NCBI GenBank assembly: GCA_000002435.2
Contig: CM018792.1
From: Giardia intestinalis
Taxonomy: Eukaryota
Direction: 5' to 3' (one strand)
Length of the DNA stretch: 64,000 bases
In this document: positions 1 to 64,000 of the stretch, piece by piece
How the letters are laid out: each line of letters begins with the position of its first letter
Position numbering within the stretch: the stretch's first letter is position 1
The notes under the pieces: model-generated
Database searches by the model: none
What the model was told of the DNA's origin: nothing
Seen by the model: the letters and a program-made list of their open reading frames with translations, nothing else
Program-made: the position numbers and the translations under genes

Positions 1-3000
1 CGCATGAAAGACACTGGGTGCTTTGGGGACCCTGACATGTTTTACAGTCCGCATGACACGGCAGACACTGCGTCTGGTCACCACTCAAGTATGTTCCATC
101 CTGGCAGAGGCTACAAGCGCGACCTAGCTGCGACACGTCACAGGTTTCACAGTTGTCTATTGCACATGGAACGCAGCGCCCGTCAAGAGGAGTGTGGTGA
201 TCTGCGCATTCGCAGACCATCTGATTATAGAGGAGCGAGGGCACGCACATCCCTGTACCTCCACACGTACTGTCTGCACAGGTGGTCTTCATGCAGTGCT
301 TGAAGATATACTCCTCCGGAGGACGGATGTAGCCATCAGCACAGTCAGCGCACGTATCGCCTGCGTGACCCTCATTACACACGCATCTTCCACTTGTAGG
401 ATCGCACATGCCTCCGCCGTTGCAGACCGTCTGCCCAGCCTCTGAGGTGGTTGTGCATCCGGAGGTAACACAGAAGTATGTAATAGAGTAGCCCGCGCTA
501 GTATCGTCGATATTCTTATAGCCGCTTTCACAGGTGCAAGAGAACTCCTCCTGTTCCTCGGAGTACGTACACTTCCCGTGGCCACCGCACTCGTAACCCT
601 TGTCACCGATGGTAGATAAGCACATAACACTGAAACACCTATTAGGCTCCGTCCCAGGCGAATACCCAAGGTTACAGACACACTTGTACGAAGAATCCAC
701 GGCAGTGCACTTCCCAAAGCCACTACATTCGATCTGCTCACCATCGTAAGTGTCTATACAATTCGAATGAACACACCTCCCATCAACGTTAGAAAATCCA
801 TTGGCACATGCACACGAGTGAACATCATTTGTCGCAATGCACTCGCCGCCGCCACAGATAGAGGTCACTCCGTTTCCGTCCGTCTGCACACACTCAGAGA
901 CTATGCACTGCGACTTGCCAACAAGCGAGTACCCGTTGTTGCAGACACAGAACCCACCAGTCGTAGTCTCCTTGCAGCTACCTTGATCGCTGCAAACCAC
1001 CATATCCTCCCCGACTTGGCCGCAGCAATCTGGATGAGGGCACGTATAGGAATCTCCGGAGGGCACTGCCGGGGTGTTGTTGTCACATGCACACATGTAG
1101 CCGGTCCACATCTGAATGCACTGACCCCTTCCGCCGCAGACAACATTATTTCCATTGACATCCCGAGTGACGCATTTCTTGGGAACGCATGTTCCATTAA
1201 CGTTCACGTGCTGTGCAGTGCAAACACAAGAGAAGCCGGTGCCATCGCCCTTGTCCACACAGGCCGCGTGATGATCGCCGCCACAGTAAACGTTGTTTTC
1301 ATCGATACATCCGGCACGAACACACATTGAAAGAGACGCGGTTTTGACGTACCCACTGTTGCAAGTGCACCCATCGGAGGTGCAGGTCCCGGCACCAGCG
1401 AAGCCGCACTCGAGGTACAGATTACCGATTAAGCCAGGGATGGCTTCCCCGGCATCGATCACAACAATGCACTGCGCCAGCGTGCAGTATGGGCCGGTTG
1501 CATAGTATCCCTCTCCACAGTGACACTCATAGCTCCCAGTGACAGGGTTGTAGAAGCAGTCACCGATACCGCTGCAGACATAAGAGAGACTAGGCTCCAC
1601 TCCTTCCCTATCGGCTCCATAGGCCGTGCACGCACTTGGAGCGCAGTAGTTTGAATTAATCAGGGTGAACCCTCGGTTGCACGCACAGGTGGCGAGTTCA
1701 GGGTGCGTCTCATTGGCCACACACGTCCCTCTGCCCTCCCCTCCACAAAGCACAGTCGTGCGGTCCAGAGGGTCATGGTATCCGCAACCGATAGGATAGC
1801 AGCTAGAGCCGCTACCAAAGTATGGATATTCGCAAACGCAACCCCAGTATCCGTAAGTGTCAAGGGCACAAATCCCCAGGCCACCACACATCACGGTGGC
1901 ATCTGTCTCTGGGTCCTGCGTCAGACATGCGTTGGACACACAAGTACCTTTGAAGTACGTGGACCCCGGCCCGCAGAAGCATGTGTAGTCTCCGTGGTCG
2001 TCTTGGAGGCAGTCACCGAGACCGTTGCAATAAGAATCAGGATTCTGCAGAACCGTCTCGTCTGTTGTTCCCTTAAGGTCCGGATTTAAACAGGCCTTGT
2101 GGATGCATGATGTACGGTATTGCACGTCTCCGAGTTCGCTCTTGATAGCATCCTCCACAGTCACAAAGTTGAATGGGTCCTCACAGCTACAGGTAGATGT
2201 GAGCGCAGACAAACACTGTGGGGCCCCCGGATCGTCTATATACATAGTGTGCCCATCAAGAAGCCCGCAATATAGGTTCAGGGGATATTCCGTCTTTGAA
2301 GGATACGTGCAGCCCCTGTGGACAACCAGGGAGCTGTTATAAGCTACCAAATACTGGCTCTTATCTGGAGTCTTACAGTAAAACACGGAGTCAGCGTCAA
2401 CGCCGTATTGCGAACAAGTAGCTCCTTGTACCCCGTTGCAAATCGTGGGAGGAGATGTGGTGGAATCAGAGACGCACGCGGCCGCGGTGCAAGCATCATT
2501 GATCATATAAGCCGCAGGAGGCCGCCGTTCAGTGTTGCACTCGTTGCAGAGCGTCCCCTTCGTGACGCCATCACATTGACAGATCCAGTTTTCTGGCTTA
2601 GATGCGTCTGCGCTGGACGATGAGATAGTGGCTGTGCCGTTGCCACTGCAAACCCAACTGCCACTGATGAGCTTGGTGGGAATGCACCGCATGCTACGCA
2701 ACGTGAAGCCAGAATTACATTGGCAGCCGTTGGATGTGCATTGCCCCGCTCCGCTGCAAGTCTTATTGACGATGGAATCCCAGCACCCGGGCTTGGCGCA
2801 GACGTTTGTGCCGTGAGCCTCATACCCCTCGTGGCACTTACAGCGGTATGCAAAAAGCCCTTCCAGCACACAGTCTCCGTTGTTGCTGCAGACAGTGTTA
2901 TCGGCAACGCAGCTCTTGGCAACGCACTTTCCATTAATCGTAGTACCCCGCTGATTGTCACACACTTCACAATAGTCGCCGCTGGAATAGCTCATCGGGC

Positions 3001-3937
3001 ACTGACAGTAGTACGTATTTGGATTCGTAGGGTCTTCGCCGCCAGACACGCATGCTCCAATATCACTGCATGCTAAAGCCCCATCATTCTGTCGACAAGC
3101 GGGTGCGGTACAATGACCATCGGTAAGTTGAACAAAGCCGCTGAGACATCTGCAACTAAACTGGCTCCCGCTGCTCTCACAGACGCCACCAGTTCCACAC
3201 TCAGTTGCTACGCCCGCTTGGGTGGAGACGCAATTCAGCGGGAGACACTTTGCCGTGCCAACAAGCTGGTACGGATAGCCGCAACGACAGATGTAGCCCG
3301 TGGTGAGCTCCCCAGTAAATGGGTGTTGCTGGATATTCTCAACGCACTCTCCACGGCCCTGGCAAGGCTCTGTGTCCTCCCCATCATAGCAGGACATCGC
3401 GACGCAGGCGCGAAGAAGAGGATCAATCTTCCCAAATCTTGGGTCACAGTTCTGGCACTGGGACCCCGTGTGGATCAGATTGCAGGAGCAGATGTACACA
3501 TCAGGTCTGACCCGGTCTGCCTCCGAGGCGCCGTTGAAGATGCAGATCCCCTGACCACTGCAGGGACGCTCCGTGGTCACCCCGCCGGCCTCCTCGTCAC
3601 CATAGCAATACGAAGAGACACAGCGGCCGGAATACTGGTAGAAGCCGACCGGACAGCTTCCGCACTCCCAGGCGTTCTTGCTTTTCAAGTAGAGACACGT
3701 GCCCCTGCCGCCGCACTCCAAGCCATCCTCAATGCAGCTCGGCGGGATGCAGTTCTCCACAAGGTTAACAAATCCGCGGGAGCAACTGCTGCAATCGTAG
3801 CCCGTCCATCCGGGGGCGCAGACGCAGCGGTAGACCTCTCCGATAAGCGTGCAGGTCCCGTGGTCCCCGCACTCATAGCCCGTATCACCGCACGGCGCGG
3901 CCAGGCCGACCGCCAACATAAGAGACACCTTCAGCAT
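1..3937 (-). CDS. High-cysteine membrane protein (HCMP), VSP-like CXXC-rich ectodomain. N-terminus (MLKVSLMLAVGLAA signal peptide) is at 3937; the ORF runs continuously off the left window edge, so it is C-terminally truncated (>1310 aa in-window).
   Basis: Manual translation of the minus strand from ATG at 3937 gives a continuous Cys-rich frame with dozens of CxxC/GxCxxC repeats (e.g. ...CHADCKTCQGPQSTQCLSC at the window edge). The frame was checked at both ends. The ORF is absent from the track only because it has no in-window stop. An AT-rich initiator region lies immediately upstream (3938-3990). Confidence 0.8.
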   Translation of the reverse strand, partial: MLKVSLMLAVGLAAPCGDTGYECGDHGTCTLIGEVYRCVCAPGWTGYDCSSCSRGFVNLVENCIPPSCIEDGLECGGRGTCLYLKSKNAWECGSCPVGFYQYSGRCVSSYCYGDEEAGGVTTERPCSGQGICIFNGASEADRVRPDVYICSCNLIHTGSQCQNCDPRFGKIDPLLRACVAMSCYDGEDTEPCQGRGECVENIQQHPFTGELTTGYICRCGYPYQLVGTAKCLPLNCVSTQAGVATECGTGGVCESSGSQFSCRCLSGFVQLTDGHCTAPACRQNDGALACSDIGACVSGGEDPTNPNTYYCQCPMSYSSGDYCEVCDNQRGTTINGKCVAKSCVADNTVCSNNGDCVLEGLFAYRCKCHEGYEAHGTNVCAKPGCWDSIVNKTCSGAGQCTSNGCQCNSGFTLRSMRCIPTKLISGSWVCSGNGTATISSSSADASKPENWICQCDGVTKGTLCNECNTERRPPAAYMINDACTAAACVSDSTTSPPTICNGVQGATCSQYGVDADSVFYCKTPDKSQYLVAYNSSLVVHRGCTYPSKTEYPLNLYCGLLDGHTMYIDDPGAPQCLSALTSTCSCEDPFNFVTVEDAIKSELGDVQYRTSCIHKACLNPDLKGTTDETVLQNPDSYCNGLGDCLQDDHGDYTCFCGPGSTYFKGTCVSNACLTQDPETDATVMCGGLGICALDTYGYWGCVCEYPYFGSGSSCYPIGCGYHDPLDRTTVLCGGEGRGTCVANETHPELATCACNRGFTLINSNYCAPSACTAYGADREGVEPSLSYVCSGIGDCFYNPVTGSYECHCGEGYYATGPYCTLAQCIVVIDAGEAIPGLIGNLYLECGFAGAGTCTSDGCTCNSGYVKTASLSMCVRAGCIDENNVYCGGDHHAACVDKGDGTGFSCVCTAQHVNVNGTCVPKKCVTRDVNGNNVVCGGRGQCIQMWTGYMCACDNNTPAVPSGDSYTCPHPDCCGQVGEDMVVCSDQGSCKETTTGGFCVCNNGYSLVGKSQCIVSECVQTDGNGVTSICGGGECIATNDVHSCACANGFSNVDGRCVHSNCIDTYDGEQIECSGFGKCTAVDSSYKCVCNLGYSPGTEPNRCFSVMCLSTIGDKGYECGGHGKCTYSEEQEEFSCTCESGYKNIDDTSAGYSITYFCVTSGCTTTSEAGQTVCNGGGMCDPTSGRCVCNEGHAGDTCADCADGYIRPPEEYIFKHCMKTTCADSTCGGTGMCVPSLLYNQMVCECADHHTPLDGRCVPCAIDNCETCDVSQLGRACSLCQDGTYLSGDQTQCLPCHADCKTCQGPQSTQCLSC

Positions 3938-4131
3938 TATTTATTGGTGGTTAAATTTGCTGATTTATAGGCTTTTAGTGTGAACTTAAAATCGGTCGTG
4001 GGTGTCTGCAGTTGACCCACAGAGTTCCCTCTACACGCACGCAGTGACCGATTTTTCAACCCTGCCATCTGCGGCCAACTATCTTCAAAGCGACACGCCA
4101 AAGAAGAGCATCAAACCACGGGGTTTACTCT

Positions 4132-4443
4132 CTATCTGTAATAGTCTATCCACTGGACACGGACATCCTGGTTGGCCGGCACGTCGAGCTCGAAGATTGC
4201 CTCTTGTGGCCCCTGGCGCACGTCAAAGTCTCCCCGTTCCTTGGTAATTTCGCCGATCGTCACGTCGAGGCCCTCGCAGTTAGAGATTGCAATGGCCACG
4301 GTCAGGCGCGTGGCGCTGCGGAGCCGAAACTGCACATGCCCGATCCCTCCCGGACATGCTAGGCGAAGCACACTCCCGCTGAGCTCTGCCGTTGCCCCCT
4401 CTCGCGCGTTAACGACCTCGATCTCCCCCGGATTCCCGTCCAT
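4132..4443 (-). CDS. Small hypothetical protein (103 aa, MDGNPGEIEVVNAREG...). Transcribed divergently from RPL7.
   Basis: ATG at 4443 preceded by an AT-rich tract. The longer track ORF (to 4638) would overlap the RPL7 start and is unlikely. No recognisable domain. Confidence 0.35.
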   Translation of the reverse strand: MDGNPGEIEVVNAREGATAELSGSVLRLACPGGIGHVQFRLRSATRLTVAIAISNCEGLDVTIGEITKERGDFDVRQGPQEAIFELDVPANQDVRVQWIDYYR

Positions 4444-4531
4444 CTCGACTATTCTGGGAAGCCTGCCCAATAATATTGTAAACCATTTGAATTTGATTTC
4501 TAGGTGATTATTAGTTGAGCCCCCGAACGAG
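4444..4531. promoter_or_regulatory. 88-bp AT-rich bidirectional intergenic or initiator region shared by the 4443(-) ORF and RPL7(+).
   Basis: Sequence taatattgtaaaccatttgaatttgatttctaggtgattattag. Giardia promoters are short AT-rich elements adjacent to the ATG. Confidence 0.4.
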
Positions 4532-5239
4532 ATGCCTATCCCCGAGCTCGTCCTCAAGCACCGCAGGAAGGTCCAGCGTGACATCCGCTCAGCGGCCGAG
4601 CGCGCGACTGAGAAGGAGAAGCGGGCCGCGCTGGTCAAGGATCACGCGGTCAAGTCTGCCCAGGTCTACGCCCGATACTACATTGATCTCGTGGAGTCGG
4701 AGAAGAAGGCGCGCGAGAACGCTCTCAAGAACAACCAGCTCTACGTCCCCGACGAGCCGAAGGTGTACCTCGTCGTGCGCATACGCGGTATCGTCGGAGT
4801 CGCCCCCAAGGTTCGCACGATCCTGAGTCTCCTTCGCCTCCGCCAGATCAACAACGCAGTCTTCATGCGCTGCAACAAGGCGACGCTCAACGCCCTCCGC
4901 ATAGTCGACCATTACGTCACGTATGGCGAGCCCACCGTGGAGACCATCCGCAACCTTATCTACAAAAGAGGGTTCGCGAAGGTCAACGGCCAGCGCATCC
5001 CTATTGTCGACAACAATCTCATCGACGAGCAGCTCAGCAAGCACAACATCCTCTGCGCAGAAGACCTTGTCCACGAGATCTTCACCTGCGGCTCGAGCTT
5101 CAAAGAGGCAAACAACTTCCTGTGGCCGTTCCAGCTGAACTCCGCGGCTCTCAAGGACAAGCGCAACAACTTTGCAGAGGGCGGTGACTTTGGGTACCGC
5201 GGGAAGTACATCAATGAGTTTGTTGCCCGAATGATCTAA
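4532..5239 (+). CDS. RPL7: 60S ribosomal protein L7 (uL30)
   Basis: Strong similarity to eukaryotic L7 across the whole length (YVPDEPKVYLVVRIRGIVGVAPKVRTILSLLRLRQINNAVF...NNFLWPFQLNSAALKDKRNNFAEGGDFGYRGKYINEFVARMI). AGTAAAC polyA signal at 5243-5249, 4 bp after the stop. Confidence 0.92.
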   Translation: MPIPELVLKHRRKVQRDIRSAAERATEKEKRAALVKDHAVKSAQVYARYYIDLVESEKKARENALKNNQLYVPDEPKVYLVVRIRGIVGVAPKVRTILSLLRLRQINNAVFMRCNKATLNALRIVDHYVTYGEPTVETIRNLIYKRGFAKVNGQRIPIVDNNLIDEQLSKHNILCAEDLVHEIFTCGSSFKEANNFLWPFQLNSAALKDKRNNFAEGGDFGYRGKYINEFVARMI

Positions 5240-5242
5240 GAC

Positions 5243-5249
5243 AGTAAAC
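5243..5249 (+). terminator. Giardia polyadenylation signal AGTAAAC for RPL7
   Basis: AGTRAAY consensus located 4 nt after the stop codon. Confidence 0.55.
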
Positions 5250-5264
5250 GGTGACCGATTTTGG

Positions 5265-7517
5265 ATGGGGGACGGAGAGGCCCGGTACATCACCCGCGTG
5301 AGCCACACCTCTCAGCGGGCAGCAAAGCTCTACTCCGGGGTCCAGCGAGTCGAGTGCAAGACCCGAAGGCGGAAGGGACGCGCCTTAAAGGAGAAGCTGC
5401 AGCAGGCTCGGTGTGCCGCCTCGTCTGCAGATCTAGACCCCTGGCTCACTGAGATTGTTCCTGTGGCTGAGGTAGACATCGTAGAACCAGAGATTCTTGT
5501 ACAGGTCGAGGGGACATGCCCTGAATCAGCCGAAGGGCAGGTGCCGGCGAGTATCCTCCCACTGCTACAGACAAAGTTCCCCTGTGCAACCGAACAAGAT
5601 GCAAAGCTAGTAGCGCCCCTCCTTGATTCTGTCAAGCCCGTAATAATCCTCTCCAGCGAAGCTCCCCTCAAGTACATTACGCTGCCGTTACTTTTGGGAT
5701 CCCCCAAAGTGATGCTGTTTGTGTCCTCGAGCATCACGCGGCGGGAGTCTTTTCTCTACAGTGTTAATACACGAAAGCAGACAGGCGGGCCACAGAAATC
5801 TTATGGGGTTCACTGGGGATATGGATTCAAAAGTCTGGCAGAGTATATTCCATTTGCCGATATATCCTACTATTGCTCAATGGAGCAGATTGAAGCCTAC
5901 AGGCGTGCGCTATGGAAGAATACCCCCAGGGCCGTGGCTGACATGCTTGACACCAGATTTGTCTTAGCCGTTGCAATCTCGTGCCAGGACTTCCTCTCGT
6001 GCCCATTTCAGCATTTCCTCTCCCTTGTGAAGACCCCAGTTCACCACCTAGTCTTAGACTGGGACTCTCGACTCAGAGATATAGCCTTAAATCGGGCCGC
6101 TGCTTTATGTAAGCCTGCCCGACAGATTGTCGTTATAGAAAGGGCGCCACCAATTAGCCATGAAGTAGGTACACACTTGCAACTTAGACAGGTTTATGTG
6201 AAGACCTTTTCAGAGGGCATGCAGGTGCTTGCTGATAGTGGAAGGTTAACCGAACCGTCATCCATGCTTTGCATAGTAGACTCAACGAACATACTACACC
6301 CTAACAAGAGTGCTAGTGTCACAGACAGTGGAGCACTTTGTGTACACCTTAGCACACTTCTGGAATCTTGGACTATTGAGTACCTGGTGCTGTCAGCAAA
6401 GTATGAGCCCTTTGCCTTAAGCCAGATTGACACGCTGGTTTTGGATTGCATAGCTGTACCTACTCAGCTTGTCATTGATAGCATATGTCTTCGCAGTGGC
6501 CTTTCCACAATGAGAGGATTGACTTTTGTTGCTCAGATTGTTTCTCCTAATGCAGTTTTTCAACACATCCAAAGACTGCTGATCAAAAGTCTCACGTCCA
6601 TTCTTTATGGATTTCTGATTGGAAGCCTGCTTTCATCCCAGATCCGATCCACGACTGATGAGCATGTTGTTCTTAGCTTTCAGCGTCTGAGCTTCCAGTT
6701 GAGATTCTTGACAGGGCTAGTGGCTCCTCCTCTCGACGCAGATCTCTGGTGGAATGCTATGTCCGATGTAGCCGCATCCATGGGTCTGTCTCTGCATAGC
6801 TTCGGTCACGAAGTTTATACGTACAAGCTGCTAGGATCAATGAAGCAAGCGACCATTGAACGCAAATATCCTGTCTGCCAATTGATCAAGCAGGCATGCG
6901 AACTAGAAAGCACGCCAGAGCGTTTTACCATGCGAACCCTGCTCTGTCTTATGTCAACCTCTCCACCGAACGGAGTCCCCCTAGATCATGCAGATTTAGA
7001 GAGCCACCTAGCGGCTATCCACGACGCTGAATCGCAGATGGTATGCTGTCCACGCTACACTGAGCTTCCACCCTGCATATTGTTTTCCCGAACGTCGGTT
7101 GAAAATTCAGACCTCACATCTGTTAGCAACCGGTATGCTACCAAAGTTCTTGAGGATCTGAGAATGGGCCTGGACTCCCTGTTGGTTCAATTGATAGAAA
7201 ACTACAGCAAAGAGCTTAGAGATAGTGTACAGTCAGAGTACTCAGATCTCAGTAAGCATGCAGAAGCCGTGCCTTCTGTCAAGCTTTGGAAGGAAAGACT
7301 AGTTAGCCTGCAACGTGCAACCGGGAAGGAGTATAATCCAATTGCCGCATGCATTTCTCTGCTCGCTGAGGACTCCATGGACACTTACCAACTGCACACC
7401 ATCACCGCACTGAAACTATCTTTGGATCACGTTGCTGACCAATGCAGCTTATTCGCTGGAGTCGCTAAGCATATGCTTAAGGCGACTGACGATTTCTTCA
7501 ATCGTCTGAATGTCTAG
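5265..7517 (+). CDS. Hypothetical protein, 750 aa, Leu-rich, no recognisable domain.
   Basis: Long uninterrupted ORF starting 25 bp after RPL7 with coding-like composition. No conserved motif identified by eye. Confidence 0.5.
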   Translation: MGDGEARYITRVSHTSQRAAKLYSGVQRVECKTRRRKGRALKEKLQQARCAASSADLDPWLTEIVPVAEVDIVEPEILVQVEGTCPESAEGQVPASILPLLQTKFPCATEQDAKLVAPLLDSVKPVIILSSEAPLKYITLPLLLGSPKVMLFVSSSITRRESFLYSVNTRKQTGGPQKSYGVHWGYGFKSLAEYIPFADISYYCSMEQIEAYRRALWKNTPRAVADMLDTRFVLAVAISCQDFLSCPFQHFLSLVKTPVHHLVLDWDSRLRDIALNRAAALCKPARQIVVIERAPPISHEVGTHLQLRQVYVKTFSEGMQVLADSGRLTEPSSMLCIVDSTNILHPNKSASVTDSGALCVHLSTLLESWTIEYLVLSAKYEPFALSQIDTLVLDCIAVPTQLVIDSICLRSGLSTMRGLTFVAQIVSPNAVFQHIQRLLIKSLTSILYGFLIGSLLSSQIRSTTDEHVVLSFQRLSFQLRFLTGLVAPPLDADLWWNAMSDVAASMGLSLHSFGHEVYTYKLLGSMKQATIERKYPVCQLIKQACELESTPERFTMRTLLCLMSTSPPNGVPLDHADLESHLAAIHDAESQMVCCPRYTELPPCILFSRTSVENSDLTSVSNRYATKVLEDLRMGLDSLLVQLIENYSKELRDSVQSEYSDLSKHAEAVPSVKLWKERLVSLQRATGKEYNPIAACISLLAEDSMDTYQLHTITALKLSLDHVADQCSLFAGVAKHMLKATDDFFNRLNV

Positions 7518-7567
7518 TCTCCTCCAATGAAAAGGCCTGACTGCCCACAATCACTTTACAACAAAAA

Positions 7568-8140
7568 ATGGGCAAAGTGGATCTGGGAGACCAGGCTATG
7601 GAGCTGAAGTTTGCTGGTAAACAGCTCGAGAACCAGGCCAGGGGACTGGAGAAAGACGTAACCAAGCTGCGAGATGAGGTTGCGCGACTTATCAACCAGA
7701 ACAATCGCGAACTCGCCAACACAAAGGCAAACCTCCTGGTCGCGAAGCAGAACCAGATAAACCAGCTTTATAAGCTCGCCGGTCAGATGGAGATCATGGC
7801 CACCCAAATGGAGATAGGAGGACTGATGATGGAGAACGCGAAGGAAATCAAAAAGGTGAACAAGAATGTGCAGAAAGCGCTGGCCACGATGGACACGAGT
7901 GCCCTTGCGAAGATTATGCACGACTTCGCAAAGACCGACAAGAACCTCTCCATGAACACTGCCTTCATGGGCCAGATGATGGGTGAGCAGACGAGCGCCA
8001 CCATGGACTCCCAGGTCGCCGCCAAGCTGATCAGGGAGATCGCGATGGAGCAGAGCATCGCGCTCCCGTCGTCGTTTGCGGACCTGACCGTCCAGCAGGA
8101 GGCCGCGGCGGAGCCCGAAAGAGCGGCGGAGATGGTGTAA
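7568..8140 (+). CDS. ESCRT-III subunit, Snf7 family, CHMP1/Vps46/Did2-like
   Basis: Helical-hairpin protein with a charged C-terminus. Motif-level matches to CHMP1: LKFAGKQL (LKFAAKEL), KANLLVAKQNQINQLYKLAGQME (AENAIRQKNQAVNFLRMSARVD), TSALAKIMHDFAKT (LEKISALMDKFE), and a C-terminal MIM-like QVAAKLIREIAMEQSIAL. Confidence 0.65.
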   Translation: MGKVDLGDQAMELKFAGKQLENQARGLEKDVTKLRDEVARLINQNNRELANTKANLLVAKQNQINQLYKLAGQMEIMATQMEIGGLMMENAKEIKKVNKNVQKALATMDTSALAKIMHDFAKTDKNLSMNTAFMGQMMGEQTSATMDSQVAAKLIREIAMEQSIALPSSFADLTVQQEAAAEPERAAEMV

Positions 8141-8141
8141 A

Positions 8142-8224
8142 TGCACGCTGTGGGGTTCGAACCCACGCGGGGTCGCCCCCATGAGAGCCTAAATCTCACG
8201 CCTTAACCACTCGGCCAAACGTGC
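8142..8224 (-). tRNA. tRNA-Leu (anticodon TAG), type II with a long variable arm, 83 nt.
   Basis: Minus-strand read GCACGTT-TG-GCC-GAGTGGTTAAG-GGC-G-TGAGA-TTTAGGC-TCTCA-TGGGGGCGACCCCGCG-GTGGG-TTCGAAC-CCCAC-AGCGTGC-A. It has a 7-bp acceptor stem with one G-U pair, a 3-bp D stem, a 5-bp anticodon stem with loop TT-TAG-GC, a GGGG/CCCC variable arm and a GGTTCGAAC T-loop. It occupies the 94-bp gap between the ESCRT gene and RPL3. Confidence 0.75.
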
Positions 8225-8312
8225 GCGCTCGCGCGTGGAGCCGGGAGGCAGGCGTGTCCGTATGCCTAACCAATTTGAATTCATTTCCGGGTCTGAAAAG
8301 ACAAGGCCCGCG

Positions 8313-9452
8313 ATGTCCCACCGCAAGTTCTCGTGCTGCCGCAAGGGCAACCTCGGCTACCTCCCCCGCAAGCGCTGCACGCGCGGCCGCGGGCGCTGCA
8401 AGACCTTCCCACCAGACGTCCAGGGCGCGCCCATCCACCTCACGGCCTTCCTCGGCTACAAGGCCGGCTGCACGCACGTCATGCGCTTCATCGACCACCG
8501 CGGCTCGAACCTCCACAACCGCCAGGCCATCGACCAGGCGACAATCATCGACGCCCCGCCAATGATCTGCACGGCCATCATCGGGTACGCCAAGACCCCG
8601 AAGGGCCTCCGCGCCGTGACGACCGTCTGGGCCGCCCACATCGCCGAGCCCGCCATGCGTCGCTTCTACCGCAACTACTTCCACGCGGAGAAGACGGCCT
8701 TCTCGACCTACATGAAGAAGGCCGCCGACGGCACATACATCAAGGAGCAGCTTGGGCGCCTTAAGCAGCACGCTGACGTCATCCGCATTGTCGCCCACAC
8801 CCAGCCTGCCCTGACGCCCCTGAAGCAAAAGAAGGCCGACATCATGGAAATCCAGGTCAACGGCGGAGCGAACGTGGCCGAGAAGGTCGACTATGCGTAC
8901 GCCCTCATGGAGAAGCCGATCTCGATCAAGGACGTCTTCAGCGTGGGAGCACAGATCGACACCATCTCCATCACGCGCGGCCGTGGGTTCGAAGGCGTCG
9001 TCACCCGCTGGGGCGTCACCCGTCTTCCGCGTAAGACCCGCCGCGGAAACCGCAAAGTTGCCTGCATCGGTGCCTGGCACCCGGCCAACGTCCAGTATAC
9101 TGTCGCCCGCGCCGGTCAGATGGGTTACTTCCACCGCACGGACACCAATAAGCAGGTCTTTATGATTGACACAGCGGAGAACCCCAGGTGCTGCACAACG
9201 GAGTTCGATCTGACAGACAAGAGCATCAACCCGGTCGGCGGCTTTGTCAACTACGGCCGCGTCCAGGGAGACTTCATCATGATCAAGGGCACGTGCCCAG
9301 GACCCAAGCGCCGCCCGGTTGTCATGCGCAATGCCCTCCTCCCTCACCGCAACTGTCCTCCGGTCCAGCTTCAGTGGATCAGCACGGCCTCCAAGTTCGG
9401 TCACGGTATCTTCGAGACCGTTGAGGAGCGCAGGCAGTTCTACGCCAAGTAG
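8313..9452 (+). CDS. RPL3: 60S ribosomal protein L3 (uL3)
   Basis: Canonical N-terminus MSHRKFSCCRKGNLGYLPRKR and L3 body (...WGVTRLPRKTRRGNRKVACIGAWHPANVQYTVARAGQMGYFHRT...). The true ATG is at 8313; the track ORF starts upstream at a GTG at 8235. AGTGAAC polyA signal at 9468-9474. Confidence 0.92.
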   Translation: MSHRKFSCCRKGNLGYLPRKRCTRGRGRCKTFPPDVQGAPIHLTAFLGYKAGCTHVMRFIDHRGSNLHNRQAIDQATIIDAPPMICTAIIGYAKTPKGLRAVTTVWAAHIAEPAMRRFYRNYFHAEKTAFSTYMKKAADGTYIKEQLGRLKQHADVIRIVAHTQPALTPLKQKKADIMEIQVNGGANVAEKVDYAYALMEKPISIKDVFSVGAQIDTISITRGRGFEGVVTRWGVTRLPRKTRRGNRKVACIGAWHPANVQYTVARAGQMGYFHRTDTNKQVFMIDTAENPRCCTTEFDLTDKSINPVGGFVNYGRVQGDFIMIKGTCPGPKRRPVVMRNALLPHRNCPPVQLQWISTASKFGHGIFETVEERRQFYAK

Positions 9453-9467
9453 GCCGACCGTGTGCCA

Positions 9468-9474
9468 AGTGAAC
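9468..9474 (+). terminator. Polyadenylation signal AGTGAAC for RPL3
   Basis: AGTRAAY consensus 16 nt after the stop. Confidence 0.5.
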
Positions 9475-9503
9475 CAGGCGCTCCTCCGTTTACTTTGCAA
9501 TGT

Positions 9504-10661
9504 CTACGCCAGCGCGACCAGGTACGATTGTTCCATGCTGACCGGAGAAGCGTGGCCTCCGATGAGTAGGAACGAGTTGCTAGTGACTTGGATACAAGAT
9601 CCCCCTGATCTTCCCGAAAATGGGTCGCCGGAAAGCTTCAAGCGGCGAGGCTCGAAGGTTCTTAGGTCGATAATCCATATGTCGTTGAATATGTCCCAAT
9701 CGTTGCGGCCTCCAATAACGAGCAAGTTGCTCCCAAATGCAAGAAGGCTTGCACCTCGTCGCGGGGATATCTCCTTTAAAGTGCGCTCGCCCCACTGCCC
9801 GTTGACCAGGTCATAGTAGAAGAGCGTGTTATAGTGCCTCCTCTGGTCCAGCCCCCCAAAGAAGTAAACCGTCTCCTCAACCAGGGCCGAGCTGACGCTC
9901 CCCACGGCAATCGGTGGCTTGAGAACGCGAGTCACGGTTTGATCATCAAAGTCCACGATAAAAGCGTCTCCACACGGCACCTTCCGCTTACCGATCCCTC
10001 CATAGAGCAGAGCTTTGCAGCTAGAGATCTTGCAGAAATTGTGGGAATAGCGTGGAGAGATGTGGTCGCCGGCCAGCTTTATCTCAGACGTCTTATATGT
10101 GAAGGGATCAATAGCGTCGACCTTCATGGGGTCAACCTTGCTGCAGGCGTTCCAATACGAAGTTAGGCCCCCGTGGATCAAGTAAAGCTTTTTATACTCG
10201 CAGGCAGCAAAGAGCATGCGAGGCTCGATAGACGGGATCTCCTGGGTCTCAACCAGAATCTCTCCGTAAGATTGGGGAACAAACATATAAAACCTAGACT
10301 TAGGCGGGCTTCCTCCACTGAAATAGTAACACATACTTCGAATGCGAATGATCGGCGCGGTGATCGTTCTTTTAGGAACGCCTAGACGAGTAACTGTCCC
10401 TGTGCCAAAGGAGGCTTGGGAAGGAGAAAACTCCAGCACCTCTCCCAAAAAGGCCGTCTGCGATTCTTCGCTAGTCTTATGCTTGGCCAAATCCACAGGT
10501 GATGCGTGCTTTTCCTGTGGTGAGATCAGACCACATTTCATGTTAATTTGTCCTTTCTCACCAGAAAAAGTAATATTGCTCAAAGGAGGTATCACCGTCA
10601 ACCTTTTGGTATAGGCGCGTTTTCTACCCTTGGCTAGTAGGTGGCTGTGCCTGTACACCAT
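9504..10661 (-). CDS. Kelch-repeat (beta-propeller) protein, 385 aa.
   Basis: Repeated Kelch signatures: GG doublets followed by aromatic/W (YGGIG, FFGGLD, VIGGRNDWDIFNDIWIIDL, LIGGHAS), spaced about 50 aa apart. Confidence 0.6.
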   Translation of the reverse strand: MVYRHSHLLAKGRKRAYTKRLTVIPPLSNITFSGEKGQINMKCGLISPQEKHASPVDLAKHKTSEESQTAFLGEVLEFSPSQASFGTGTVTRLGVPKRTITAPIIRIRSMCYYFSGGSPPKSRFYMFVPQSYGEILVETQEIPSIEPRMLFAACEYKKLYLIHGGLTSYWNACSKVDPMKVDAIDPFTYKTSEIKLAGDHISPRYSHNFCKISSCKALLYGGIGKRKVPCGDAFIVDFDDQTVTRVLKPPIAVGSVSSALVEETVYFFGGLDQRRHYNTLFYYDLVNGQWGERTLKEISPRRGASLLAFGSNLLVIGGRNDWDIFNDIWIIDLRTFEPRRLKLSGDPFSGRSGGSCIQVTSNSFLLIGGHASPVSMEQSYLVALA

Positions 10662-10976
10662 CCAGGACGTAGATATTTAAATTGGGGGATAGGACGGATA
10701 TCACCCTACGACTCTTATCGTCCCATGCCTGCCGGGAATTGTAGTAAGGGATAATTAGTGCAGATCCAGTAATAGGATAGGAGGAGGATATACCACTAAA
10801 TCCTGGACATTAGGCTCATTTTGTAAAACATGCAGGCCTGCGTTTTTCACTCTTTAGCCAATGCACATAAAATTATCAGACACGATTAATTACGAAGAAC
10901 TTTTGCGGGGGTAAGTGTAGAATGACCAGCTAGCTGTAGCTACTTACTGCTACCGCAGAAAAAGCCATGGCGAAGG

Positions 10977-13508
10977 ATGAGCACTGCCGACGTTTATGGG
11001 TTGGCCTTCGGGTCTATACTTTTAATTAGCGTATCCATATCGTGCGGTGCTCTTGTCATTTTTGGTGGATTGAGGCATGCATTCCCGGAGATTTTTCAGC
11101 CACAGCGGCACAGACAGCACACCCTTAGCAGATTTCCTTGGTTCATCGACGTCTTTATTCGTCCTCTGGAGGAGTTTGCGAGGAGGGGAGATCTAGTGCT
11201 TCTTTATATCCTGCATCAGACTGCAGTTATCATCATGCTCTTCATTCTCTCGTCATTCAGTGTGCTGGTCTTGATTCCCGTATACTGGCGTGGCACCATG
11301 CAGGGGAGCCTGGGCTCCGGGTGGTCATCCATAACTATCTCTCATCTGGAAGGAAATTGCTTGGCGTATCTCTTCCCGTTAGTAGCAACGTTCATCTATA
11401 TGTTTATAATTCTGTTCTATTATACCCAACTCAGAAGCTTCTGCGTGCGCATTCAGCAGAGCCTACCACCTCCACGCTACGTACTTCTTCTTCACCTTCC
11501 CAAAGAGCTTCGCTACATACAACCGCTTCAGACAGCGTGCCAGCTAATGTACGGAGAAACATTGCGCTGGATAATACCCGTAACGCAGCGTTTTCATACT
11601 GCTGTTAGATGCATCAAAAAGCAAGACCGCCTAGTACACCGAGCAAGCGTAAAGCTCTGCGAATGCGAATGGTACAGTTGCGCCTTGCAAAAGGAAATGC
11701 AGATGATGACAACGCGCGGGCCGCTGCTTAACAAGCTACTTAATATGAAGCGGATACGAGCCGCTAAAAGATTTGGACGGAGCAAATATTCCTTTAGCCA
11801 GCTTCTCCATAAGTTGGATGGAGCGCAAGAAGAGCTGGACCTCATACTTTTGGGGCAGCCAATTAGCTCCGCGCAATATCAACTGCGCATGGAGCAGATA
11901 GAGTACCCTGACTTTTCTGACTACCAGTGCCTACGTGCACTAGGCAGTGATGCGTGTGAGAGGAATGATTGGCATGAGCACCCTTCAGAGGATTCTACCA
12001 ATTTAACTCAGTGGTTCCGAGGGCTTAAGGTCATGTCTGCAGTGCTTGAATTTCAAGATCCAGCTGCTGCGCACAAGGCGGCACAGATGTCTTTCTCTTC
12101 TAACGCATTTAAGCCTAGGGTCCTCGCTGTCTCTCCTCAGCATGTTGTGTGGAGTAACCTTCAAGTACCCGAAACGCTTCGTGCAGCCTTTCAGGTCCTA
12201 TATGTTCTGCTAGTGTTAATATACCTAACCATATACTTCTTTCCGTCCACAACTCTCGTCAATCTTGTTAACAAACATTCAGCCACATGGTTTCAACAGA
12301 TTTACGGAGGCATGTGCTCACCCCAAAGAAACAGGTGCAAGGCCCAGCCATCCATCAGTGGCGAGACAAGGAGCTCGATTGGCAGCACGACTTGCTATGC
12401 GTGTTACAAAATTACAAGCTACATGATAGTCTTTTTGCCGACGGTGATAACGACTAGCCTCAATTCGTTGCTTCCTGTAGTAATTGGTAGCCTTGCACAG
12501 CTCTGCAGGCCAATGTTTATAACCTCATTACGGATAGTTGAATACCAGACGATATTTTTGTTTCTCATCATCATTCAAGGAGCTCTTCAGATTGTGCTAC
12601 CGTCACTGCTGTCCAATGCTGGCGTTCTCGACTACTCCATCCTCTTGACTTATTCTCTTAATCAGATCCTCAGCCAGATTGGACGCAACATGCCCAATCA
12701 AGTGTTTTCTTTTCTTACATACGTGTGTACTAAGTACTTTGTATTCAGCATACTTTCTCTTTTCCGGCCAGTGGACATTTTGACAACGATATTTAACAAA
12801 ATTGTATATCAGCGCTCGTATTGGCCCATCCGTTCTTATAGGGCAGCCGCACGCTTTAACCTAGCAAAGCTCTGCGCATATAGCTCACACATGTTATGCA
12901 TAGGCTTTCTTTTTGGCATAATAGCTCCGATATCTCTTCCAGTGGTAACTATGGCATACACACTGATGGCAGCAGTTGATAGGCACAATATTCTGTATGT
13001 ACATCCAGTCGATGATGAAAGCTGGTTATCACCAGCTCCAAACATTCTCTTTTTCCTCCAAAACACTATCTTTGTCGGGTTCACCTTCATGCTTGTTGCA
13101 ACTGGTGCATACTATCTCCTTCTGACGGGATGGGTGCGAATAGTATGCTTCTCAGCTAATGTGCTCTTCCTCGCTATCTCGATATTTGTCAAAAAGACCC
13201 ACGACAGGAAGTACAAGCCAAATCCCAGGTATACGGGAGCGTGGAAGGAGACTGGAGTGGATAGAAAGAGCATATTTCAGGTTGATGAGAGCGTTTGGAA
13301 AGTGGACAGCTACCGCGGAAGATTGGAGTGGGGTAGAGTGGACAAGTTTAATGCGATAGGGGAAGAACGGCGTAGATTGGATATAGCAACCAGCGCTAAT
13401 GAAGTAGGGACACTGAGAGTTGGCGAGCACTCACTCAGTACCTTTGAGCGACTAGCTTGTTACACCAGAGTGCACACCATGGCAAGGGAGAGTGCTGACA
13501 ATCAGTGA
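10977..13508 (+). CDS. OSCA/TMEM63/CSC1-like (DUF221, RSN1_7TM) putative mechano/osmosensitive Ca-permeable channel, paralog 1 (843 aa).
   Basis: N-terminal TM directly at the start. Conserved family motifs: VVWSNLQVP (OSCA VFWSNLAIP); IFLFLIIIQGALQIVL (RYYIFNLVNVFL); GRNMPNQVFSFLTYVCTKYFVFSIL (IPMKATFFITYIMVDGW); GFLFGIIAPISLPVVTMAYTLMAAVDRHNILYVH (GLVYAPVTPMLLPFILVFFALAYIVYRHQIINVY). Clear paralog of 36552..40055. Confidence 0.7.
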   Translation: MSTADVYGLAFGSILLISVSISCGALVIFGGLRHAFPEIFQPQRHRQHTLSRFPWFIDVFIRPLEEFARRGDLVLLYILHQTAVIIMLFILSSFSVLVLIPVYWRGTMQGSLGSGWSSITISHLEGNCLAYLFPLVATFIYMFIILFYYTQLRSFCVRIQQSLPPPRYVLLLHLPKELRYIQPLQTACQLMYGETLRWIIPVTQRFHTAVRCIKKQDRLVHRASVKLCECEWYSCALQKEMQMMTTRGPLLNKLLNMKRIRAAKRFGRSKYSFSQLLHKLDGAQEELDLILLGQPISSAQYQLRMEQIEYPDFSDYQCLRALGSDACERNDWHEHPSEDSTNLTQWFRGLKVMSAVLEFQDPAAAHKAAQMSFSSNAFKPRVLAVSPQHVVWSNLQVPETLRAAFQVLYVLLVLIYLTIYFFPSTTLVNLVNKHSATWFQQIYGGMCSPQRNRCKAQPSISGETRSSIGSTTCYACYKITSYMIVFLPTVITTSLNSLLPVVIGSLAQLCRPMFITSLRIVEYQTIFLFLIIIQGALQIVLPSLLSNAGVLDYSILLTYSLNQILSQIGRNMPNQVFSFLTYVCTKYFVFSILSLFRPVDILTTIFNKIVYQRSYWPIRSYRAAARFNLAKLCAYSSHMLCIGFLFGIIAPISLPVVTMAYTLMAAVDRHNILYVHPVDDESWLSPAPNILFFLQNTIFVGFTFMLVATGAYYLLLTGWVRIVCFSANVLFLAISIFVKKTHDRKYKPNPRYTGAWKETGVDRKSIFQVDESVWKVDSYRGRLEWGRVDKFNAIGEERRRLDIATSANEVGTLRVGEHSLSTFERLACYTRVHTMARESADNQ

Positions 13509-14077
13509 ATGAAATCGGTAATAGACAATCCAAACTGATTCATGGTTGCAGATCCCAGTGAGGCGCATTGGGAAGAAGGATTGCGAGATTTTTTGGTGAG
13601 GATGGAGCTTAATTTGTTAGCAGGTCTGCTAGCCCCACTGGAGGCGGCGAATAAAGCTGCTGCGCCGTTTGCGAGATTGCATACTGACTTCTCCTTTTCT
13701 TGAACTAACCGCACAGACCTACCGCAGGCTGTGCAGTGAAGTAAAGCGTAATCTGGTCTAGGATGTTTGTGTGTAATTCTGCGTCCTAGGGAAATCCTAG
13801 TGGAGACTCGCGGCCCAGGAGAGACTATCTCTATACTGTCTAAGTCAATGCTATGGCCACAAAGCGTGCATACCAGTGGAAGGGTGGAATCAACGTTTCC
13901 ACCTACAGCATTCTCTGCAGCACGCATTAGCTCTGCTGAATAGGTGGTTGACGTCTTTAGAACATGCAGCGATAGCGTGGCAAGATGCTGGGCCTTCGCT
14001 TCTTCAAGGGCAGGGTTTGATAAGTCTTCTTCGGTCATAACTAACTTGCAAAAACAAGTTTTTGACTGCTGTACCAC
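13502..14077 (-). CDS. Hypothetical zinc-ribbon protein (two CxxC pairs about 42 aa apart), possibly Rpr2/Rpp21-like. The 3' end overlaps the convergent OSCA-like gene by 7 bp.
   Basis: CTLCGH...HCTACGRS preceded by a helical region. The assignment to the Rpr2 family is a guess from motif spacing only. Confidence 0.35.
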   Translation of the reverse strand: MVQQSKTCFCKLVMTEEDLSNPALEEAKAQHLATLSLHVLKTSTTYSAELMRAAENAVGGNVDSTLPLVCTLCGHSIDLDSIEIVSPGPRVSTRISLGRRITHKHPRPDYALLHCTACGRSVRLVQEKEKSVCNLANGAAALFAASSGASRPANKLSSILTKKSRNPSSQCASLGSATMNQFGLSITDFIH

Positions 14078-14445
14078 GAATATAAAGTCCGATCAGTATT
14101 CACTGAAGACAATCCTGCTATGCTTGACATTCTGCACTTCCTGCAGAGTAAGGTGCAGACTCCTTTTAAACTCTACAAATTGGTTAGATTGCCGTTAAAG
14201 TTGGCGTGGGTATATGCAATAAGAAGACTCCGCTGCTAGCCTGCCACTTCATAAGCGTGTCTGTCCACCGTGTACCTGCACGGCACAGTGGTCACTACCT
14301 ACAAGCTTTTCAGAAATAGCTGATAGCAAGCTCCTCCTAGATCGAGACAGCTTTGCTTTCGAGGGCAGCTGCGTTCAGAGCCTACGCATGGCATCTTTAT
14401 TCCTGATAGAACCTGCCGCAAACTAACCATTTAAATAATTACTAG

Positions 14446-15723
14446 ATGAACGCGCCAAAAAAGACCCGAAAGCCGTCTATCACCAAAGCTGAAAGCACTC
14501 CTCCTTCTCTCCCTCAGCAGGGGCTTCTTTATACAAACTATCCAGATCTAGGAAAGAATACAAAGGTATACTACTCGACACAGCTAGTGGAATCTCCCGA
14601 ACGTCATAGTTTAGTAGAGCTGAACAAACGGCGAGCAGCTAAGGAATCTCACGCGCTCACTTTGCGGAAGCGGTCTATGACTCACTTGTTTGGAATAACC
14701 GCATCTAGAAGGAACACCCTCCAGGCCTTTGATGAGGTCAATTCCTACACACATTTGAAGCAGATCAACCAGGCCCAGGCAATACGGCTGTCCTTAGCGG
14801 GCAAAAATCGAACAGCCGATAGCGAATATGCGGCCTTGTCGGCAGTCTCACAAACGAGGCTGCTGTATACGCATCCCAAGGCAGAGGCTATTCTCGGCAT
14901 GTCGCAGGTGGAACATGAGCGCTATAATGCACTTCGAGCAGGTGCAGCAATCCCACAAGGGGCACATGGAGAAACTGTTACCGGAGCCACTCTCATGACT
15001 GAGCTGCCACCCGAGACATGGGGAGGCACAGAAGATGTCAGTGGTGAGGCTGATTGTAAGCAGGATCTTCTTAGCGAGCAAGAGCAGCAGCTTCTTAGCA
15101 CTAGGGCAACGGTCTGCGATACTGATGTGACAATGAATGCAGAACTGAGCGTCAAAGAAGCTTATTCTGATTACCTTACTATCGAGGACCTTGCCTTTAG
15201 TCATGCTGGGAATGAGGCTAGGAAAAGGCCCAGAGCCGAACAATTGGCTAACCTGGAGAGGCAACGGCTGATAGCAAAGATAGAGTCTGCGTGTATCCCA
15301 CCAAATGTCAAAATAACATCATCCATAGGAGTCCGTGAGATGGCACTTAAGCCTATACAATCCATACCCTCTACGCTTGTCACATCAAGTCAGGTTCTAG
15401 ACCGGTCAACCCGATCGTTGAAAAACGTTCAGTCAACAACGGCATATGTTAACAAGCTGGTAAGGTCTTGTACAGAGACAACCTACCTGCCTGCGTCAGG
15501 GGGTAGGGAGGACAGGATTCGGCATTCTATCCCATCTTCCCATAGGTTTGTTACGACAGAGGCCTCGACAATGAAAGACCTCATTCACTTTATTCCAGAT
15601 AATTCTCAAGACATGCGAAAACGGAGCAGAGAATCGATTATAGAGCTTTCAGGATCGGGAGGTCCTCGTGTTGCAGATGTGCTTGATGTTCTAGTTTGGT
15701 CTAGGAGATCAACTGCCACATAG
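14446..15723 (+). CDS. Hypothetical protein, 425 aa, Ser/Thr/Gln-rich, no domain recognised.
   Basis: Uninterrupted ORF with an AT-rich upstream region (taaccatttaaataattactag ATG). Confidence 0.45.
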   Translation: MNAPKKTRKPSITKAESTPPSLPQQGLLYTNYPDLGKNTKVYYSTQLVESPERHSLVELNKRRAAKESHALTLRKRSMTHLFGITASRRNTLQAFDEVNSYTHLKQINQAQAIRLSLAGKNRTADSEYAALSAVSQTRLLYTHPKAEAILGMSQVEHERYNALRAGAAIPQGAHGETVTGATLMTELPPETWGGTEDVSGEADCKQDLLSEQEQQLLSTRATVCDTDVTMNAELSVKEAYSDYLTIEDLAFSHAGNEARKRPRAEQLANLERQRLIAKIESACIPPNVKITSSIGVREMALKPIQSIPSTLVTSSQVLDRSTRSLKNVQSTTAYVNKLVRSCTETTYLPASGGREDRIRHSIPSSHRFVTTEASTMKDLIHFIPDNSQDMRKRSRESIIELSGSGGPRVADVLDVLVWSRRSTAT

Positions 15724-15765
15724 ATCCGTGGACCAATTAGCTAAGTAGCTAGAGAATATCGATAT

Positions 15766-16959
15766 TCACTCACCGGGGGGAAGAAGCATGGTCCTTAGGC
15801 GTGAGTCCTGCACTTCTTGTATCTGTGCACGCTTATCCTCCAGCTCAGAATCACTAAGGCTCATATCGCTTGGCTCTTCATTCAGTCCGTCACTCTCTCT
15901 ATACGCAATGCGCCTTATAAAATGATCCCAACTGGCAAACACGACCATATCCAACTCCTTGTCTCCAGACGCTTGTGTTACCACCTGTGGAACCAGGTTG
16001 ACTGCACATATTCCGTCGAAGAACCGTCTAGATGACCTTGCTTCCTGTAGTTTGCCATGGCAAGTCAAAAAGACCAATCTTTTGCTTCGTAAGCCGATAA
16101 CTATGTGCCCAGTCTTCGAAACAATCTCTTCGTCGCTTGGAAATGCCCAGTCCAAGGCCCAATCCTCTAGCTCGATGCTATACAAATGTGTTTCTTGCTG
16201 ATTCTTCAAGGACCCAGCTAGTTCTGTCTTTTCGCCTGTTTCAGAGTAAAGCTTCTCTAAGAACATGGCCAGTGGAAGCTCAACGCCTCGGATGTGCTTG
16301 TCTGCGCAGGCTGTCCACAGGATTTCTCCTGCAAACTTCACTAGCAGTACGTTGGTAGGATGCGGTTGGAGGCGGTAGATGACTTCCATTGTGTTTCCAT
16401 CAATCACAACAGTTGCGCCATCAGAGCAGGCAGCTGCAAGAAGGATGTGACCATCTCCTGATAGAGGAAGAAGACACAGAGAGTTGACAGCCCTCTGAGA
16501 GATAGATATTGTCGCTGACGTGATATACGGACTTTCCTGAATGGGTGTATTAGGCTCGAATGCCTGCTTATTCCTAGAGATGTCCCACCTGGAGACATAA
16601 CCGTCGGCAGATCCGCTGAAGATATAGTGCTCGTCGTGTGAAAAGATCATGCATTTGACAAAGTCGTTGTGTGAGGTCAATCCGGGACCAGGAGCAAAGA
16701 TCGCGTTGTCAACGATGGTTCTGTCCACTATGGAAAAGCACAGGATCCGTTTGTCCCAGCTTCCCGTGTACATGTGCCGTTTATTTTGCGAAAGAAGAAT
16801 GCAGACTACAGGCCCGGTATGGCCCTCGTAAGAGCGTACCAGTCTGCCTGTTTTCCAGTTAAAGCAGCGCACCTGATGTGTTGCCAGACCGATAAATGTA
16901 TATGGGCCATTAGTGACCGCCGAAACGATCTTGCTCTTGCAGTCTATTTGGTGAAGCAT
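15766..16959 (-). CDS. WD40-repeat protein, 397 aa.
   Basis: Multiple WD-like repeats (GHTGPVVCI...SWDKRI, FSGSADGYVSRWDI, etc.). Confidence 0.6.
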   Translation of the reverse strand: MLHQIDCKSKIVSAVTNGPYTFIGLATHQVRCFNWKTGRLVRSYEGHTGPVVCILLSQNKRHMYTGSWDKRILCFSIVDRTIVDNAIFAPGPGLTSHNDFVKCMIFSHDEHYIFSGSADGYVSRWDISRNKQAFEPNTPIQESPYITSATISISQRAVNSLCLLPLSGDGHILLAAACSDGATVVIDGNTMEVIYRLQPHPTNVLLVKFAGEILWTACADKHIRGVELPLAMFLEKLYSETGEKTELAGSLKNQQETHLYSIELEDWALDWAFPSDEEIVSKTGHIVIGLRSKRLVFLTCHGKLQEARSSRRFFDGICAVNLVPQVVTQASGDKELDMVVFASWDHFIRRIAYRESDGLNEEPSDMSLSDSELEDKRAQIQEVQDSRLRTMLLPPGE

Positions 16960-17033
16960 GGATCCAGCGCTAGGTGGGACGGATTTTAAAACTTCTTTAA
17001 ATAAGAGACTCTTTTAGACCATCTCAAGAGGAG

Positions 17034-18524
17034 ATGCATACGGGGCCTATTAGTGCCAATGCAGCAACCCGCAATAGCCATAGAAGGCTGCTCATACCGC
17101 TTCCTTCTAACTCTTTTTTACCTCCGCTGCTCTCTCAAAATTGTCTCCAAGCTTTTGTTGCTATGCGCCACGTCAATATAACACCTATTTATAGCGTTTC
17201 TCCCTGCAGTGATAAGGTGCTTCAGGTTTGTACTGAGCCGTGCGTTTCATGCACACTACGTCACGTAATCGACGAGCTTTCGTTTTTGGAGAGTGAATGT
17301 GGCATTAGGCTGGCAGCATCCATTTTTGTCGGGGCCTTGGAAGCATTGGCTTATTTAGCTTGTCTCAGTAGAGTGTGGGGACTAGAGTTAGACATTCAGA
17401 ATATAAATTGGCTGGATATGTTATGCGTAGATGACAGAGGGCAGTGGAAAATAATTGCCCATAAGATGAGTTCTTATCGGGGTGGTCACAAGCCATGCAA
17501 TAGCATATCAGGCACACATACGCCTTCTAATAACTTTCGTACTTGTGATGAAATAGCCCACATGTGTTTACCCGGTATGCAGTCACTGGGACTTATTATA
17601 TTGAATTTACTAGTTGCTGGGTCTCGCATTGACCTAGAGGAAAGTATAACGCTACGAAGTTGGAATAAACTTCAAACGGATATTGCATGCTCCCGAAACA
17701 AACACGAGATTCCTGACCTAAGGCTTTTCATTGATACGCTCAGTATCATATGGGACGAAAACTTCAACCAGCCTGTACATCCATATCACATACTCACGCG
17801 CCTTCTGCCCATTCTTCAGACATACATGAAAGACGAATCTACTAAAAGCGGAGCAGTGGACCCTGAACACAGAAGAAAATCAAAATACTCTCCGCTTATG
17901 CTCGGTGTCTTATCCAAAGACTATGAGCTCGTGCAAAGACACATTTCGTATGCAGGTTGTAGAACAGCATCAGGAATGACAGCCCTTATGATGGCGGCAA
18001 GAGACAATTTTGTAGAAGCCGTACAGATTCTACTTCCCCATGAAGCACACTATAAAACGTTTTTAGGGACTAGATTTGAGAGTAGAACAGCACTGATGTT
18101 CGCAACCCACAACCGCAACTACGACTCCATGCATATACTCTATGAGCAAGAAGCTGGAATCGCTAATGTCTATGGGGCCACATCCTTAATGCGTGCAGCT
18201 CAAAATGGAGATTGTGTAGCAGTTGAGATACTCATGAAGCGCGAAGCAGGAATGGCTAACTACACAGGGTTTACGGCACTGATGAATGGAGCCACAAAAG
18301 GCTTCACCAAAATTGTAAGTTTGCTGCTCCCATTTGAAGCAGGAGGAGTTACAAATGATAAGCACGAATGGGGAAAGGGCCATTCTGCCCTTTCGCTGGC
18401 GGCAATGAATGCTAACAAAGAGGTAGTTTTGTTGTTATATGAAGTTGAGCGACAGTTACTTAAGTCTCGGTGCATATTAACATCCGGAAAAACAGTGATA
18501 GAGGAGCTTATTGAAGGAAAGTAG
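17034..18524 (+). CDS. Ankyrin-repeat protein of the Giardia 'protein 21.1' family, 496 aa.
   Basis: C-terminal half is tandem 33-aa ankyrin repeats of the Giardia type (TALMMAARDNFVEAVQILLPHEA, TALMFATHNRNYDSMHILYEQEAG, TSLMRAAQNGDCVAVEILMKREAG, TALMNGATKGFTKIVSLLLPFEAG, SALSLAAMNANKEVVLLL). Confidence 0.7.
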   Translation: MHTGPISANAATRNSHRRLLIPLPSNSFLPPLLSQNCLQAFVAMRHVNITPIYSVSPCSDKVLQVCTEPCVSCTLRHVIDELSFLESECGIRLAASIFVGALEALAYLACLSRVWGLELDIQNINWLDMLCVDDRGQWKIIAHKMSSYRGGHKPCNSISGTHTPSNNFRTCDEIAHMCLPGMQSLGLIILNLLVAGSRIDLEESITLRSWNKLQTDIACSRNKHEIPDLRLFIDTLSIIWDENFNQPVHPYHILTRLLPILQTYMKDESTKSGAVDPEHRRKSKYSPLMLGVLSKDYELVQRHISYAGCRTASGMTALMMAARDNFVEAVQILLPHEAHYKTFLGTRFESRTALMFATHNRNYDSMHILYEQEAGIANVYGATSLMRAAQNGDCVAVEILMKREAGMANYTGFTALMNGATKGFTKIVSLLLPFEAGGVTNDKHEWGKGHSALSLAAMNANKEVVLLLYEVERQLLKSRCILTSGKTVIEELIEGK

Positions 18525-18539
18525 TATAGTTATCTAGTT

Positions 18540-21500
18540 ATGCCAGTTGATTACATGTGTCATACATAACGTGGTAGCCAATAGCTTAATATAATGCTAT
18601 CAATACATATGGTTATCATATTAAGACGCAGGACCTAAATGCTACAGGCGGCCTCAGAAAAAGCTCTCTGAGGGAACAAGAAGTGAGGCGACTAATGCAC
18701 CGAGGATGCTGCAGGCCTCTGTCCACGGAATGCAAACCCATTACTATGCAATTCGCTACCACAGGCTTCTGTTTGCGGTGACACAACTGCTGGGTGTCGC
18801 CACGCTCTGGAAGCTAGTGTACGGGCTCACGTTGTAAGGCCGGCGGACCGGAGGATGCAGGGGCCACAGGGTAGCGACTGACCATCATGGTTCTATAGGC
18901 TCTGCGGCTAGTAGCACAGGGGCAGGGATGCTGCATCCCGGTGATTGGCTCAGGGCCGCACTATCCAATGGGCCGACGACCCTCATGTTGTTTCAATCTG
19001 ACGTGGCCTCCACTGCTGCTCCCGTACGAGTTGGAGAAGGGGCTGGCCCCATCGAATGCGGCAGAGAACAACAGGCGCCCGGCCTTCGGGCGAGGAAGCT
19101 GGGTGATCTCGTCCAGGCGAAGCCGACTCCTCACCGTCCTCTGGGTCCTGCCTCTTCTACCGCCCTGGCACAACATAGCTCGGTAGGGGGCGGCGTGTCT
19201 GCGCTACAGGACGCGTCGTCAAGAAAGAGTGGGCCTGGAGAGACCCGACGGCCACCGCTGGGATAGGCCTCAGAAGCCCTTGGCTGCAGGATACGCTACT
19301 GCCAGGGTCAGTGCAGGCTATGGCTTTGAGGAAGCGCAGGACTGATGGGTGCTATCAGGAAACACCTGGCACGTTCTCGTGTAGAGGGGGACTCAGGCTT
19401 GCGGGCTCGGATGTCTGCCATTTCCGTGTCAAGTTGATGTGACCAGATCAGGGGCAGTGGTCGAGGGATCGATCCACAGGCTCCAGAACAATATGTCGAA
19501 GAACAAGCAATCAGACTGGCGGTGGCTTCGGCAGTGTCGTGGCCCGGGCCTCTTCAGCCGCGCTTGATGGAACCCGACGTTGCGCCAGGCGACGGGACAG
19601 GGCACCGGTCGTCCTTAGAGCATGCAGGAGGCGAGGCTTGTGAGCCCATGGGCGTCTGGCCTGCCAGCTGAGGCCACATCGGTGACGAGGCCCAGGGTGA
19701 TGCAGCGTGGATGACCCTGTGCGCGTGTGCTCTGTGATGACGGGCCTGACGGTGAGTGCAGCAAGGTTATAGGCACGGGCTCTGTCTGGGCCAGGGCCCC
19801 AGAGCTCTTTCTGTCGCAGGGAAGAATAGGGCAGCGCGGTGCAAGGAAGGCATCTAGCAGGATGCTGGGAAACTGACCCGATGTGGCAAATCACGGGCGC
19901 TGCCAAACACGGCGTCTCTTCTCTTAGACAGAAGACAGGCAGAGTGGATGATTGCGGAGGCTGCAGTGTCCGTGGTAGATCGCGGCATCGCAAGGTGGCT
20001 GAGTCTGTGCCGGTGTGTCTGTCCGGGCTCTAAGTGCGCTCTGAGGATCACCTGCTGATGGGCTGGAAGGCCCGAGAAGTGATGCGCTGCCCTTGTCATC
20101 GCGGGCAGCGCCCTGTGGCACGCACTCGAGCCAGCGCCTCCTGGTGGCCAGAAGCAGAGCAGAGGCAGACGGCCGGTCGTGCATCCGTCCAGGCGGCTCA
20201 CTGCGTGTAGAGCGAAGAAGACCACCTGCGCCGCTCGGGTTATTGCTCAGCATCAAGTGCGGATGGAAGGCTGGGCCCGGCAACCAGGGCGCCGACCTGC
20301 ACGCTCCCGTCAGCCATCCCAGGCCGGTCAGAAGCCAGGCTCGACAGGCAGTGCAAATGCCAGGGAAGCCAGCGTGACCATCGGGCCCGCGTTTGAATGC
20401 TAAAAAACTTGGGCAGCGATGGCGACTGTCGTCTTCCTGGGAGGGCGCCTCTTCGCACAGGGTCAGCCGTCCTGGCCCTGCATACTGGGTGCGCGGCTCG
20501 AAGGCGCGCTGTGCTAGTTGTGGACCTGTCAGGCGCTGCAGCCTACGAATAGCACGGACGGATGCAACGGAGTGTCCGCGCAGTGCACTGTCATTGTCCC
20601 AGAGAGCTGTTGTTCTAACCATGCGCCCTACACCGGCTCGGCATACCCCTGCTGCTTCCGCTGCTGGTCTGTCTGCCACTTGTTTATTATAGCGGGGGGC
20701 GCATACGCTTATAGTGTCGTCTAGGCACTGTAGTGGTCTTCTCGGACGGTGCATGTATATTCACATGATGGCCGATGGGTGGAGCGGCTGCCTGATCTTA
20801 GAGCTCTCATTGCAACAAGGCGGGGCGTCGGCTGTCTACACGCCTCTAAGCGAGCCCGCGACCTCTGTGCAGATGCCTGCTCGCCGCGCTCCATAGTGAC
20901 GGCTGTACACCCAGAAGGGGTCGCAGAATCCTCCGCTGTCCTTCGAGGTGGACCACGGCTTGTGCACAGGCTAGCGACGGGGCCTGCGCACCAGTTGCTA
21001 TGGGTCCAGTCTGCCGGGCACCTGGATTACAGTGCACGTCAAGACTGCACACTCGTTTGCATGCTCGCTGCTCGTGTTGGACAGAACTGCGAGGGGTCTG
21101 TCTCTGGCCATCCTCGCCTTAGTGCTTGGCCCTTGATGACACGCCTCAGCAGAGGATGGTGTCTTCTAAGTACTCGGAAGACTATCCGTGCCTGGCGGTT
21201 CCTAGAGAGTCGGTTCGCACAGAAAGCGTAGATGTGCCCGGCGGGCTGGCGGGGTAGGGCTGGGGCTACAGAGACTAGCCATTAGCCCGGATTACAGCAG
21301 GGACACCTGTAGTGCCTCCTCGGCTCCTAAGCGTGGAAAGGCCGTAGAACTTGCAGATGAGTTGGAGGCTGGTTTTTGATTTTATGCATTTGCAGCAGAG
21401 CAGAGTTTACTGAAGGTCCACTTATTCTAAATTCGAGGAGCCTCATCTCCTCCTCACACACGGTGAGATGATCGATTGTAGAGGTGTATTGTGCAAACCG

Positions 21501-21978
21501 GTGGCAGTCAGCGTATATCCAGACGGATACTGCCTGCGTCCTCTTGTGGCAGACCACCACCAGGGCTCCAATCTGCACATCTGTTCTGGCATCTGTCGGG
21601 CAATCATCACCTTTGGTCGAATGATTGCTGTACGTCACACAGCTTGAGCCATCCGTCGACCAGGTGGTGCCATAAGCTCTTGTCCCCTACTTGTCCACCC
21701 GATGCAGACTCTGAGCGCCGCCAGTTGCACTCACGTCTGCACTACTCATCTGGATGCCCCCACTCTTCAAGAGCACATGCCCGCAGCCGATGCTCCGTAT
21801 TACAAGAGGAGCCAGCCGGGCCACTGCGCTGTGCATAGCTCTCCTGGGCGTATTGTTATGCGCGCCCAGCCTTTCCATCTATAAGTCACCACGCAGCTCT
21901 TTCCCACCGTCTCGCGTCCACATGTGCGCCAGCGCCGCCGAGCTTTCGTGGTCTCGAGGGGCCCCTGATGCATGGAGC
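18540..21978. other. About 3.4-kb GC-rich tract with no credible ORF and no rRNA/tRNA signature. It is the flank to the left of the palindrome.
   Basis: Only GC-skewed ORFs of low complexity (Arg/Ala/Pro-rich) in all frames. Universal rRNA motifs are absent, and the composition differs from neighbouring genes. Confidence 0.4.
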
Positions 21979-23204
21979 GCTTGCGCAAAGTCCTTCCACC
22001 ACTGACCCAAGCCGACCCCTCGCAAGATCCTTAGCGGAGTTGCGTCCGAGATGTGTGCCTGCGTTGCTGTCCAGGTGCATGTGCCGGCCCTGGTGCTTCC
22101 CACAAGCTTGCGAGCATCGAGCTGGCCGCTACCGAACCGTATCAGAAGTCAGCACCAGGATGTAGTCCCATCAGTCAGGCTCTGCAGGCTCCCAGAGCTA
22201 CGCATCAAAAGGCCGTTCTTCTTTGGTTGTGCAGCGTGGGGAGATGCACCGAACTACCACACCCTCTCCGTGTGGCGTGGTTTACGACGGGGGACGGGGT
22301 CCCTGTGCTCATGTCTATCTGCCCAGGACGAGTCGCAGCCCGGGTTGACAATGACAAGCGAGCATCGCCCGGCTCCTTGTCAGCGGGTGGGAGATCCCGC
22401 CACCCTAGTACCCACAGCAACGGGTGCCGATCACTGGCAGAGGGACACGACACCCAGGCTCCCGTTCCTTCCACTGATGGTAGCCCACTATGAAGAGCCC
22501 TTTGTCGCCTGCACCAACAACCTCAGGCACTGTGGGTCAGAGCGCCTCCATAGTGGACAGCGGTAGCACTATGATGATCTGGGGTGACAGGAGTCCCGGT
22601 CTATCAACTCAGGAGACAGCACGCTTTGGGCAATGCTTCCCTCCTGTCCAGATCTGGGAGGACTGGCTGCCTTCTGAGCCCACCTGGCACCTTGTCAGGT
22701 GATGGAGTGTCTTAAAGTATTCATTACAAAAGATCAGAAATAGCGCCATGCATTCCCAATAGACCAGAACGTCTCCTAGGCTACTCTATGCTGATTCGCA
22801 CCTTTCATGGACCCTAGCGATCACTGTAATCTTCTCTCGGGATCCCGCAAGGGACTGTCCTTGAGTGCGATTCCCCCACGACAGCCGGGAGTCGCAGACA
22901 TAATCCAAAGGGATGAGAGTACTACAGAGGCTGAGAGGAGAGCGCCGATGCACAGGGGTCCGCAGAGACCCGGTTCGTACAGGGAAGGCGTGGAGGCTGG
23001 CTCTCCAGGGATGTAGAGCCACCAGGAAAGGAGCTGGCAGTGGGGCTTAGGCGCAGCAGAGGCACCCGATCCGTCCTCTGATTGGCCGCGAGGCAGTAGG
23101 CGCATGGGGCGGCATCACCGCTTGTTTTTGGATTTTCTGCTTCCCTGCGCGTTGTGCAGGGGTCCGCAGTGGGCTGAGTATCACAGGCTACACATAGTAG
23201 ATGC

Positions 23205-23219
23205 GTTTACTACCTAAGT
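23205..23219 (-). terminator. VSP extended polyadenylation signal ACTTAGGTAGTAAAC
   Basis: Matches the conserved VSP 3' element ACTYAGRTAGTRAAY directly after the stop. Confidence 0.6.
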
Positions 23220-23221
23220 AC

Positions 23222-25465
23222 CTACGCCTTCCCTCTGCAGATGAACCACCAGCAGAGGAAGCCGACGAGGCCGGCCACAATGACAACCGCCGCGACAGAG
23301 ATCCCTGCTATGGCACCGGTAGAAAGGCCGCTCTTATTCGTGCTTCCCCCGGTACTTTCACCGTTCATGAGGTAGCAGAGAACGGAGCCACTACCAGCCG
23401 ATGGAGGGGCGCAGCTAGCGCAGTTGGCGACGCCGGTGATGGATCCCCCGTCGCTCTTGTCGCATGCTATACACTTTTCTTTGGACGGGTAGTACCCTGC
23501 AGCGCACACCGTGCACTTGGTGGCGTCGTTCGCATTGCACTCGGAGCACTCAGTGGCGCAGGGAACACACTTCTTAGTGTTACCGCCAGTCTTAGCATAT
23601 CCAGCCTTACACGTGTCGCACTGGTCCTGGCTGGTGCACGTCTTACATCCGGCCGAGCAAGTGATGAGCGCGCCGTTATTCAGCTTGTACCCGTCGGCCG
23701 GAGTCTGACAGGCATCGCTCGCTTCTGCTGCGGCTAAGCAGACGCTCTTTCCGGGGAACTTGGTCGTCTCATAGCAGCCCCCGTTCATACGAAGAAGCCC
23801 GTTGGCGCATTTGTCACAGACACCAGTCCCTTTGGTAGTGCACGTAATAGCCTTTCCGGCCGCCGCCGAGCAGACTCCGTTCTGTGGAAACTGGCCGGCT
23901 TCCTTGCACTTGGAGCAGTAGGCCGTGCCATCGACCGTCAGCTCGCACTTCTCGCAGTTGTTAGCATTTGGCTCGCATCCTGGTTTGCACGTCCCCGTGT
24001 TGCCCTCTCCTTCGTAGCTGAGGGCCTTCTTAGGCTCACAGCTCGTACACCCGTTGGAGTTCCCGTTCGCGCACGTCTTGCACGAGGTATCGCACTTGGC
24101 ACAGGCGGTTTCTTTCTTGTAGTATCCGTCCTTGCAGGTCTCGCACTGTCCTTGCCCGTTGCACAGGAGGCAGTTCTCGACCTCGCACTTCTTGCAGGCC
24201 TTCTTGCCCCCCTCGTTGGTGCCCGCGTAGTAGCCTCCCAGATCTCCGCACGCATCGATGCACTGGCCCGTGGGCGTGAGGGCCTTAGTGCCCTCGCACT
24301 CTGTGCACACCTCCTTGCTTGTCTTCGGCTCACTGCACGTCTTGCAGCCGGGGGTGTTGCACGGCGCCGCAGGGGGGTCGGACTTCTTCATGCACCCGGT
24401 GCCGGCCTCCTCGGGAACGTAGCCCTCAACGCACTCACAAACGCCAGAGGTCTTTTCCTCGTTGGAGTTCAAGGGGCAGCTTTCAACGCACCCCTTCTTG
24501 TTTGGCTGGACCTTCTTCTGGTTTTCGCACGTCTTGCAGGCGACTGCTCCATCGGCGCCCTTCTCGCACGTCGCGCATCCATTGGAGGTCCCCTCGGCGC
24601 ACGCCTTGCACGTCTTCGGCTCAGTGTCGTCGGCGTAGTGGGTGCTTTGATTCTTGCACTCAGTTTCGGTGACGCACGTGCCAGTGTCGCTGCCATTATC
24701 CTTCTTCAGGTACGGCTTGTCGTCCTTACAGGAGGTGCACTTCGCAGCCTCGGTCTTACAGGTCTTGCAACCAGGATCACACGCCTCACAGGTTTTGGTG
24801 CCGCCATTTTTCACGAAGAACCCTTCGGTGCCGGTGCACTCTTCTTCTGTCACGCAGGAGGTGGCTGAATCTGTAGCCGTCTTCAGATACTTACCTTCTT
24901 GGCACGCAGTGCATGTGGCAGCCTTAGTGCCACTAGCTGATAGTTGCTCTGGTTTCTCACAGGTAGCGCACCCAGCCACCCCCGTGTATATCTTATCGCC
25001 AGTAAGTGTTACGCCCGTCGCGTCTCCGCACGAAACAACAGAGTCGTGGGCGTCGTCTGTATCTGCCGGCGGGACAAAGTACTTATTTCCAGCGACAGCC
25101 TCTGTGCACTTACCAGCATCTGCCGCTTGACACATGGCATTGCCAGGGGGTTTTGCTCGTTCATAGCACCCGCCCTTGTACATGAAGGAGTTGCCGTTAC
25201 ATCCTGTACATTTTCCGCCTGCGTGTGTCTTACATACTGCTGTATCAGACGACACATCTGTGCATACCCCGTTGACAGGAGCGCGATCAGCGGGATCTGC
25301 CTTGCATTGAGAGCAATACAATTTACCATCAATCAGAACGTTGCATGCCTCATCGGCACAATTGGTAGTTTGATCTGCACAGGTAGCCGTTCCAGCTTTT
25401 TCTGCTATCTGTGCCGTCCATACAAACTGAAGGATTACCCCCGCGAGAACAAATCTACAGAACAT
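23222..25465 (-). CDS. vsp: Variant-specific surface protein (VSP), 747 aa, copy A.
   Basis: Signal peptide MFCRFVLAGVILQFVWTAQIA, dozens of CxxC motifs, GGCY motifs, and a C-terminal TM plus invariant CRGKA tail (GLVGFLCWWFICRGKA). Confidence 0.93.
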   Translation of the reverse strand: MFCRFVLAGVILQFVWTAQIAEKAGTATCADQTTNCADEACNVLIDGKLYCSQCKADPADRAPVNGVCTDVSSDTAVCKTHAGGKCTGCNGNSFMYKGGCYERAKPPGNAMCQAADAGKCTEAVAGNKYFVPPADTDDAHDSVVSCGDATGVTLTGDKIYTGVAGCATCEKPEQLSASGTKAATCTACQEGKYLKTATDSATSCVTEEECTGTEGFFVKNGGTKTCEACDPGCKTCKTEAAKCTSCKDDKPYLKKDNGSDTGTCVTETECKNQSTHYADDTEPKTCKACAEGTSNGCATCEKGADGAVACKTCENQKKVQPNKKGCVESCPLNSNEEKTSGVCECVEGYVPEEAGTGCMKKSDPPAAPCNTPGCKTCSEPKTSKEVCTECEGTKALTPTGQCIDACGDLGGYYAGTNEGGKKACKKCEVENCLLCNGQGQCETCKDGYYKKETACAKCDTSCKTCANGNSNGCTSCEPKKALSYEGEGNTGTCKPGCEPNANNCEKCELTVDGTAYCSKCKEAGQFPQNGVCSAAAGKAITCTTKGTGVCDKCANGLLRMNGGCYETTKFPGKSVCLAAAEASDACQTPADGYKLNNGALITCSAGCKTCTSQDQCDTCKAGYAKTGGNTKKCVPCATECSECNANDATKCTVCAAGYYPSKEKCIACDKSDGGSITGVANCASCAPPSAGSGSVLCYLMNGESTGGSTNKSGLSTGAIAGISVAAVVIVAGLVGFLCWWFICRGKA

Positions 25466-26474
25466 TGGGGTCAGCCGGTTACTAGGAGACGGACAGAACT
25501 ATTAATACATTATTATCAATCTGTGTGATACACAGTAGAGTGTAATACTGGGCACACTTCTGAACGACGTCACGTGAGTGATGAGAACGCCATCCTGTCA
25601 TTCGCGGAGGGCCTCTCATTCTCCCTCGTTATAGACCGTGGCAACAGAGACACAACAGGCAGCTCGTCCGTCTCCGTAAGCATTCCAGGGAGTCCTGCCT
25701 GTCTGTACGAGGAGGTTTACTCTTCCACCAAGGACGGTTTCCGGCTGCTTCCGGTACATCAGTCGTGCCTGGACCGCTAGTCTGTTGACCGCTCGGGATT
25801 TCAGATATGAAGGCTTGGATGTGTCCAGGTTCTGGTGGCGGTGATGGAGTATTCCACGTGGGTTTTTGCAGGGGCGGGTCTTTCTGAAGCATACCGCAGG
25901 CAGATCTGCGATACACTGACCCACTACCATTGACGGGTGCTCTTGCGCTAGTCTTGTATCTGGTTCGCTGATGATCCCCCCTAGACGACATCTTCCGCCA
26001 TCTCTCGGAGAAGCGCGGTCTCAGACCAACCTCCAGTGGAACAACTCATCAGTTCCGCCTGTGTGGCGGGCTTCAGGCTTACCTGCAGGCGTAATCCAGA
26101 AATTTCACGAGTGGGTCTCGTCATTCCTGGCCAGTTCAGAGACGAGGGTTGGTCGTTAATGATATAATAGGGATCTCCCTTCACTTGTATACCAGGAGTC
26201 TTTTGCGTCTCTCAGTCGCTCCGCAGGGGTGTGCTCAGGCTGAGTATGCACGCCGGTCCTTTCGGGGTTCAGGCCTTCTCGTGGACTCTCTGCTCTATCA
26301 GTGGCGCCTCTCCTTGGTCTGCCGCCTTGGTGGGTGTAACTCTGGTCACTGTCCTTTTTTAGATGCTCCCGTCTGTCAGGGGCCGTCATCGGGCTCTCCG
26401 CTGGCTGGGCCTCTCAGTGTCCGGGCAGCTGTGGCTCGAGTCAGGGCTCCCACGGTCGCGGTCACTTGGGTCTC

Positions 26475-26600
26475 AGTGGGTCAGCTGGTGGGTGAGGCGG
26501 GGTTGGTGGGTGAGGCTGGAGGGCTCTGGTGGGGGCTGAGGCGGGGGGTGTTGTATGTGCCTCTGGATCCGGTGGGCCAGTGGGGTGGTGGGTGATCCCC
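26475..26600. repeat. G-rich tract (GGTGGGTGAGGC-like units, runs of G3-7) about 1 kb upstream of the VSP inside the IR arm, with potential G-quadruplex formation. Mirrored at 30595..30720.
   Basis: ggtgggtgaggcggggttggtgggtgaggctggagggctctggtgggggctgaggcggggggtg... A diverged second copy of the adjoining about 45-bp motif lies at 26960-27010. Confidence 0.45.
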
Positions 26601-27729
26601 TCTCTGTTTGCCAAGGTGGTTGCGTCTGATCCCCAGCCTTCGTTGCACTCCTGAGACAGAGGCACCGACGATCGTGTCGTGTCCCCTGACTGAGCGCCTC
26701 CCTTGGCCCCTGCATGTCTCGGGCAGTACTGCTTCTCTGTTTGACTAGTACGTGAGTGTTGAGGCAGGCCATCGCAGCCTCTCCTGTTGCTCGCTGGTGC
26801 TCTGTGCGGGTCTGCTGAGCCCCTGGCATGCCCTGTCCAGTGCCTCGACGGTAGTTCACCTCGGGCCAGCAGGGGTGTGGATGAGCCTGTGGATGGGATG
26901 GGGTGCTCTCAGGCCTCTAGTGTGATGGCCCTCGAAGACTGGCATGGTGGGGACCGGGTGGGCGGTGTTGTATGTGTCCCTGGTCCGGTGGGCCATGTCG
27001 GGTGATCGCAGCTGTGGTGACTGGAGGCTGTCTATCTGTGACCCATCCCTCTGTGGACTCGGGAGTGCCCTCCGCCCAGGCAACAGTGGTGCTGCTGGGG
27101 CCCTCGCCTGCGGGCGCTGTCCAAAATCTCGCGAGTAAATTCCCGCTCAATTTTTGGCGATGTCCGGAGACGAGGGTTGGTCACGGGCCGTAACGATAAT
27201 CACAGCGGTTGTAAGGAGGAGCTATCTGCGTTCCTCGGCTGTTCCGTGGGCGTGCGCACAGCTGGACCTGAAGCGTCGAAGAGCCCGCGAGGACCCGATC
27301 CGCATTATGAATGCAAGATCGTACCTCCGGGGCCCCCAGAGAGCAATCGTGAGTCTCTACTCGGGGGACCACTCCGAAGACGTTTACTCTCTCAGCAGGA
27401 CACACGTGCTGGCTCTGTGGCCAACCGTGTGAGAGCGCCAAGCAACTAACCGAGCACCTGAGAGAAGCAAACGATGACAGACACAGAGTGCTGGGCGACG
27501 ACAAGTTGATCATTCCGGCCCAGTACCGAACCGGACAGCTGCCATGCTCATCCACCAAGGTGCACGCATGATCGCGAGCATCGAGCAGGCTGGGACTGGG
27601 GTCGCGCTCCCCGCTATCAAGGGCCTGAACGCCCTGGTGGGAAGCCCCAGAAGACTCAAGCAACACAGTAGAGCAGGCCCAGAGTAAGGCAGACCCAGAC
27701 CCCGAGAAGGCGAGACGCCGGATAGCAAA

Positions 27730-29690
27730 CAGGGTGAACAACGCGCTGAGCTTCGGGGCAGTTGCTAAGGCTCTCCGCGCCCTTGATGAGACACCCATGG
27801 TAGACATCAAGTCGGAGAAGGCCGACCGCCCTCAGCGCGCTACACCTGTGCGTCCTCCCGAAGGCTACGTTGGCCTTGACTACCCTCCATCGATGAACTC
27901 GACGGGCTGGAGCCGGCAACCGAGGAGGAAATGAGGAAGGCCCTGTTGGGACTCTCAACAAGAAGGCCTCGGGCCGGTCCAGCTCAAGGCGATGAAGCAG
28001 AGCGACAGCTTCGTGAAGTACCTCACGCAGGCATACAACGAGCTGACCACCCACCCCGAGGCGATGCCAGAGGTGATGGCCATGCTCGAGTTCCGGGCGA
28101 TCCTCATCCCGAAGGAGTCCGACGGATACCGCCCGATCGCGATAGGCGAGACGGTGACAAACATCTTCCACCGCGTCCTGCTGAAGGGCTGATCAGGCAT
28201 GCCAACTACCTCTTGTGCGAACAGATCGCCTTCATGCAGAACGCATACGCGGTAGGTGTGAGGAGGGCCCACGAGCTCATCAGCAGGCGGGGATGCACGC
28301 CGTCTCCCTCGACATAACGAACGCCCTCAACTCGCTCCCGAGGGCAGAGGTCGCCAGAGCCCTGAACGAGGCGGGCGTCCCGAAGGTCATGGTCGACCAC
28401 ATCGGGGACTTCCTCGACCTGAGGCACAGCCGGGACGTGAAGTGCGAGGTCTGCGGCGTCCCCCAGGGCGACCCGCTCAGCATGCTCCTCTTCTGCATGG
28501 CCATCGAGCGCCTCCTGAGACGCCTCAAGGAGAGAGGCATCCCCTTCCTTGCCTATGCGGACGACATCGTGGCGTTCCACGACGAGGCCTACCCGGCAGG
28601 TGTGATAACACAGCTGGCCATGGGCCTGACGATCAGGAGCGACAATGCAAGTCCACCATGGCGGGCGAGGAGGTGACCTTCCTCAACCACCCGGTGTCCC
28701 CCACTCCAGCAAGCCTTACCCCAAAGGCCATCGCAGGTGCTGAGACTGCCCTGAGGAAGATCGAGAACGCCCCAATAACCACCCACCAGAAGCTCATCCT
28801 GCTGTCACTCTGTGTGATCCCGATGGTGAACTACGCCCCCCTGGTCGAGATAACATCGGACAAGGCGGACTACGAGGAGCTGACAGACGTCGCACAAGGC
28901 TTCAGCAAGCTAGCCAACAGAAGCTGCGATCGCCTGGTCGACTTCCTGGCGTACCCGAAGGAGAAGGGCGGCCCGGGCCTGCTCATGCTGGGACTCTACC
29001 ACGACGAGCTGCGGAGGGCATGGACTCCCTGGACGTCAACAAGGGGGCCAGAGACCCGGTGGAGCTGTCGGTGGAAGGCCAGGCACTGCAAGGGAAGGGG
29101 GCCTACTTCAACCGCCTCCTCACGCGCACACACCAGCTTTCGGACAGAGCGGCGGCGTGCTGACCGAGGAGGAAAGGGCCCTGAAGCAGAGAGATGGCTC
29201 GATCATGGGGCAGACAAGAGGCACCTGCCCGGGCTGCCACACGGCAAGGACCCTCGACCGCGACATGATCGTCACGTGCCTGTACCTCCGCGTCTCGGGG
29301 AAGCTCAACCGGAGCTGGAAGTCAAGACCCACAGCCACCTCAGCGACCAGAACCAGAAGCCCGACATCTGGCTCGTCGACAAGTGCAAGGCAGTGGACGT
29401 GCGTGTCATCCAGCCCCGCCAGATGGATGCCTACTACAACGAGAAGGCCAAGAAGTACAGGGACGGGACGCTCCCGATCATCTACGGGACAGATGGATCC
29501 CTCCACCCCAAGTCCAAGGGGCACCTCGAGGAGCTCCACGTGGACCTCTGTCCGGGCTGCCTTCGCCATCGCCTACATGGCTGCAGAGGCGAACGAGCAC
29601 CTGACGGAGCTGATCAGACGCGACCGGGCCGAAAGCCTGGTCACCCAGAGCGACCGTCTCCTGTCATCCTACTTCTGACAACCGAATGAA
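27730..29690 (+). mobile_element. Decayed, frameshifted non-LTR (LINE) retrotransposon fragment carrying reverse transcriptase and a C-terminal CCHC + PD-(D/E)xK (REL-endo) domain, like GilM/GilT/GilD (NeSL/R2 clade). It sits in the unique spacer between the IR arms.
   Basis: RT motif 0 (TEEEMRKALLGLSTRRP), motifs 1/2 (ILIPKESDGYRPIAIGE), A (HAVSLDITNALNSLP), B' (GVPQGDPLSMLLFCMAIERL) and C (FLAYADDIVAF). Downstream lie CPGCH...C and KPDIWLVDKCKAVDVRVIQP (REL-endo). Motifs are spread over at least 3 reading frames, so the copy is non-functional. Confidence 0.7.
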
Positions 29691-31729
29691 TCCATCCCCG
29701 GGACCCGACGACAACGACCGAGAAGGGGCAAAGACTGGACACACAGCCGAGTTGAATCCCAACCAGAAGAGAAAGCCCGCTAGCTGCTGCTGATCTGTAT
29801 GGACAGTATTGAGAATGACAACAAAGACCAGAGCTTCACTCACCGTGAAGGGAGAACAAGGAGAGGCGCTCTAACAGGCCAGCGAACCTGCAGGACGGCT
29901 TGATCTCTGAAAGAACCGATGTGCACATCCAGTCTGAGTGTACTCCTGTAGAATAGCCGAGGAACGCAGATAGCTCCTCCTTACAACCGCTGTGATTATC
30001 GTTACGGCCCGTGACCAACCCTCGTCTCCGGACATCGCCAAAAATTGAGCGGGAATTTACTCGCGAGATTTTGGACAGCGCCCGCAGGCGAGGGCCCCAG
30101 CAGCACCACTGTTGCCTGGGCGGAGGGCACTCCCGAGTCCACAGAGGGATGGGTCACAGATAGACAGCCTCCAGTCACCACAGCTGCGATCACCCGACAT
30201 GGCCCACCGGACCAGGGACACATACAACACCGCCCACCCGGTCCCCACCATGCCAGTCTTCGAGGGCCATCACACTAGAGGCCTGAGAGCACCCCATCCC
30301 ATCCACAGGCTCATCCACACCCCTGCTGGCCCGAGGTGAACTACCGTCGAGGCACTGGACAGGGCATGCCAGGGGCTCAGCAGACCCGCACAGAGCACCA
30401 GCGAGCAACAGGAGAGGCTGCGATGGCCTGCCTCAACACTCACGTACTAGTCAAACAGAGAAGCAGTACTGCCCGAGACATGCAGGGGCCAAGGGAGGCG
30501 CTCAGTCAGGGGACACGACACGATCGTCGGTGCCTCTGTCTCAGGAGTGCAACGAAGGCTGGGGATCAGACGCAACCACCTTGGCAAACAGAGAGGGGAT
30601 CACCCACCACCCCACTGGCCCACCGGATCCAGAGGCACATACAACACCCCCCGCCTCAGCCCCCACCAGAGCCCTCCAGCCTCACCCACCAACCCCGCCT
30701 CACCCACCAGCTGACCCACTGAGACCCAAGTGACCGCGACCGTGGGAGCCCTGACTCGAGCCACAGCTGCCCGGACACTGAGAGGCCCAGCCAGCGGAGA
30801 GCCCGATGACGGCCCCTGACAGACGGGAGCATCTAAAAAAGGACAGTGACCAGAGTTACACCCACCAAGGCGGCAGACCAAGGAGAGGCGCCACTGATAG
30901 AGCAGAGAGTCCACGAGAAGGCCTGAACCCCGAAAGGACCGGCGTGCATACTCAGCCTGAGCACACCCCTGCGGAGCGACTGAGAGACGCAAAAGACTCC
31001 TGGTATACAAGTGAAGGGAGATCCCTATTATATCATTAACGACCAACCCTCGTCTCTGAACTGGCCAGGAATGACGAGACCCACTCGTGAAATTTCTGGA
31101 TTACGCCTGCAGGTAAGCCTGAAGCCCGCCACACAGGCGGAACTGATGAGTTGTTCCACTGGAGGTTGGTCTGAGACCGCGCTTCTCCGAGAGATGGCGG
31201 AAGATGTCGTCTAGGGGGGATCATCAGCGAACCAGATACAAGACTAGCGCAAGAGCACCCGTCAATGGTAGTGGGTCAGTGTATCGCAGATCTGCCTGCG
31301 GTATGCTTCAGAAAGACCCGCCCCTGCAAAAACCCACGTGGAATACTCCATCACCGCCACCAGAACCTGGACACATCCAAGCCTTCATATCTGAAATCCC
31401 GAGCGGTCAACAGACTAGCGGTCCAGGCACGACTGATGTACCGGAAGCAGCCGGAAACCGTCCTTGGTGGAAGAGTAAACCTCCTCGTACAGACAGGCAG
31501 GACTCCCTGGAATGCTTACGGAGACGGACGAGCTGCCTGTTGTGTCTCTGTTGCCACGGTCTATAACGAGGGAGAATGAGAGGCCCTCCGCGAATGACAG
31601 GATGGCGTTCTCATCACTCACGTGACGTCGTTCAGAAGTGTGCCCAGTATTACACTCTACTGTGTATCACACAGATTGATAATAATGTATTAATAGTTCT
31701 GTCCGTCTCCTAGTAACCGGCTGACCCCA

Positions 31730-33973
31730 ATGTTCTGTAGATTTGTTCTCGCGGGGGTAATCCTTCAGTTTGTATGGACGGCACAGATAGCAGAAAAAGC
31801 TGGAACGGCTACCTGTGCAGATCAAACTACCAATTGTGCCGATGAGGCATGCAACGTTCTGATTGATGGTAAATTGTATTGCTCTCAATGCAAGGCAGAT
31901 CCCGCTGATCGCGCTCCTGTCAACGGGGTATGCACAGATGTGTCGTCTGATACAGCAGTATGTAAGACACACGCAGGCGGAAAATGTACAGGATGTAACG
32001 GCAACTCCTTCATGTACAAGGGCGGGTGCTATGAACGAGCAAAACCCCCTGGCAATGCCATGTGTCAAGCGGCAGATGCTGGTAAGTGCACAGAGGCTGT
32101 CGCTGGAAATAAGTACTTTGTCCCGCCGGCAGATACAGACGACGCCCACGACTCTGTTGTTTCGTGCGGAGACGCGACGGGCGTAACACTTACTGGCGAT
32201 AAGATATACACGGGGGTGGCTGGGTGCGCTACCTGTGAGAAACCAGAGCAACTATCAGCTAGTGGCACTAAGGCTGCCACATGCACTGCGTGCCAAGAAG
32301 GTAAGTATCTGAAGACGGCTACAGATTCAGCCACCTCCTGCGTGACAGAAGAAGAGTGCACCGGCACCGAAGGGTTCTTCGTGAAAAATGGCGGCACCAA
32401 AACCTGTGAGGCGTGTGATCCTGGTTGCAAGACCTGTAAGACCGAGGCTGCGAAGTGCACCTCCTGTAAGGACGACAAGCCGTACCTGAAGAAGGATAAT
32501 GGCAGCGACACTGGCACGTGCGTCACCGAAACTGAGTGCAAGAATCAAAGCACCCACTACGCCGACGACACTGAGCCGAAGACGTGCAAGGCGTGCGCCG
32601 AGGGGACCTCCAATGGATGCGCGACGTGCGAGAAGGGCGCCGATGGAGCAGTCGCCTGCAAGACGTGCGAAAACCAGAAGAAGGTCCAGCCAAACAAGAA
32701 GGGGTGCGTTGAAAGCTGCCCCTTGAACTCCAACGAGGAAAAGACCTCTGGCGTTTGTGAGTGCGTTGAGGGCTACGTTCCCGAGGAGGCCGGCACCGGG
32801 TGCATGAAGAAGTCCGACCCCCCTGCGGCGCCGTGCAACACCCCCGGCTGCAAGACGTGCAGTGAGCCGAAGACAAGCAAGGAGGTGTGCACAGAGTGCG
32901 AGGGCACTAAGGCCCTCACGCCCACGGGCCAGTGCATCGATGCGTGCGGAGATCTGGGAGGCTACTACGCGGGCACCAACGAGGGGGGCAAGAAGGCCTG
33001 CAAGAAGTGCGAGGTCGAGAACTGCCTCCTGTGCAACGGGCAAGGACAGTGCGAGACCTGCAAGGACGGATACTACAAGAAAGAAACCGCCTGTGCCAAG
33101 TGCGATACCTCGTGCAAGACGTGCGCGAACGGGAACTCCAACGGGTGTACGAGCTGTGAGCCTAAGAAGGCCCTCAGCTACGAAGGAGAGGGCAACACGG
33201 GGACGTGCAAACCAGGATGCGAGCCAAATGCTAACAACTGCGAGAAGTGCGAGCTGACGGTCGATGGCACGGCCTACTGCTCCAAGTGCAAGGAAGCCGG
33301 CCAGTTTCCACAGAACGGAGTCTGCTCGGCGGCGGCCGGAAAGGCTATTACGTGCACTACCAAAGGGACTGGTGTCTGTGACAAATGCGCCAACGGGCTT
33401 CTTCGTATGAACGGGGGCTGCTATGAGACGACCAAGTTCCCCGGAAAGAGCGTCTGCTTAGCCGCAGCAGAAGCGAGCGATGCCTGTCAGACTCCGGCCG
33501 ACGGGTACAAGCTGAATAACGGCGCGCTCATCACTTGCTCGGCCGGATGTAAGACGTGCACCAGCCAGGACCAGTGCGACACGTGTAAGGCTGGATATGC
33601 TAAGACTGGCGGTAACACTAAGAAGTGTGTTCCCTGCGCCACTGAGTGCTCCGAGTGCAATGCGAACGACGCCACCAAGTGCACGGTGTGCGCTGCAGGG
33701 TACTACCCGTCCAAAGAAAAGTGTATAGCATGCGACAAGAGCGACGGGGGATCCATCACCGGCGTCGCCAACTGCGCTAGCTGCGCCCCTCCATCGGCTG
33801 GTAGTGGCTCCGTTCTCTGCTACCTCATGAACGGTGAAAGTACCGGGGGAAGCACGAATAAGAGCGGCCTTTCTACCGGTGCCATAGCAGGGATCTCTGT
33901 CGCGGCGGTTGTCATTGTGGCCGGCCTCGTCGGCTTCCTCTGCTGGTGGTTCATCTGCAGAGGGAAGGCGTAG
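31730..33973 (+). CDS. vsp: Variant-specific surface protein (VSP), 747 aa, copy B. Its protein is identical to copy A, and the two are oriented head-to-head.
   Basis: Identical translation to 23222..25465(-). Has the CRGKA tail, with ACTTAGGTAGTAAAC at 33976..33990. Confidence 0.93.
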   Translation: MFCRFVLAGVILQFVWTAQIAEKAGTATCADQTTNCADEACNVLIDGKLYCSQCKADPADRAPVNGVCTDVSSDTAVCKTHAGGKCTGCNGNSFMYKGGCYERAKPPGNAMCQAADAGKCTEAVAGNKYFVPPADTDDAHDSVVSCGDATGVTLTGDKIYTGVAGCATCEKPEQLSASGTKAATCTACQEGKYLKTATDSATSCVTEEECTGTEGFFVKNGGTKTCEACDPGCKTCKTEAAKCTSCKDDKPYLKKDNGSDTGTCVTETECKNQSTHYADDTEPKTCKACAEGTSNGCATCEKGADGAVACKTCENQKKVQPNKKGCVESCPLNSNEEKTSGVCECVEGYVPEEAGTGCMKKSDPPAAPCNTPGCKTCSEPKTSKEVCTECEGTKALTPTGQCIDACGDLGGYYAGTNEGGKKACKKCEVENCLLCNGQGQCETCKDGYYKKETACAKCDTSCKTCANGNSNGCTSCEPKKALSYEGEGNTGTCKPGCEPNANNCEKCELTVDGTAYCSKCKEAGQFPQNGVCSAAAGKAITCTTKGTGVCDKCANGLLRMNGGCYETTKFPGKSVCLAAAEASDACQTPADGYKLNNGALITCSAGCKTCTSQDQCDTCKAGYAKTGGNTKKCVPCATECSECNANDATKCTVCAAGYYPSKEKCIACDKSDGGSITGVANCASCAPPSAGSGSVLCYLMNGESTGGSTNKSGLSTGAIAGISVAAVVIVAGLVGFLCWWFICRGKA

Positions 33974-33975
33974 GT

Positions 33976-33990
33976 ACTTAGGTAGTAAAC
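33976..33990 (+). terminator. VSP extended polyadenylation signal ACTTAGGTAGTAAAC
   Basis: Conserved VSP 3' element 3 nt after the stop. Confidence 0.6.
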
Positions 33991-35855
33991 GCATCTACTA
34001 TGTGTAGCCTGTGATACTCAGCCCACTGCGGACCCCTGCACAACGCGCAGGGAAGCAGAAAATCCAAAAACAAGCGGTGATGCCGCCCCATGCGCCTACT
34101 GCCTCGCGGCCAATCAGAGGACGGATCGGGTGCCTCTGCTGCGCCTAAGCCCCACTGCCAGCTCCTTTCCTGGTGGCTCTACATCCCTGGAGAGCCAGCC
34201 TCCACGCCTTCCCTGTACGAACCGGGTCTCTGCGGACCCCTGTGCATCGGCGCTCTCCTCTCAGCCTCTGTAGTACTCTCATCCCTTTGGATTATGTCTG
34301 CGACTCCCGGCTGTCGTGGGGGAATCGCACTCAAGGACAGTCCCTTGCGGGATCCCGAGAGAAGATTACAGTGATCGCTAGGGTCCATGAAAGGTGCGAA
34401 TCAGCATAGAGTAGCCTAGGAGACGTTCTGGTCTATTGGGAATGCATGGCGCTATTTCTGATCTTTTGTAATGAATACTTTAAGACACTCCATCACCTGA
34501 CAAGGTGCCAGGTGGGCTCAGAAGGCAGCCAGTCCTCCCAGATCTGGACAGGAGGGAAGCATTGCCCAAAGCGTGCTGTCTCCTGAGTTGATAGACCGGG
34601 ACTCCTGTCACCCCAGATCATCATAGTGCTACCGCTGTCCACTATGGAGGCGCTCTGACCCACAGTGCCTGAGGTTGTTGGTGCAGGCGACAAAGGGCTC
34701 TTCATAGTGGGCTACCATCAGTGGAAGGAACGGGAGCCTGGGTGTCGTGTCCCTCTGCCAGTGATCGGCACCCGTTGCTGTGGGTACTAGGGTGGCGGGA
34801 TCTCCCACCCGCTGACAAGGAGCCGGGCGATGCTCGCTTGTCATTGTCAACCCGGGCTGCGACTCGTCCTGGGCAGATAGACATGAGCACAGGGACCCCG
34901 TCCCCCGTCGTAAACCACGCCACACGGAGAGGGTGTGGTAGTTCGGTGCATCTCCCCACGCTGCACAACCAAAGAAGAACGGCCTTTTGATGCGTAGCTC
35001 TGGGAGCCTGCAGAGCCTGACTGATGGGACTACATCCTGGTGCTGACTTCTGATACGGTTCGGTAGCGGCCAGCTCGATGCTCGCAAGCTTGTGGGAAGC
35101 ACCAGGGCCGGCACATGCACCTGGACAGCAACGCAGGCACACATCTCGGACGCAACTCCGCTAAGGATCTTGCGAGGGGTCGGCTTGGGTCAGTGGTGGA
35201 AGGACTTTGCGCAAGCAGCTCTGTGGCCTGTTGGTCGCATTCTCCTCTGCCGTAAAGGACACCTACCAATGATCGTTACGAACTGGATGACCCCCGTCTG
35301 TCTTTGAGACTCACCAGTGTGCACAGTTGTCGATGAGGCGGAGTCGTCCACCAGTCACGCCCTGCTGGGCTAGTCACTGTCACCGGTGGCTAAGGAGCAG
35401 CAGGAGCCGTCTGCCTCCGCACGGAAGGCCTCGAGGGGTCGTGTTACGCTGGAAGCCGGTCACTGTTCCACATATCCGCTACCTAATTATGGGCAGGAGT
35501 ATCGGACACGAGAAGAGCTACGACAAGGACTCGCTGGGGTAAGCGTGCTCTGCAGCTCCTTTGGATGCCCCAGTCCCTTACGGCTCAGGCACTGGGGCCT
35601 CAATGCATCTGCCCCTTACTGGGTTCTCCACCGGCTAGTGCGACCTAGGCAGACACAGAGGAGTCCCGGCTCCTGTTCTGTGCAAGCTCGTCAGACCGGC
35701 CTGGTCGTGAGGTTTGGAGACACCTAGGTCGAGTACTCCCAGGTCCCTACTCCAGACAGGCAATCTTGTGGTGGGATCATTCACTCTAGAGGGTAGTCCA
35801 GAGCTACCAACAAAATAAACCCGATTATCCAATAACTTCCACCTTTTGAAAAATC

Positions 35856-36374
35856 ATGTCTGTCACGAGTCGTTTGATGCGTGAATACCAGAAGTTCTCG
35901 AAGACAGACATTCCAGGAGTCATGGCGCTGCCAGACCAAAAGGATGAGCGCTGTTGGAATTGCATAATTCTGGGGCCCGCCGGGACAGCTTGGGAGAATG
36001 GTAAGCTATGTATAAGGATGAAATTTCCCAACGAGTACCCTATCAAACCTCCTTCTGTACATTTCGTAACATCGATGTATCATCCAAACGTTTATACGGA
36101 CGGCTCGCTTTGTTTAGATATTTTGCAGTCACAGTGGTCTCCTTGCTTTACAATCTTGTCTGTCCTCCTTTCCATTCAGTCCCTTCTGACAGACCCGAAT
36201 CCATCATCTCCGGCCAATAGCGATGCCGCGCACAAATATAACTGTGATATAGATGCATACAATCGCGAAGTAAGAGCACGCATGGAAAGGTCGCAGAGCT
36301 TTATCAAAGAAGAGCCGTGGTGTAGAGTCTATGAGGCGCTTCAGAATAGAAAAGTAGCAGATAACACTTCATGA
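35856..36374 (+). CDS. Ubiquitin-conjugating enzyme E2, Rad6/UBE2A-B-like.
   Basis: UBC fold with HPN and active-site Cys, nearly collinear with Rad6: [40 protein letters not shown]...[16 protein letters not shown] versus [40 protein letters not shown]...LLDEPNPNSPANS. Confidence 0.85.
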
Positions 36375-36551
36375 CCATACGCTGGCTTTCCAGCTATCGT
36401 TAAAATGTGGGATGAGCCTGCTTTGCTGTGGATCAGACGGTGACCGGTACTGTTCATCGTCTGCTGGCCCATTGGCGGAGACTATAGCAGAACAAGCCTT
36501 TTCGCAAAGGAGTGAATTGGGTACCTCTATCAGTAATAAAAACTACAAGCT

Positions 36552-39500
36552 ATGGCAAGCACAGAAATCAAAGGGTCATACACTGCTACAGGAGAGGTAA
36601 ATTTTGAAACAACGCTCACTGCCACAACGCTCATACAGCTAGCAGTGACAGCAGGGGTACTTCTTATTTTCTCCCTATTCAAGTATTTACTCCCAATGGT
36701 ATTTTGTCCGTTCTACATGCGGCGGCAAAGGAAATTTAGCATATGGTTTCTAGACGTATTTTGCCAGCCCATTTCGCAATACGCTAGATGTGGAAATGTG
36801 GCTGCCATATTTGTTTTGTATCAGACTATGGTGATTTCCTTATTCGGTATCATGTCTCTCTTTGGCTTAACAATCCTCATACCTGTCTATGTGGTGGGCG
36901 TAGACCAAGACTTTAACACAGACTATCGTACAGGCTGGTCGAAGATGTCTCTTACACACGTGGAAGCAGGCTCCTATGCCATTTTAGTTCCGACGGTCGT
37001 TGCGACAATCTACACATTCATGATGATGGAGTTCTATGATCAGTTCCACATCGTGTATATCTATTTCCGTCAACGTGCTCTACGTCGCTCGGCACCACAG
37101 AACTTCGTTGTCATGCTGGATCAGCTCCCCTCAGGCATAAGAACATATGGAGACCTTGCTAAGTCTCTTGAAGGCGTCTTTCAGCAGGGTGTCATACGCT
37201 ATATAATTCCCGTTCCCGAGCATTCTCTGAGCTTAACGTTCAAATACAAGAAGCTGCTAAAGCTAATTCTAAATCAGCATAAGACAGATCGGTTGGTGAA
37301 TTACTATGTAACGGAATTGGAGGCCTACATGAACAAAATAGGATTGCACGGACTTACATTGGCCGAAATAGACGATCCGACCGTGAAACAGCGTGTCCAG
37401 AAGATGCAGAATAAGATATCTAAGTCGCAAATGGCACTGATTCCTTTTAAGACTAAATCACGTCAACTAAAGTTAGAAATACTGGCGTATGCCCATGAAA
37501 TGAATATTGACCTCTCCCACCTTATCGGAATCAAGCATCTACCGCCGCCAATGCCTGCCAATGTTACATCTTTCAACAAGCTTACTACATGTACGCGGAT
37601 GACTGCTGAAGACGTTATTGCAGAACGGGATAACTTTGACATCGAACTTAATCTACCTAGCATTCAGACTCTTTCACGAGTGGGCTCCAACCTTACTGCC
37701 TTTCAAGGCCCTAGCAGGACTATGTTAACCAGGGATGAAGAGTCTCAAGATAGAAGCATTCCAGAGTCCAGTGACAGATCTGTTTCACAATTTAACAATA
37801 TATATGCGTCACTACCTACCTCAACGATGCAGCTCTCTAATCCTTCTAATGTGTTGATCTCTCCAAAGATTTCGCACGACCTGCGTGTCAACAATTTAAT
37901 TGGCCCACTGATAGGCATGGGTTCAGTTGATGGAATTCCAAGCGCTCCTCGAGTCGTCTCAGCAGGCAGGCAAGCTACCGAACCATTTCATCTCAGTACA
38001 ATCTATAGTGCACAAGAAGGAAGCTTTCGTGAGGCAGAAAGCGTGTCTGCAGGAGCCACGATGAAACCAGCTAGCTCTTCTAGCAGAACAGAGTATGCGT
38101 TATCCACACAACGACCCATCAGTGCAGAAGAGCGATATCGGGAGCAGCAGGCAACATTAGGCGAGGTCTCCACGAGGAGCTTAAGGCCAGTGCTTACAAA
38201 GTATCTCCTGGGTATACCCAAGAGTGTTGCAGAGGTAATAAGAACCACGTTTCCTGACCACGGGCTCGGGAAAATAGATGCTGCTACAATAAAAAGCAAG
38301 ACACGGCAGCAGCACAGGGCCCACATCGATACTCCGATCGGCCGGACCGCATTTGTGGTTTTCAACTCACAGATCGAAGCGACCCTTTGCTCTAATTCGC
38401 TACTTTATATGAACGCAACCGAGCCAAAGGTCGGATCTGCACCAGAGTATAATCAAATAATCTGGGGGAACACAGCATACTCAAAGAGGTTTAGATTAGT
38501 GATGCGCTCAATTTTCCTAGTTCTTCTCCTATCTCTTTTCATTGGCTACTTTGTTCCTCAGACATATATCTTAAACTTGGTTGCAAATAACAGTGAGCAA
38601 TGGTTTAATTCTTTCTATATTAGAATGTGTAAGCCAGGCCAAGGGCGCTACAAGTGTGCTCAGACGGTCTCTCTCACAAAAGGAACTGTAAGCGACGTTG
38701 GGGGAGTTGTCTGTTACATTTGCTATAAAACAGCGTCTATGAGCATTACCCTTCTTCCTGTCATAGTCCAAGTTATCTTTATGGCCCTCCTGCCCTTAGT
38801 TATAAAGTACCTTTCTATGCTTGCCTTTTGCACTAGCAACACAGAAAAAGCCAATCTCGAATACAGAATTAACTTTCTTTTTCTCATTTTTATTGTAGGA
38901 ATAATTCAGATCATGCTGACCTCCACCTTCAACGAGTATGGAACTATAGATTTTGAACAGCTAACAGGCCTAACGTTGAACGGACTGGTGGCCAATATTG
39001 GCCGCAATTTTCCTGCACAAATCTTTACATTTATTAACTACTTAATTACCAAGTATTTCCTTTTCTCTGTCCTCACGCTTCTACGGATTCCCGATTTGCT
39101 GCTGGGTCTGCTCAAGCTTATGATTACCAAAGACCCTATCGCTAAGAGGCGAATAGCTTACTACACAGGATTTCCTTACCTTAAACAATTAGCATATGGC
39201 TCTCACATGACGGTGATAGGCTTTATGTACTCAATCGTCGCACCTATATCCACGGTGTTTGTCTTTATCATTTACACCGTGTTTTCAATAGTCAACCGCT
39301 TTAATATTCTCTATGTGTATAGACCTCTCTCAGATTCCGAGATGTCCGCTGCCACAGACATTATTAAGTATGTTAGCGGAGATACTTATTTGGGATTTTT
39401 GCTAATGATGATAGCGACGATTGCATTTCTTATCGTTCTCAACGAAACCATCACGCTTGTCTGTGCGTACTTCCTCGCGACAATCATGATCATCGCGATA

Positions 39501-40055
39501 ATAAGAAAGGTGTACGTTGACTCTAAATTTAAGCGCGCTATGATGTCGATGCACTTGAGCGATTGGGGCGCCAAGACCATGTGCAAGATAAATCCATATC
39601 GTGAGAAGCGCAATCCCATTGAAGCTGACGATGGAATAGTAACATACGGGGAGGAGAAACACCTTAATGACCTCCTGGGCGCAAACGGTGCCGATCAGTG
39701 GGACAGGTACAAGGCAGACATAACCAGCATGGAAGTGGTTGATCAAACGCGACAAAAGCTCTCAAAAATATTTACTGAGAGAATGAGAATCAAACCAAAC
39801 ATTAACATGAATCACTTACAGAAGAATGAACTGACCGCCGCGCCCCTCAACCTGGCAGAACCACCTGTATCATACATGAGACGTACCTCAATTATTTTCG
39901 AAGATTTCCAGTGTGAGATTGCTAACGAACTGTCTATCAAGAACCATGAACTCACAGATGACGAAGTAAGGGCTATTGCCGCGATGTACACCCATCCAGC
40001 TTTTGCCCTCTCATATGTTTACGGGCCGAATAGGCCTGACGAAGACATACGTTAA
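36552..40055 (+). CDS. OSCA/TMEM63/CSC1-like (DUF221) putative mechano/osmosensitive channel, paralog 2 (1167 aa, with a long cytosolic insertion and C-terminal extension).
   Basis: Same motif set as paralog 1: YICYKTASMSITLLPVIVQV, NFLFLIFIVGIIQIML, GRNFPAQIFTFINYLITKYFLFSVL, AYGSHMTVIGFMYSIVAPISTVFVFIIYTVFSIVNRFNILYVYRP. Confidence 0.7.
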   Translation: MASTEIKGSYTATGEVNFETTLTATTLIQLAVTAGVLLIFSLFKYLLPMVFCPFYMRRQRKFSIWFLDVFCQPISQYARCGNVAAIFVLYQTMVISLFGIMSLFGLTILIPVYVVGVDQDFNTDYRTGWSKMSLTHVEAGSYAILVPTVVATIYTFMMMEFYDQFHIVYIYFRQRALRRSAPQNFVVMLDQLPSGIRTYGDLAKSLEGVFQQGVIRYIIPVPEHSLSLTFKYKKLLKLILNQHKTDRLVNYYVTELEAYMNKIGLHGLTLAEIDDPTVKQRVQKMQNKISKSQMALIPFKTKSRQLKLEILAYAHEMNIDLSHLIGIKHLPPPMPANVTSFNKLTTCTRMTAEDVIAERDNFDIELNLPSIQTLSRVGSNLTAFQGPSRTMLTRDEESQDRSIPESSDRSVSQFNNIYASLPTSTMQLSNPSNVLISPKISHDLRVNNLIGPLIGMGSVDGIPSAPRVVSAGRQATEPFHLSTIYSAQEGSFREAESVSAGATMKPASSSSRTEYALSTQRPISAEERYREQQATLGEVSTRSLRPVLTKYLLGIPKSVAEVIRTTFPDHGLGKIDAATIKSKTRQQHRAHIDTPIGRTAFVVFNSQIEATLCSNSLLYMNATEPKVGSAPEYNQIIWGNTAYSKRFRLVMRSIFLVLLLSLFIGYFVPQTYILNLVANNSEQWFNSFYIRMCKPGQGRYKCAQTVSLTKGTVSDVGGVVCYICYKTASMSITLLPVIVQVIFMALLPLVIKYLSMLAFCTSNTEKANLEYRINFLFLIFIVGIIQIMLTSTFNEYGTIDFEQLTGLTLNGLVANIGRNFPAQIFTFINYLITKYFLFSVLTLLRIPDLLLGLLKLMITKDPIAKRRIAYYTGFPYLKQLAYGSHMTVIGFMYSIVAPISTVFVFIIYTVFSIVNRFNILYVYRPLSDSEMSAATDIIKYVSGDTYLGFLLMMIATIAFLIVLNETITLVCAYFLATIMIIAIIRKVYVDSKFKRAMMSMHLSDWGAKTMCKINPYREKRNPIEADDGIVTYGEEKHLNDLLGANGADQWDRYKADITSMEVVDQTRQKLSKIFTERMRIKPNINMNHLQKNELTAAPLNLAEPPVSYMRRTSIIFEDFQCEIANELSIKNHELTDDEVRAIAAMYTHPAFALSYVYGPNRPDEDIR

Positions 40056-40215
40056 CGATCACTTAGTTTGTTGCATTTTGAACATTACAAAAGGGACTCA
40101 CTAGCAGAAAGTATACGGAAGATATCTGAGCACAGAACTGAGGACATGTGCTGTACCTCAGAATCTGACTCAGGGTTAAGCTAAAAGTATCTAATAGAGT
40201 TGAAGTCTGTGAACA

Positions 40216-41685
40216 CTACTTTGCGCTCCACACGCGGAACACATTGTCAACCGAAGCACTGATAATTACAGAAGCGTCATATGAGATATCAAACGTTGCA
40301 ACTGCGTCCATATGACCATCTAAACGGGCAACCTCTGCGCAGCTCTTCTTCAGGTCCTCGGGACCACCCCAGACCCGTAGAGTTCTGTCATTGCTGCAGG
40401 TAACAATGCGATTACCGAACCCAGGCGCTAGAAATTTGACTAGGTTGACCTCTCCGATATGGCCGTGGAGCACACCTGCCAGTGAGTGTTGATCGTTGTC
40501 GATGACATAAACATCAACTTCTCCCTTCTTTCTCTTCTGTATCTTCTTTCTCTTTACCATATCGGGAAGAGATATGTTATCTCCTACACCGCCTTCCCCA
40601 TGCGAGACTGAGATCGCTGTGTACTGTTTGCTAAGTGACATAGAGCAAGACAAAACCTCGGATCCAAAGTTATGTTCATAGAGAGGAGACTCGGGAGCGC
40701 GCAAATCCGTGATTCTATAAAGTCCATCAGAGCTAGCGCTTATCACTGTTGTCAGGTTGGTATCCATGTCGATTGCTGTAATTTCGGCTGGGTGCTTAGT
40801 TAAAAGCTTACTCGATATTGATAAGTTAGCTGGCTCAGAGAGATGAGATCCAGACCTAAGGCTAGTACTAGTGCTACCAGACGCACTGACACCGAGTGGT
40901 ACGCGGAGGTCATGTACCTGGACTCCACCGTCAAAAGACGCACTTAGTAATCTGTGATCAGAACGGTGGTCAAAGTAGATAGAAATTACCTCCTCTGCAT
41001 GAATGTGAGGCAACGAGGCAAATGGATCATCGGGTCGGCAAACATCCCAGATATAAACCGAGCCAGACGCGTTTCCCGCAGCAAATAGCTTAGGACTCAC
41101 GCGAGAGAATGCCACTGAGAGAAACTCACAAACATCATCGGCCACCATAAGAACCCCCATGGGAGCTCCTGTGTCGGTGTTCCAAAGACGGCAGCTTCCA
41201 TCGAAGGAGGCTGTGCCACAGATAGCTGCATCAGGATAACTGAGCTCAGCGGTATATACTACGCCTTCGTGCCCTTCTAATATGCTTCTCTCCGATAAAC
41301 GAGCCTTGCTGGTCACAATGGAGGAGAGATCATAGATTTTCGCCGTCCTATCATGAGAAGTTACTACAGCGAGCTCTCCTGATTTATCTAGCTTGCAGGA
41401 GGTAATGGGTAGGAGCTCGCTTGTGACAACCGCCCTGGGTGCATATTTATATTTGAGGTTTACCTCCTGCGCAGCCAAGAGAGTAGACGCAACGTAATCT
41501 GTCTGTGCCTTGTAATGGGCCAAAAACCGGTTTGACTGTGCTAAATATTGCACACATGTATTGAGCGATGTCATACAGTGAGGAACAGCAACGGTTTCTG
41601 AAAGGACACTCTGAGTGTGCCTGCTTGTGTAGGAAATCGTTACAGAGGGTGGATAGTAAGTAAGCTCGATCTTGTCGAGCTTCAT
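40216..41685 (-). CDS. WD40-repeat protein, 489 aa.
   Basis: Seven-plus WD-like blades (GHEGVVYTAEL...SFDGSCRLWN, GSVYIWDV, SFDGGVQVHDL, SSDGLYRITDL, SNDRTLRVW, SVDNVFRVW). Confidence 0.6.
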   Translation of the reverse strand: MKLDKIELTYYPPSVTISYTSRHTQSVLSETVAVPHCMTSLNTCVQYLAQSNRFLAHYKAQTDYVASTLLAAQEVNLKYKYAPRAVVTSELLPITSCKLDKSGELAVVTSHDRTAKIYDLSSIVTSKARLSERSILEGHEGVVYTAELSYPDAAICGTASFDGSCRLWNTDTGAPMGVLMVADDVCEFLSVAFSRVSPKLFAAGNASGSVYIWDVCRPDDPFASLPHIHAEEVISIYFDHRSDHRLLSASFDGGVQVHDLRVPLGVSASGSTSTSLRSGSHLSEPANLSISSKLLTKHPAEITAIDMDTNLTTVISASSDGLYRITDLRAPESPLYEHNFGSEVLSCSMSLSKQYTAISVSHGEGGVGDNISLPDMVKRKKIQKRKKGEVDVYVIDNDQHSLAGVLHGHIGEVNLVKFLAPGFGNRIVTCSNDRTLRVWGGPEDLKKSCAEVARLDGHMDAVATFDISYDASVIISASVDNVFRVWSAK

Positions 41686-41788
41686 CAGAGAGCCTTTTTA
41701 ATGGCCATGCAAAATGGAAACTTTGGAAGGCTTAAAACCTTGAAATCCTTCCCCAAGTATTTTTTGTCTTCGTTTAGGTATTCCCAGG

Positions 41789-42196
41789 ATGTCATTAACA
41801 CAGCGCCTTCTGCCCTCTGACCATAAGTCTGTTGATGCGTCTCTTCAGGACCAGCAGATGATCAACACCTTTGCCCGGTTGCACATGGTTTATGTGGAGT
41901 TGGCAGAGCAGCGCAAGGTTCTCAAGAAGCGTCTCGATGACATAGAGAGCGCATCAGTTGCTCTTTTAGAGCTTGATGATACGGAGGTGAAGCCGATGCT
42001 CGCTATCGGGGCGGCTTTCTTCCCAAACGACTCCATGGACATTGATAACTCGCTGGAGGCTCTAAAGGCAACAGTCTCGCAAGAATACGAAGTCGTCTCT
42101 AATCGCTGTAGCAAGATAGAGGCCAAGCTCAATCAACTACGTGATGTGCTCCAACAGAAATTCAAGGGTTCGATAAACCTAGACTACGAAACCTAG
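41789..42196 (+). CDS. Prefoldin beta-type subunit (PFD4-like), 135 aa.
   Basis: Coiled-coil, beta-hairpin, coiled-coil layout (KPMLAIGAAFF hairpin flanked by heptad helices). Weak similarity to prefoldin 4. Confidence 0.45.
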   Translation: MSLTQRLLPSDHKSVDASLQDQQMINTFARLHMVYVELAEQRKVLKKRLDDIESASVALLELDDTEVKPMLAIGAAFFPNDSMDIDNSLEALKATVSQEYEVVSNRCSKIEAKLNQLRDVLQQKFKGSINLDYET

Positions 42197-42317
42197 GGGC
42201 ATTTGCGTTAGTAAATTAGCAGTCCTAGCTCTCATTGCGGTCATAATCGCTGTGCACATGTGATTCGGCAGGAGTTATAGAAAGGAGCGGCACCTAAATT
42301 CAAAACCTGAACCAAAA

Positions 42318-45300
42318 ATGAAACTTCCATATCAGCTCATTTCATGGTGTTTACGACAAGGAATTGCTACTCAATTACGATCTCCCCGACAGGATCTACA
42401 CAATGGATATCTTATTGCTGAACTTTTGAGCAAGTTGTACCCAGAGCATTTCAAGATAGTGCAATTTGATAATCAGAGTTCTGCGACCGTGACATCAAAG
42501 AATTGGAATAGAATCGCTGCAGTTGCTCCCAAGATAAAACTTTCCCTCACTGATACAGAACTTGAGGCATGCAAAGCTGGAGACGAACAGGCTCTTGTTT
42601 CTATATTGAAACGTGTTCACACCTTGCACACGGGGAAAGATCTGGCAGAGAGCAAGCAATCGACAAGACCAGTATCAACAAATGAGGATAGGTCGCTGAC
42701 TAAGGGTCCTGTCTCTAAGCTTGGGGTGGCATTGAACGCCAACCATCAAAATCAGACCATCACTCAGGACCCTCTTAAATTTCTTGTAACGCGGAACCTC
42801 GATAACATACATCATACATCTGCTCATGAACAAACGACCTTTGCCACGGCAACGAACCTTTCAACCATCTTGGTCCATGGTGACGCAGATGGACTGAATG
42901 CTGCCAGCTCCAGACCAAACAACTCTATGCTGTCTATGCGACCATCCACGGCTGCCGTTGATAACGATGATATGGCCTTTAGGATGAATCCTGGTGCTAC
43001 AGGTACATCCAATGAAAATAAGCTGCCGAAGAATGTCCCCAAGTTTGTGCGAGGCGTATATATCTCGACACGAAGACTCCTCATGGAGTTGTCGACAGCC
43101 TGCAAGAATGCAATTACATCTCTTCCAGAACTTCAGAACATGCTTGAGATGATTGATCCACGGGTGGACACCATCTATCCATTTATTAATATATGTCTGC
43201 GCGTTCCTTCAGAAAATGCAGTCGAGCTTTTCGACGCCTTGATCCTTGAGCTGAAGCCGTTTACAACTCTCTTGGTTGATCAAATTTCCGCCAATCCATT
43301 TCTCTTTTGGGAACTCCTGAAGTTGCTTGTCTTATCCTCCATCAACTTGCGGAGGGTAACTGGCCCAAAAGCGGAATTTCCACGGCAGGCGACTGAATAC
43401 CTGTTGCACCTGATTGCAGAGCTAGGCCGGTCTTCTCCGTCATCTCTTGCATTGATCTTCAGTCACATAATTAAAACTAGATTGATGCACGTGATCGATT
43501 TGCGTGAGTTCGGACTTCACAACTTTGTGGATCTTTATATGGCATTTTTGCCGATCATGGAGCATGAATCGGCGTTAGACATAATAACAAATATTATACA
43601 GCTTGCTGACAATAATTTTAGAGAAAAGTCTGATGGCCAATATATGATCAATCCCAGCAAGTTGCGGCTTGCTGTTTTAACCTCTATAGTTTCTGTCATC
43701 TCCGGCTACTTCATCAAGTTCTCCCATGATCCACGCTTTATGCTATATGGAATGTTTGTGTTACCATTGAAGCAACATATTGGAGAAAGTAAAGATGACC
43801 GCAGCAAGTCCAGCAGCCCCGTTAGGTTTTCTGAGCGTGATAACATGCATGCAAGCACAGGAACTGCCCAGTCCTGCAGCGAGTATAGTGTTTCCACTGG
43901 ATATGGGGTCATGGTTCAAGGAGATAACGAAGAAGAGATGCTCTCTGGCAGAGAGCTTTTGGAGCAAATGTTATTAGATATTCTCTATGTGATTATCCGC
44001 GTTCTAGTGGGGTCTGAGAATTTATTGATAGATGAAAGAGTCATCGTTCTGGACCTTCTGTTCAGGTGCTGTGCAGCAAATCCCCAGGAGCTAATGCCCC
44101 ATGCAGAACCCACTATTCTTGTTATCTTTGAGTCCATTGTTAATCGCACAAAGCCATGTATTACGCTAGTCTCTGATAGTGACGATGTAGAAGGGAACAC
44201 ACGGTCTTCGCACCAGCCTTATAGAGTAGCCAACGTTGCTCCAAACTATGGAAGCACTAAACTGACATCTCTCTGCGCTGGGACTGACCTACAGACAATC
44301 CCAGAAGAGGGTAGTAAGAAAACCAGCCTATCTGGTGGTAATCCTGCTACCAAGACCCCAAGAAGAGCGTCAATTGCTTCGTTATCTGTTCCAGAGACTC
44401 ACGCTATAGTAGATGGTCTTCACTCCTCCACGCACACAGCCTCGCTCGGGCCGTCAGTTAGCGTAGGCGCCAGTCAAATAAGTATAGTACCAAGTGACCG
44501 CCACAGTCCAATTGCTGTGATGAACACGGTGGCATCGGAACGGAGTGCAACGGAAACATCGCCCGAGCATAGTGTGGAGGGCATGGTAAAGGTTGAGACG
44601 CATGGCATAAATTGTCAATATGATAATATACCCTACCTACATTATGAAATGCTCCTTTCTCTAGTGCTCATCCTCCGAAGATATGCATCTCTGTGTATCA
44701 AGGATCATTATGACACGCCCTTAGTCCTCGTCTCCTATGACTTGGAAAGAGCCATAATGGACTTTCATGAGCGTCTCTCTCCTGTTTCTCTCCTCATTGG
44801 GATCCTGAGCTCAACCGGTAGAAACATGGACATGATGAAGCACATTACTCCCTTCACAATACAGACCATTCTCGACGATCCGGAAAAGGCTGAGGCGTAC
44901 AATGAGACATTGCACGTCCTTAGGTGTATTATGAACGTTCTCATACAGTCTCCTGATATGACGGAGATTGTCTTTGCCGCCCTCGACGGCAAGGGAGACT
45001 TTGAGCAATCTATAGTTAGCTATCCACCCCATTGCTATCTAAAGATCGTACAGGCTCTATATCCCGGTAGTGAGCTTATGGAGATAGTACCTGCGTTGCT
45101 ATGTGTCGCCGTAACGTATTCAAAGGAATTCCTTGCCAACAAGAGTATCGATCCAAACAATTACTTCATAGCCATCGCACGTCTCATAGAATTCATCCCG
45201 GACATAAGCTGCTTCGTCTATGACCACCTCAGTGACGAGCTCTTCACCCAGATTACAGACCCTCGAGTAAGTGAGACAGCAAGCTCTCTGTTGACAGACC

Positions 45301-45608
45301 TCTTGATCGAGCTCGATAGCATGGTCGACGAGCAAGAACTACAAGCCAGTATACACGCGTTAATACAGTACGCTTTCAATAGCAACGAGGTCCTATTGCC
45401 TACCGCGCGAAAAGCGTTTTCTGGGAAGTTCATGGAAGAATGTCAGCAATCTGTAATAGCCTTTCTCAATTCACTGACAATGGTCCCGACGGCACTATCC
45501 CTGATGAAGGACATTCTCATCAAGACAGATTCCGAAGACTATGGAAACGTACACTTGGCCAAGTTCATTCGTTCAATCTTAGAAGAAAGCTCTGTTGGAG
45601 AAGACTGA
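42318..45608 (+). CDS. Large protein (1096 aa) with an N-terminal SPEF1/CLAMP-type calponin-homology domain (DUF1042/CH_2), probably axoneme or microtubule-associated.
   Basis: N-terminus LISWCLRQGIATQLRSPRQDLHNGYLIAELLSKLYPEHFKIVQFDNQSSATVTSKNWNRIA...ALVSILKRVH follows the CH_2 pattern (W..L..R..DF.NG.L.AEI...YP....NW). Confidence 0.5.
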   Translation: MKLPYQLISWCLRQGIATQLRSPRQDLHNGYLIAELLSKLYPEHFKIVQFDNQSSATVTSKNWNRIAAVAPKIKLSLTDTELEACKAGDEQALVSILKRVHTLHTGKDLAESKQSTRPVSTNEDRSLTKGPVSKLGVALNANHQNQTITQDPLKFLVTRNLDNIHHTSAHEQTTFATATNLSTILVHGDADGLNAASSRPNNSMLSMRPSTAAVDNDDMAFRMNPGATGTSNENKLPKNVPKFVRGVYISTRRLLMELSTACKNAITSLPELQNMLEMIDPRVDTIYPFINICLRVPSENAVELFDALILELKPFTTLLVDQISANPFLFWELLKLLVLSSINLRRVTGPKAEFPRQATEYLLHLIAELGRSSPSSLALIFSHIIKTRLMHVIDLREFGLHNFVDLYMAFLPIMEHESALDIITNIIQLADNNFREKSDGQYMINPSKLRLAVLTSIVSVISGYFIKFSHDPRFMLYGMFVLPLKQHIGESKDDRSKSSSPVRFSERDNMHASTGTAQSCSEYSVSTGYGVMVQGDNEEEMLSGRELLEQMLLDILYVIIRVLVGSENLLIDERVIVLDLLFRCCAANPQELMPHAEPTILVIFESIVNRTKPCITLVSDSDDVEGNTRSSHQPYRVANVAPNYGSTKLTSLCAGTDLQTIPEEGSKKTSLSGGNPATKTPRRASIASLSVPETHAIVDGLHSSTHTASLGPSVSVGASQISIVPSDRHSPIAVMNTVASERSATETSPEHSVEGMVKVETHGINCQYDNIPYLHYEMLLSLVLILRRYASLCIKDHYDTPLVLVSYDLERAIMDFHERLSPVSLLIGILSSTGRNMDMMKHITPFTIQTILDDPEKAEAYNETLHVLRCIMNVLIQSPDMTEIVFAALDGKGDFEQSIVSYPPHCYLKIVQALYPGSELMEIVPALLCVAVTYSKEFLANKSIDPNNYFIAIARLIEFIPDISCFVYDHLSDELFTQITDPRVSETASSLLTDLLIELDSMVDEQELQASIHALIQYAFNSNEVLLPTARKAFSGKFMEECQQSVIAFLNSLTMVPTALSLMKDILIKTDSEDYGNVHLAKFIRSILEESSVGED

Positions 45609-45793
45609 GTTGTGCTGGCGCAATACACCAAGGAATTAGGTCGCTCTGCATTGTGTGCTACCTCCAGTGATGTGGCTTCTAATAAACTCTATAAGCCTAC
45701 TGCAGCATGGCATATAGCAGACAGTCTAATTGTTTACATACAGATAGGCTCAAGAGAAGTAAAGACATCAATGTGTGAGGAAGTCTCTCACCT

Positions 45794-45982
45794 CTATTGA
45801 CCTCCCTGCTCCCTTTTGCGAGCATCTGCTGCAGCTTGCTTTTGCCGCATGATCTCTGCATTGCGCTCCTTTGTCTCAGCTAGGTCAACGCCGGTGTGAG
45901 CACGGCTACGGCCGCCCTCATTTCGCTCCTTCCTTTTTCTTGCTCGTTCACGATCAACATCGCGCTGGTTACCCCGTGTCAT
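45794..45982 (-). CDS. SERF/4F5-domain small EDRK-rich protein (62 aa).
   Basis: MTRGNQRDVDRERARKRKE...NAEIMRQKQAAADARKRE matches the SERF2 N-terminus (MTRGNQRELARQKN) and overall EDRK composition. The true ATG is at 45982; the track starts 3 codons upstream at a GTG. Confidence 0.55.
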   Translation of the reverse strand: MTRGNQRDVDRERARKRKERNEGGRSRAHTGVDLAETKERNAEIMRQKQAAADARKREQGGQ

Positions 45983-46052
45983 CCAGGCCACAGTGGTTGC
46001 TTTTCAAAAAAACCGGCCAGGAAACTTTTGGCTAAATCTGCACTTTAGGCTT

Positions 46053-49000
46053 ATGGCATCCAAGAAGGTGGTTCCTCAGACGTCTGACCTACTCAGAGAG
46101 ATTAGTACTCTGGACCTTCAGAAGCAGCAGGCTTCTACAGAGCTAATGTCTTACACAACGTTGCTCGCTTCTCCCGCTGAGGCCCCTGTGGTTGTCGTAG
46201 ACATGGCGAACTTTATCAACTTCTCTAACTTAGGTGACAAGCTCACGGTTAAGCATCCATATTCCAACATCCCTGGAGACGTTAGGATGCAGCAAAAGTC
46301 TGGAACAAAAGGCCCCAGCTCATCGGGCCCATCTTCATCCCCTACAAATACTACCCAATTGATATTCCCGCCATTCGTTCAGTTTCAAAGTAACCTACGT
46401 ACTCTTTCGCTTATTTCTGGAGACGTCCCACCTCCCAGTTCCGCCCCTTCCATGGTTTCAGAAGCTGCTTTCATTTCTAGCTATGTGGTAGATACCTTTA
46501 CTAAACTATATAGCGAGCTTCTTGTCTATGATCCACAGGAGTCTCAGCTTCCTATCCCAGCGCAACTTCCCTACTCCTTGGCCTCATTCAGGGTGTACAC
46601 ACTGGTACCCTTTTTCCTCTCTCGCTTCAAACACTATTCTGTCTCAGTATATTTTCAAGGTAAAGACCCTTCGCGAGACTTGCTGGTTGCGTCTCCTCTG
46701 GAGACTCTGGTACCAGGCGTCAAAGAAAAGAGCTCTACCCTATTCACAGCGTTGAATATTGACAAGAATCCTCTATACATTCCAGTGACTAATTACACTA
46801 GGATAGAGCAAGGGTCGGAATCTGGAACTACGGGTACTGCTGATTCTACACCTACCAATGACGCAGAATCTTATTACTACCATCCCCATCTTGTGGATGT
46901 AGAGGCTGCTGGTGTAAAATATAGATCTACTGCCAATTGGGCTAGTGTACTTGCCATGGGGATGGACTGTATGGCTGTTAACCCGTACAGTTTCCTCCTT
47001 ACTCCGTTCTCATCGTTCGTGCAGATCTCAATTCCGTTCGATAAATCTTTTACTCCTGACGCCTTGCAGCTCTTCTTGCAATGTACAGATAAAGAGGTGT
47101 CTCCGAATATGGTGACGCTTATTGAGTTTCCTACGTTGTTTGGTGTTATACGCGATAGGATCCGGAAGCACTTCTTACTATCTGAGAACCAGGGCGCTGG
47201 TGTTCGAAGTCCTCTTCTTCATAGCCTTATAGACGACCTTAACAAGATAGACTCACCTAGCCCGAGCCAGGATTCACACAGAGGTTCATACAGAGAGTCC
47301 ATGCACAAAGACGATAGCTCTGTAGACGAGAATACAAAGCGTTACAGTATGAATTTAGGAGGCGACTCGTTCCAAGCTACCTCTAGTGTCAAAGCAACCT
47401 CTCTAACAGTGAAGGATACCTTTGCTTCTCTTTATGAGCCAAAACCTGGGGTTGAATCAACGTTTCTACTGGATCTCTTTGAGTCTGTCATTCAGGACGA
47501 AGCACGTCTACAAACGCCTCTTTCTCTCGGTGTCATAGATGTCCTTTCGATGGAAAAAGCTGAGTATAAGCCCAAGGAACTCTTTAGCAAACCGCCCTCA
47601 CGCTTCCTAGCAGATGAAAACATCCCTGCGCGTTCTGCCGATTCGCGACCGACAATTCTTTCTCGCAATGCATGCGCATCAGGAGCAGCCCCACGTTCTC
47701 TGCGCTCTCTCCTCAATTCCTCTGATTCATCCATGAACAGTTCTATGATGTCAGCAGACTCATCACCCTTTGATGCTTTAGAAGAATATAATCCAGACCT
47801 TATATTTGTCAAGCTTTGGGTGTCGGATCCCGTGCTGGCTGTGATCCTAAGTGACCAGTTTACAGACCATGAAGAGGACTTTCTACAAACATATGCAACT
47901 GAGCGCCAGCTAAAGCTCTATAGAATGCTTGAAAAGAAGCATCCGAGAAAGTACAATAACGGACGCTATAATGTGGGGTCCACAGAAGGAGCATCGGCTT
48001 CCGGTCCAATTATTATTGGAATGACAGCAACCGATATGTCTACAACTCAGGGTGGAATGGGCCGCGGCAGCTATCTTGGTGAAGCTGGTCATAATTGCTC
48101 ACTTCGTAATTCTGGAATCGGTGGAAACAGTGGAATCCCTGTCTCTCTGCAAAACAATAGTGTCATGCTTCCCCATCCTACACACGGGCCAACAGCATCT
48201 ATCTACACAGGGAAGACATCTCGGACGAGGATGACTGCCAAGGAAGCTGCCGAGCGCCGGCGCCTCCTTAAGTTAGAGCGTATGCGTTCCAAGATCTATG
48301 AGTGTAACCAGAACTATCTCCCTGGTAGAAAGCTTACCATGTATAAAGACTATGACCCAGCAAACTTTCCCCTTGGCAAACCAGAAGCCCCTTGGAACAG
48401 TGTAAACAAGGGCGAAACGGCCATAGACATACTTAAAGTCGACATGGCCACACTTAGAACAATGGATCGCAATGAGCTAACAGTCGCCTTGGATACCCAG
48501 GAAAAGATGATGAAAACGATTTCCTTGCTTCCGAGATTGAGGGAAGCTAGCGAAGCTAAGGCTAAGAGACTTCCAGACAAAAATAGTTCTGTTGGTAGTA
48601 GCATTATTGATAGAGAAGCATCTGCTCGTAGTGACAAACGGTGTACTCATCAAGAGTCAACGAAGGGACAACAACCCAACGATTGCCTGGCGCCTACTCC
48701 GAGACTTGGTGACAATCTTGCCAATTCTTCACAGGCTAATCCTTTGACAAGCCTCTTGGATGCTCCTGAGGTGCAAATAGGATCACGTATCGATGAAGAG
48801 GAAAAGCCGAAGAAGAGCAAGAAGAGTAAGTACATCCGCGGATATCGCGTGATAGATGAGACAGAAGCGTATGCTAACAAGAATCATGTCTATGAACAGG
48901 TTCATTGTGACGTGGGCTCAGAAGATTCTCTTTTCAACGACGATCAGCAGAGATCAACGGATATGAGCTACTGCGTTGTTCGACTTACAACCTTGCTGGA

Positions 49001-52000
49001 CCTGGCTAGTGGTGCATTAGTGCTAAACTTACAACAACTACCACGGTCTGTATGTGCATATGAGCCCTATATACCAGAATATCCTTCCCTGTATGGTGAT
49101 GCGAAAATAGTGGGGAAGCGTTCTCCATCGACCAATAAATTAGGCCAAGCAGCTACAAAACAAATAGACTTGCCCGAATCGAAGACAACTATGTCCGTGA
49201 AAGAGTCCGCCCATGCTAGCCAGCACCAGATTTTGTTTGAAGCAGCCACTACTGGACGTCCAGTATGGAGACCAAAGATTATATCTTATGATTCGTCACA
49301 GTCTAATGCAGATGTTAAGCAACAAGTAAAGCCTTCTGCAAACGCTGGATCTTTGGCTGGAGGTGCCAAGCGGCCACTAGAGCCAGCAAAACAGGCTGCA
49401 TTGAGTCAGCAAGAGTGTCCCTTACAGCAGGAAGATATAGAGTCTCAAGCCGATGGAGTAGGGTCAACACTTCTCCCACAGAGCAACATCTTAAATACAG
49501 CGGCTGTGTCTGTTATTGGCGAAAAGGATAAGACTTTTCTACCGACTATAAAGAAGATTCAAACAGCTTCAATGTTGCCAACACTCCAATTGTATCACTT
49601 TACCGCAACACTATTGAGAAAGAACACTAAGGACGTTAGCCTAAAGCAGGATACTCCGTCAGATGTGCACGGTGTGTCCCACGATATTAGTCCGCTTCAC
49701 ACATCTAATGTTGCGCTCCCCTCTCTTTGTATCAACGGTGTTAGTCAAGATGGTTGTTCTGAAAGATCTCAGCAGGATCCAGAGAACCTACTTTTAGAAC
49801 TATGCGATCCCAGCCCTGAGAGGCTTCTCAAGCCACGTAAGATCAAGTCCACCGGAAACATCCATTGGGATCTGGACAACTGGCTGAGCTCAGAAAGTCT
49901 TATTCTGACGTTTAATGCTGATTATCTTCCTGTTGTAGCCCAAACTTCTGAACTAACCTCTCAACGTGATAGTTCAGCTATATGCTTCATGGAAGTGGTC
50001 TTTTATTTTATGCAGAACGAGCGAGTTTTTGCCACACAGCGTAGGGGATTATCGGTCCTTACCGTTGATGTTATCAAGGAGTATTGCATGAATACGCGAC
50101 TGCCAGCAAACATCTCTGAACTTGATAGATATGACCTTACCCTGCTCTTTTCCATCAGCTTCCATTCTGTCCCGGTTCCACACCCGATGACCCTTTTAGC
50201 TCGCTTGGAAGAAGCATCAAAAACTCTGGAGGCAGTGGCGCCTTCGGCAACCAAACCATCAAGCCGCTCCGTTTCAGCAAGCTCCCAAGGAAAAGGATCT
50301 GCCACTGGGGTACAGGAACAAAATAGCTCTGATTACTGGATGATTGATGCCGTACAAGAGAGCAGGTTCTTATTAGAGAAGCAGCTGGATGTAGATTTGA
50401 TTGAGGCCAAATTTAGTTTGGACCTGCTTCCCTTTGTACAGAGCTCACACGGCGCAAATGTGTCTATTTCTGCTCTTCAGAGATACACAGGAGAAGTGGG
50501 AATCGCTAATTTAAAGCTCAAGTCATATGATCTTACAGACCAGAACCAAGGTAGTGATCCTTCAGAAAAGGTACGGCAGGACCAAGAGAACCACTCTCCT
50601 TGTTTGCAAGTTCAATCTATTGTTACTCAAGGTGTGCTTACGGGAATGATGGGGGTCGTTGCTCTTTTCGAAATAGACACATCTGGACCTCATTCTGCGC
50701 GTCCTGTACAGACACCCATTGCTGTTGCACCTACCAATGTATCAGCACCGATGTCTACTCAAGATCAGGTTGATCCATCAACTGGAAATGAAAAACCTAA
50801 CACAGGGGCCGATCCTGCCATCTCTTTCAATATCTCTAGCAGAGCAGATCACACGATTCTCTCGAAGGTCTCAGATACTACTTTTGTGCGCTTGATTCCT
50901 TGCTTCAGAGACGGAGTTCCTGCGGGGGCAACCATATACATTTACGCTTTGGATGATAATAGTGCCATTTTATATAAGAGAGTGCCGATTTGTATCAACG
51001 GGTCGCTTGTGCAATCCGTGGCAGATCTTATTATCCCGACTGAACACAAAACATTCATCATACTAGAAGGGTACAGTATTTTCCAAGCTGCCACAGATTT
51101 AAAAAGCAAGACACCAAGCCCATCTGGCCTTTTACCATTCAAGTTCTCTATGATAACCATTTCAGATAGTTATGTAGATATTCAGCCACTACGCATCAAC
51201 AGTAACCTCTTTCAGCTTCGAAGCCCGTTAAAGCTCAATGGTGATGACAAGTCAACTGTTGAACTGAAGTTCTCGATACCTGGAGGGTATTGCTTTGCGG
51301 AACTGGGGCTGGTAGCAATCCCATGTAAGCCTTCTAAGGTTGACGAGCAGCCCAACGCTGATGTCCCACCAGATGTAGACAATAATGTGGCCCCGTACAA
51401 CCCAATGACAGATGCACCTACCACTGGAGAAGTGTATCAATCTACAGAGGAAGATATTCTTCCTATAAATATATTCCACAAGCCTCTTCTTCCTGTATTT
51501 GAAACTACTCAAAATGCTCCGAGGTCCAAAGGATCTCCTCAGAAGAAGGTGGCTGAAGAGGATGTTAATGTGAAAGTCACTACTGATATTAGGGATGTAC
51601 TAAAGGATGACGCTACGCGAATGGCCGAATGCACGACAAAACTGATTCCATTTTTATGCTCTGGATGTCCTCTTAACAGTCGGAGAGTCTGTCTCATTAA
51701 CATCCCACCCAGCGGAGTTGTAGCGTTAAATGTCTTTGTTCCTGAGGAAGTTGGCATGAAGTATGAGGAGGTTAGCATGCACGTCCAAGCATTCACCTTT
51801 TTGGGAGCTAATGACGCCCCTCCGGCTCAAACAGACGCAAAGGGGAAGCTTGTAGATCCAGTGCCAAATGCAATCTCCGCATGTCAAGCTAATCTTAACG
51901 AGTGGATTTTGCAGCGTCTATGCACCAGTATCTGGAGCAGAACTCGCGTGCTCCAAGGCGAGGAGCTCTTAACACGTGCTAGCTACCTACAGAGCGCTGC

Positions 52001-52484
52001 ATCTGTCCTTCCTCAAATAACAACTCTCTCTACGTACTCATTTGTTCCCACCGACGAACTTGTTGCCTATCTTGAGCATAAGGAAGATACTGACCAGGCC
52101 AAAGCCAATACCGCTGACAAAGATAAGAAGGTAAAGGCACCCCCTCCAAAGAAGAAGGACGCCGAGCCTGTCGTTAAGACCGCGGAGCCCCTAGAGCTCA
52201 CACTGGAGGGAATGCAAGGCCAAGAAAGAGATGACCTATCCACTGTAATTGCAACAGAGATACAAGCCCTTCAAACATTTACGGTTTCAGTAGGAGCGCC
52301 AGCGTCCGAGCGCAAGCAGCCTGTGGTCAAGAAGACCGATTCAAAGAAAGATAAAAATGTGCCGGAGCCTGCCTCAACGATTATTGCCGCCTTTAAAGAC
52401 AAGCTAGTAGCCCCCCGTACACAGGCAGCCATAGAATACTTCGATATTGAAATGGTAAGCAAAAAACATAAAAATCAAGGCTGA
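46053..52484 (+). CDS. Giant hypothetical protein (about 2143 aa), Ser/Thr/Pro-rich low-complexity segments, no recognisable domain.
   Basis: Uninterrupted 6.4-kb ORF. The likely ATG is 46053 (MASKKVV, preceded by an AT-rich tract); the track's upstream start at 45993 would abut the divergent SERF gene. Confidence 0.5.
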   Translation: MASKKVVPQTSDLLREISTLDLQKQQASTELMSYTTLLASPAEAPVVVVDMANFINFSNLGDKLTVKHPYSNIPGDVRMQQKSGTKGPSSSGPSSSPTNTTQLIFPPFVQFQSNLRTLSLISGDVPPPSSAPSMVSEAAFISSYVVDTFTKLYSELLVYDPQESQLPIPAQLPYSLASFRVYTLVPFFLSRFKHYSVSVYFQGKDPSRDLLVASPLETLVPGVKEKSSTLFTALNIDKNPLYIPVTNYTRIEQGSESGTTGTADSTPTNDAESYYYHPHLVDVEAAGVKYRSTANWASVLAMGMDCMAVNPYSFLLTPFSSFVQISIPFDKSFTPDALQLFLQCTDKEVSPNMVTLIEFPTLFGVIRDRIRKHFLLSENQGAGVRSPLLHSLIDDLNKIDSPSPSQDSHRGSYRESMHKDDSSVDENTKRYSMNLGGDSFQATSSVKATSLTVKDTFASLYEPKPGVESTFLLDLFESVIQDEARLQTPLSLGVIDVLSMEKAEYKPKELFSKPPSRFLADENIPARSADSRPTILSRNACASGAAPRSLRSLLNSSDSSMNSSMMSADSSPFDALEEYNPDLIFVKLWVSDPVLAVILSDQFTDHEEDFLQTYATERQLKLYRMLEKKHPRKYNNGRYNVGSTEGASASGPIIIGMTATDMSTTQGGMGRGSYLGEAGHNCSLRNSGIGGNSGIPVSLQNNSVMLPHPTHGPTASIYTGKTSRTRMTAKEAAERRRLLKLERMRSKIYECNQNYLPGRKLTMYKDYDPANFPLGKPEAPWNSVNKGETAIDILKVDMATLRTMDRNELTVALDTQEKMMKTISLLPRLREASEAKAKRLPDKNSSVGSSIIDREASARSDKRCTHQESTKGQQPNDCLAPTPRLGDNLANSSQANPLTSLLDAPEVQIGSRIDEEEKPKKSKKSKYIRGYRVIDETEAYANKNHVYEQVHCDVGSEDSLFNDDQQRSTDMSYCVVRLTTLLDLASGALVLNLQQLPRSVCAYEPYIPEYPSLYGDAKIVGKRSPSTNKLGQAATKQIDLPESKTTMSVKESAHASQHQILFEAATTGRPVWRPKIISYDSSQSNADVKQQVKPSANAGSLAGGAKRPLEPAKQAALSQQECPLQQEDIESQADGVGSTLLPQSNILNTAAVSVIGEKDKTFLPTIKKIQTASMLPTLQLYHFTATLLRKNTKDVSLKQDTPSDVHGVSHDISPLHTSNVALPSLCINGVSQDGCSERSQQDPENLLLELCDPSPERLLKPRKIKSTGNIHWDLDNWLSSESLILTFNADYLPVVAQTSELTSQRDSSAICFMEVVFYFMQNERVFATQRRGLSVLTVDVIKEYCMNTRLPANISELDRYDLTLLFSISFHSVPVPHPMTLLARLEEASKTLEAVAPSATKPSSRSVSASSQGKGSATGVQEQNSSDYWMIDAVQESRFLLEKQLDVDLIEAKFSLDLLPFVQSSHGANVSISALQRYTGEVGIANLKLKSYDLTDQNQGSDPSEKVRQDQENHSPCLQVQSIVTQGVLTGMMGVVALFEIDTSGPHSARPVQTPIAVAPTNVSAPMSTQDQVDPSTGNEKPNTGADPAISFNISSRADHTILSKVSDTTFVRLIPCFRDGVPAGATIYIYALDDNSAILYKRVPICINGSLVQSVADLIIPTEHKTFIILEGYSIFQAATDLKSKTPSPSGLLPFKFSMITISDSYVDIQPLRINSNLFQLRSPLKLNGDDKSTVELKFSIPGGYCFAELGLVAIPCKPSKVDEQPNADVPPDVDNNVAPYNPMTDAPTTGEVYQSTEEDILPINIFHKPLLPVFETTQNAPRSKGSPQKKVAEEDVNVKVTTDIRDVLKDDATRMAECTTKLIPFLCSGCPLNSRRVCLINIPPSGVVALNVFVPEEVGMKYEEVSMHVQAFTFLGANDAPPAQTDAKGKLVDPVPNAISACQANLNEWILQRLCTSIWSRTRVLQGEELLTRASYLQSAASVLPQITTLSTYSFVPTDELVAYLEHKEDTDQAKANTADKDKKVKAPPPKKKDAEPVVKTAEPLELTLEGMQGQERDDLSTVIATEIQALQTFTVSVGAPASERKQPVVKKTDSKKDKNVPEPASTIIAAFKDKLVAPRTQAAIEYFDIEMVSKKHKNQG

Positions 52485-52536
52485 AAACTTTGAGTCTTCA
52501 AGAGTATCTTCGAGATAGAAGTGTGCAGTTAGTACC

Positions 52537-53559
52537 ATGCTAACCACGCCTTCAGAGCTTACTATGCAGTCTGCAATTGATGTTTTCAACGAGCAGACAC
52601 GTGACTTGCCGAGGGACCAGATCTATGATGCAAAGGACTGCGATTCCGTGAGCTCCCATATCACCAGAGAAGTCCCTCTGGGCTCCATAAGAACAAATGG
52701 CCCTGCTTCATCCGCCTCTCAAGACGAGATCAGTGCCAAAGACCTGTGCAGTGCCATTTGTGGGTGTCTGTGGGTCTACAAGGCGCGGAGACTTGCACGA
52801 GCTGCTACTATAGAGAAGTATACTGATAAGGCGTCTGTTGTGACCAGGCCCCGTCCGCCTGCGAGGCTCATCCGACACATGGTCGACGAGCACAGGAAGT
52901 ATGCAGAGGAGCCTATCACTGCAACGTCTCCCCTCTTTACTGTTGGTAATGGTGTCGGAACTTGCGACTTGCCTCCTCAATTCGCCTATTTCTTCCAGTT
53001 TTCACATCTAAGCGCCACCAGAAACCTTCTCTGCCTGGATTTGGACGAGACCCTCGTGTGCTCCAAGCAACGGACTCCGCAGACCCGTGAGACTGAAGAC
53101 TTTTACGTCGTAGTAGAGCAGCGAGGGAAGCGCTACGAATTCTCCGTTATTAAGCGACCTGGACTGGATGTCTTCCTGGTCAGTTTGGCTGAGCTCTACG
53201 ACTTAGCAATTTTTACGTATGCCATCAAAGAGTATGGAGACAAGATTGTGAACATCATTGATCCGAACAGGCTAATTAAGTACAGAATGTACAGGCAGCA
53301 TTGCGTCAAGTATCTTGTCGATAAGCGACACGTCATTGTCAAGGATCTGAGTAGAGTAGGCAAGCCCCACAGCAGTATTCTTCTCATAGATAACAGTGCT
53401 AGTACAGGAATATGGCAGCGCAACAACTTTCTCTTGGTGCCGTCGTTCTATGGCGACGAACGGGACAAGGTGCTCTATGAACTCAAGGAGCTATTGGAGG
53501 GGATCAGTAAGTGCAAAGACTTTTATACAGAGATCCAGAGCCTTCGATCTGTCATGTAA
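52537..53559 (+). CDS. NLI-interacting-factor / FCP1-SCP-type CTD phosphatase (HAD superfamily).
   Basis: Catalytic DxDxT motif (LCLDLDETLV) and the conserved downstream motifs (FTYAIKEYGDKIVNIIDP, VKDLSRVGKPHSSILLIDNS). Confidence 0.75.
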   Translation: MLTTPSELTMQSAIDVFNEQTRDLPRDQIYDAKDCDSVSSHITREVPLGSIRTNGPASSASQDEISAKDLCSAICGCLWVYKARRLARAATIEKYTDKASVVTRPRPPARLIRHMVDEHRKYAEEPITATSPLFTVGNGVGTCDLPPQFAYFFQFSHLSATRNLLCLDLDETLVCSKQRTPQTRETEDFYVVVEQRGKRYEFSVIKRPGLDVFLVSLAELYDLAIFTYAIKEYGDKIVNIIDPNRLIKYRMYRQHCVKYLVDKRHVIVKDLSRVGKPHSSILLIDNSASTGIWQRNNFLLVPSFYGDERDKVLYELKELLEGISKCKDFYTEIQSLRSVM

Positions 53560-53585
53560 ACCCTTAGCGAGCCCCAAATTAAAAA

Positions 53586-53909
53586 ATGGCAGACGTCTCC
53601 TTCGTTTCGGAAGAGGTGAATAGTATAGTCAAGGATACAATAGAGCAAGTGATAGGCTCAACGTCATATAACCACAGCAAGGTTACACAGCTTACTGACC
53701 AGGTCATTGACGAAGTCCTGAAGAAGCTTGTTGCCCAGAAGAAACCATACAAGTATCTAGTGTCATGCACGCTCATGCAGAAAACTGGCGCAGGCCTACA
53801 TACGGGATGCTCGGCCTACTGGGACACAACGACTGACGGGGTTGCTGTTGTTAGATGGGAGAATCGGTCAATGTATTGTGTCATGACAATCTTCGGAGTC
53901 AGCATTTAA
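53586..53909 (+). CDS. Tctex-1 family dynein light chain (DYNLT), copy 1.
   Basis: FVSEEVNSIVKDTIEQVIGSTSYNHSKVTQLTDQVIDEVLKKL...KPYKYLVSCTLMQKTGAGLHTGCSAYWDTTTDGVAVVRWENRSMYCVMTIFGVSI is collinear with human DYNLT1. Confidence 0.88.
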   Translation: MADVSFVSEEVNSIVKDTIEQVIGSTSYNHSKVTQLTDQVIDEVLKKLVAQKKPYKYLVSCTLMQKTGAGLHTGCSAYWDTTTDGVAVVRWENRSMYCVMTIFGVSI

Positions 53910-54019
53910 GTGTCACTGTACCACGGGATCTACAGAAGTGCTATCATTACCATTGCTGCGCCGGGTCTGGGGTCGGTCTCTTTGCAGCAATGGCGGGTGG
54001 TACTGTTAAATAAAAAGCT

Positions 54020-54343
54020 ATGGCCGAAATTTCCTTTGTTTCAGAGGAAGTAAACGGGATTGTCAAGGACACGCTGGATACGATGCTTGGTCAGGTCACA
54101 TATCAACAAAGCAAGATGACCCAGCTTACCGAGAGTGTCATCGACGAGGTCCTGAAGAGACTCGTGGCTCTCAAAAAGCCGTACAAGTATCTGGTATCAT
54201 GTGTCCTGATGCAGAAGATGGGTGCAGGACTCCACTCATCTGCGGCTGAGATGTGGGATACCACAACAGACGGCTATGCCCACGTTAGGTGGGACAACAA
54301 AACTATGTTCTGTTTCCTCACGGTCTTCGGAGTAAGCATCTAG
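54020..54343 (+). CDS. Tctex-1 family dynein light chain (DYNLT), copy 2. Tandem paralog about 65-70% identical to copy 1.
   Basis: Same length (107 aa) and the same motifs: MAEISFVSEEVNGIVKDTLD...KPYKYLVSCVLMQKMGAGLHSSAAEMWDTTTDGYAHVRWDNKTMFCFLTVFGVSI. Confidence 0.88.
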   Translation: MAEISFVSEEVNGIVKDTLDTMLGQVTYQQSKMTQLTESVIDEVLKRLVALKKPYKYLVSCVLMQKMGAGLHSSAAEMWDTTTDGYAHVRWDNKTMFCFLTVFGVSI

Positions 54344-54493
54344 CTCCAGCTCCACCCAAGTAAACAGGGCCTGAGAGAGGACGCAGACCGCGATTGCCGC
54401 CGCCTCCGCATGGCTCGTTAGCACAAAAGCCGGACACCATCGGCGCGTCGCGCTTACGGTTTACTCGTGCTTTACTCGAAGCAGCGTCGACGC

Positions 54494-54790
54494 TCACATC
54501 CACTCGAGCTTGACCATCGTGTTAGCCGGGACAGAAAGCCAAATTTGGAAGTGGTCTTCCTCTGCTTGATACGGAACCTCGTCCATGCTGAAGTCCTGCT
54601 CGTCGATTCGAACTGTGAATGAGCGTATTGTTGGCTGGTTCAGCTTCACCAGTATTTCTGCTGTATGGTCGACGGAGAACTTCTGATACCCGTTATCAGC
54701 GTTGGCGTTGATGCGCAAAACATAGCTATCCGGATCCAGCTCTGAATGGAGAACATGGTACGTGCCGTAGTTGTTGAAGTTGATGGGCAT
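54494..54790 (-). CDS. Hypothetical small protein (98 aa), no domain recognised.
   Basis: ORF from the track. Coding-like but unannotatable. See the note about a 1-nt discrepancy near its start. Confidence 0.3.
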   Translation of the reverse strand: MPINFNNYGTYHVLHSELDPDSYVLRINANADNGYQKFSVDHTAEILVKLNQPTIRSFTVRIDEQDFSMDEVPYQAEEDHFQIWLSVPANTMVKLEWM

Positions 54791-54939
54791 GCGGACAGAC
54801 GAGAGAACTTTTTATCGAAAGGGATTTTTAAAAGGGGTTTTTATTTTAATGCCATTTTAGCGGAATTTGCTTTTGCGCCGGTTGCTGAGCCGGTGGAGAT
54901 GTGATATAATGCGGCAGAATACTGCTCTTAACGCTCAGC

Positions 54940-55299
54940 TCAGCCAATATACTGACAGAAGTGTATCCCCACAGTTGCGTGGGAGGGCGCAACAATCTCA
55001 AAGCTGCTAAATCCATCCTTAACCTCTGGTCTATAGTACTCTAGCTCCTGGTAGACATCATTGACGCAAACAGTAAGCCTTTTCAGAACCTCTGTCCCTA
55101 TCAGCACTTTGAGCTTGGTGTATGTACTTATTGTAAAACGAATATAGCCCTCTTCTCCTAATGATCTAAGGGCCAACTGGGCCCCCCTCTGCTCCACGGA
55201 ATCAAGCCCATCCACTTCCAAAATATCAAGAGACATGAGTGAATTTTTTGATGCAAGACTATTTACATTCCACCACCTTCGCCCACCGAGGTAAATCAC
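54940..55299 (-). CDS. Hypothetical ORF (119 aa; first codon GTG) directly abutting the stop of the NEK kinase. It could be a separate small gene, a frameshifted C-terminal extension, or noise.
   Basis: Track ORF. The GTG at 55299 lies immediately after the kinase TGA (55296-55298). No recognisable motif. Confidence 0.2.
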   Translation of the reverse strand: MIYLGGRRWWNVNSLASKNSLMSLDILEVDGLDSVEQRGAQLALRSLGEEGYIRFTISTYTKLKVLIGTEVLKRLTVCVNDVYQELEYYRPEVKDGFSSFEIVAPSHATVGIHFCQYIG

Positions 55300-57992
55300 C
55301 TGACAGTATTGAACCTGTCCTCACAGTATATCAGGCTAACGATAGTATTGATAAAGCCCACATTAGTCTCTCCGATGATGCCTACTATTACGTTTTGGTT
55401 AAGATCGTCTTCGCCGCCTTGCTCAGTATTGGTACGTATGTACTGATACGCTTTGACAAAGTTTGTGAGACCCAGCTCACCCTCTAGAAGGATCCGCAGG
55501 CGCTCCATACGCTGACTGATGGACTCCTCGGTGGTTTCGGCCCGCAGCATTTTCATCATGTTAGCCGCCTTCTCCGCTTTGTCCAAAGATCCTGGGCCAC
55601 CATTCCCATCAGGTGCGTTTGGATTGAAGTATGGATCTTCAAAGTCGCTATCGCTATCCTTTTCGTCCAAACATGCAAGGGCATTCTTGTCATCAGTTTG
55701 GCCCGTTGGTTGAACAGCTGGTTCCTGCACAGATGGAACATCACAGAGACGCCTTCCCTTCGCTGACAGGTTTTCTTTGATCTCATCCACAGGGGGCTGA
55801 GCACGCTGCTCCCCGCGCTTTAGCTCCTGTTCTCTTCTCCTCTCTGCGATCATCCTTCGCATGGCATCCCGCTGTTCCTCAAGCTTCCTTTGCTGCTCCG
55901 TGCGCTCTTCATGATTACGCGGATCATTGCGGTTCTGTACTCCGGGATCCATTATTTTGGGAGGTAGAAGGGATTCCATGCCCCCTTTGGAAGGATTGGC
56001 TTCGCTGCCAGCATTAGCTGGTCCGTTGGAAATGCGAAATAACCTCTCCTTCTCACGATCCTCTGCTGCCTGAGCAGCTTTACGCTTTTCCTCCATCTGC
56101 TTTTCATACTCTCTGTTCCTTTTTTCCCATTCAGCTCTTTGCTTTTCTTTGGCTTCACGAATACGACGCTCTTGCTCTTCTTTTTGCCTTTGAACTTTGT
56201 TGTGGGCCTCCATGAGCTCACGCTCCCTTGCGTCTTTAGCTTGTTCTTTTAACGGGGCTGGGGCCAGCTGACGCTTTACTTCTTGCTGATGCCTACGCTG
56301 TTCCTCAATGTTTCGGCGTATAGCTTGGTCACGTTGTTGTTGTTGTTGTTGTTGTTGTTGCTGCTGCTGCTGCTGACGTGTAGGAGATTGGGAAATACTG
56401 GGTGCTTGTGATTGTCGAGACGGCTGAGGCTGCTGGGCTGCCACTGGTCTATTGATGAAATCTTGAAGGTCAGCGAACTTGGCATCGAGCATGTCCGCAG
56501 ACGGTGCATGCCCCGCTCCTGGAGCGCCAGATGCTTGTTGCGCCTGTTTCTTGGCAAAGGGGTTACCCTGCACAGCATGATACCCGCGGTTTTCCTGCTG
56601 AGCCGCATGGTATTTGATATAATCTTGACGGACCTTCTCTTGAGCGCGCGCTTGATCCTCCTGATAGCGGCGGCGTTGCTCCTCGATACGTTGCTTTTCC
56701 TGGCGCACTATCTCATCGTAACTAAGTTTGTTGTTCACCTGAACGACTGGTGGAGCTCCTGGTACACCGACTGCAATGGCCCCTGGCATAATGCCAGGTT
56801 GCTTCACATTGGACTGGTACTGGTTGACAGGAGGTGGCGGTCGTTGATTATTCTTGATTGCCATAGCAGCAACCTCCGCCGCAGACAGCTTCTGATTTGC
56901 TGCCGGTGGCTGATATCCCCCGTTGGGATTGAAGTACATTGGTTTGTTCTGCTGCGATGGTGGTGGAGGCGGATGTGCGGACGGGGGACCATGTCTCGAC
57001 GCAGGTTGCCTCCCAGCGCTGCTGGCTTCTGAAGAAGCGTCGTCTTTCGGCGGGACTCCACTAACGGGCTTGCCGGGAATACCAACACGCCCAGCTCCAA
57101 ATCCAACGAGAGCGTTTCCACGGCCATGGATGATAGTATGGGAGAACTCCTCGTTCCAATAATCCTCTGGCAAGAGCCTTCTTATACGTTCCTGGAGAAA
57201 CGGAAGCTTCAGGATCTGATTCACGCTCGGGCGTTTATTGGGGTCTTTTTGAAGCATACGGTCAAGCACCTCCCTAAGATTTCGGCTGTATGTGTTTGAT
57301 ATGGGTTGGTACTGACCGCGAAGAATCTTGACAACAAGCCCTTTCATATTCTGGGCTTCAAATGCGTGCTGTAGGGTACAGATCTCATAGAGCACACACC
57401 CAAGAGACCATATGTCAGATTTATTGTTATACGGCTTGTCCTCGCAGAGCTCTGGGCTCAAGTAGTATGGAGTACCGATGGCTGTTCTCGCGCACTCCAG
57501 TGTTGATTGTAAGATCTTGGCTATGCCGAAGTCCCCCAGCTTTACTGTTTTGCGAGACCTGTCGTTCTCATCTGTACACAGAAAGATGTTCTGTGTCTTC
57601 AAATCTCGATGAAGAATCTTGCGATCGTGAACATGCTTGAGCGCCATGCATATCTGAACAAACCAGTCCCAGATCTGGTCCTCTGGGAACAATGAGTTTT
57701 TCATCTTTTGGCGCTTTATAGCATCTGTAAGATCACCGGCATCTGCATATTCCATCACAATGTGAAGGTACCTGGTGTCTGCGAACGATTCGTGGTAGCC
57801 GACTATGTACGGATGCTTGAGCTTAGAGAGTATTTTGGCCTCGGTAAGTGCTTCCTCGCGCTCCCTGGGTTTCAGCGGCGCAATGTGGATAACTTTCATG
57901 ACATATTTAATCCCCGTGCTCTTTTCCTGCGCTAGCACAGCCCTGCCAAAAGATCCCTTGCCTAGAACCTTAAGCTCCTTGTAGCGTTCCAT
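55296..57992 (-). CDS. NEK (NIMA-related) Ser/Thr protein kinase with a long low-complexity coiled-coil/poly-Q C-terminal tail, 898 aa.
   Basis: Complete catalytic domain: GKGSFGRAVL (G-loop), VMKVI (VAIK), HRDLKTQNIFL, DFGIAK, GTPYYLSPE. The tail is rich in E/R/K/Q with Q14 and heptad-like EKQR repeats. Confidence 0.85.
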   Translation of the reverse strand: MERYKELKVLGKGSFGRAVLAQEKSTGIKYVMKVIHIAPLKPREREEALTEAKILSKLKHPYIVGYHESFADTRYLHIVMEYADAGDLTDAIKRQKMKNSLFPEDQIWDWFVQICMALKHVHDRKILHRDLKTQNIFLCTDENDRSRKTVKLGDFGIAKILQSTLECARTAIGTPYYLSPELCEDKPYNNKSDIWSLGCVLYEICTLQHAFEAQNMKGLVVKILRGQYQPISNTYSRNLREVLDRMLQKDPNKRPSVNQILKLPFLQERIRRLLPEDYWNEEFSHTIIHGRGNALVGFGAGRVGIPGKPVSGVPPKDDASSEASSAGRQPASRHGPPSAHPPPPPSQQNKPMYFNPNGGYQPPAANQKLSAAEVAAMAIKNNQRPPPPVNQYQSNVKQPGIMPGAIAVGVPGAPPVVQVNNKLSYDEIVRQEKQRIEEQRRRYQEDQARAQEKVRQDYIKYHAAQQENRGYHAVQGNPFAKKQAQQASGAPGAGHAPSADMLDAKFADLQDFINRPVAAQQPQPSRQSQAPSISQSPTRQQQQQQQQQQQQQQRDQAIRRNIEEQRRHQQEVKRQLAPAPLKEQAKDARERELMEAHNKVQRQKEEQERRIREAKEKQRAEWEKRNREYEKQMEEKRKAAQAAEDREKERLFRISNGPANAGSEANPSKGGMESLLPPKIMDPGVQNRNDPRNHEERTEQQRKLEEQRDAMRRMIAERRREQELKRGEQRAQPPVDEIKENLSAKGRRLCDVPSVQEPAVQPTGQTDDKNALACLDEKDSDSDFEDPYFNPNAPDGNGGPGSLDKAEKAANMMKMLRAETTEESISQRMERLRILLEGELGLTNFVKAYQYIRTNTEQGGEDDLNQNVIVGIIGETNVGFINTIVSLIYCEDRFNTVR
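56335..56375. repeat. In-frame (TTG)9(CTG)5 trinucleotide microsatellite, CAA/CAG on the coding strand, encoding the poly-Q run of the NEK kinase.
   Basis: gttgttgttgttgttgttgttgttgctgctgctgctgctg. Confidence 0.8.
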
Positions 57993-58042
57993 GAAGCCTC
58001 AGGAATTTTATAAACTAGAATTTTGCATTTAGATTAGTAAAA

Positions 58043-61000
58043 ATGAAGTTTTTTAAGACAGCGTGCTGCCTAGTTGGCTTTCTTGCAAGTGTCTCAACAG
58101 ACGCGCATCCGGATGAGGTAGCATCAACTGGCAAAACTCATTATTTTAAGAAGTCCCTTTCGAAGCCTTTATTGAGAACATCCTTTGATATTAAAGAGTC
58201 CAATCGCTGCAAATGGAATGAGGTCTATGTGCACGAAAAGTGTGTACCTCGCGAGTGTGTCTATGAAGGTGTTGAATGTAATAGCCGCGGAGTTTGTCAG
58301 CAAGGGCACGGAGATAGTTATCGCTGTCACTGTGATGATGACATGCATTATCTTCCTGACTGGGGGTGTGTTCCCACTCCTTGCATCGGCGACACCCCTA
58401 TACCATGTCAGGGTGGTATCTGTTCAGAGGTTCTTGCGGGTCTCTATGCATGTGAATGCCTTCCGGGGATGGTTTTTGCAGGGTACTGCGCTATTCCGAC
58501 GTGTATACAGCATCCAGAGCAAGGGGTCTGCTCTAGAGTTGGCGTCTGTGCAGATACCTGCCAATGCCCGCCTTTGCATGCAGGAGACTATTGTGAGATG
58601 TGCACAAATGACGCGCAGATGGTGGGAGGGAAGTGTATTTCTCACGCATGCATCGATACATCTGGCTTGGTCTGCAGTGGTCGAGGCATCTGTGCTGGTG
58701 TCAATCCCAATTTCTATTGTGCTTGTAACGAAAATTACATAGCCATAAACTCATCGACTTGCGTACATCGAAACTGCATAGATGCAAGTTATGAGCCCCT
58801 TGTTTGTCATGGACATGGAGAATGTATAGACAACAGATGCTCTTGTGATGACCAGTGGTGGGGATCTTTTTGTGAGCGTCCTGCCGAACCATGTATGCCA
58901 ACCGAAGTCTTTGTGGACGGGAGTTGCTTTCCTAGGTCCTGTGTGGTTGAAAACAGCATCTGTAATACGCACGGCGATTGTATTGGTGGAGTGTGCCACT
59001 GTTACACCTACGCTTCCGCCCATTCTACGTTATTATGCTATCCAACAACTTGCCTATTTGACAGAAACGGGTATATGGTTCCATGCCCCCATGGACAATG
59101 CACGTATGAGAGCCAAATGCTAGGATATCAATGTAGATGCTATAATGGTTATGTAAAGATAGACAAAGAATGTCAGCCTTCCTATTGTGTCTCAGATATT
59201 TATCAATCTAAAGCATCCTTGTGTGGCGGCGTTGGCTTCTGTGATCTAGACCATGGATGTCTTTGTCCTCAATCCATTACTGGCCGGTACTGTACTCTAA
59301 CTACTTTCGCCACTACCTTATCACGTCAGTTTCCTCGTCTTAATATCTTTGCATTATGTGAGGACGGGTTTTTGCTCATTAATGGGTCATGTGTTTCGAA
59401 AGCCTGTTTAACAGGAGAAAAGGAAGTATGCTATGGAGACCGCGGATACTGTGTTCATACACAAAGGTATGGCTGGGGGTGTCGGTGCTACAGTCACTAT
59501 ACAGGCCCCACCTGCTCTGTGTGCTCTTCTAAGGGGGTTATGATAAATGGTCAGTGCATTCCGGCATTATGTACTGTTTTGCTATCGTCTGGAGATTATG
59601 TTGAATGTGGAGGCCATGGTGTTTGTAATATTTCCACTCAACCCAATGACTCTTCAGATCCTATGGAAGTCATCGTCTGTGTTTGCGATGATTTATCATA
59701 TCCAATAGAGAAAACATGTATTTCTAAAACCTGCATAACGACTAGCCCATTCCTAAAGAGCGACTTTAGAATCATATGCTCTGGCCATGGCGTGTGTGAG
59801 ATTGATAGTTGCCTTTGTTTTGGCGAATACACAGGGCCAGAGTGCTCGTACAGAAATGATCTTATTTGCGTCGACGGATACCAACCCATTGATGGTAAGT
59901 GCGTGCCGTCAGAATGTGTTTACATAGATACGATTTGTGGCGGTCACGGGGAATGCATCTCATTTGAATCCGGGTCCAACTCATGTAAGTGTTATGAGGG
60001 CTTTTCTTTGACCAGTATCTACGGTTGTCAGCCTACCGTTTGCGTTAATTCCGAGGGGCTTCTGTGCAAGGACGGCACATGCGTTCAAATATCCCCAAAT
60101 GCTTATGAGTGCCAATGTCAGGAGGAATATGCAGCATCTCATGGAGAATGCCATCCCCGTGAGTGTGTTGATTGGAATGGAAATCTTTGCAACACAGATC
60201 GCGGTCGCTGCATCTATGATACACGCTTTTCTAGCTTCAGATGCGAGTGCTTAGATGGATATAGCGGTGTCTTCTGTGCACAGTGCTCTAACTATGCTGT
60301 ACGCATCAACGGCGTCTGTGTGCCACCACAATGTTATATAGATGATGGGAACAATGTACATATTTGCGGAGGATTTGGTACGTGCATTTATCAATACAAG
60401 AAGGCGAGCTATTGCGTGTGCGATGATGGAGCAGCAGTTCAGGCCAATGGGCAGTGTGCGTCCTGGGCATGTGTTCAGCCAGGATTGGTAACCAATATGG
60501 CTTGTTCGGGCTTCGGTATTTGCGCTAATGAGCGCTGTATATGTAACTCAATCTTCTATGGAACATATTGCGAGAAAGTTCAACCAAATTGCGGTCCTGC
60601 ACAGATCTTCATTAAAAGTAAGGAGGAATGCATTCCTCTGGTCTGTGTATCAAACGAAACCATATGCAATGATCACGGAGAGTGCATAAGGGGAGAAACG
60701 ACCAATGGGGTCGTTCGTGCCTTTTGTCAGTGTTCACCTGGATATGCTCTTTACAATAACACGTTATGCGTGCCACCTGGATGCATCATACATGGAGAAC
60801 TATGTCCTGATGGTCACTGCACCAATGACCTAATAGCACCCTGCATCTGCGACGATAATTACACATGGACAGGGGTAGAGTGTACACCTAATATATGCTT
60901 GAATGGAAAGGACATGTATGGCAAATACATCATCTGCTCAGCCCGAGGGAGCTGTGACAGCAAACAAGGATGTAATTGTCTGTCTATATATGAAGGAAAG

Positions 61001-61324
61001 CTATGCGAAGAGTGTGGGCGTCAGGGCTTAGTCATTAACGGCACATGTTTTCCGAGCCATTGTGTGCAAGTAAGCAATGGTACCTATACTATATGTAATA
61101 ATTATGGAAGCTGTGAAAGATCTTTCCTCGGAAATAGTGAGGATACTTACCGTTGTGCATGCAGATTGCCAAGTGTAGACATAAAGGATGGAGGATGCTA
61201 CTCTCCTCTATGTATTCCAGACCCGATATCTCGCCTGGTTTGCAATGGACACGGGTTCTGTGATGGAGGACACTGTATTTGTCAAAAGGGATATAAGGGG
61301 AGGCGCTGCGAGCATAAGTCATAG
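58043..61324 (+). CDS. Secreted cysteine-rich EGF-repeat protein (tenascin-like / high-cysteine, non-VSP), 1093 aa. Has a signal peptide and no C-terminal TM or CRGKA.
   Basis: N-terminal signal MKFFKTACCLVGFLASVSTDA, then about 25 EGF-like modules of the form C-x-G-x-C...Y-x-C-x-C-x(2)-G-Y-x-G (e.g. CNSRGVCQQGHGDSYRCHCDD; CSGHGVCEIDSCLCFGEYTGPEC). Ends ...CICQKGYKGRRCEHKS without a hydrophobic anchor. Confidence 0.65.
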   Translation: MKFFKTACCLVGFLASVSTDAHPDEVASTGKTHYFKKSLSKPLLRTSFDIKESNRCKWNEVYVHEKCVPRECVYEGVECNSRGVCQQGHGDSYRCHCDDDMHYLPDWGCVPTPCIGDTPIPCQGGICSEVLAGLYACECLPGMVFAGYCAIPTCIQHPEQGVCSRVGVCADTCQCPPLHAGDYCEMCTNDAQMVGGKCISHACIDTSGLVCSGRGICAGVNPNFYCACNENYIAINSSTCVHRNCIDASYEPLVCHGHGECIDNRCSCDDQWWGSFCERPAEPCMPTEVFVDGSCFPRSCVVENSICNTHGDCIGGVCHCYTYASAHSTLLCYPTTCLFDRNGYMVPCPHGQCTYESQMLGYQCRCYNGYVKIDKECQPSYCVSDIYQSKASLCGGVGFCDLDHGCLCPQSITGRYCTLTTFATTLSRQFPRLNIFALCEDGFLLINGSCVSKACLTGEKEVCYGDRGYCVHTQRYGWGCRCYSHYTGPTCSVCSSKGVMINGQCIPALCTVLLSSGDYVECGGHGVCNISTQPNDSSDPMEVIVCVCDDLSYPIEKTCISKTCITTSPFLKSDFRIICSGHGVCEIDSCLCFGEYTGPECSYRNDLICVDGYQPIDGKCVPSECVYIDTICGGHGECISFESGSNSCKCYEGFSLTSIYGCQPTVCVNSEGLLCKDGTCVQISPNAYECQCQEEYAASHGECHPRECVDWNGNLCNTDRGRCIYDTRFSSFRCECLDGYSGVFCAQCSNYAVRINGVCVPPQCYIDDGNNVHICGGFGTCIYQYKKASYCVCDDGAAVQANGQCASWACVQPGLVTNMACSGFGICANERCICNSIFYGTYCEKVQPNCGPAQIFIKSKEECIPLVCVSNETICNDHGECIRGETTNGVVRAFCQCSPGYALYNNTLCVPPGCIIHGELCPDGHCTNDLIAPCICDDNYTWTGVECTPNICLNGKDMYGKYIICSARGSCDSKQGCNCLSIYEGKLCEECGRQGLVINGTCFPSHCVQVSNGTYTICNNYGSCERSFLGNSEDTYRCACRLPSVDIKDGGCYSPLCIPDPISRLVCNGHGFCDGGHCICQKGYKGRRCEHKS

Positions 61325-61344
61325 CTCCAATTGCTTCTACTAGT

Positions 61345-61998
61345 TTACATACCGTCAAGACGTAATGAATCAGCCACGTCAGAAATAGCTAGGTTGCTGT
61401 ACTCCTCGTACACATACTTTGTCACTGTTTCAACTGCTGCCTGGACATCTTTAAACCAGGCACAATGCTCGTACAACAGGGGCCTGATAAACGGAAAGAT
61501 GGCAAAGGAAAGACACACAACACACACAGGGATATGTATGCTTATGTATAGAGACATAACACCTATTGCCAGAAAAATCGCAAGAATATTTGTGGGGCGG
61601 TGGAAGATTCCGAGCGAATCTACTCTATCACTGACGATAGCCAAGAATGAGAAAAGGTATTCTACAGCATCATCGCGCTGCGTAATGTTGCGCACGGGCT
61701 CACTGAGTAGGGAACGGGTGTACGGGAGCTCGTTTGTAACCCGCAGGGTATAGATTAATACGTATCCTGTCAGTATGTTGAACAGTGCATTACTAGGACT
61801 GTACCGCACAATTAAGAAAAGCAAGAGGGCAGAAGCAGCGTTGAACGTGGCTGCCGCTATATTGCTCTGCTGGAAACCGTTTGCAACGATAAGGATATAC
61901 TGCATGTAGGGATTCATCCGCACAATGATGGCGTCTCGGTATGTGCAGACCTTCTTCACGTTGGTAGAGTCTGATACATACTCCGTTAACCAGCCCAT
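61345..61998 (-). CDS. Hypothetical multi-pass membrane protein (about 217 aa from ATG 61998), possibly Yip1/PRA1-like.
   Basis: Four to five hydrophobic helices in the C-terminal two-thirds. The family guess is weak. Confidence 0.35.
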   Translation of the reverse strand: MGWLTEYVSDSTNVKKVCTYRDAIIVRMNPYMQYILIVANGFQQSNIAAATFNAASALLLFLIVRYSPSNALFNILTGYVLIYTLRVTNELPYTRSLLSEPVRNITQRDDAVEYLFSFLAIVSDRVDSLGIFHRPTNILAIFLAIGVMSLYISIHIPVCVVCLSFAIFPFIRPLLYEHCAWFKDVQAAVETVTKYVYEEYSNLAISDVADSLRLDGM

Positions 61999-62275
61999 TT
62001 CCCTCTTCTGAATTTCAAATCTCAAATATAAAGGGGGGTATTTGATTTCGCTGGTCAGCAGGCCCCGTAACCGCCCAGTAAAATCACTTTAATGACCAGG
62101 ACACCAAGTTGTGTCTTCCTGTAGGACTTTGTCTAAACTATTTTGAACAAAAAATGAGAGGTTAGCTATTGGAAAGCAGGAGCATGCACACGTGTAAAAG
62201 TGAGGACAACTTATTTTGCCGGTGGTCAAACCCTATAAATGAACTTTAAATGTTTTAAAGCTTACGGAATTTTAA

Positions 62276-63172
62276 ATGAAGCTCTTTCTCCTCGCCGCTG
62301 CAGCTTTCTCTGCGCCCGCCCTGACGGTCTCCGAGCTTAACCACATCAAGTCCCTGAATCCCAGGTGGAAGGCGGGCATCCCGAAGCGCTTCGAGGGGCT
62401 CACGAAGGATGAGATCTCGAGCCTCCTGATGCCTGTTTCCTTCCTCAAGCGCGATAGGGCTGCGGTTCCCCGTGGGACCGTGTCCGCCACGCAGGCCCCC
62501 GACTCCTTTGACTTCCGCGAGGAGTATCCCCACTGCATCCCCGAGGTTGTCGACCAGGGCGGATGCGGCTCCTGCTGGGCCTTCTCCTCCGTAGCTTCCG
62601 TCGGCGACCGCCGATGCTTTGCTGGCCTCGACAAGAAAGCCGTCAAGTACTCCCCGCAGTATGTGGTCTCCTGCGACCGTGGAGACATGGCTTGCGACGG
62701 CGGCTGGCTCCCGAGCGTCTGGAGATTCCTCACCAAGACTGGAACGACCACCGACGAGTGCGTCCCTTACCAGAGCGGCAGCACCGGCGCCCGCGGCACC
62801 TGCCCGACGAAGTGCGCCGATGGCAGCGACCTGCCCATCTACAAGGCCACAAAGGCTGTCGACTATGGTCTGGACTGCGACCTTATCATGAAGGCTCTCG
62901 CCACGGGCGGCCCTCTCCAGACCGCCTTCACCGTTTACTCCGATTTCATGTACTATGAGGGCGGCGTCTACCAGCACACCTACGGAAGAGTCGAGGGTGG
63001 TCACGCAGTCGAGATGGTGGGCTACGGCACAGACGAGTACGACGTTGACTACTGGATCATCCGCAACTCCTGGGGCCCTGACTGGGGTGAGGACGGCTAC
63101 TTCCGCATCATTCGCATGACGAACGAGTGCGGCATTGAAGAGCAAGTAATAGGTGGGTTCTTTGAGAACTAA
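62276..63172 (+). CDS. Cathepsin B-like papain-family (C1) cysteine protease.
   Basis: Signal peptide; active-site QGGCGSCWAFSSVASVGD (Cys), His region GGHAVEMVGYG, and NSWGPDWGEDGYFRI (Asn). Confidence 0.9.
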   Translation: MKLFLLAAAAFSAPALTVSELNHIKSLNPRWKAGIPKRFEGLTKDEISSLLMPVSFLKRDRAAVPRGTVSATQAPDSFDFREEYPHCIPEVVDQGGCGSCWAFSSVASVGDRRCFAGLDKKAVKYSPQYVVSCDRGDMACDGGWLPSVWRFLTKTGTTTDECVPYQSGSTGARGTCPTKCADGSDLPIYKATKAVDYGLDCDLIMKALATGGPLQTAFTVYSDFMYYEGGVYQHTYGRVEGGHAVEMVGYGTDEYDVDYWIIRNSWGPDWGEDGYFRIIRMTNECGIEEQVIGGFFEN

Positions 63173-63198
63173 CTGGTGAATCCATTTTATAGTAAATC

Positions 63199-63651
63199 AT
63201 GGCCAGGAGGGTCTTCTTTGCTATCGAGGGCGTTGTGAGCCTTGGGGGCGCCCACGTGCTCACCCAGGTGGACACTGGTGCTGTCACAAGCTCTCTGAAT
63301 GCTCGGAACGTGTTTGTCGCCAGGAAGAGCACGGGATCCATGCCTCTATGCGTCAGCTTTACAATGATATCCCGCTTCGATGGCAAGGAAAGGGAATACG
63401 AATTCTTCGATGTCCCAGGTCGGTACTATAAGCAAAATGAGGTTATAGTTGTAATTCCTGCGGTGCTGTGTGATCTGACACCGGTCCCCTACGAAATCCA
63501 ACTATACACTAAACTTCGGGACCGCGCTTCTTCTGTGTATGATCTCAGCATAGGACTAGATGTGTTTAGCCAATTACAAACCCAGTATAAGGTCAGGCCT
63601 TTTCTTCAAGTCACCAATTCAACTGGTCAGATTAACGTCTCAGGGCATTAA
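63199..63651 (+). CDS. Hypothetical protein, 150 aa, no domain recognised.
   Basis: Track ORF 27 bp downstream of the cathepsin gene, with coding-like composition. Confidence 0.35.
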   Translation: MARRVFFAIEGVVSLGGAHVLTQVDTGAVTSSLNARNVFVARKSTGSMPLCVSFTMISRFDGKEREYEFFDVPGRYYKQNEVIVVIPAVLCDLTPVPYEIQLYTKLRDRASSVYDLSIGLDVFSQLQTQYKVRPFLQVTNSTGQINVSGH

Positions 63652-64000
63652 AAGCACTATATAGACCTTCCGTATAGATATATGGGGTCACAACTATTAA
63701 AGAGTGGCAATTTCCTTTACTACAAATCTGAAGGGAGCTTCAAACAGCACAAAACTGTCTATTTTCCTTTGATTCCCTACGGAATCTGTATGTCCATCCC
63801 ATTCGGAATATAGTGCCACGGATAGTAGCCCGATGCTCTAGATAGGTAGCTACAAAGCTCGATGAGCGTCTCTGATGTAGCTTAACGGAGGCTGTTGCAA
63901 TCATTGAGCCTCCTCCAGAGCAGCATCCCATTAAAGCATATCAAGACCTCCATAGTGCATGATAACCATGCGTTATAGATGCTCAAGCCACGCTGTACAA

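Follow-up and report, generated by a model that had tools for sequence, protein, structure and literature searches.

Two divergent OSCA/TMEM63/CSC1-family proteins encoded in a 64-kb stretch of the Giardia intestinalis genome

A 64-kb stretch of Giardia intestinalis DNA, analyzed over its whole length and called the window hereafter, contains two long ORFs that a sequence-only reading had assigned to the OSCA/TMEM63/CSC1 channel family, whose members respond to force and osmolarity. The question that arose was whether the encoded proteins, designated P1 and P2 (Table 1), really belong to this family and, if so, what they may do. The coordinates of both ORFs proved exact; they lie on the same strand and are separated by 23,043 bases, in agreement with the ~23 kb first given. 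P1 is 100% identical to XP_001705240.1 (ortholog group 10943) and P2 to XP_001704562.1 (ortholog group 92518), both from G. intestinalis WB. Their proposed paralogy was borne out by BLASTP, which aligned the channel domains with 35% identity over 381 aa (E 4e-64) and the N-terminal TM bundles with 31% identity over 201 aa (E 1e-27). Tblastn with each protein identified P1 and P2 as the sole family members in the window. No AGTRAAY poly(A) signal was found within 60 nt past either stop codon.

Table 1. Positions of P1, P2 and their parts in the window
Feature	Coordinates	Strand	Basis
P1, OSCA/TMEM63/CSC1-family protein, 843 aa	10977..13508	+	ORF, Pfam, hhalign
P1 three-helix bundle TM0-TM2, residues 11-148, including WFIDVF...GD cytosolic amphipathic segment	11007..11420	+	RSN1_TM
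P1 cytosolic TM2-TM3 domain, residues ~151-397	11427..12167	+	hhalign; no PHM7_cyt match
P1 channel domain TM3-TM10, residues ~398-745	12168..13211	+	RSN1_7TM at 485-676, hydropathy, motifs
P1 extracellular TM3-TM4 insertion with C447, C454, C473, C476 (last two CxxC)	12312..12410	+	Alignments
P2, OSCA/TMEM63/CSC1-family protein, 1167 aa	36552..40055	+	ORF, Pfam, phmmer
P2 N-terminal TM0-TM2 bundle, residues 22-159	36615..37028	+	RSN1_TM, hydropathy
P2 extra cytosolic segment relative to P1 and canonical proteins, residues ~300-585	37449..38306	+	Alignment, loop lengths
P2 C-terminal part of PHM7_cyt domain, residues 586-640	38307..38471	+	Pfam, 22.3 bits, below 27
P2 extracellular TM3-TM4 four-cysteine loop with C693, C702, C721, C724	38625..38729	+	Alignments
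P2 channel-domain core TM4-TM8, residues 733-931	38748..39344	+	RSN1_7TM

Both proteins scored above the curated Pfam gathering cut-offs for RSN1_7TM (PF02714, the former DUF221; 42.5 bits for P1 and 68.1 bits for P2, cut-off 28.7) and for RSN1_TM (PF13967; 30.5 bits at residues 11-148 of P1 and 35.0 bits at residues 22-159 of P2, cut-off 27), the latter being placed N-terminal to the RSN1_7TM channel domain in each case. The result was less clear for PHM7_cyt (PF14703): P2 reached 22.3 bits, below the cut-off of 27 bits, over profile positions 111-174 of 174 (the C-terminal third), and P1 gave no Pfam match. Still, hhalign aligned the P1 loop colinearly with the canonical domain, the AFVTF-type strand and the APEP.DV.W.N box being part of the alignment: P1 'SAVLEF...VSPQHVVWSNL' being superimposed on canonical 'AFVTF...APEPxDVxWxN'. 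No match to the Pfam Anoctamin domain was found at E ≤ 1 in either protein.

When a joint profile of nine Giardia sequences was compared with the PDB, the matches belonged exclusively to the OSCA/TMEM63 family (TMEM63A, E 3.6e-11; TMEM63B, 1.7e-9; OSCA1.2, 1.3e-8; OSCA3.1, 6e-7). P2 alone matched the TMEM63B and TMEM63A structures in phmmer (E 8e-10), and its RSN1_7TM region was aligned with residues 460-652 of TMEM63A and 476-702 of TMEM63B; P1 as a single sequence gave a nonsignificant result against PDB structures (E 0.4). With hhalign, the P1 family and 14 canonical representatives gave a colinear alignment of 610 columns that spans TM0-TM10 (P1 residues 8-730; probability 99.9%, E 2e-31).

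Hydropathy was compatible with the 11-TM layout of the family (TM0-TM10, 3 + 8), an agreement that concerns topology and not 3D packing: three peaks precede the cytosolic domain (residues 3-33, 71-106, and 126-150 in P1) and are followed by 7-8 peaks, including the TM7-TM8 hairpin. AlphaFold2 gave a pLDDT of 36.9 for full-length P1 (9-sequence alignment) and of 46.9 for the P2 channel domain (8-sequence alignment). The pattern of predicted helices in the low-confidence P1 model agreed with 11 TM plus a beta/alpha cytosolic domain. With the better model (pLDDT 46.9), Foldseek found no match in the PDB at E ≤ 0.001, OSCA1.1 appearing at rank 15 (E 5.6, TM-score 0.21).

The hallmark motifs cited in the sequence-only reading were largely recovered. 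The WSNL box before the first channel helix is present in P1 (VVWSNL, residues 390-395) and is replaced by IIWGNT in P2. The FF.TY..V helix is mostly kept (FSFLTYV in P1 and FTFINYL in P2, against FFITYIMV in OSCA1.2), and the C-terminal A-P-[IV]-[ST]...[DN]R[HF]N[IL]LYV[HY] helix reads APIS...DRHNILYVH in P1 and APIS...NRFNILYVY in P2. More generally, the conserved blocks are LP...LLP in TM4, F.F.[TN]Y and L[LF]R.P in TM6, and AP...R[HF]N.LYV in TM7-8; the P1 channel domain has them as LP...LLP, F.F.TY with LFRP, and APIS...DRHNILYV.

Could P1 and P2 be unrelated multi-pass proteins, their likeness to OSCA/TMEM63 being a by-product of hydrophobic composition? Their identity to canonical family members is indeed low (15-21%), as is the pLDDT of the 3D models. 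Against this stand two separate domains above gathering cut-offs and in the right order, an hhalign E-value of 2e-31 over columns that include the soluble domain, and a profile that finds no other family in the PDB. The Pfam scores, the PDB profile matches and the hhalign result effectively refute a compositional origin, the probability of which we regard as negligible. Matches to Pfam models and to profiles of solved structures, the colinear hhalign alignment, and a hydropathy compatible with 11 TM thus support the assignment of P1 and P2, at the sequence level, to the OSCA/TMEM63/CSC1 family.

This membership is not new: in UniProt the orthologs already bear the name 'CSC1/OSCA1-like 7TM region domain-containing protein', with precomputed Pfam domains. 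The idea that such proteins are usually labelled hypothetical holds for NCBI, where they are called 'Transmembrane domain-containing' or 'Hypothetical', and does not hold for UniProt. Because public databases record membership automatically, the assignment is correct yet largely ordinary. The new details are the Fornicata clade, the four-cysteine loop, the conservation pattern of the P2 segment, and the purifying selection, all described below. A literature search with the gene numbers, and with Giardia combined with OSCA, TMEM63, or DUF221, returned nothing specific to P1 or P2.

We also considered the TCDB family CSC-L2 (TC 1.A.17.7), which comprises 'CSC-like 2' proteins of Giardia and Spironucleus (Medrano-Soto et al. 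2018, PMC5868767); the OSCA/TMEM63/CSC1 family is of the 1.A.17.5 type in TCDB. Like P1 and P2, its Giardia members belong to the anoctamin/TMC/CSC superfamily, and their size (836 and 823 aa) is similar to that of P1. Identity of P1 or P2 with CSC-L2 proteins (1.A.17.7.1 and 1.A.17.7.5) was rejected, as the best BLASTP match had an E of 0.34 over 30 aa and phmmer gave none. In the profile comparison, 1.A.17.7.1 gave a marginal match (50 residues, 0.3 bits), and it is not encoded within the 64-kb window. The reported Pfam content also differs, CSC-L2 having PHM7_cyt and Anoctamin where P1 and P2 have RSN1_TM and RSN1_7TM.

The best-scoring solved relatives were animal TMEM63A/B/C (CSC1-like proteins 1 and 2; PDB 8wua, 8grs, 8ehw, and 8ehx). 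The N-terminal TM1-TM2 and TM4-TM8 align with P1 and P2, as do the NY.I...LLR.P hinge of TM6 and DRHN.Y.VY in TM8. However, identity is only ~20%, the Giardia proteins carry a 25-aa four-cysteine insertion between TM3 and TM4, and the cytosolic loop of P2 is ~290 aa longer. Plant OSCA1.2/CSC1, OSCA1.1, and OSCA3.1/ERD4 (PDB 6mgv, 6ijz, 8ymm, and 5z1f) have the same domain order (TM0-TM2, cytosolic domain, TM3-TM10) and 11-TM layout as P1 and P2, with the W-S-N-L box before TM3, FF.TY in TM6, and AP...RH.I..VY in TM7-8. TMEM63 proteins are reported to be monomeric and OSCA proteins dimeric.

The pore of OSCA1.2 is formed by TM3-TM7 (PMC6235563), and mechanical gating is known from work on this protein (PMC6235563, PMC6235560). 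By analogy with the solved relatives, each P1 or P2 subunit would build a separate pore out of TM3-TM7; under membrane tension, or upon osmotic swelling or shrinkage, TM6 would pivot on its conserved Arg-Pro hinge, and the pore would open to cations including Ca2+. Our main reading, to which we give a probability of roughly 60%, is that P1 and P2 are genuine, functional OSCA/TMEM63/CSC1 members of the TMEM16-like channel/scramblase superfamily; the solved relatives suggest that they would act as tension- or osmotically gated cation pores. In TM6b of OSCA1.2, an acidic residue that faces the pore (E531) was described as conserved across OSCA/TMEM63 (PMC6235563). It is kept in neither Giardia protein: it corresponds to Ile592 in the P1 alignment, and the equivalent stretch of P2 has no acidic residue. 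Since several canonical representatives of our library also lack an acidic residue in these columns, E531 is not a strict family requirement.

P1 departs further from OSCA1.2. Its TM4 is unusually polar between the two conserved prolines (T489, T492, T493, S494, N496, and S497, the last two invariant among assemblages), and the neck residues L434 and L438 of OSCA1.2 are replaced by Thr and Asn, for which reason conduction and gating may differ in P1. One could go further and suppose that P1 is degenerate and non-conducting, serving as a regulatory partner of P2 or having acquired a new function, with P2 alone as the working channel. The polar replacements at the neck would be consistent with this, as would the long branch of P1 (≤32% identity to any retrieved protein from outside the G. 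intestinalis complex), its weaker Pfam scores, and its nonsignificant single-sequence PDB matches. But P1, a full-length protein, is colinear with canonical members, keeps every family block and the cysteine loop, and shows purifying selection in its channel domain (pN/pS 0.10), so that we find this quite improbable.

The polar TM4 of P1 also bears on the possibility that tension-activated lipid scrambling is the main activity of P1 and P2, or an additional one, P1 being the likelier scramblase of the two. The TMEM16 fold is common to the family; TMEM63B reportedly scrambles lipids (PMC13013810), and mechanically activated scrambling has been described for TMEM63 proteins (PMC13013810, PMC13332465). 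According to another report, a single TM4 substitution turns OSCA1.2 or TMEM63A into a scramblase (PMC11534332). However, no sequence feature is diagnostic of scrambling, and TM4 of P2 is hydrophobic, as in canonical channels. We consider scrambling unlikely as the main or an additional activity.

P2 has an enlarged TM2-TM3 loop of 483 aa; the P1 loop has 250 aa, and those of 12 canonical representatives range from 177 to 232 aa. The sequence-only reading had placed a long lineage-specific insertion at residues 330-640. The enlargement was confirmed, but residues 586-640 turned out to be the ordinary C-terminal part of PHM7_cyt, and the poorly conserved stretch is confined to residues 351-500. 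This fast-evolving core, rich in Ser/Thr/Pro/Asn/Gln/Gly, is bordered by conserved flanks (301-350 and 501-585): invariance among five P2 orthologs was 0.96 at residues 301-350 and 0.26-0.32 at 351-500, and pN/pS was 0.45 in the core against 0.04-0.08 in the remaining segments of P2. Speculatively, the enlarged loop may be a regulatory or docking module.

The insertion between TM3 and TM4 has the pattern C-x6-9-C-x10-22-C-x2-C. Its cysteines are invariant in 9/9 Giardia sequences, and the loop occurs throughout the fornicate clade, Dysnectes having three of the cysteines. It is absent from all 12 canonical representatives, corresponding to a gap in the hhalign alignment with the canonical profile, and no CxxC was found at this place in 89 canonical representatives aligned with hmmalign, in which the loop aligned poorly (median of 0 residues). 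One may speculate that this clade-specific loop caps the outer mouth of the pore. A more elaborate picture would be that of a Fornicata variant with a disulfide- or metal-binding cysteine cap over the pore, P2, the conservative copy, carrying an enlarged cytosolic regulatory module and P1, the fast-evolving copy with a polar TM4 groove, conducting or scrambling differently, the two proteins being the main mechano- and osmosensors; as a whole, we hold it to be rather doubtful.

A profile search of the protein library gave 453 matches at E ≤ 1e-3, of which 24 at E ≤ 1e-30, including Giardia muris, Hexamita, and Dysnectes; a homologue search queried with the alignment added no further sequences. 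The closest Fornicata homologs (G. muris TNJ26916.1, Hexamita inflata CAL6079900.1 and CAL6103041.1, and Dysnectes brevis EP00768_P004833), labelled 'Transmembrane domain-containing', belong to the same clade as P1 and P2 (E 1e-238 to 1e-127 with the Giardia profile), and those of the P2 type share with P2 a cytosolic-loop expansion of variable size. In a neighbor-joining tree, which has weak internal support and is read only for the fornicate stem and the grouping of P2 with G. muris, P1 and P2 fell in a Fornicata-specific clade separated by a long stem from the 12 canonical representatives. P2 is the conservative copy, grouping closer to G. muris, in which it has a clear ortholog; P1 is the long-branch copy, and the retrieved proteins from outside the G. 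intestinalis complex include no clear ortholog of it. Synteny is conserved. Both genes are under strong purifying selection, pN/pS between WB and assemblage B being 0.12 for P1 and 0.10 for P2 overall, and 0.10 and 0.045, respectively, in TM3-TM10.

As to location, P1 and P2 may reside on internal membranes (ER, peripheral vacuoles, or encystation vesicles) and serve ion homeostasis or late secretory traffic rather than act as plasma-membrane osmosensors. There are parallels in lysosomal TMEM63 and in yeast Rsn1/Phm7; the Pfam entry for RSN1_TM reads 'Late exocytosis, associated with Golgi transport', and a 2026 review follows TMEM63 'from plasma membrane to lysosomes' (PMC13494684). The partly conserved P2 insertion and its 179-aa C-terminal tail could carry sorting or docking signals. 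The four-cysteine CxxC loop does not decide the matter, because a non-cytosolic side fits an extracellular as well as a lumenal position. We hold an internal role of this kind to be rather doubtful.

In the more elaborate picture given above, the cysteine cap would add sensitivity to redox state, zinc, or luminal chemistry to a tension-gated pore. A 2013 survey detected no homologue of MscS or Piezo in Giardia (PMC3681921), and OSCA and TMEM63 are absent from a 2022 review of ion channels in protozoa; P1 and P2 are therefore obvious candidates for sensing osmotic or mechanical stress. A role in osmotic, bile, or pH sensing during encystation and excystation, as first suggested, is a speculation. 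What is potentially new is their experimental function and the roles of the four-cysteine loop and of the P2 cytosolic module. In an organism whose membrane physiology is little known, the two proteins are candidates for stress sensing in attachment, encystation, and excystation.

The two ORFs under study, P1 and P2, lie at the positions that the sequence-only reading had assigned to them, both on the + strand. Their products are paralogs, judging from BLASTP alignments, which showed 35% identity over 381 residues in the C-terminal membrane domain (E = 4e-64) and 31% over 201 residues in the N-terminal membrane domain (E = 1e-27). When the whole window was searched by tblastn with each protein, they proved to be the sole related genes. 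The inverted repeat between them is perfect, with a spacer of 2,672 nt, and each arm carries one variant-specific surface protein (VSP) gene, the two being head-to-head. The 191-aa ORF next to P1 had no Pfam match. Assemblage B contigs have a 178-aa gene annotated at the matching place, so this ORF is probably a genuine gene and conserved. No Pfam match is on record for the assemblage B ortholog (2151 aa) of the 2163-aa ORF.

Features of the window (amino acid numbering is that of the encoded protein)
Feature	Position (nt)	Strand	Details
P1	10977..13508	+	ORF, 843 codons
Four-cysteine insertion, P1	12312-12410	+	C447, C454, C473, C476
191-aa ORF	13502-14077	-	Converges on P1, overlapping its last 7 bases
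Inverted repeat arms	21979-27261 and 29934-35216		Between P1 and P2; 5,283 nt, 100% complementary
VSP gene, arm 1	23222..25465	-	747 aa, 470 bits vs Pfam VSP
VSP gene, arm 2	31730..33973	+	747 aa, 470 bits vs Pfam VSP
P2	36552..40055	+	ORF, 1167 codons
Four-cysteine insertion, P2	38625-38729	+	C693, C702, C721, C724
2163-aa ORF	45993-52484	+	Downstream of P2

Both proteins had been proposed to belong to the OSCA/TMEM63 channel family, and Pfam searches bore this out: RSN1_7TM (curated cut-off 28.7 bits) scored 42.5 bits in P1 and 68.1 bits in P2, and RSN1_TM (cut-off 27) scored 30.5 and 35.0 bits, respectively. PHM7_cyt was under its 27-bit cut-off in P2 (22.3 bits) and was not detected in P1. 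Searched alone against the PDB, P2 matched TMEM63B and TMEM63A (E = 8e-10), OSCA3.1 (2e-7), and OSCA1.2 (7e-5), while P1 gave no significant match (best E = 0.4). A profile made from nine Giardia sequences matched TMEM63A (3.6e-11), TMEM63B (1.7e-9), and OSCA1.2 (1.3e-8), its PDB matches being confined to this family. For the divergent P1, the decisive test was a profile–profile comparison (hhalign) of five P1 orthologs with 14 canonical library representatives. It gave a probability of 99.9% (E = 2e-31), with 610 colinear columns over P1 residues 8 to 730, from TM0 through TM10 and including the cytosolic domain. Hydropathy plots showed three peaks on the N-terminal side of the cytosolic domain and, on its C-terminal side, seven to eight, counting the TM7–TM8 hairpin, consistent with the 11-TM OSCA layout. 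The hallmark blocks described by the sequence-only reading are present in both proteins with small deviations (WGNT in P2 for WSNL; F.F.[TN]Y in TM6 for FF.TY). Structure prediction from shallow alignments (8–9 sequences) reached a pLDDT of 36.9 with P1 and 46.9 with the channel domain of P2, and Foldseek with the better of these low-confidence models returned only noise; we infer the OSCA/TMEM63 fold of both proteins from sequence homology.

A profile search of the full library retrieved 453 proteins at E ≤ 1e-3. The strongest 24 (E ≤ 1e-30) were followed by a wide gap and then by canonical OSCA/TMEM63 proteins, from E ~1e-22. The named species in the top group are Giardia muris, Hexamita inflata, and Dysnectes brevis, and the group is therefore a Fornicata clade. 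In a neighbor-joining tree with weak internal support, a long stem separated it from 12 canonical representatives. P2 clustered with the G. muris protein, to which it is 48% identical over conserved columns. P1 had a long branch, and none of the retrieved proteins from beyond the G. intestinalis complex exceeded 32% identity to it. TCDB has defined a 'CSC-like 2' family (CSC-L2) for Giardia and Spironucleus (PMC5868767). Identity of P1 or P2 with CSC-L2 was ruled out, as the CSC-L2 sequence from that study's supplement had no similarity to either protein; nor is it encoded in the window. The Giardia CSC-L2 proteins (TCDB 1.A.17.7.1 and 1.A.17.7.5; 836 and 823 aa) belong to the anoctamin superfamily and are far more divergent. 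Since they are pairwise unrelated to P1 and P2, the Giardia genome encodes at least three TMEM16-like superfamily lineages.

The TM3–TM4 loop of P1 and P2 is about 50 aa long and contains four cysteines, the final pair forming CxxC. In 12 canonical representatives, by contrast, this loop has about 25 aa and no cysteine, and hhalign placed the cysteine segment as an insertion in the P1 family. The insertion (about 25 aa; C-x6-9-C-x10-22-C-x2-C) recurs in Fornicata OSCA homologs, including P0053–P0063; all four cysteines are invariant across Giardia and are found in nearly all fornicate members, except Dysnectes (three) and the fornicate homolog P0065 (two). By analogy with the published OSCA topology, the loop would be extracellular.

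The TM2–TM3 loop of P2 has 483 aa, versus 250 in P1 and 177–232 in canonical proteins; it ranges from 333 to 632 aa in P2-type relatives. An insertion had been proposed at residues 330–640, which is approximately right but overshoots, residues 586–640 being the ordinary end of PHM7_cyt (the match under the Pfam cut-off). Among five Giardia assemblage orthologs, residues 301–350 (window 37452–37601) are 96% invariant, 501–600 are 68–86% invariant, and 351–500 merely 26–32% (pN/pS 0.45); Ser, Thr, Pro, Asn, Gln, and Gly make up 45% of residues 331–560. Residues 301–350, inside the 'extra' segment, exceed most of the transmembrane core in conservation, which points to a specific element involved in binding or regulation. 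Roles for this cytosolic module and for the cysteine loop are speculative.

When WB is compared with assemblage B, synonymous sites prove close to saturation (pS 0.66–0.71). pN/pS was 0.12 for P1 and 0.10 for P2 over the whole gene, and 0.10 and 0.045 over TM3–TM10; the gene neighbors of both are retained in assemblage B contigs. Both genes are, judged by this conservation, functional. Taken together, the comparisons show that both proteins belong to the family, have its order of domains, and are held under selective constraint.

By analogy with solved relatives, each subunit would form one cation-conducting pore from TM3–TM7, and membrane tension would gate it by moving TM6 about a conserved Arg-Pro hinge; the motif L[LF]R.P is present in both paralogs. 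TM4 of P1 is unusually polar between conserved prolines P488 and P500 (window 12438–12476). Thr, Ser, and Asn abound in this stretch (T489, T492, T493, S494, N496, S497). The OSCA1.2 hydrophobic neck residues L434 and L438 (PMC6235563) align with T492 and N496 of P1, and E531 with I592. That P1 is a non-conducting paralog appears improbable. Lipid scrambling, as the main or an additional activity, is somewhat unlikely for the two proteins and most plausible for P1. Action on organellar membranes rather than the plasma membrane is possible, if doubtful; any location, or link to encystation or excystation, is speculative. A mechanosensitive cation channel remains our reading of both.

P1 is identical (100%) to XP_001705240.1/KAE8304493.1 and P2 to XP_001704562.1/KAE8304501.1 (G. 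intestinalis WB), which places the window in that genome or in an identical isolate; their ortholog groups are 10943 (DHA2_10943 and GSB_10943 in other isolates) and 92518 (DHA2_92518, GSB_92518). The expectation that such proteins are labeled only as hypothetical holds for the generic NCBI names ('Transmembrane domain-containing protein' or 'Hypothetical protein') but not for UniRef, where the orthologs are called 'CSC1/OSCA1-like 7TM region domain-containing protein'. PF13967 and PF02714 are also precomputed for them, so that the family assignment is already in public annotation and the novelty of membership is low. Apart from the TCDB study (PMC5868767), we found no paper linking Giardia with OSCA, TMEM63, or DUF221, and none citing the P1 or P2 gene numbers. 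A 2013 survey found neither MscS nor Piezo homologs in Giardia (PMC3681921), and OSCA/TMEM63 is absent from a 2022 review of protozoan channels. The observation is confirmed, and the evidence supports its interpretation as far as the family is concerned. The remaining interest lies in the function of this family in fornicates and in the uncharacterized features of the Fornicata clade.

Follow-up and report, generated by a model that had tools for sequence, protein, structure and literature searches.

Two identical VSP genes of Giardia intestinalis lie head to head in a perfect palindrome built around a dead retrotransposon, and the inner junctions of this palindrome are, judged by sequence homology, the inner ends of the retroelement's own 152-bp terminal inverted repeat (TIR). 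We consider it probable that the structure is a genuine inverted segmental duplication centred on that TIR, whose arms are kept uniform by gene conversion and which has no dedicated role as an RNA hairpin. The palindrome lies in a window of 64,000 nt (the whole stretch of DNA that was analysed), which belongs to chromosome 4 (2,761,001 bp) of WB C6; the VSP, ankyrin, UBC and prefoldin proteins encoded here match the consecutive records KAE8304497-8304503 exactly.

Full alignment bore out the perfect palindrome described in the initial annotation. The left arm (21979-27240) is the exact reverse complement of the right arm (29955-35216) over 5262 bp, with 0 mismatches, and the coordinates of mirror ORFs sum to 57195, as had been claimed. 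Identity ends sharply at both the outer and the inner ends (21978/21979, 27240/27241, 29954/29955 and 35216/35217), enclosing a unique spacer of 2714 bp, in agreement with the earlier figure of about 2.7 kb. A repeat search recovered both arms and returned this inverted pair as the sole repeat of at least 60 nt in the window; relative to the exact alignment, it lengthens the arms by about 21 imperfect bases. Polishing of the consensus with multi-mapping reads may account for part of the zero-mismatch identity. A perfect inverted repeat of 5.26 kb cannot have arisen by chance. Rfam, tRNA and tandem-repeat scans of positions 18000-36500 gave no match, a search for an older, decayed palindrome outside the arms found none, and the GC-rich left flank showed no relation to the retroelement. 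The junctions show neither microhomology nor a target-site duplication or polyA tail, and so do not themselves indicate a mechanism.

Each arm carries a complete VSP gene, located at 23222-25465 on the minus strand in the left arm and at 31730-33973 on the plus strand in the right arm. The genes are divergent, as first described, with start codons 6264 bp apart. The claim of two complete and identical VSPs also holds: both ORFs encode the same 747-aa protein, and each matches the Pfam VSP family (PF03302) at E=6.6e-141, with a score of 470 bits against a cutoff of 31.4. Both are exactly identical to KAE8304498.1, KAE8304499.1 and XP_001704560.1 (Giardia WB), and named Giardia VSPs match the protein at 60-88% identity; it has the cysteine-rich ectodomain of the family, with numerous CXXC motifs. 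The representative of its 90% cluster is VSP AS10 (88%), and the exact WB protein belongs to that cluster. The translation begins with a hydrophobic N-terminus (MFCRFVLAGVILQFVWTAQ) and ends in ...GLVGFLCWWFICRGKA, where the family's transmembrane segment leads into the CRGKA tail noted earlier; Xu et al. 2020 (Sci Data) retained only VSPs with a signal peptide predicted by SignalP, and this pair is on their list. In the right copy, an Inr (CAatgTT, 31728-31734) lies at the ATG, and the polyA element that had been pointed out, ACTTAGGTAGTAAAC, begins 3 nt past the stop codon (33976-33990). Together they delimit a VSP gene module that runs from the Inr to just past the polyA element (31728-33998 on the plus strand; mirror 23197-25467 on the minus strand). 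At two singleton VSP loci (L021 and L022), 82% homology starts and stops exactly at the module limits, 31728 and 33998. The closest VSPs from outside WB, two DH proteins that are 76-77% identical (P0002 and P0003), were rejected as positional orthologues, as they are singletons at an unrelated locus. Outside the genes, the arms duplicate 1243 bp of 3′ flank and 1775 bp of 5′ flank, close to the 1.2 and 1.8 kb originally estimated. The duplicated 3′ flank at 33999-35216 (mirror 21979-23196) has no recognisable content and no homologue in any locus compared.

Both the pair and its class are already published, the class dating back to the vsp1267 pair and to Adam et al. 2010, who described 14 identical inverted vsp pairs with abruptly diverging flanks, found no identical vsp genes outside inverted pairs and reported contigs that end at vsp pairs. 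Our locus is the GL50803_00d112801/GL50803_00112801 pair (hereafter 112801) listed in Table 2 of Xu et al. 2020 (Sci Data) and again in Table S4 of Rodriguez-Walker et al. 2022; the chromosome (4), the divergent orientation (<- ->), the protein length (747 aa), the ORF distance (6264 bp) and the RT pseudogene (psiRT) between the copies all agree. By accession order, the left copy would be GL50803_00d112801 (KAE8304498.1), and the right copy, whose neighbour is the UBC E2 gene, just as it was in the 2007 assembly, would be GL50803_00112801 (KAE8304499.1). These two VSPs are the sole CDS annotated between KAE8304497 and KAE8304500. The list in Adam 2010 includes 112801 (vsp169) without a pair flag and gives CAATGTT as its start context. 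Whether other VSP loci share the architecture had been raised with the first description, and they do: Adam 2010 counted 14 identical inverted pairs and later counts reach 19-20, with Table 2 of Xu 2020 holding 19 pairs and an RT remnant in four of the seven divergent ones. The WB genome thus contains about 20 identical inverted VSP pairs, one of which is 112801. G. muris has seven identical VSP pairs (Xu et al. 2020, Microb Genom), and identical inverted VSP pairs are still termed 'cryptic'.

As a discovery, the 112801 pair therefore matters little, being present in the reference annotation and in published tables. The accessible portions of the published accounts give its ORF distance and describe its spacer as an RT pseudogene, or 'two retrotransposon relics', but are silent on how long the arms are (5262 bp), on the match of the non-coding flanks with 0 mismatches and on inner junctions that coincide with the TIR. 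The value of the locus lies in such details. Three observations make the origin and the upkeep of the pairs testable: the inner junctions coincide with a retroelement TIR, the inner boundary is common to diverged paralogous loci in other isolates (most clearly in the DH contig L020), and arms are identical within a locus while loci diverge.

The spacer, whose content is absent from the initial annotation, is a degenerate reverse-transcriptase element. It spans 2714 bp (27241-29954, plus strand) and forms the body of a dead, 5′-truncated non-LTR retrotransposon, as indicated by a Pfam RVT_1 match, a split ORF and RT homologues. The reverse-transcriptase domain fragment lies at 28215-28676 on the plus strand (RVT_1, E=1.8e-15), and the RT has a YADD motif. 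Its ORF is broken up among three reading frames, contains internal stops and, when corrected for frameshifts, extends from 27353 to 29686; Giardia RT homologues match it at 57-68%. Identity to an intact ORF from GS (P0122; RVT_1 E=1.2e-26) is 57% over 596 aa, and the element aligns to that ORF only from residue 356, from which we conclude that it is 5′-truncated. When the central region was translated in its three plus-strand frames with X-masking and scanned against Pfam, RVT_1 was the only match, and no endonuclease family was detected in the Pfam profile search of the element. A CxxC...H motif (CWLCGQPCESAKQLTEHLRE) is visible in the spacer ORF and aligns to the GS ORF, in which C2H2 matches fall below the Pfam cutoff.

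We tentatively take the spacer element to be GilD/Genie-2-like. GilD and Genie 2 belong to a dead family of Giardia non-LTR retrotransposons, and inverted repeats as long as about 172 bp are reported for copies of Genie 2. Under this presumed family assignment, the shared characters are an RT with a YxDD motif and a putative CCHH finger, degeneracy in WB, a length of about 3 kb when the ends are included, short TIRs and an internal chromosomal position. Long intact ORFs occur in relatives from GS (at least 1108 aa) and DH (587 and 595 aa); outside WB the family may therefore not be dead.

The TIR of this element occupies the innermost 152 bp of each arm. Its left copy lies at 27089-27240 on the minus strand (core 27124-27180), and its right copy, which is the 3′ end of the retroelement, lies at 29955-30106 on the plus strand (core 30015-30071). 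The outer limit of the TIR is set by homology to the paralogous elements L011, L020 and L012, which ends at about 27089. The motif at the inner boundary, AGCCGAGGAACGCA, recurs to within 3 nt in L020, the DH paralogue, while L011 keeps it in the right-hand copy only, its left copy having decayed. In the assemblage-B copy from GS (L012), the 3′ segment and the core of the right TIR are conserved, and the 5′ TIR is not observable. As the TIR is common to paralogous loci in DH and GS, the palindrome would have grown outward from the retroelement.

Further outward, an inner-arm module (30533-31114; mirror 26081-26662) is common to other retroelement loci, with about 71% identity to L011 and 79% to both arms of L020. 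The latter contig is itself palindromic around the same element: its 909-bp arms match one another at 95.5% identity, and the RT body matches that of WB at 88.7%. Since this palindrome has the common inner boundary but diverged modules, the inverted architecture should be older than the divergence of these loci, and each locus appears to keep its own arms nearly identical while the loci drift apart. This argument for gene conversion uses 454 draft assemblies and the paralogous loci in them; the 112801 pair yielded no positional orthologue in another assemblage, and on the left the AII contigs reach only to 20648-21336 and do not extend to the arm boundary at 21979.

At the centre of the palindrome, then, lies a dead, 5′-truncated non-LTR retrotransposon equipped with its own TIR of ~152 bp. 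The arms extend this TIR outward by another 5.1 kb, taking in cassette-specific DNA, a full VSP unit (from the Inr to the polyA signal) and 1.2 kb of 3′ flank, and stop at outer junctions specific to the locus. The long arms may have resulted from an inverted duplication at the DNA level seeded by the short repeat, for instance through fold-back or template switching during repair. Their identity would then be upheld by recurrent intrachromosomal gene conversion between the inverted copies, and not merely by youth, while the 2.7-kb spacer may allow the palindrome to be stable in replication. The outcome would be two co-located copies of one expressible VSP, which would serve antigenic variation as one ordinary VSP of the repertoire and would also offer a substrate for recombination. 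Repeated independent formation of palindromes at retroelement TIRs would be an alternative source of identical arms.

For the zero divergence between the arms, the initial annotation had offered recent duplication, gene conversion or an assembly artefact. These three options were the right ones, and among them the evidence favours a real structure with gene conversion. An artefact, in which a misjoin, or long reads that were chimeric or folded back, produced a false mirror copy of a single VSP locus, would be expected to show perfect identity; moreover, only one copy is present in the 2007 Sanger assembly, and duplicated pairs have formerly been questioned as artefacts in the literature. Fold-back errors, however, would come without a 2.7-kb unique spacer and without two different unique flanks in the middle of a chromosome, and the spacer found here is a bona fide retroelement whose TIR sets the inner junctions. 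The same architecture is present in an independent 454 assembly of another isolate (L020), vsp1267 had been described before the genome as two inverted copies separated by about 3 kb (Adam 2010, ref. 17), and the WB assembly was made from 200x PacBio data and agrees with optical maps (Xu 2020). Sanger and short-read contigs that end at the pairs are the expected mark of a true repeat. We therefore give an artefact next to no credence. The flanks are collinear with independent AII assemblies at 97.5-98.6%, and contig AHGT01000028 of DH (assemblage AII) breaks off precisely at the equivalent of 35217, the first base outside the right arm. A database look-up of the 415-aa spacer ORF and of ten ORFs across the four junctions returned no record and is uninformative on the junctions.

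We regard as rather unlikely that a very recent, one-off duplication created the 5.1-kb extension shortly before WB was cloned, leaving the arms no time to diverge and involving no gene conversion. Such an event would account for 0 mismatches in 5262 bp, was Adam 2010's own suggestion, and is consistent with the heterozygosity of WB (<0.01%, as cited in the literature), with the differences between the VSP repertoires of AI and AII, and with the lack of a close DH orthologue of the 112801 VSP among our finds. Yet almost every inverted VSP pair of WB consists of identical copies (14 of 19 pairs in Adam 2010; 19-20 pairs later), and identical vsp genes occur solely as inverted pairs, which would be odd for independent recent events. 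Furthermore, a DH locus that is 11-21% diverged has the same inner boundary and the same inner-arm module in inverted arrangement. The break of DH contig AHGT01000028 exactly at the outer boundary of WB suggests that this boundary predates the split of AI and AII.

The initial annotation had also read the palindrome as a built-in source of dsRNA for VSP RNAi, in which a transcript running from arm through spacer to arm forms a long hairpin that Dicer cuts into ~26-nt siRNAs, silencing the 112801 VSP and its relatives. The structural side of that overall reading (two complete, identical VSPs head to head in a perfect palindrome) stands, but the RNAi function found no specific support; we consider it unsupported rather than disproved, and very unlikely. 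Because the arms are 0-mismatch reverse complements, any transcript covering both would necessarily form a perfect hairpin. Dicer, Argonaute and RdRP are present in Giardia, an RNAi model of VSP control is credited to Prucca 2008, and Giardia promoters are described in the literature as bidirectional and antisense transcription as pervasive. Antisense reads over 112801 do exist in strand-specific RNA-seq, at TPM 50-107 with multi-mapping reads counted (Rodriguez-Walker 2022, Table S9), but these values lie within the range of unpaired VSPs and of housekeeping genes. Mean antisense TPM over identical pairs (~81, 23 and 124) does not exceed that over unpaired VSPs (~2-221) or over housekeeping genes, in a comparison drawn from a small gene sample and a multi-mapping TPM table; values for housekeeping genes run from about 0 to 900, with most between tens and a few hundred.

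The arrangement of the genes argues against a hairpin as well. As they diverge, sense transcripts run outward and leave the palindrome, and a VSP hairpin would require an antisense start in or beyond one VSP plus >6.3 kb of read-through across the dead retroelement. This read-through would also cross AGTRAAY motifs at 27134 and 31474, a weak argument; there are 3 such motifs on the plus strand and 4 on the minus strand, against 3.2 expected by chance. The identical tail-to-tail pair vsp1267 (112208) reaches 17,987 sense TPM in the expressing clone, the same clone in which its antisense is lowest; it can thus be the dominant expressed VSP, and an identical inverted pair is accordingly not self-silencing. 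VSP small RNAs are mostly sense (Chen 2009), with nothing reported at inverted pairs, the words 'hairpin' and 'dsRNA' were not found in the repertoire literature that lists the 112801 pair, and the spacer pseudogene at a sister pair is described in the literature as non-transcribed. Barely plausible, in our judgement, is a regulatory RNA module in which rare read-through from a flanking promoter, traversing one VSP in antisense and then the dead retroelement to reach the second copy, yields a multi-kb hairpin that feeds Dicer without RdRP. If it were true, siRNAs would be seeded against the 112801 VSP and its 70-88%-identical clade, and the ~20 inverted pairs would be primary triggers of VSP silencing. 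More likely than this is that Giardia VSP palindromes nucleate at a dead retrotransposon's TIR, with gene conversion from arm to arm keeping them uniform.

Hairpin-RNA endo-siRNA loci, such as the hpRNA genes of Drosophila and the inverted-repeat siRNA loci of Trypanosoma brucei, are long inverted repeats that are transcribed as one RNA. 112801 resembles them in having a long perfect inverted repeat and a spacer, in principle a Dicer substrate, but differs in that each arm is a complete, independently expressible protein gene directed outward and in that antisense levels are ordinary. The human Y-chromosome palindromes P1-P8 are large and are kept uniform by arm-to-arm gene conversion. With these, 112801 shares near-identical arms at kilobase scale, a unique spacer, members of a multigene family and an arm identity well above that predicted from the age of the structure. 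The Y palindromes measure 9 kb to 1.45 Mb versus 5 kb here, and conversion at 112801 is deduced from paralogues, not from orthologues between lineages. If nucleation at the TIR and gene conversion are both true, VSP palindromes would be a protist counterpart of those on the Y chromosome, and, if gene conversion is confirmed, they would be a means of keeping VSP genes intact and expressible within a family that otherwise abounds in pseudogenes.

Like the inverted vsp pairs of WB (Adam 2010; prototype vsp1267) and G. muris, 112801 has identical inverted ORFs, flanks that end abruptly and a unique spacer at kilobase scale, and such pairs break short-read and Sanger contigs. Its ORF distance of 6264 bp compares with 2190-3847 bp in Table 5 of Adam 2010, which is a descriptive range and not a defining criterion, and its unique spacer (2714 bp) is inside the usual range for pairs. 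Flank identity amounts to 1775 bp (5′) and 1243 bp (3′), versus 139-729 bp in Adam 2010. Whereas most WB pairs are tail to tail with 'VSP-like' spacers, 112801 is head to head around a psiRT; it is the largest retroelement-centred pair and was missed in the 2007 assembly. Pipelines that rely on unique mapping report zero expression for 112801 because its reads multi-map, and RNA and small-RNA studies of antigenic variation must treat multi-mapping explicitly.

Direct comparison of positions 21979-27240 with the reverse complement of 29955-35216 gives 5262 bp with 0 mismatches, and complementarity is lost at once beyond both outer ends and within both inner ends. The alignment that the initial annotation had called for thus bears out its claim of a perfect palindrome, with all of its numbers correct. 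A repeat scan of the 64-kb window recovered this 5262-bp inverted pair and no other repeat of 60 nt or more. Each arm carries a VSP (surface antigen) ORF of 747 aa, at 23222-25465 on the minus strand in the left arm and at 31730-33973 on the plus strand in the right arm (Pfam VSP PF03302, E=6.6e-141 for both), and the two translations are identical. The start codon lies in CAatgTT, the VSP initiator consensus, CRGKA closes the protein, and an extended polyadenylation element (ACTTAGGTAGTAAAC) starts 3 bases past the stop codon; with all three signals present, the gene is complete. The two VSPs are divergent, with start codons 6264 bp apart, and the duplicated flanks measure 1775 bp (5′) and 1243 bp (3′) around a unique spacer of 2714 bp (27241-29954). 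The earlier structural interpretation, two identical and complete head-to-head VSPs, is correct. Scans of the locus for Rfam families, tRNAs and tandem repeats returned none.

By exact-sequence look-up, the window belongs to Giardia intestinalis WB clone C6 (2,761,001-bp chromosome of assembly GCA_000002435.2), and the VSP has two consecutive accessions, KAE8304498.1 and KAE8304499.1, neighboured by ankyrin repeat protein 1 (KAE8304497.1; 17034-18524) and a ubiquitin-conjugating enzyme E2 (KAE8304500.1; 35856-36374). This pair is listed in Table 2 of PMC7000408 on chromosome 4 as d112801/112801, oriented '<- ->', with 747 aa, 6264 bp and a psiRT (reverse-transcriptase pseudogene) in between. 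Adam et al. 2010 defined the class on 14 identical 'inverted pairs' with abruptly diverging flanks (PMC2996952). Both the class and this particular locus are therefore already known. The same authors described identical vsp genes as confined to inverted pairs, and inverted pairs as cutting contigs short prematurely (PMC2996952). In their gene list, 112801 (vsp169) carries no pair flag (PMC2996952), which implies that the pair was collapsed in the 2007 assembly. There are 19 duplicated VSP pairs in WB, with an RT remnant enclosed by four of the seven divergent ones (PMC7000408), and head-to-head pairs often hold retrotransposon remnants (bioRxiv 10.1101/2022.03.07.483299). Seven identical inverted pairs occur in Giardia muris (PMC7641422). 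Three modest points appear not to be stated in these accounts: how far the arms extend and that they match perfectly, 3 kb of non-coding flank included; that the inner junctions fall on a conserved terminal inverted repeat (TIR) of the retroelement; and the contrast between within-locus and between-locus identity.

The centre of the palindrome is a dead retrotransposon, which the initial annotation had missed. On the plus strand, the spacer encodes a reverse transcriptase (RT; Pfam RVT_1, E=1.8e-15) that carries a YADD motif, its coding sequence spread over three reading frames and broken by stop codons; after frameshift correction, a conceptual ORF at 27353-29686 almost fills the spacer. Related sequences are confined to Giardia: isolate DH has DHA2_154256 (68% identity) and DHA2_152589 (62%), and isolate GS has an intact 1108-aa ORF (57%), whose protein has a full RT domain and weak C2H2 finger matches. 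The WB copy can be aligned to the GS protein only from residue 356, so it is 5′-truncated as well as frameshifted. As a lead only, we take the element to belong to the 'dead' family GilD or Genie 2. Outside WB, long uninterrupted ORFs of the family are found in GS (locus L012, contig AHHH01000232.1, 1-3327; at least 1108 aa, with a full RT alongside the weak zinc-finger matches) and in DH (587 and 595 aa; loci L020, 1840-3603, and L011, 10001-11788). Each copy adjoins VSP genes and lies at the end of its contig or close to it. Outside WB, the family may still be active or may have lost its activity only recently.

We compared the arms with these three paralogous loci, L011 and L020 (DH) and L012 (GS). 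Retroelement homology continues beyond the spacer on both sides and stops within the arms, at ~27089 (left) and ~30106 (right), so that the element's own TIR makes up the 152 bp at the inner end of each arm. This repeat starts at the motif AGCCGAGGAACGCA in WB, and in a multiple alignment the start in L020 is the same within 3 nt; L011 has kept AGCCGAGGAACGCA in its right-hand TIR copy only, the left copy having decayed. Since this boundary is common to paralogues, the inner junctions of the palindrome were inherited from the retroelement and not made by duplication at the WB locus. Even the assemblage-B copy retains a 57-nt TIR core, CCAACCCTCGTCTCCGGACATCGCCAAAAATTGAGCGGGAATTTACTCGCGAGATTT (27124-27180 and 30015-30071). 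This core is nearly invariant between assemblage A and B copies, against only ~73% identity in the rest of the element, and may be the 3′-end recognition site for the element's reverse transcriptase.

Outward of the TIR, the right arm consists of 426 bp that match none of the fetched loci, a module of 582 bp (30533-31114; 79% to both L020 arms and ~71% to L011), another 613 bp likewise unmatched, the VSP unit (31728-33998; mirror 23197-25467) and 1218 bp of anonymous 3′ flank. Homology of the VSP unit to singleton VSP loci elsewhere (82%, in DH and in an ENA metagenome contig) extends from 2 bases before the ATG to 25 after the stop, with none in the flanks. With such sharp limits the VSP gene behaves as a discrete cassette, and VSP genes appear to be exchanged or duplicated in this sharply bounded form. 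The WB-type combination of retroelement and inner-arm module is also seen in L020 (contig AHGT01000170.1, 163-1069 and 3869-4773). There, the VSP 3′ ends are directed inward (convergent) at both contig ends, so the orientation of VSPs relative to the retroelement is not fixed between loci. No microhomology, target-site duplication or A-tail was found at the palindrome junctions, and no older decayed palindrome in the outer flanks.

Could the palindrome have been created by the assembly? The literal count of 0 mismatches could be due in part to consensus polishing with multi-mapping reads, but we consider an artefact extremely improbable. The unique 2.7-kb centre is a genuine element with conserved ends, and the palindrome lies in the chromosome interior between two different unique sequences, both collinear with independent assemblage-AII assemblies at 97.5-98.6%. 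The DH contig AHGT01000028 ends exactly at the base matching 35217, the first outside the right arm, which is how assemblers behave where a true repeat begins. The same architecture, an RT element between 909-bp inverted arms, recurs in L020, a DH contig from an independent 454 assembly. Moreover, the reference was built from 200x PacBio data in agreement with optical maps (PMC7000408), and the prototype pair, vsp1267, was in the literature before the genome sequence (Adam 2010, ref. 17; PMC2996952). Look-ups for independent contigs or gene calls that cross the junctions returned no match; the evidence for a real structure, though indirect, is strong.

How the arms came to be identical is a separate matter. 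With few exceptions the two members of an inverted VSP pair are identical, and identical VSPs are found in no other arrangement (PMC2996952, PMC7000408, bioRxiv 10.1101/2022.03.07.483299). A very recent one-off duplication, favoured by Adam et al. (PMC2996952), would give identical arms. No positional orthologue of the pair was recovered from another assemblage (the left-side AII contigs end at 20648-21336, and the closest DH VSPs are singletons elsewhere), and for this reason we keep such a duplication as the main rival reading, though an unlikely one. Between WB and its DH paralogues, identity is 87-89% in the RT body and 79% in the inner-arm module; arm-to-arm identity within a locus is 100% in WB and 95.5% in L020, where 100-bp windows range from 86 to 100%, with the maximum at the outer end and the minimum in the inner TIR. 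At the level of aligned sequence, these loci show an inverted architecture around the retroelement that is common to substantially diverged copies, and the contrast between within- and between-locus identity points to concerted evolution of the arms. The long arms probably stem from DNA-level inverted duplication seeded by the pre-existing short inverted repeat, and their identity is probably upheld by recurrent gene conversion between them. Gene conversion between arms occurs in other large palindromes, such as those of the human Y chromosome. The kilobase-scale spacer probably makes the long inverted repeat tolerable in replication.

The initial annotation had further proposed the palindrome as a built-in source of dsRNA. 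RNA spanning both arms would indeed fold physically into a hairpin, and Dicer, Argonaute and RdRP are all present in Giardia, yet a dedicated dsRNA role is very improbable. The VSPs are divergent and their mRNAs run out of the palindrome, so that a coding hairpin needs an antisense start beyond the VSP 3′ end followed by more than 6.3 kb of transcription through the retroelement. Such read-through would pass AGTRAAY motifs at 27134 and 31474 (a motif whose frequency is about that of chance), and divergent transcription from either VSP promoter would pair the non-coding 5′ flanks only. In published strand-specific RNA-seq (a small sample of genes from Table S9; bioRxiv 10.1101/2022.03.07.483299), 112801 has a sense TPM of 1.3-13 and an antisense TPM of 50-107 when multi-mapping reads are counted. 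Mean antisense TPM is ~23 (111933/111936) and ~124 (112208) for the other identical pairs sampled, and from ~2 (112693, 112867) to 131-221 (111732, 113163, 112113) for sampled VSPs without an identical partner. Antisense values of the sampled housekeeping genes span ~0 to 900, with most in the tens to low hundreds. Within this sample the antisense level of 112801 is ordinary, and no enrichment is seen. The geometry that would most favour read-through hairpins is that of vsp1267 (112208), an identical pair arranged tail to tail, yet this pair reaches 17,987 sense TPM in an expressing clone, the clone in which its antisense is lowest (same table); identical inverted pairs are thus not self-silencing. 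The small RNAs that a genome-wide survey recovered at VSPs were mostly sense, and the survey noted nothing special about inverted pairs (PMC2817412). On this small gene sample the dsRNA hypothesis is unsupported rather than refuted, and the functional interpretation is speculative, disfavoured by the geometry and the available expression data.

Because its two copies are identical, 112801 has a value of 0 under unique mapping in every one of the 14 columns for sense and antisense RNA (supplementary file 8, Table S9; bioRxiv 10.1101/2022.03.07.483299). The ~40 paired VSP genes will systematically appear silent in any expression study that drops multi-mapping reads.

Several minor observations concern the flanks. 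Position 1 of the 125,590-bp DH contig AHGT01000028.1 corresponds to 20648 of the window and position 125590 to 35217, in the same relative orientation, so the contig leaves the VSP locus rightward and returns from the left, a circular permutation relative to WB. This could reflect a ~140-kb tandem duplication, an AI/AII block rearrangement or a 454 misjoin. Between the ankyrin gene and the left arm lie 3.4 kb (18525-21978) with no annotated gene and a GC content of ~0.57-0.63 from 19001 on, unrelated to the retroelement or any fetched locus and 97.5% conserved in AII contigs up to 21336. Logan short-read contigs from many WB-type runs match at 100% and stop at 18691 on the left and 35634-35668 on the right, 3.3 kb and 0.4 kb outside the arms and not at the arm boundaries; short-read assembly is broken there by something else in the GC-rich flanks. 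On the right, ~67 bp of WB (35381-35447) are absent from the orthologous DH sequence, and WB-DH identity, 98.6% further out, falls to 91.5% over the 164 bp that adjoin the arm.

Follow-up and report, generated by a model that had tools for sequence, protein, structure and literature searches.

A dead non-LTR retrotransposon, most likely GilD (Genie 2), at the centre of a palindrome of identical VSP genes in Giardia intestinalis

Two identical VSP genes of Giardia intestinalis (GCA_000002435.2, CM018792.1) face away from each other across a stretch of unique DNA, which raises the question of what this DNA is and how it came to lie there. The window analysed, a stretch of 64,000 nucleotides, contains a palindrome of about 13.2 kb with its symmetry axis at 28597.5. 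The left (21979-27240) and right (29955-35216) arms are perfect reverse complements, with 5,262 paired nucleotides each and no mismatches in a base-by-base check, and the pairing ends sharply at 21978/35217. They enclose a unique centre of 2,714 nt (27241-29954); the spacer bounds and the axis near 28597 given in the initial annotation were exact. The arms given by a repeat search were 21 nt longer, an excess produced by ungapped extension into partly complementary bases; the real arm edge is at 27240/27241. Each arm carries one VSP gene, located at 23222-25465 on the minus strand and at 31730-33973 on the plus strand. As had been noticed at the outset, the VSP copies are inverted; the two divergent ORFs are identical, both comprise 747 aa, the left one (GL50803_d112801 or 112801) ends in CRGKA, and the distance between them is 6,264 bp (31730-25465-1). 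Their flanks are the same up to an abrupt point of divergence, as expected of an identical pair.

The locus is a published one. The flanking gene matches XP_001704562.1 of strain ATCC 50803 without a difference, and Table 2 of Xu et al. 2020 (Sci Data 7:38, PMC7000408) lists the VSP pair d112801/112801 on chromosome 4, with genes of 747 aa, the orientation <- ->, a distance of 6,264 bp and a psiRT in between. Gene size, orientation, distance and psiRT all match, and the window locus is this pair; the presence of a reverse-transcriptase pseudogene between identical VSP genes is thus correct, not new. The entry of Xu et al. comes without the anatomy of the remnant, namely its family, its lesions and its extension into the arms. 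A later preprint describes retrotransposon relics as frequent between head-to-head VSP pairs.

The centre encodes on the plus strand, in order, a zinc finger, a reverse transcriptase (RT), a CCHC motif and a restriction-like endonuclease. All the motif strings quoted in the initial annotation are present; they fall in two frames, and the segments linking them lie in the third. The concern that they might lack any RT or endonuclease relatives was dispelled by a Pfam RVT_1 match (E=1e-18, 68.2 bits with a cut-off of 29.6 bits) and by Giardia RT proteins (E=1e-267), and the motif matches appear to lie far beyond chance. The best solved relatives are R2 retrotransposon proteins (E=3e-11 on the RT), with LAYADD matched in 9nl2 and 8gh6. 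The RT domain (27965-28676, motifs 0 to C), delimited by RVT_1 and the R2 alignment, is interrupted by frameshifts, including those at 28186 and 28285, and includes motif 1/2 (FRAILIPKESDGYRPIAIGE, 28091-28150), motif A (28296-28337), motif B (GVPQGDPLS, 28452-28493) and motif C (FLAYADDIVAF, 28545-28577). Upstream, the putative C2H2 finger CWLCGQPCESAKQLTEHLREANDDRH (27407-27484), which aligns to CWICGLACENAKQLAEHLRESNDDRH, matches zf-C2H2 with E=0.0044, which falls short of the Pfam cut-off. Its counterpart is the last of three fingers in the fuller assemblage-B proteins P0001 and P0039, the two upstream C2H2 fingers having gone with the 5' truncation.

Downstream of the RT, the remains of the CCHC motif and the restriction-like endonuclease (KPD...D.V...K..KY) occupy 29226-29458 and include CPGC (29226-29258), the endonuclease motif KPDIWLVDKCKAVDVRVIQP (29357-29416) and YNEKAKKY (29435-29458). 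The CCHC, RKPDI, VDVQV and EKRNKY of R2Bm align in register with them; for this comparison the H...C half of CCHC, deleted here, was restored in the query from L005, a copy from isolate DHA2. No family matched this stretch in the Pfam search, and against R2 proteins it alone gave i-Evalues of 0.2 and 27, collinearity being its only support. The layout resembles that of the R2/NeSL/CRE non-LTR elements (R2Bm, PDB 8gh6; 9nl2), whose single ORF has C2H2 fingers at the N terminus, the RT in the centre and CCHC and PD-(D/E)xK motifs at the C terminus. However, the relation is distant, with significance on the RT and none on the endonuclease stretch by itself, this copy is non-functional, and no sign of the rDNA or other site specificity of the R2 kind was seen for the Giardia element. 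The stop codon and the 3' untranslated part of the element cover 29679-30109, of which 155 nt lie inside the right arm.

The initial annotation regarded the centre as a dead non-LTR retrotransposon in which an RT is followed by CCHC and PD-(D/E)xK; the lesions, together with Pfam and the R2 alignment, support this, with a zinc finger ahead of the RT. In comparison with the reading frame of the near-intact assemblage-B ORF (P0039, 1,548 aa), homology begins at about residue 757, approximately 10-20 nt from 27241, which marks a 5' truncation. Thirty indels were found relative to that frame, 23 of them not multiples of 3; four of the 23 are the reference's own lesions, leaving about 19 frameshifting indels in the copy of strain WB studied here. 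The raw number of indels that are not multiples of 3 is 23 in this copy, 18 in L005 and 15 in L006, the second copy from DHA2. Three frameshifts are common to all three assemblage-A copies (-1 at 27859, -1 at 28285 and -11 at 29545), and about 11 are private to the WB copy, among them several deletions at microhomologies. Direct repeats of 9-10 nt border deletions of 16, 22 and 45 nt, and it was the 45-nt deletion, at 29258, that took the H...C half of the CCHC motif; the CCHC region of the initial annotation is therefore present and in register with R2, but half of it is gone. The centre appears to be an inert 5'-truncated element with no enzymatic role today.

The element does not stop at the edges of the spacer, with which the initial annotation had equated its bounds. 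Aligned to L005 (915-4023) and L006 (9193-12295), the window matches continuously across both edges and for about 155 nt into each arm, which places the retroelement-derived DNA at about 27086-30109: its 3' end lies within the right arm, and the left arm holds its last ~155 nt in inverted form, adjoining the truncated 5' end. This left copy (27086-27240, minus strand) is the inverted duplicate of 29955-30109, occurs in other copies of the family and is 98.5% identical to the left repeat of L005. It seems that the innermost arms are an inverted repeat belonging to the element family. Within the right repeat, a block of 93 nt (30017-30109) is 83-85% identical to positions 3891-3983 of the assemblage-B copy L004, the rest of the untranslated region being unalignable; the block lies 331 nt downstream of the stop codon here and 429 nt downstream in L004. 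The opposite strand of L004 carries a VSP-like ORF whose tail overlaps the block. Homology at high identity, to L005 as well as to L004, ends at about 30109; the L006 contig ends there, so that the boundary is not visible in it. Instead of the end of the element, the 93 nt could represent flanking DNA that has been conserved.

As to how the element came to its place, one reading is that an active copy retrotransposed into the fragile centre of a pre-existing palindrome and decayed there. The element does sit exactly on the symmetry axis, and elements with R2-like endonucleases are frequently site-specific. Nevertheless, the target-site duplications suggested for 27241 and 29954 were not found, there being no direct repeat at 27240/29955. 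For the wider unit, 27086-30109, a target-site duplication cannot be scored, since it is flanked by the palindrome arms; the missing duplication speaks against insertion here but leaves a retroelement origin untouched. Moreover, family homology passes both spacer edges, and the 5' junction and the three frameshifts recur at other loci, so this copy was dead and joined to its inverted repeat before the present locus arose. The centre, with its 11 private frameshifts, is also far older than arms that show no differences. It is thus extremely unlikely that the element entered a palindrome already in place. Such an insertion was one of two origins proposed in the initial annotation; the other, an inverted duplication around the element, fits better.

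The simplest form of such a duplication would be a single break in the element at about 27241, with fold-back priming by microhomology near 29954 and copying outwards through the right flank, so that truncation and inverted duplication happened in one step. The geometry is exact, as the DNA right of 29955 recurs in reverse complement in the left arm, which meets the truncated 5' end; just inside the two junctions there is a match of 3 nt (TTC/GAA), and an A2-like scaffold (L007) passes without a break from the right flank into the right arm. A match of 3 nt is, however, no evidence by itself, and the junction is common to loci whose arms are only 71-79% alike beyond ~155 nt or whose VSP orientation differs (L005). 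The break must therefore be ancestral and cannot alone explain the perfect 5.2-kb arms. In addition, inter-locus homology ends (27086/30109) where the block conserved in assemblage B ends. This coincidence suggests that the original repeat was bounded by the element end, as if both nicked target strands had primed reverse transcription from the 3' end of the RNA. A one-step fold-back at this locus is possible, though on balance doubtful.

The other copies indicate what may have happened instead. Both element/arm junctions and the three frameshifts are shared with L005 and L006, and the copies consequently spread as already-dead DNA. VSPs adjoin the element in L004, L005 and L006 also. L005 has arms of 95.5% identity that diverge in an innermost patch of ~35 nt, whereas those of the WB locus are 100% identical, and the right repeat in the window bears the left-type patch when compared with L005. 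We infer that at this locus divergence of the centre came first and homogenisation of the arms later. The dead assemblage-A copies are 93-94% similar in the ORF, 84-86% in the 3' UTR and 71-79% in the arm flanks, and codon position 3 differs among them about twice as often as position 2. One dead ancestor with neutral decay predicts neither this gradient from ORF to UTR nor the codon-position bias. Assemblages A and B differ by 45% at third codon positions and by 12% at second ones, and the element family appears to have been active and under selection formerly.

An artefact of assembly or polishing might be suspected behind the perfect arm identity or behind the palindrome as a whole. Zero differences over 5,262 nt are unusual, short-read assemblies break around the VSP island (at about 18691 and 35640-36048), and polishing cannot assign reads from near-identical arms. 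Still, a Sanger assembly independently gave 14 identical inverted VSP pairs, one pair having been described earlier (PMC2996952), and Xu et al. found 19 such pairs in 200x PacBio data. The same architecture was obtained from another isolate by another technology (L005), and a DHA2 contig (L008) stops exactly at the outer arm boundary, 35217. A chimeric read would yield a palindrome without a spacer, not a unique centre of 2.7 kb. An artefact is accordingly very unlikely, while polishing of the long-read assembly could partly exaggerate the perfect identity of the arms.

The dead family of Giardia was first described as GilD (Arkhipova & Morrison 2001) and Genie 2 (Burke et al. 2002). GilD was characterised by microhomology deletions and a position next to VSPs, not at telomeres (PMC2861651). 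By lifestyle, type of lesion and exclusion, the element is most likely GilD (Genie 2), matched to its description and not by alignment to a consensus. The likeness includes the WB host, the degenerate state of all copies examined, internal deletions flanked by microhomology, gene-poor DNA by VSP genes away from telomeres, and a short inverted repeat on the copies, 155 nt long here. Genie 2 copies all reportedly carry inverted repeats, of up to 172 bp. A difference is that assemblage B has a near-intact ORF of the same family (P0039); the dead status may therefore hold for assemblage A only.

The initial annotation placed the remnant near GilM, GilT and GilD (NeSL/R2-like), and the domain order agrees; of these, GilD fits and the other two, which are telomeric and possibly still active, are disfavoured. 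In favour of GilM or GilT is the same domain order. However, the copy lies neither at a telomere nor in a head-to-tail array, its death, deletions and VSP neighbours are those of the published GilD, and Xu et al. separate GilM at chromosome ends from psiRT remnants between VSP pairs. The subtelomeric setting first assumed was also not borne out: the 64-kb window contains no TAGGG telomere repeats, the VSP island is flanked by housekeeping genes (ribosomal protein L3, ubiquitin-conjugating enzyme, kinases), and the dead family is one found by VSPs, not at telomeres (PMC2861651). The connection to small RNAs proposed in the initial annotation is speculative. Hallmarks of GilM and GilT are thus lacking in the window, where a single copy with a broken ORF, no TAGGG repeats and housekeeping genes on both sides were found. 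One further RT family was recovered from Giardia, that of isolate P15; it shares 36-38% identity overall and 45% within the RT core, and is a different family; this figure agrees with the roughly 35% said to separate Genie 1 from Genie 2. An assignment to GilM or GilT is improbable.

The best explanation as a whole, which we consider probable, is that of a dead GilD-like copy that spread dead and whose arms were homogenised later. One ancestral copy would already have been rearranged and dead, with the layout inverted repeat, psiRT, inverted repeat. Duplication or recombination at the DNA level within VSP-rich regions, rather than retrotransposition, would have spread this unit. The arms here would later have been extended and/or homogenised by arm-to-arm gene conversion or by break-induced replication primed by the repeats, the direction over the innermost repeat being presumably from left to right. 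The unique centre would have escaped homogenisation, and its only role may be that of a spacer making the 13-kb palindrome tolerable.

Identical inverted VSP pairs are known from earlier work (Adam et al. 2010, BMC Genomics 11:424) and also from G. muris (Xu et al. 2020 Microb Genom). Those of Adam et al. likewise consist of identical inverted ORFs separated by a few kb of unique DNA, and their flanks diverge abruptly. The present pair, with unusually long arms, differs in the extent of identity upstream of the start codon, 1,775 nt compared with 158-729 nt in their four head-to-head pairs, and in the ORF-to-ORF distance, 6,264 bp compared with 2.2-3.8 kb (PMC2996952). A further parallel is provided by the palindromes of the human Y chromosome. 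The arms of these ampliconic palindromes, 10 kb to 1.5 Mb in size, are held identical by arm-to-arm gene conversion. Near-perfect arms, a freely evolving unique spacer and arms more alike than the age of the structure predicts are common to both, but the arms here are 5 kb long, and conversion is deduced from one paralogous locus.

It is conceivable, though rather unlikely, that the ~155-nt inverted repeat of dead GilD/Genie 2 seeds head-to-head VSP palindromes instead of riding as a passenger. After a break beside the element, one repeat would invade or fold onto the other, copying outwards would duplicate the adjoining VSP gene in mirror image, and conversion would then keep the antigen genes identical. 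As a discovery the finding is minor, since the locus, the relic trend and the dead family (2001-2002) have all been published already. What is new is the anatomy, namely the reach into the arms, the shared lesions and the late homogenisation, which could help annotation and ideas on the origin of identical antigen-gene pairs. If the inverted repeat does seed palindromes, a dead retrotransposon would have shaped part of the architecture of the antigenic-variation gene family of Giardia, and the status of the element family in assemblage B, where its ORF is nearly intact, would be worth study. The structure of the antigenic-variation repertoire would then be tied to a dead transposon in a modest but real way.

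The two arms of the palindrome, 21979-27240 and 29955-35216, are perfectly complementary over 5,262 nt without a single mismatch, and enclose a unique centre of 2,714 nt (27241-29954). Pairing breaks off abruptly at 21978/35217. The base-by-base check reproduced exactly the limits of the centre in the initial annotation; the repeat finder returned arms 21 nt longer, because its ungapped extension entered partly complementary bases. Each arm contains an identical ORF of 747 aa, whose last residues, CRGKA, form the tail that characterises Giardia variant-specific surface proteins (VSPs). The left copy lies on the minus strand (23222-25465) and the right copy on the plus strand (31730-33973), so both genes face outwards from the centre. 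An exact look-up of the 747-aa protein found no entry. An 8-nt perfect palindrome, TTGCGCAA, is located 2 nt within the outer edge of each arm (21981-21988 and 35207-35214); it could be due to chance or mark a template-switch site where the duplication ended.

Positions 36552-40055 hold a gene identical to XP_001704562.1/KAE8304501.1 from strain ATCC 50803 (WB) of Giardia intestinalis. A published table of duplicated VSP pairs lists, on chromosome 4, the pair d112801/112801 (<- ->) of 747 aa, 6,264 bp apart, with a reverse transcriptase (RT) remnant, psiRT, between them (PMC7000408). The distance between the ORFs in the window is the same (31730-25465-1 = 6,264), and the window locus is therefore the published one. 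An RT remnant was reported in four of the seven divergent VSP pairs (PMC7000408), the other three with psiRT being 50229/d50229, 111933/111936 and 119706/119707, and retrotransposon remnants are often found between head-to-head VSP pairs (2022 preprint). An older assembly contained 14 identical inverted VSP pairs (Adam et al. 2010, PMC2996952). The presence of psiRT between the twin VSP genes is thus a correct observation, but one that had already been published.

Reading the centre in three frames revealed, in order and all on the plus strand, a C2H2 finger (27407-27484), RT motifs 1/2, A, B and C including FLAYADDIVAF (28091-28577), a CPGC remnant (29226-29258), and KPDIWLVDKCKAVDVRVIQP and YNEKAKKY (29357-29458). 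The stitched RT segment matched Pfam RVT_1 with E=1e-18, well above the curated cut-off, and the stitched protein matched Giardia duodenalis proteins with E=1e-267 (GSB_155064, 66% identity), together with two DHA2 proteins. Among proteins of solved structure, R2 retrotransposon proteins are the closest relatives (9nl2, E=3e-11; 8gh6). In this comparison, made with a query in which 15 residues absent from the window copy were put back from a sister copy, the R2 CCHC, RKPDI, VDVQV and EKRNKY motifs line up in register with the query's C-terminal part, a stretch that is not significant by itself. The proposed order of finger, RT, CCHC and endonuclease motifs is therefore supported, for the C-terminal motifs by their collinearity. 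No second RT remnant was found in the window.

The centre was aligned to a near-intact assemblage-B copy (L004, coding for P0001), used as the reference, and to two assemblage-A2 copies from DHA2 (L005 and L006). The window copy carries 30 indels, and 23 of them are not multiples of three (four of these being the reference's own lesions), which bears out the earlier reading of an inactive element split across frames; no substitution-derived stop codons were seen in its corrected frame. Three deletions found only in the window copy (16, 22 and 45 nt) are each bounded by a 9-10-nt direct repeat, and the longest of them removed half of the CCHC motif. The sister ORF P0039 reaches 1,548 aa. The window copy becomes homologous to the B-copy ORF only from residue ~757 of 1,548, some 10-20 nt or less from 27241; it therefore lacks about 2.3 kb of 5' coding sequence, and with it the two upstream zinc fingers.

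The remnant is most likely GilD (Genie 2), as opposed to the telomeric families GilM (Genie 1) and GilT (Genie 1A); the assignment is based on the strain that carries it, its dead state, its microhomology deletions and its VSP-adjoining, non-telomeric position. GilD was described as a dead family of gene-poor regions adjoining VSP genes, broken by microhomology-mediated deletions (PMC2861651, Arkhipova's group), and the window copy is likewise dead, VSP-adjoining and broken in this manner. It is the only copy of the element in the window. The supposed subtelomeric setting is not visible: a telomere scan found no TAGGG repeats in the window, and the genes on either side of the island encode ribosomal protein L3, a ubiquitin-conjugating enzyme and kinases. 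A tandem-repeat scan of the VSP island was empty. The only other Giardia RT family retrieved, that of isolate P15, shares 36-38% identity with the remnant over the full comparison and 45% within the RT core, a level near the ~35% identity that reportedly separates Genie 1 from Genie 2. A protein search with the P15 RT (P0028) for GilM and GilT of WB returned only P15 entries.

Elsewhere in the window, the L3 gene (8235-9452, plus strand, E=7e-136) overlaps a long ORF on the opposite strand (8196-9500) at 61% G+C; the latter had no match and is probably a composition artefact. A tenascin/EGF-rich ORF of 1,093 aa occupies 58043-61324. A weak VSP-like match at 2-175 on the minus strand (36% over 58 aa, E=0.007) may represent another cysteine-rich gene cut by the start edge of the window.

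The element is not confined to the spacer, whose edges had been taken as its limits. Window positions ~27089-30109 align unbroken, across both spacer edges, to 915-4023 of L005 (88.7%) and 9193-12295 of L006 (86.7%). Past the stop codon, the 3' UTR extends into the right arm and ends in a 93-nt block (30017-30109), which is 83-85% identical to the assemblage-B locus, while the remaining UTR is unalignable. The block lies 331 nt from the stop codon in the window and 429 nt in L004; the assemblage-B contigs L013 and L014 stop short of the 3' UTR, and the comparison of the block after the ORF rests on L004. A VSP-like ORF on the opposite strand of L004 overlaps the block with its tail, and the block could therefore be conserved flanking DNA instead of the element terminus. 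A metagenome scan for the conserved 3' block gave no match.

The innermost part of the left arm (27086-27240) is an inverted copy of 29955-30109 and adjoins the truncated 5' end. This architecture recurs in L005, between arms of its own at 163-1069 and 3869-4773 (95.5% identical), and in a more decayed form in L006. In the 2002 study of Burke et al., every Genie 2 copy reportedly carried inverted repeats, the longest being 172 bp, and the inverted repeat of the window element matches this description. The inner arms were also considered as a degenerate VSP tail, which was rejected (tblastn with the locus's own VSP gave only E=0.3 there). Classic twin priming was rejected as the source of the repeat, as it inverts a more 5' part of the element and does not duplicate the 3' end.

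Beyond the 155-nt repeat, the inner arms (26081-26662/30533-31114) are homologous to the arms of L005 (79%) and L006 (71%), at lower identity than the centre. Both window arms contain a 427-nt stretch (26663-27088/30107-30532) that neither arm of L005 has, so that indels appear in mirror image at each locus. At the end of the spacer, ~110 nt (29826-29938) are ~70% similar to 26234-26347 (inverted) and 30848-30961 (direct), ~1 kb further out in each arm. L006 has the same match, which may reflect an earlier round of repetition, since decayed, within the 3' region of the element. In L005 (DHA2 contig AHGT01000170.1) the core of psiRT and repeats is flanked by VSP 3' ends facing the centre, tail-to-tail, whereas the psiRT-bearing VSP pairs of WB are reported as divergent.

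The window copy has ~11 private frameshifts and differs from its sister copies by 6-7% substitutions, and despite this diverged centre the arms show no differences in 5,262 nt. The arms of L005 agree at 96-100%, apart from a patch of ~35 nt at their inner end that is only ~55% alike, and the right repeat of the window has the left-type version of this patch. This indicates that the arms in the window were homogenised after the loci separated, over that stretch from left to right. One earlier suggestion, insertion of the element into a pre-existing palindrome, is disfavoured, since no target-site duplication was found at the spacer edges, the junctions and lesions are common to element copies at other loci, and the centre is old and the arms young. 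The second, an inverted duplication formed around the element by break-and-fold-back, fits the geometry of element and arms, but such an event, if real, would be ancestral to several loci and does not alone yield perfect 5.2-kb arms. High-identity homology between loci stops where the block shared with assemblage B also ends, and it is therefore equally possible that the short repeat was made at retrotransposition, when both nicked strands of the target would have primed synthesis from the 3' end of the RNA.

We infer the steps beyond the anatomy and favour a two-step history. An ancestral dead copy would have borne a short inverted repeat; later, at the window locus, gene conversion or repeat-primed replication would have lengthened the arms, homogenised them, or both, and the unique centre would now be only a spacer. 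The suggested link to small RNAs is speculative; by our own reasoning, transcription outward from the centre would read both head-to-head VSP genes in sense, so that VSP antisense RNA is not obviously produced.

A DHA2 contig with the right flank ends exactly at the outer arm boundary, 35217, and an A2-like scaffold runs on from the flanking DNA into the arm; assemblage A2 therefore probably also has a repeat that ends at this outer boundary. A2 sequences are ~91% identical at 35217-35380 and 97-98% in the adjoining genes. Independent WB short-read assemblies have their breaks well beyond the arms, to the left at ~18691 and to the right at 35640-36048, and the G+C-rich 18.7-22 kb region contains only spurious-looking ORFs without a Pfam match. 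It follows that the repetitive, hard-to-assemble VSP island is wider than the palindrome.

All three assemblage-A copies have in common the 5' junction and three frameshifts (-1 at 27859, -1 at 28285 and -11 at 29545). This suggests that they descend from one ancestor, already rearranged and already dead, and points to DNA-level duplication or recombination, not retrotransposition, as their origin. Between the assemblage-A and -B elements, 45% of third and 12% of second codon positions differ, which shows that the family had been active and selected along that longer branch. The dead A copies are 93-94% identical in the ORF, against 84-86% in the 3' UTR and 71-79% in the shared inner-arm flanks. 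Over window positions 27262-29200, these three copies with inactivating frameshifts in common differ at ~9% of third and ~4.7% of second positions, with a synonymous to non-synonymous ratio of about 47:53. Neutral decay from a single dead ancestor does not predict this contrast and codon pattern; mutation bias at G+C-rich third positions or centre-to-centre conversion could explain them.

Assemblage B, and gut metagenomes in which it occurs, have a nearly intact ORF of the same family, of up to 1,548 aa. These ORFs (P0039, P0041 and P0045, of the P0001 cluster; loci L004, L013 and L014) have a C-terminal frameshift only, and between samples the copies are 97-99% alike. Activity of the family, described as dead in WB, may have lasted until much more recent times in assemblage B.
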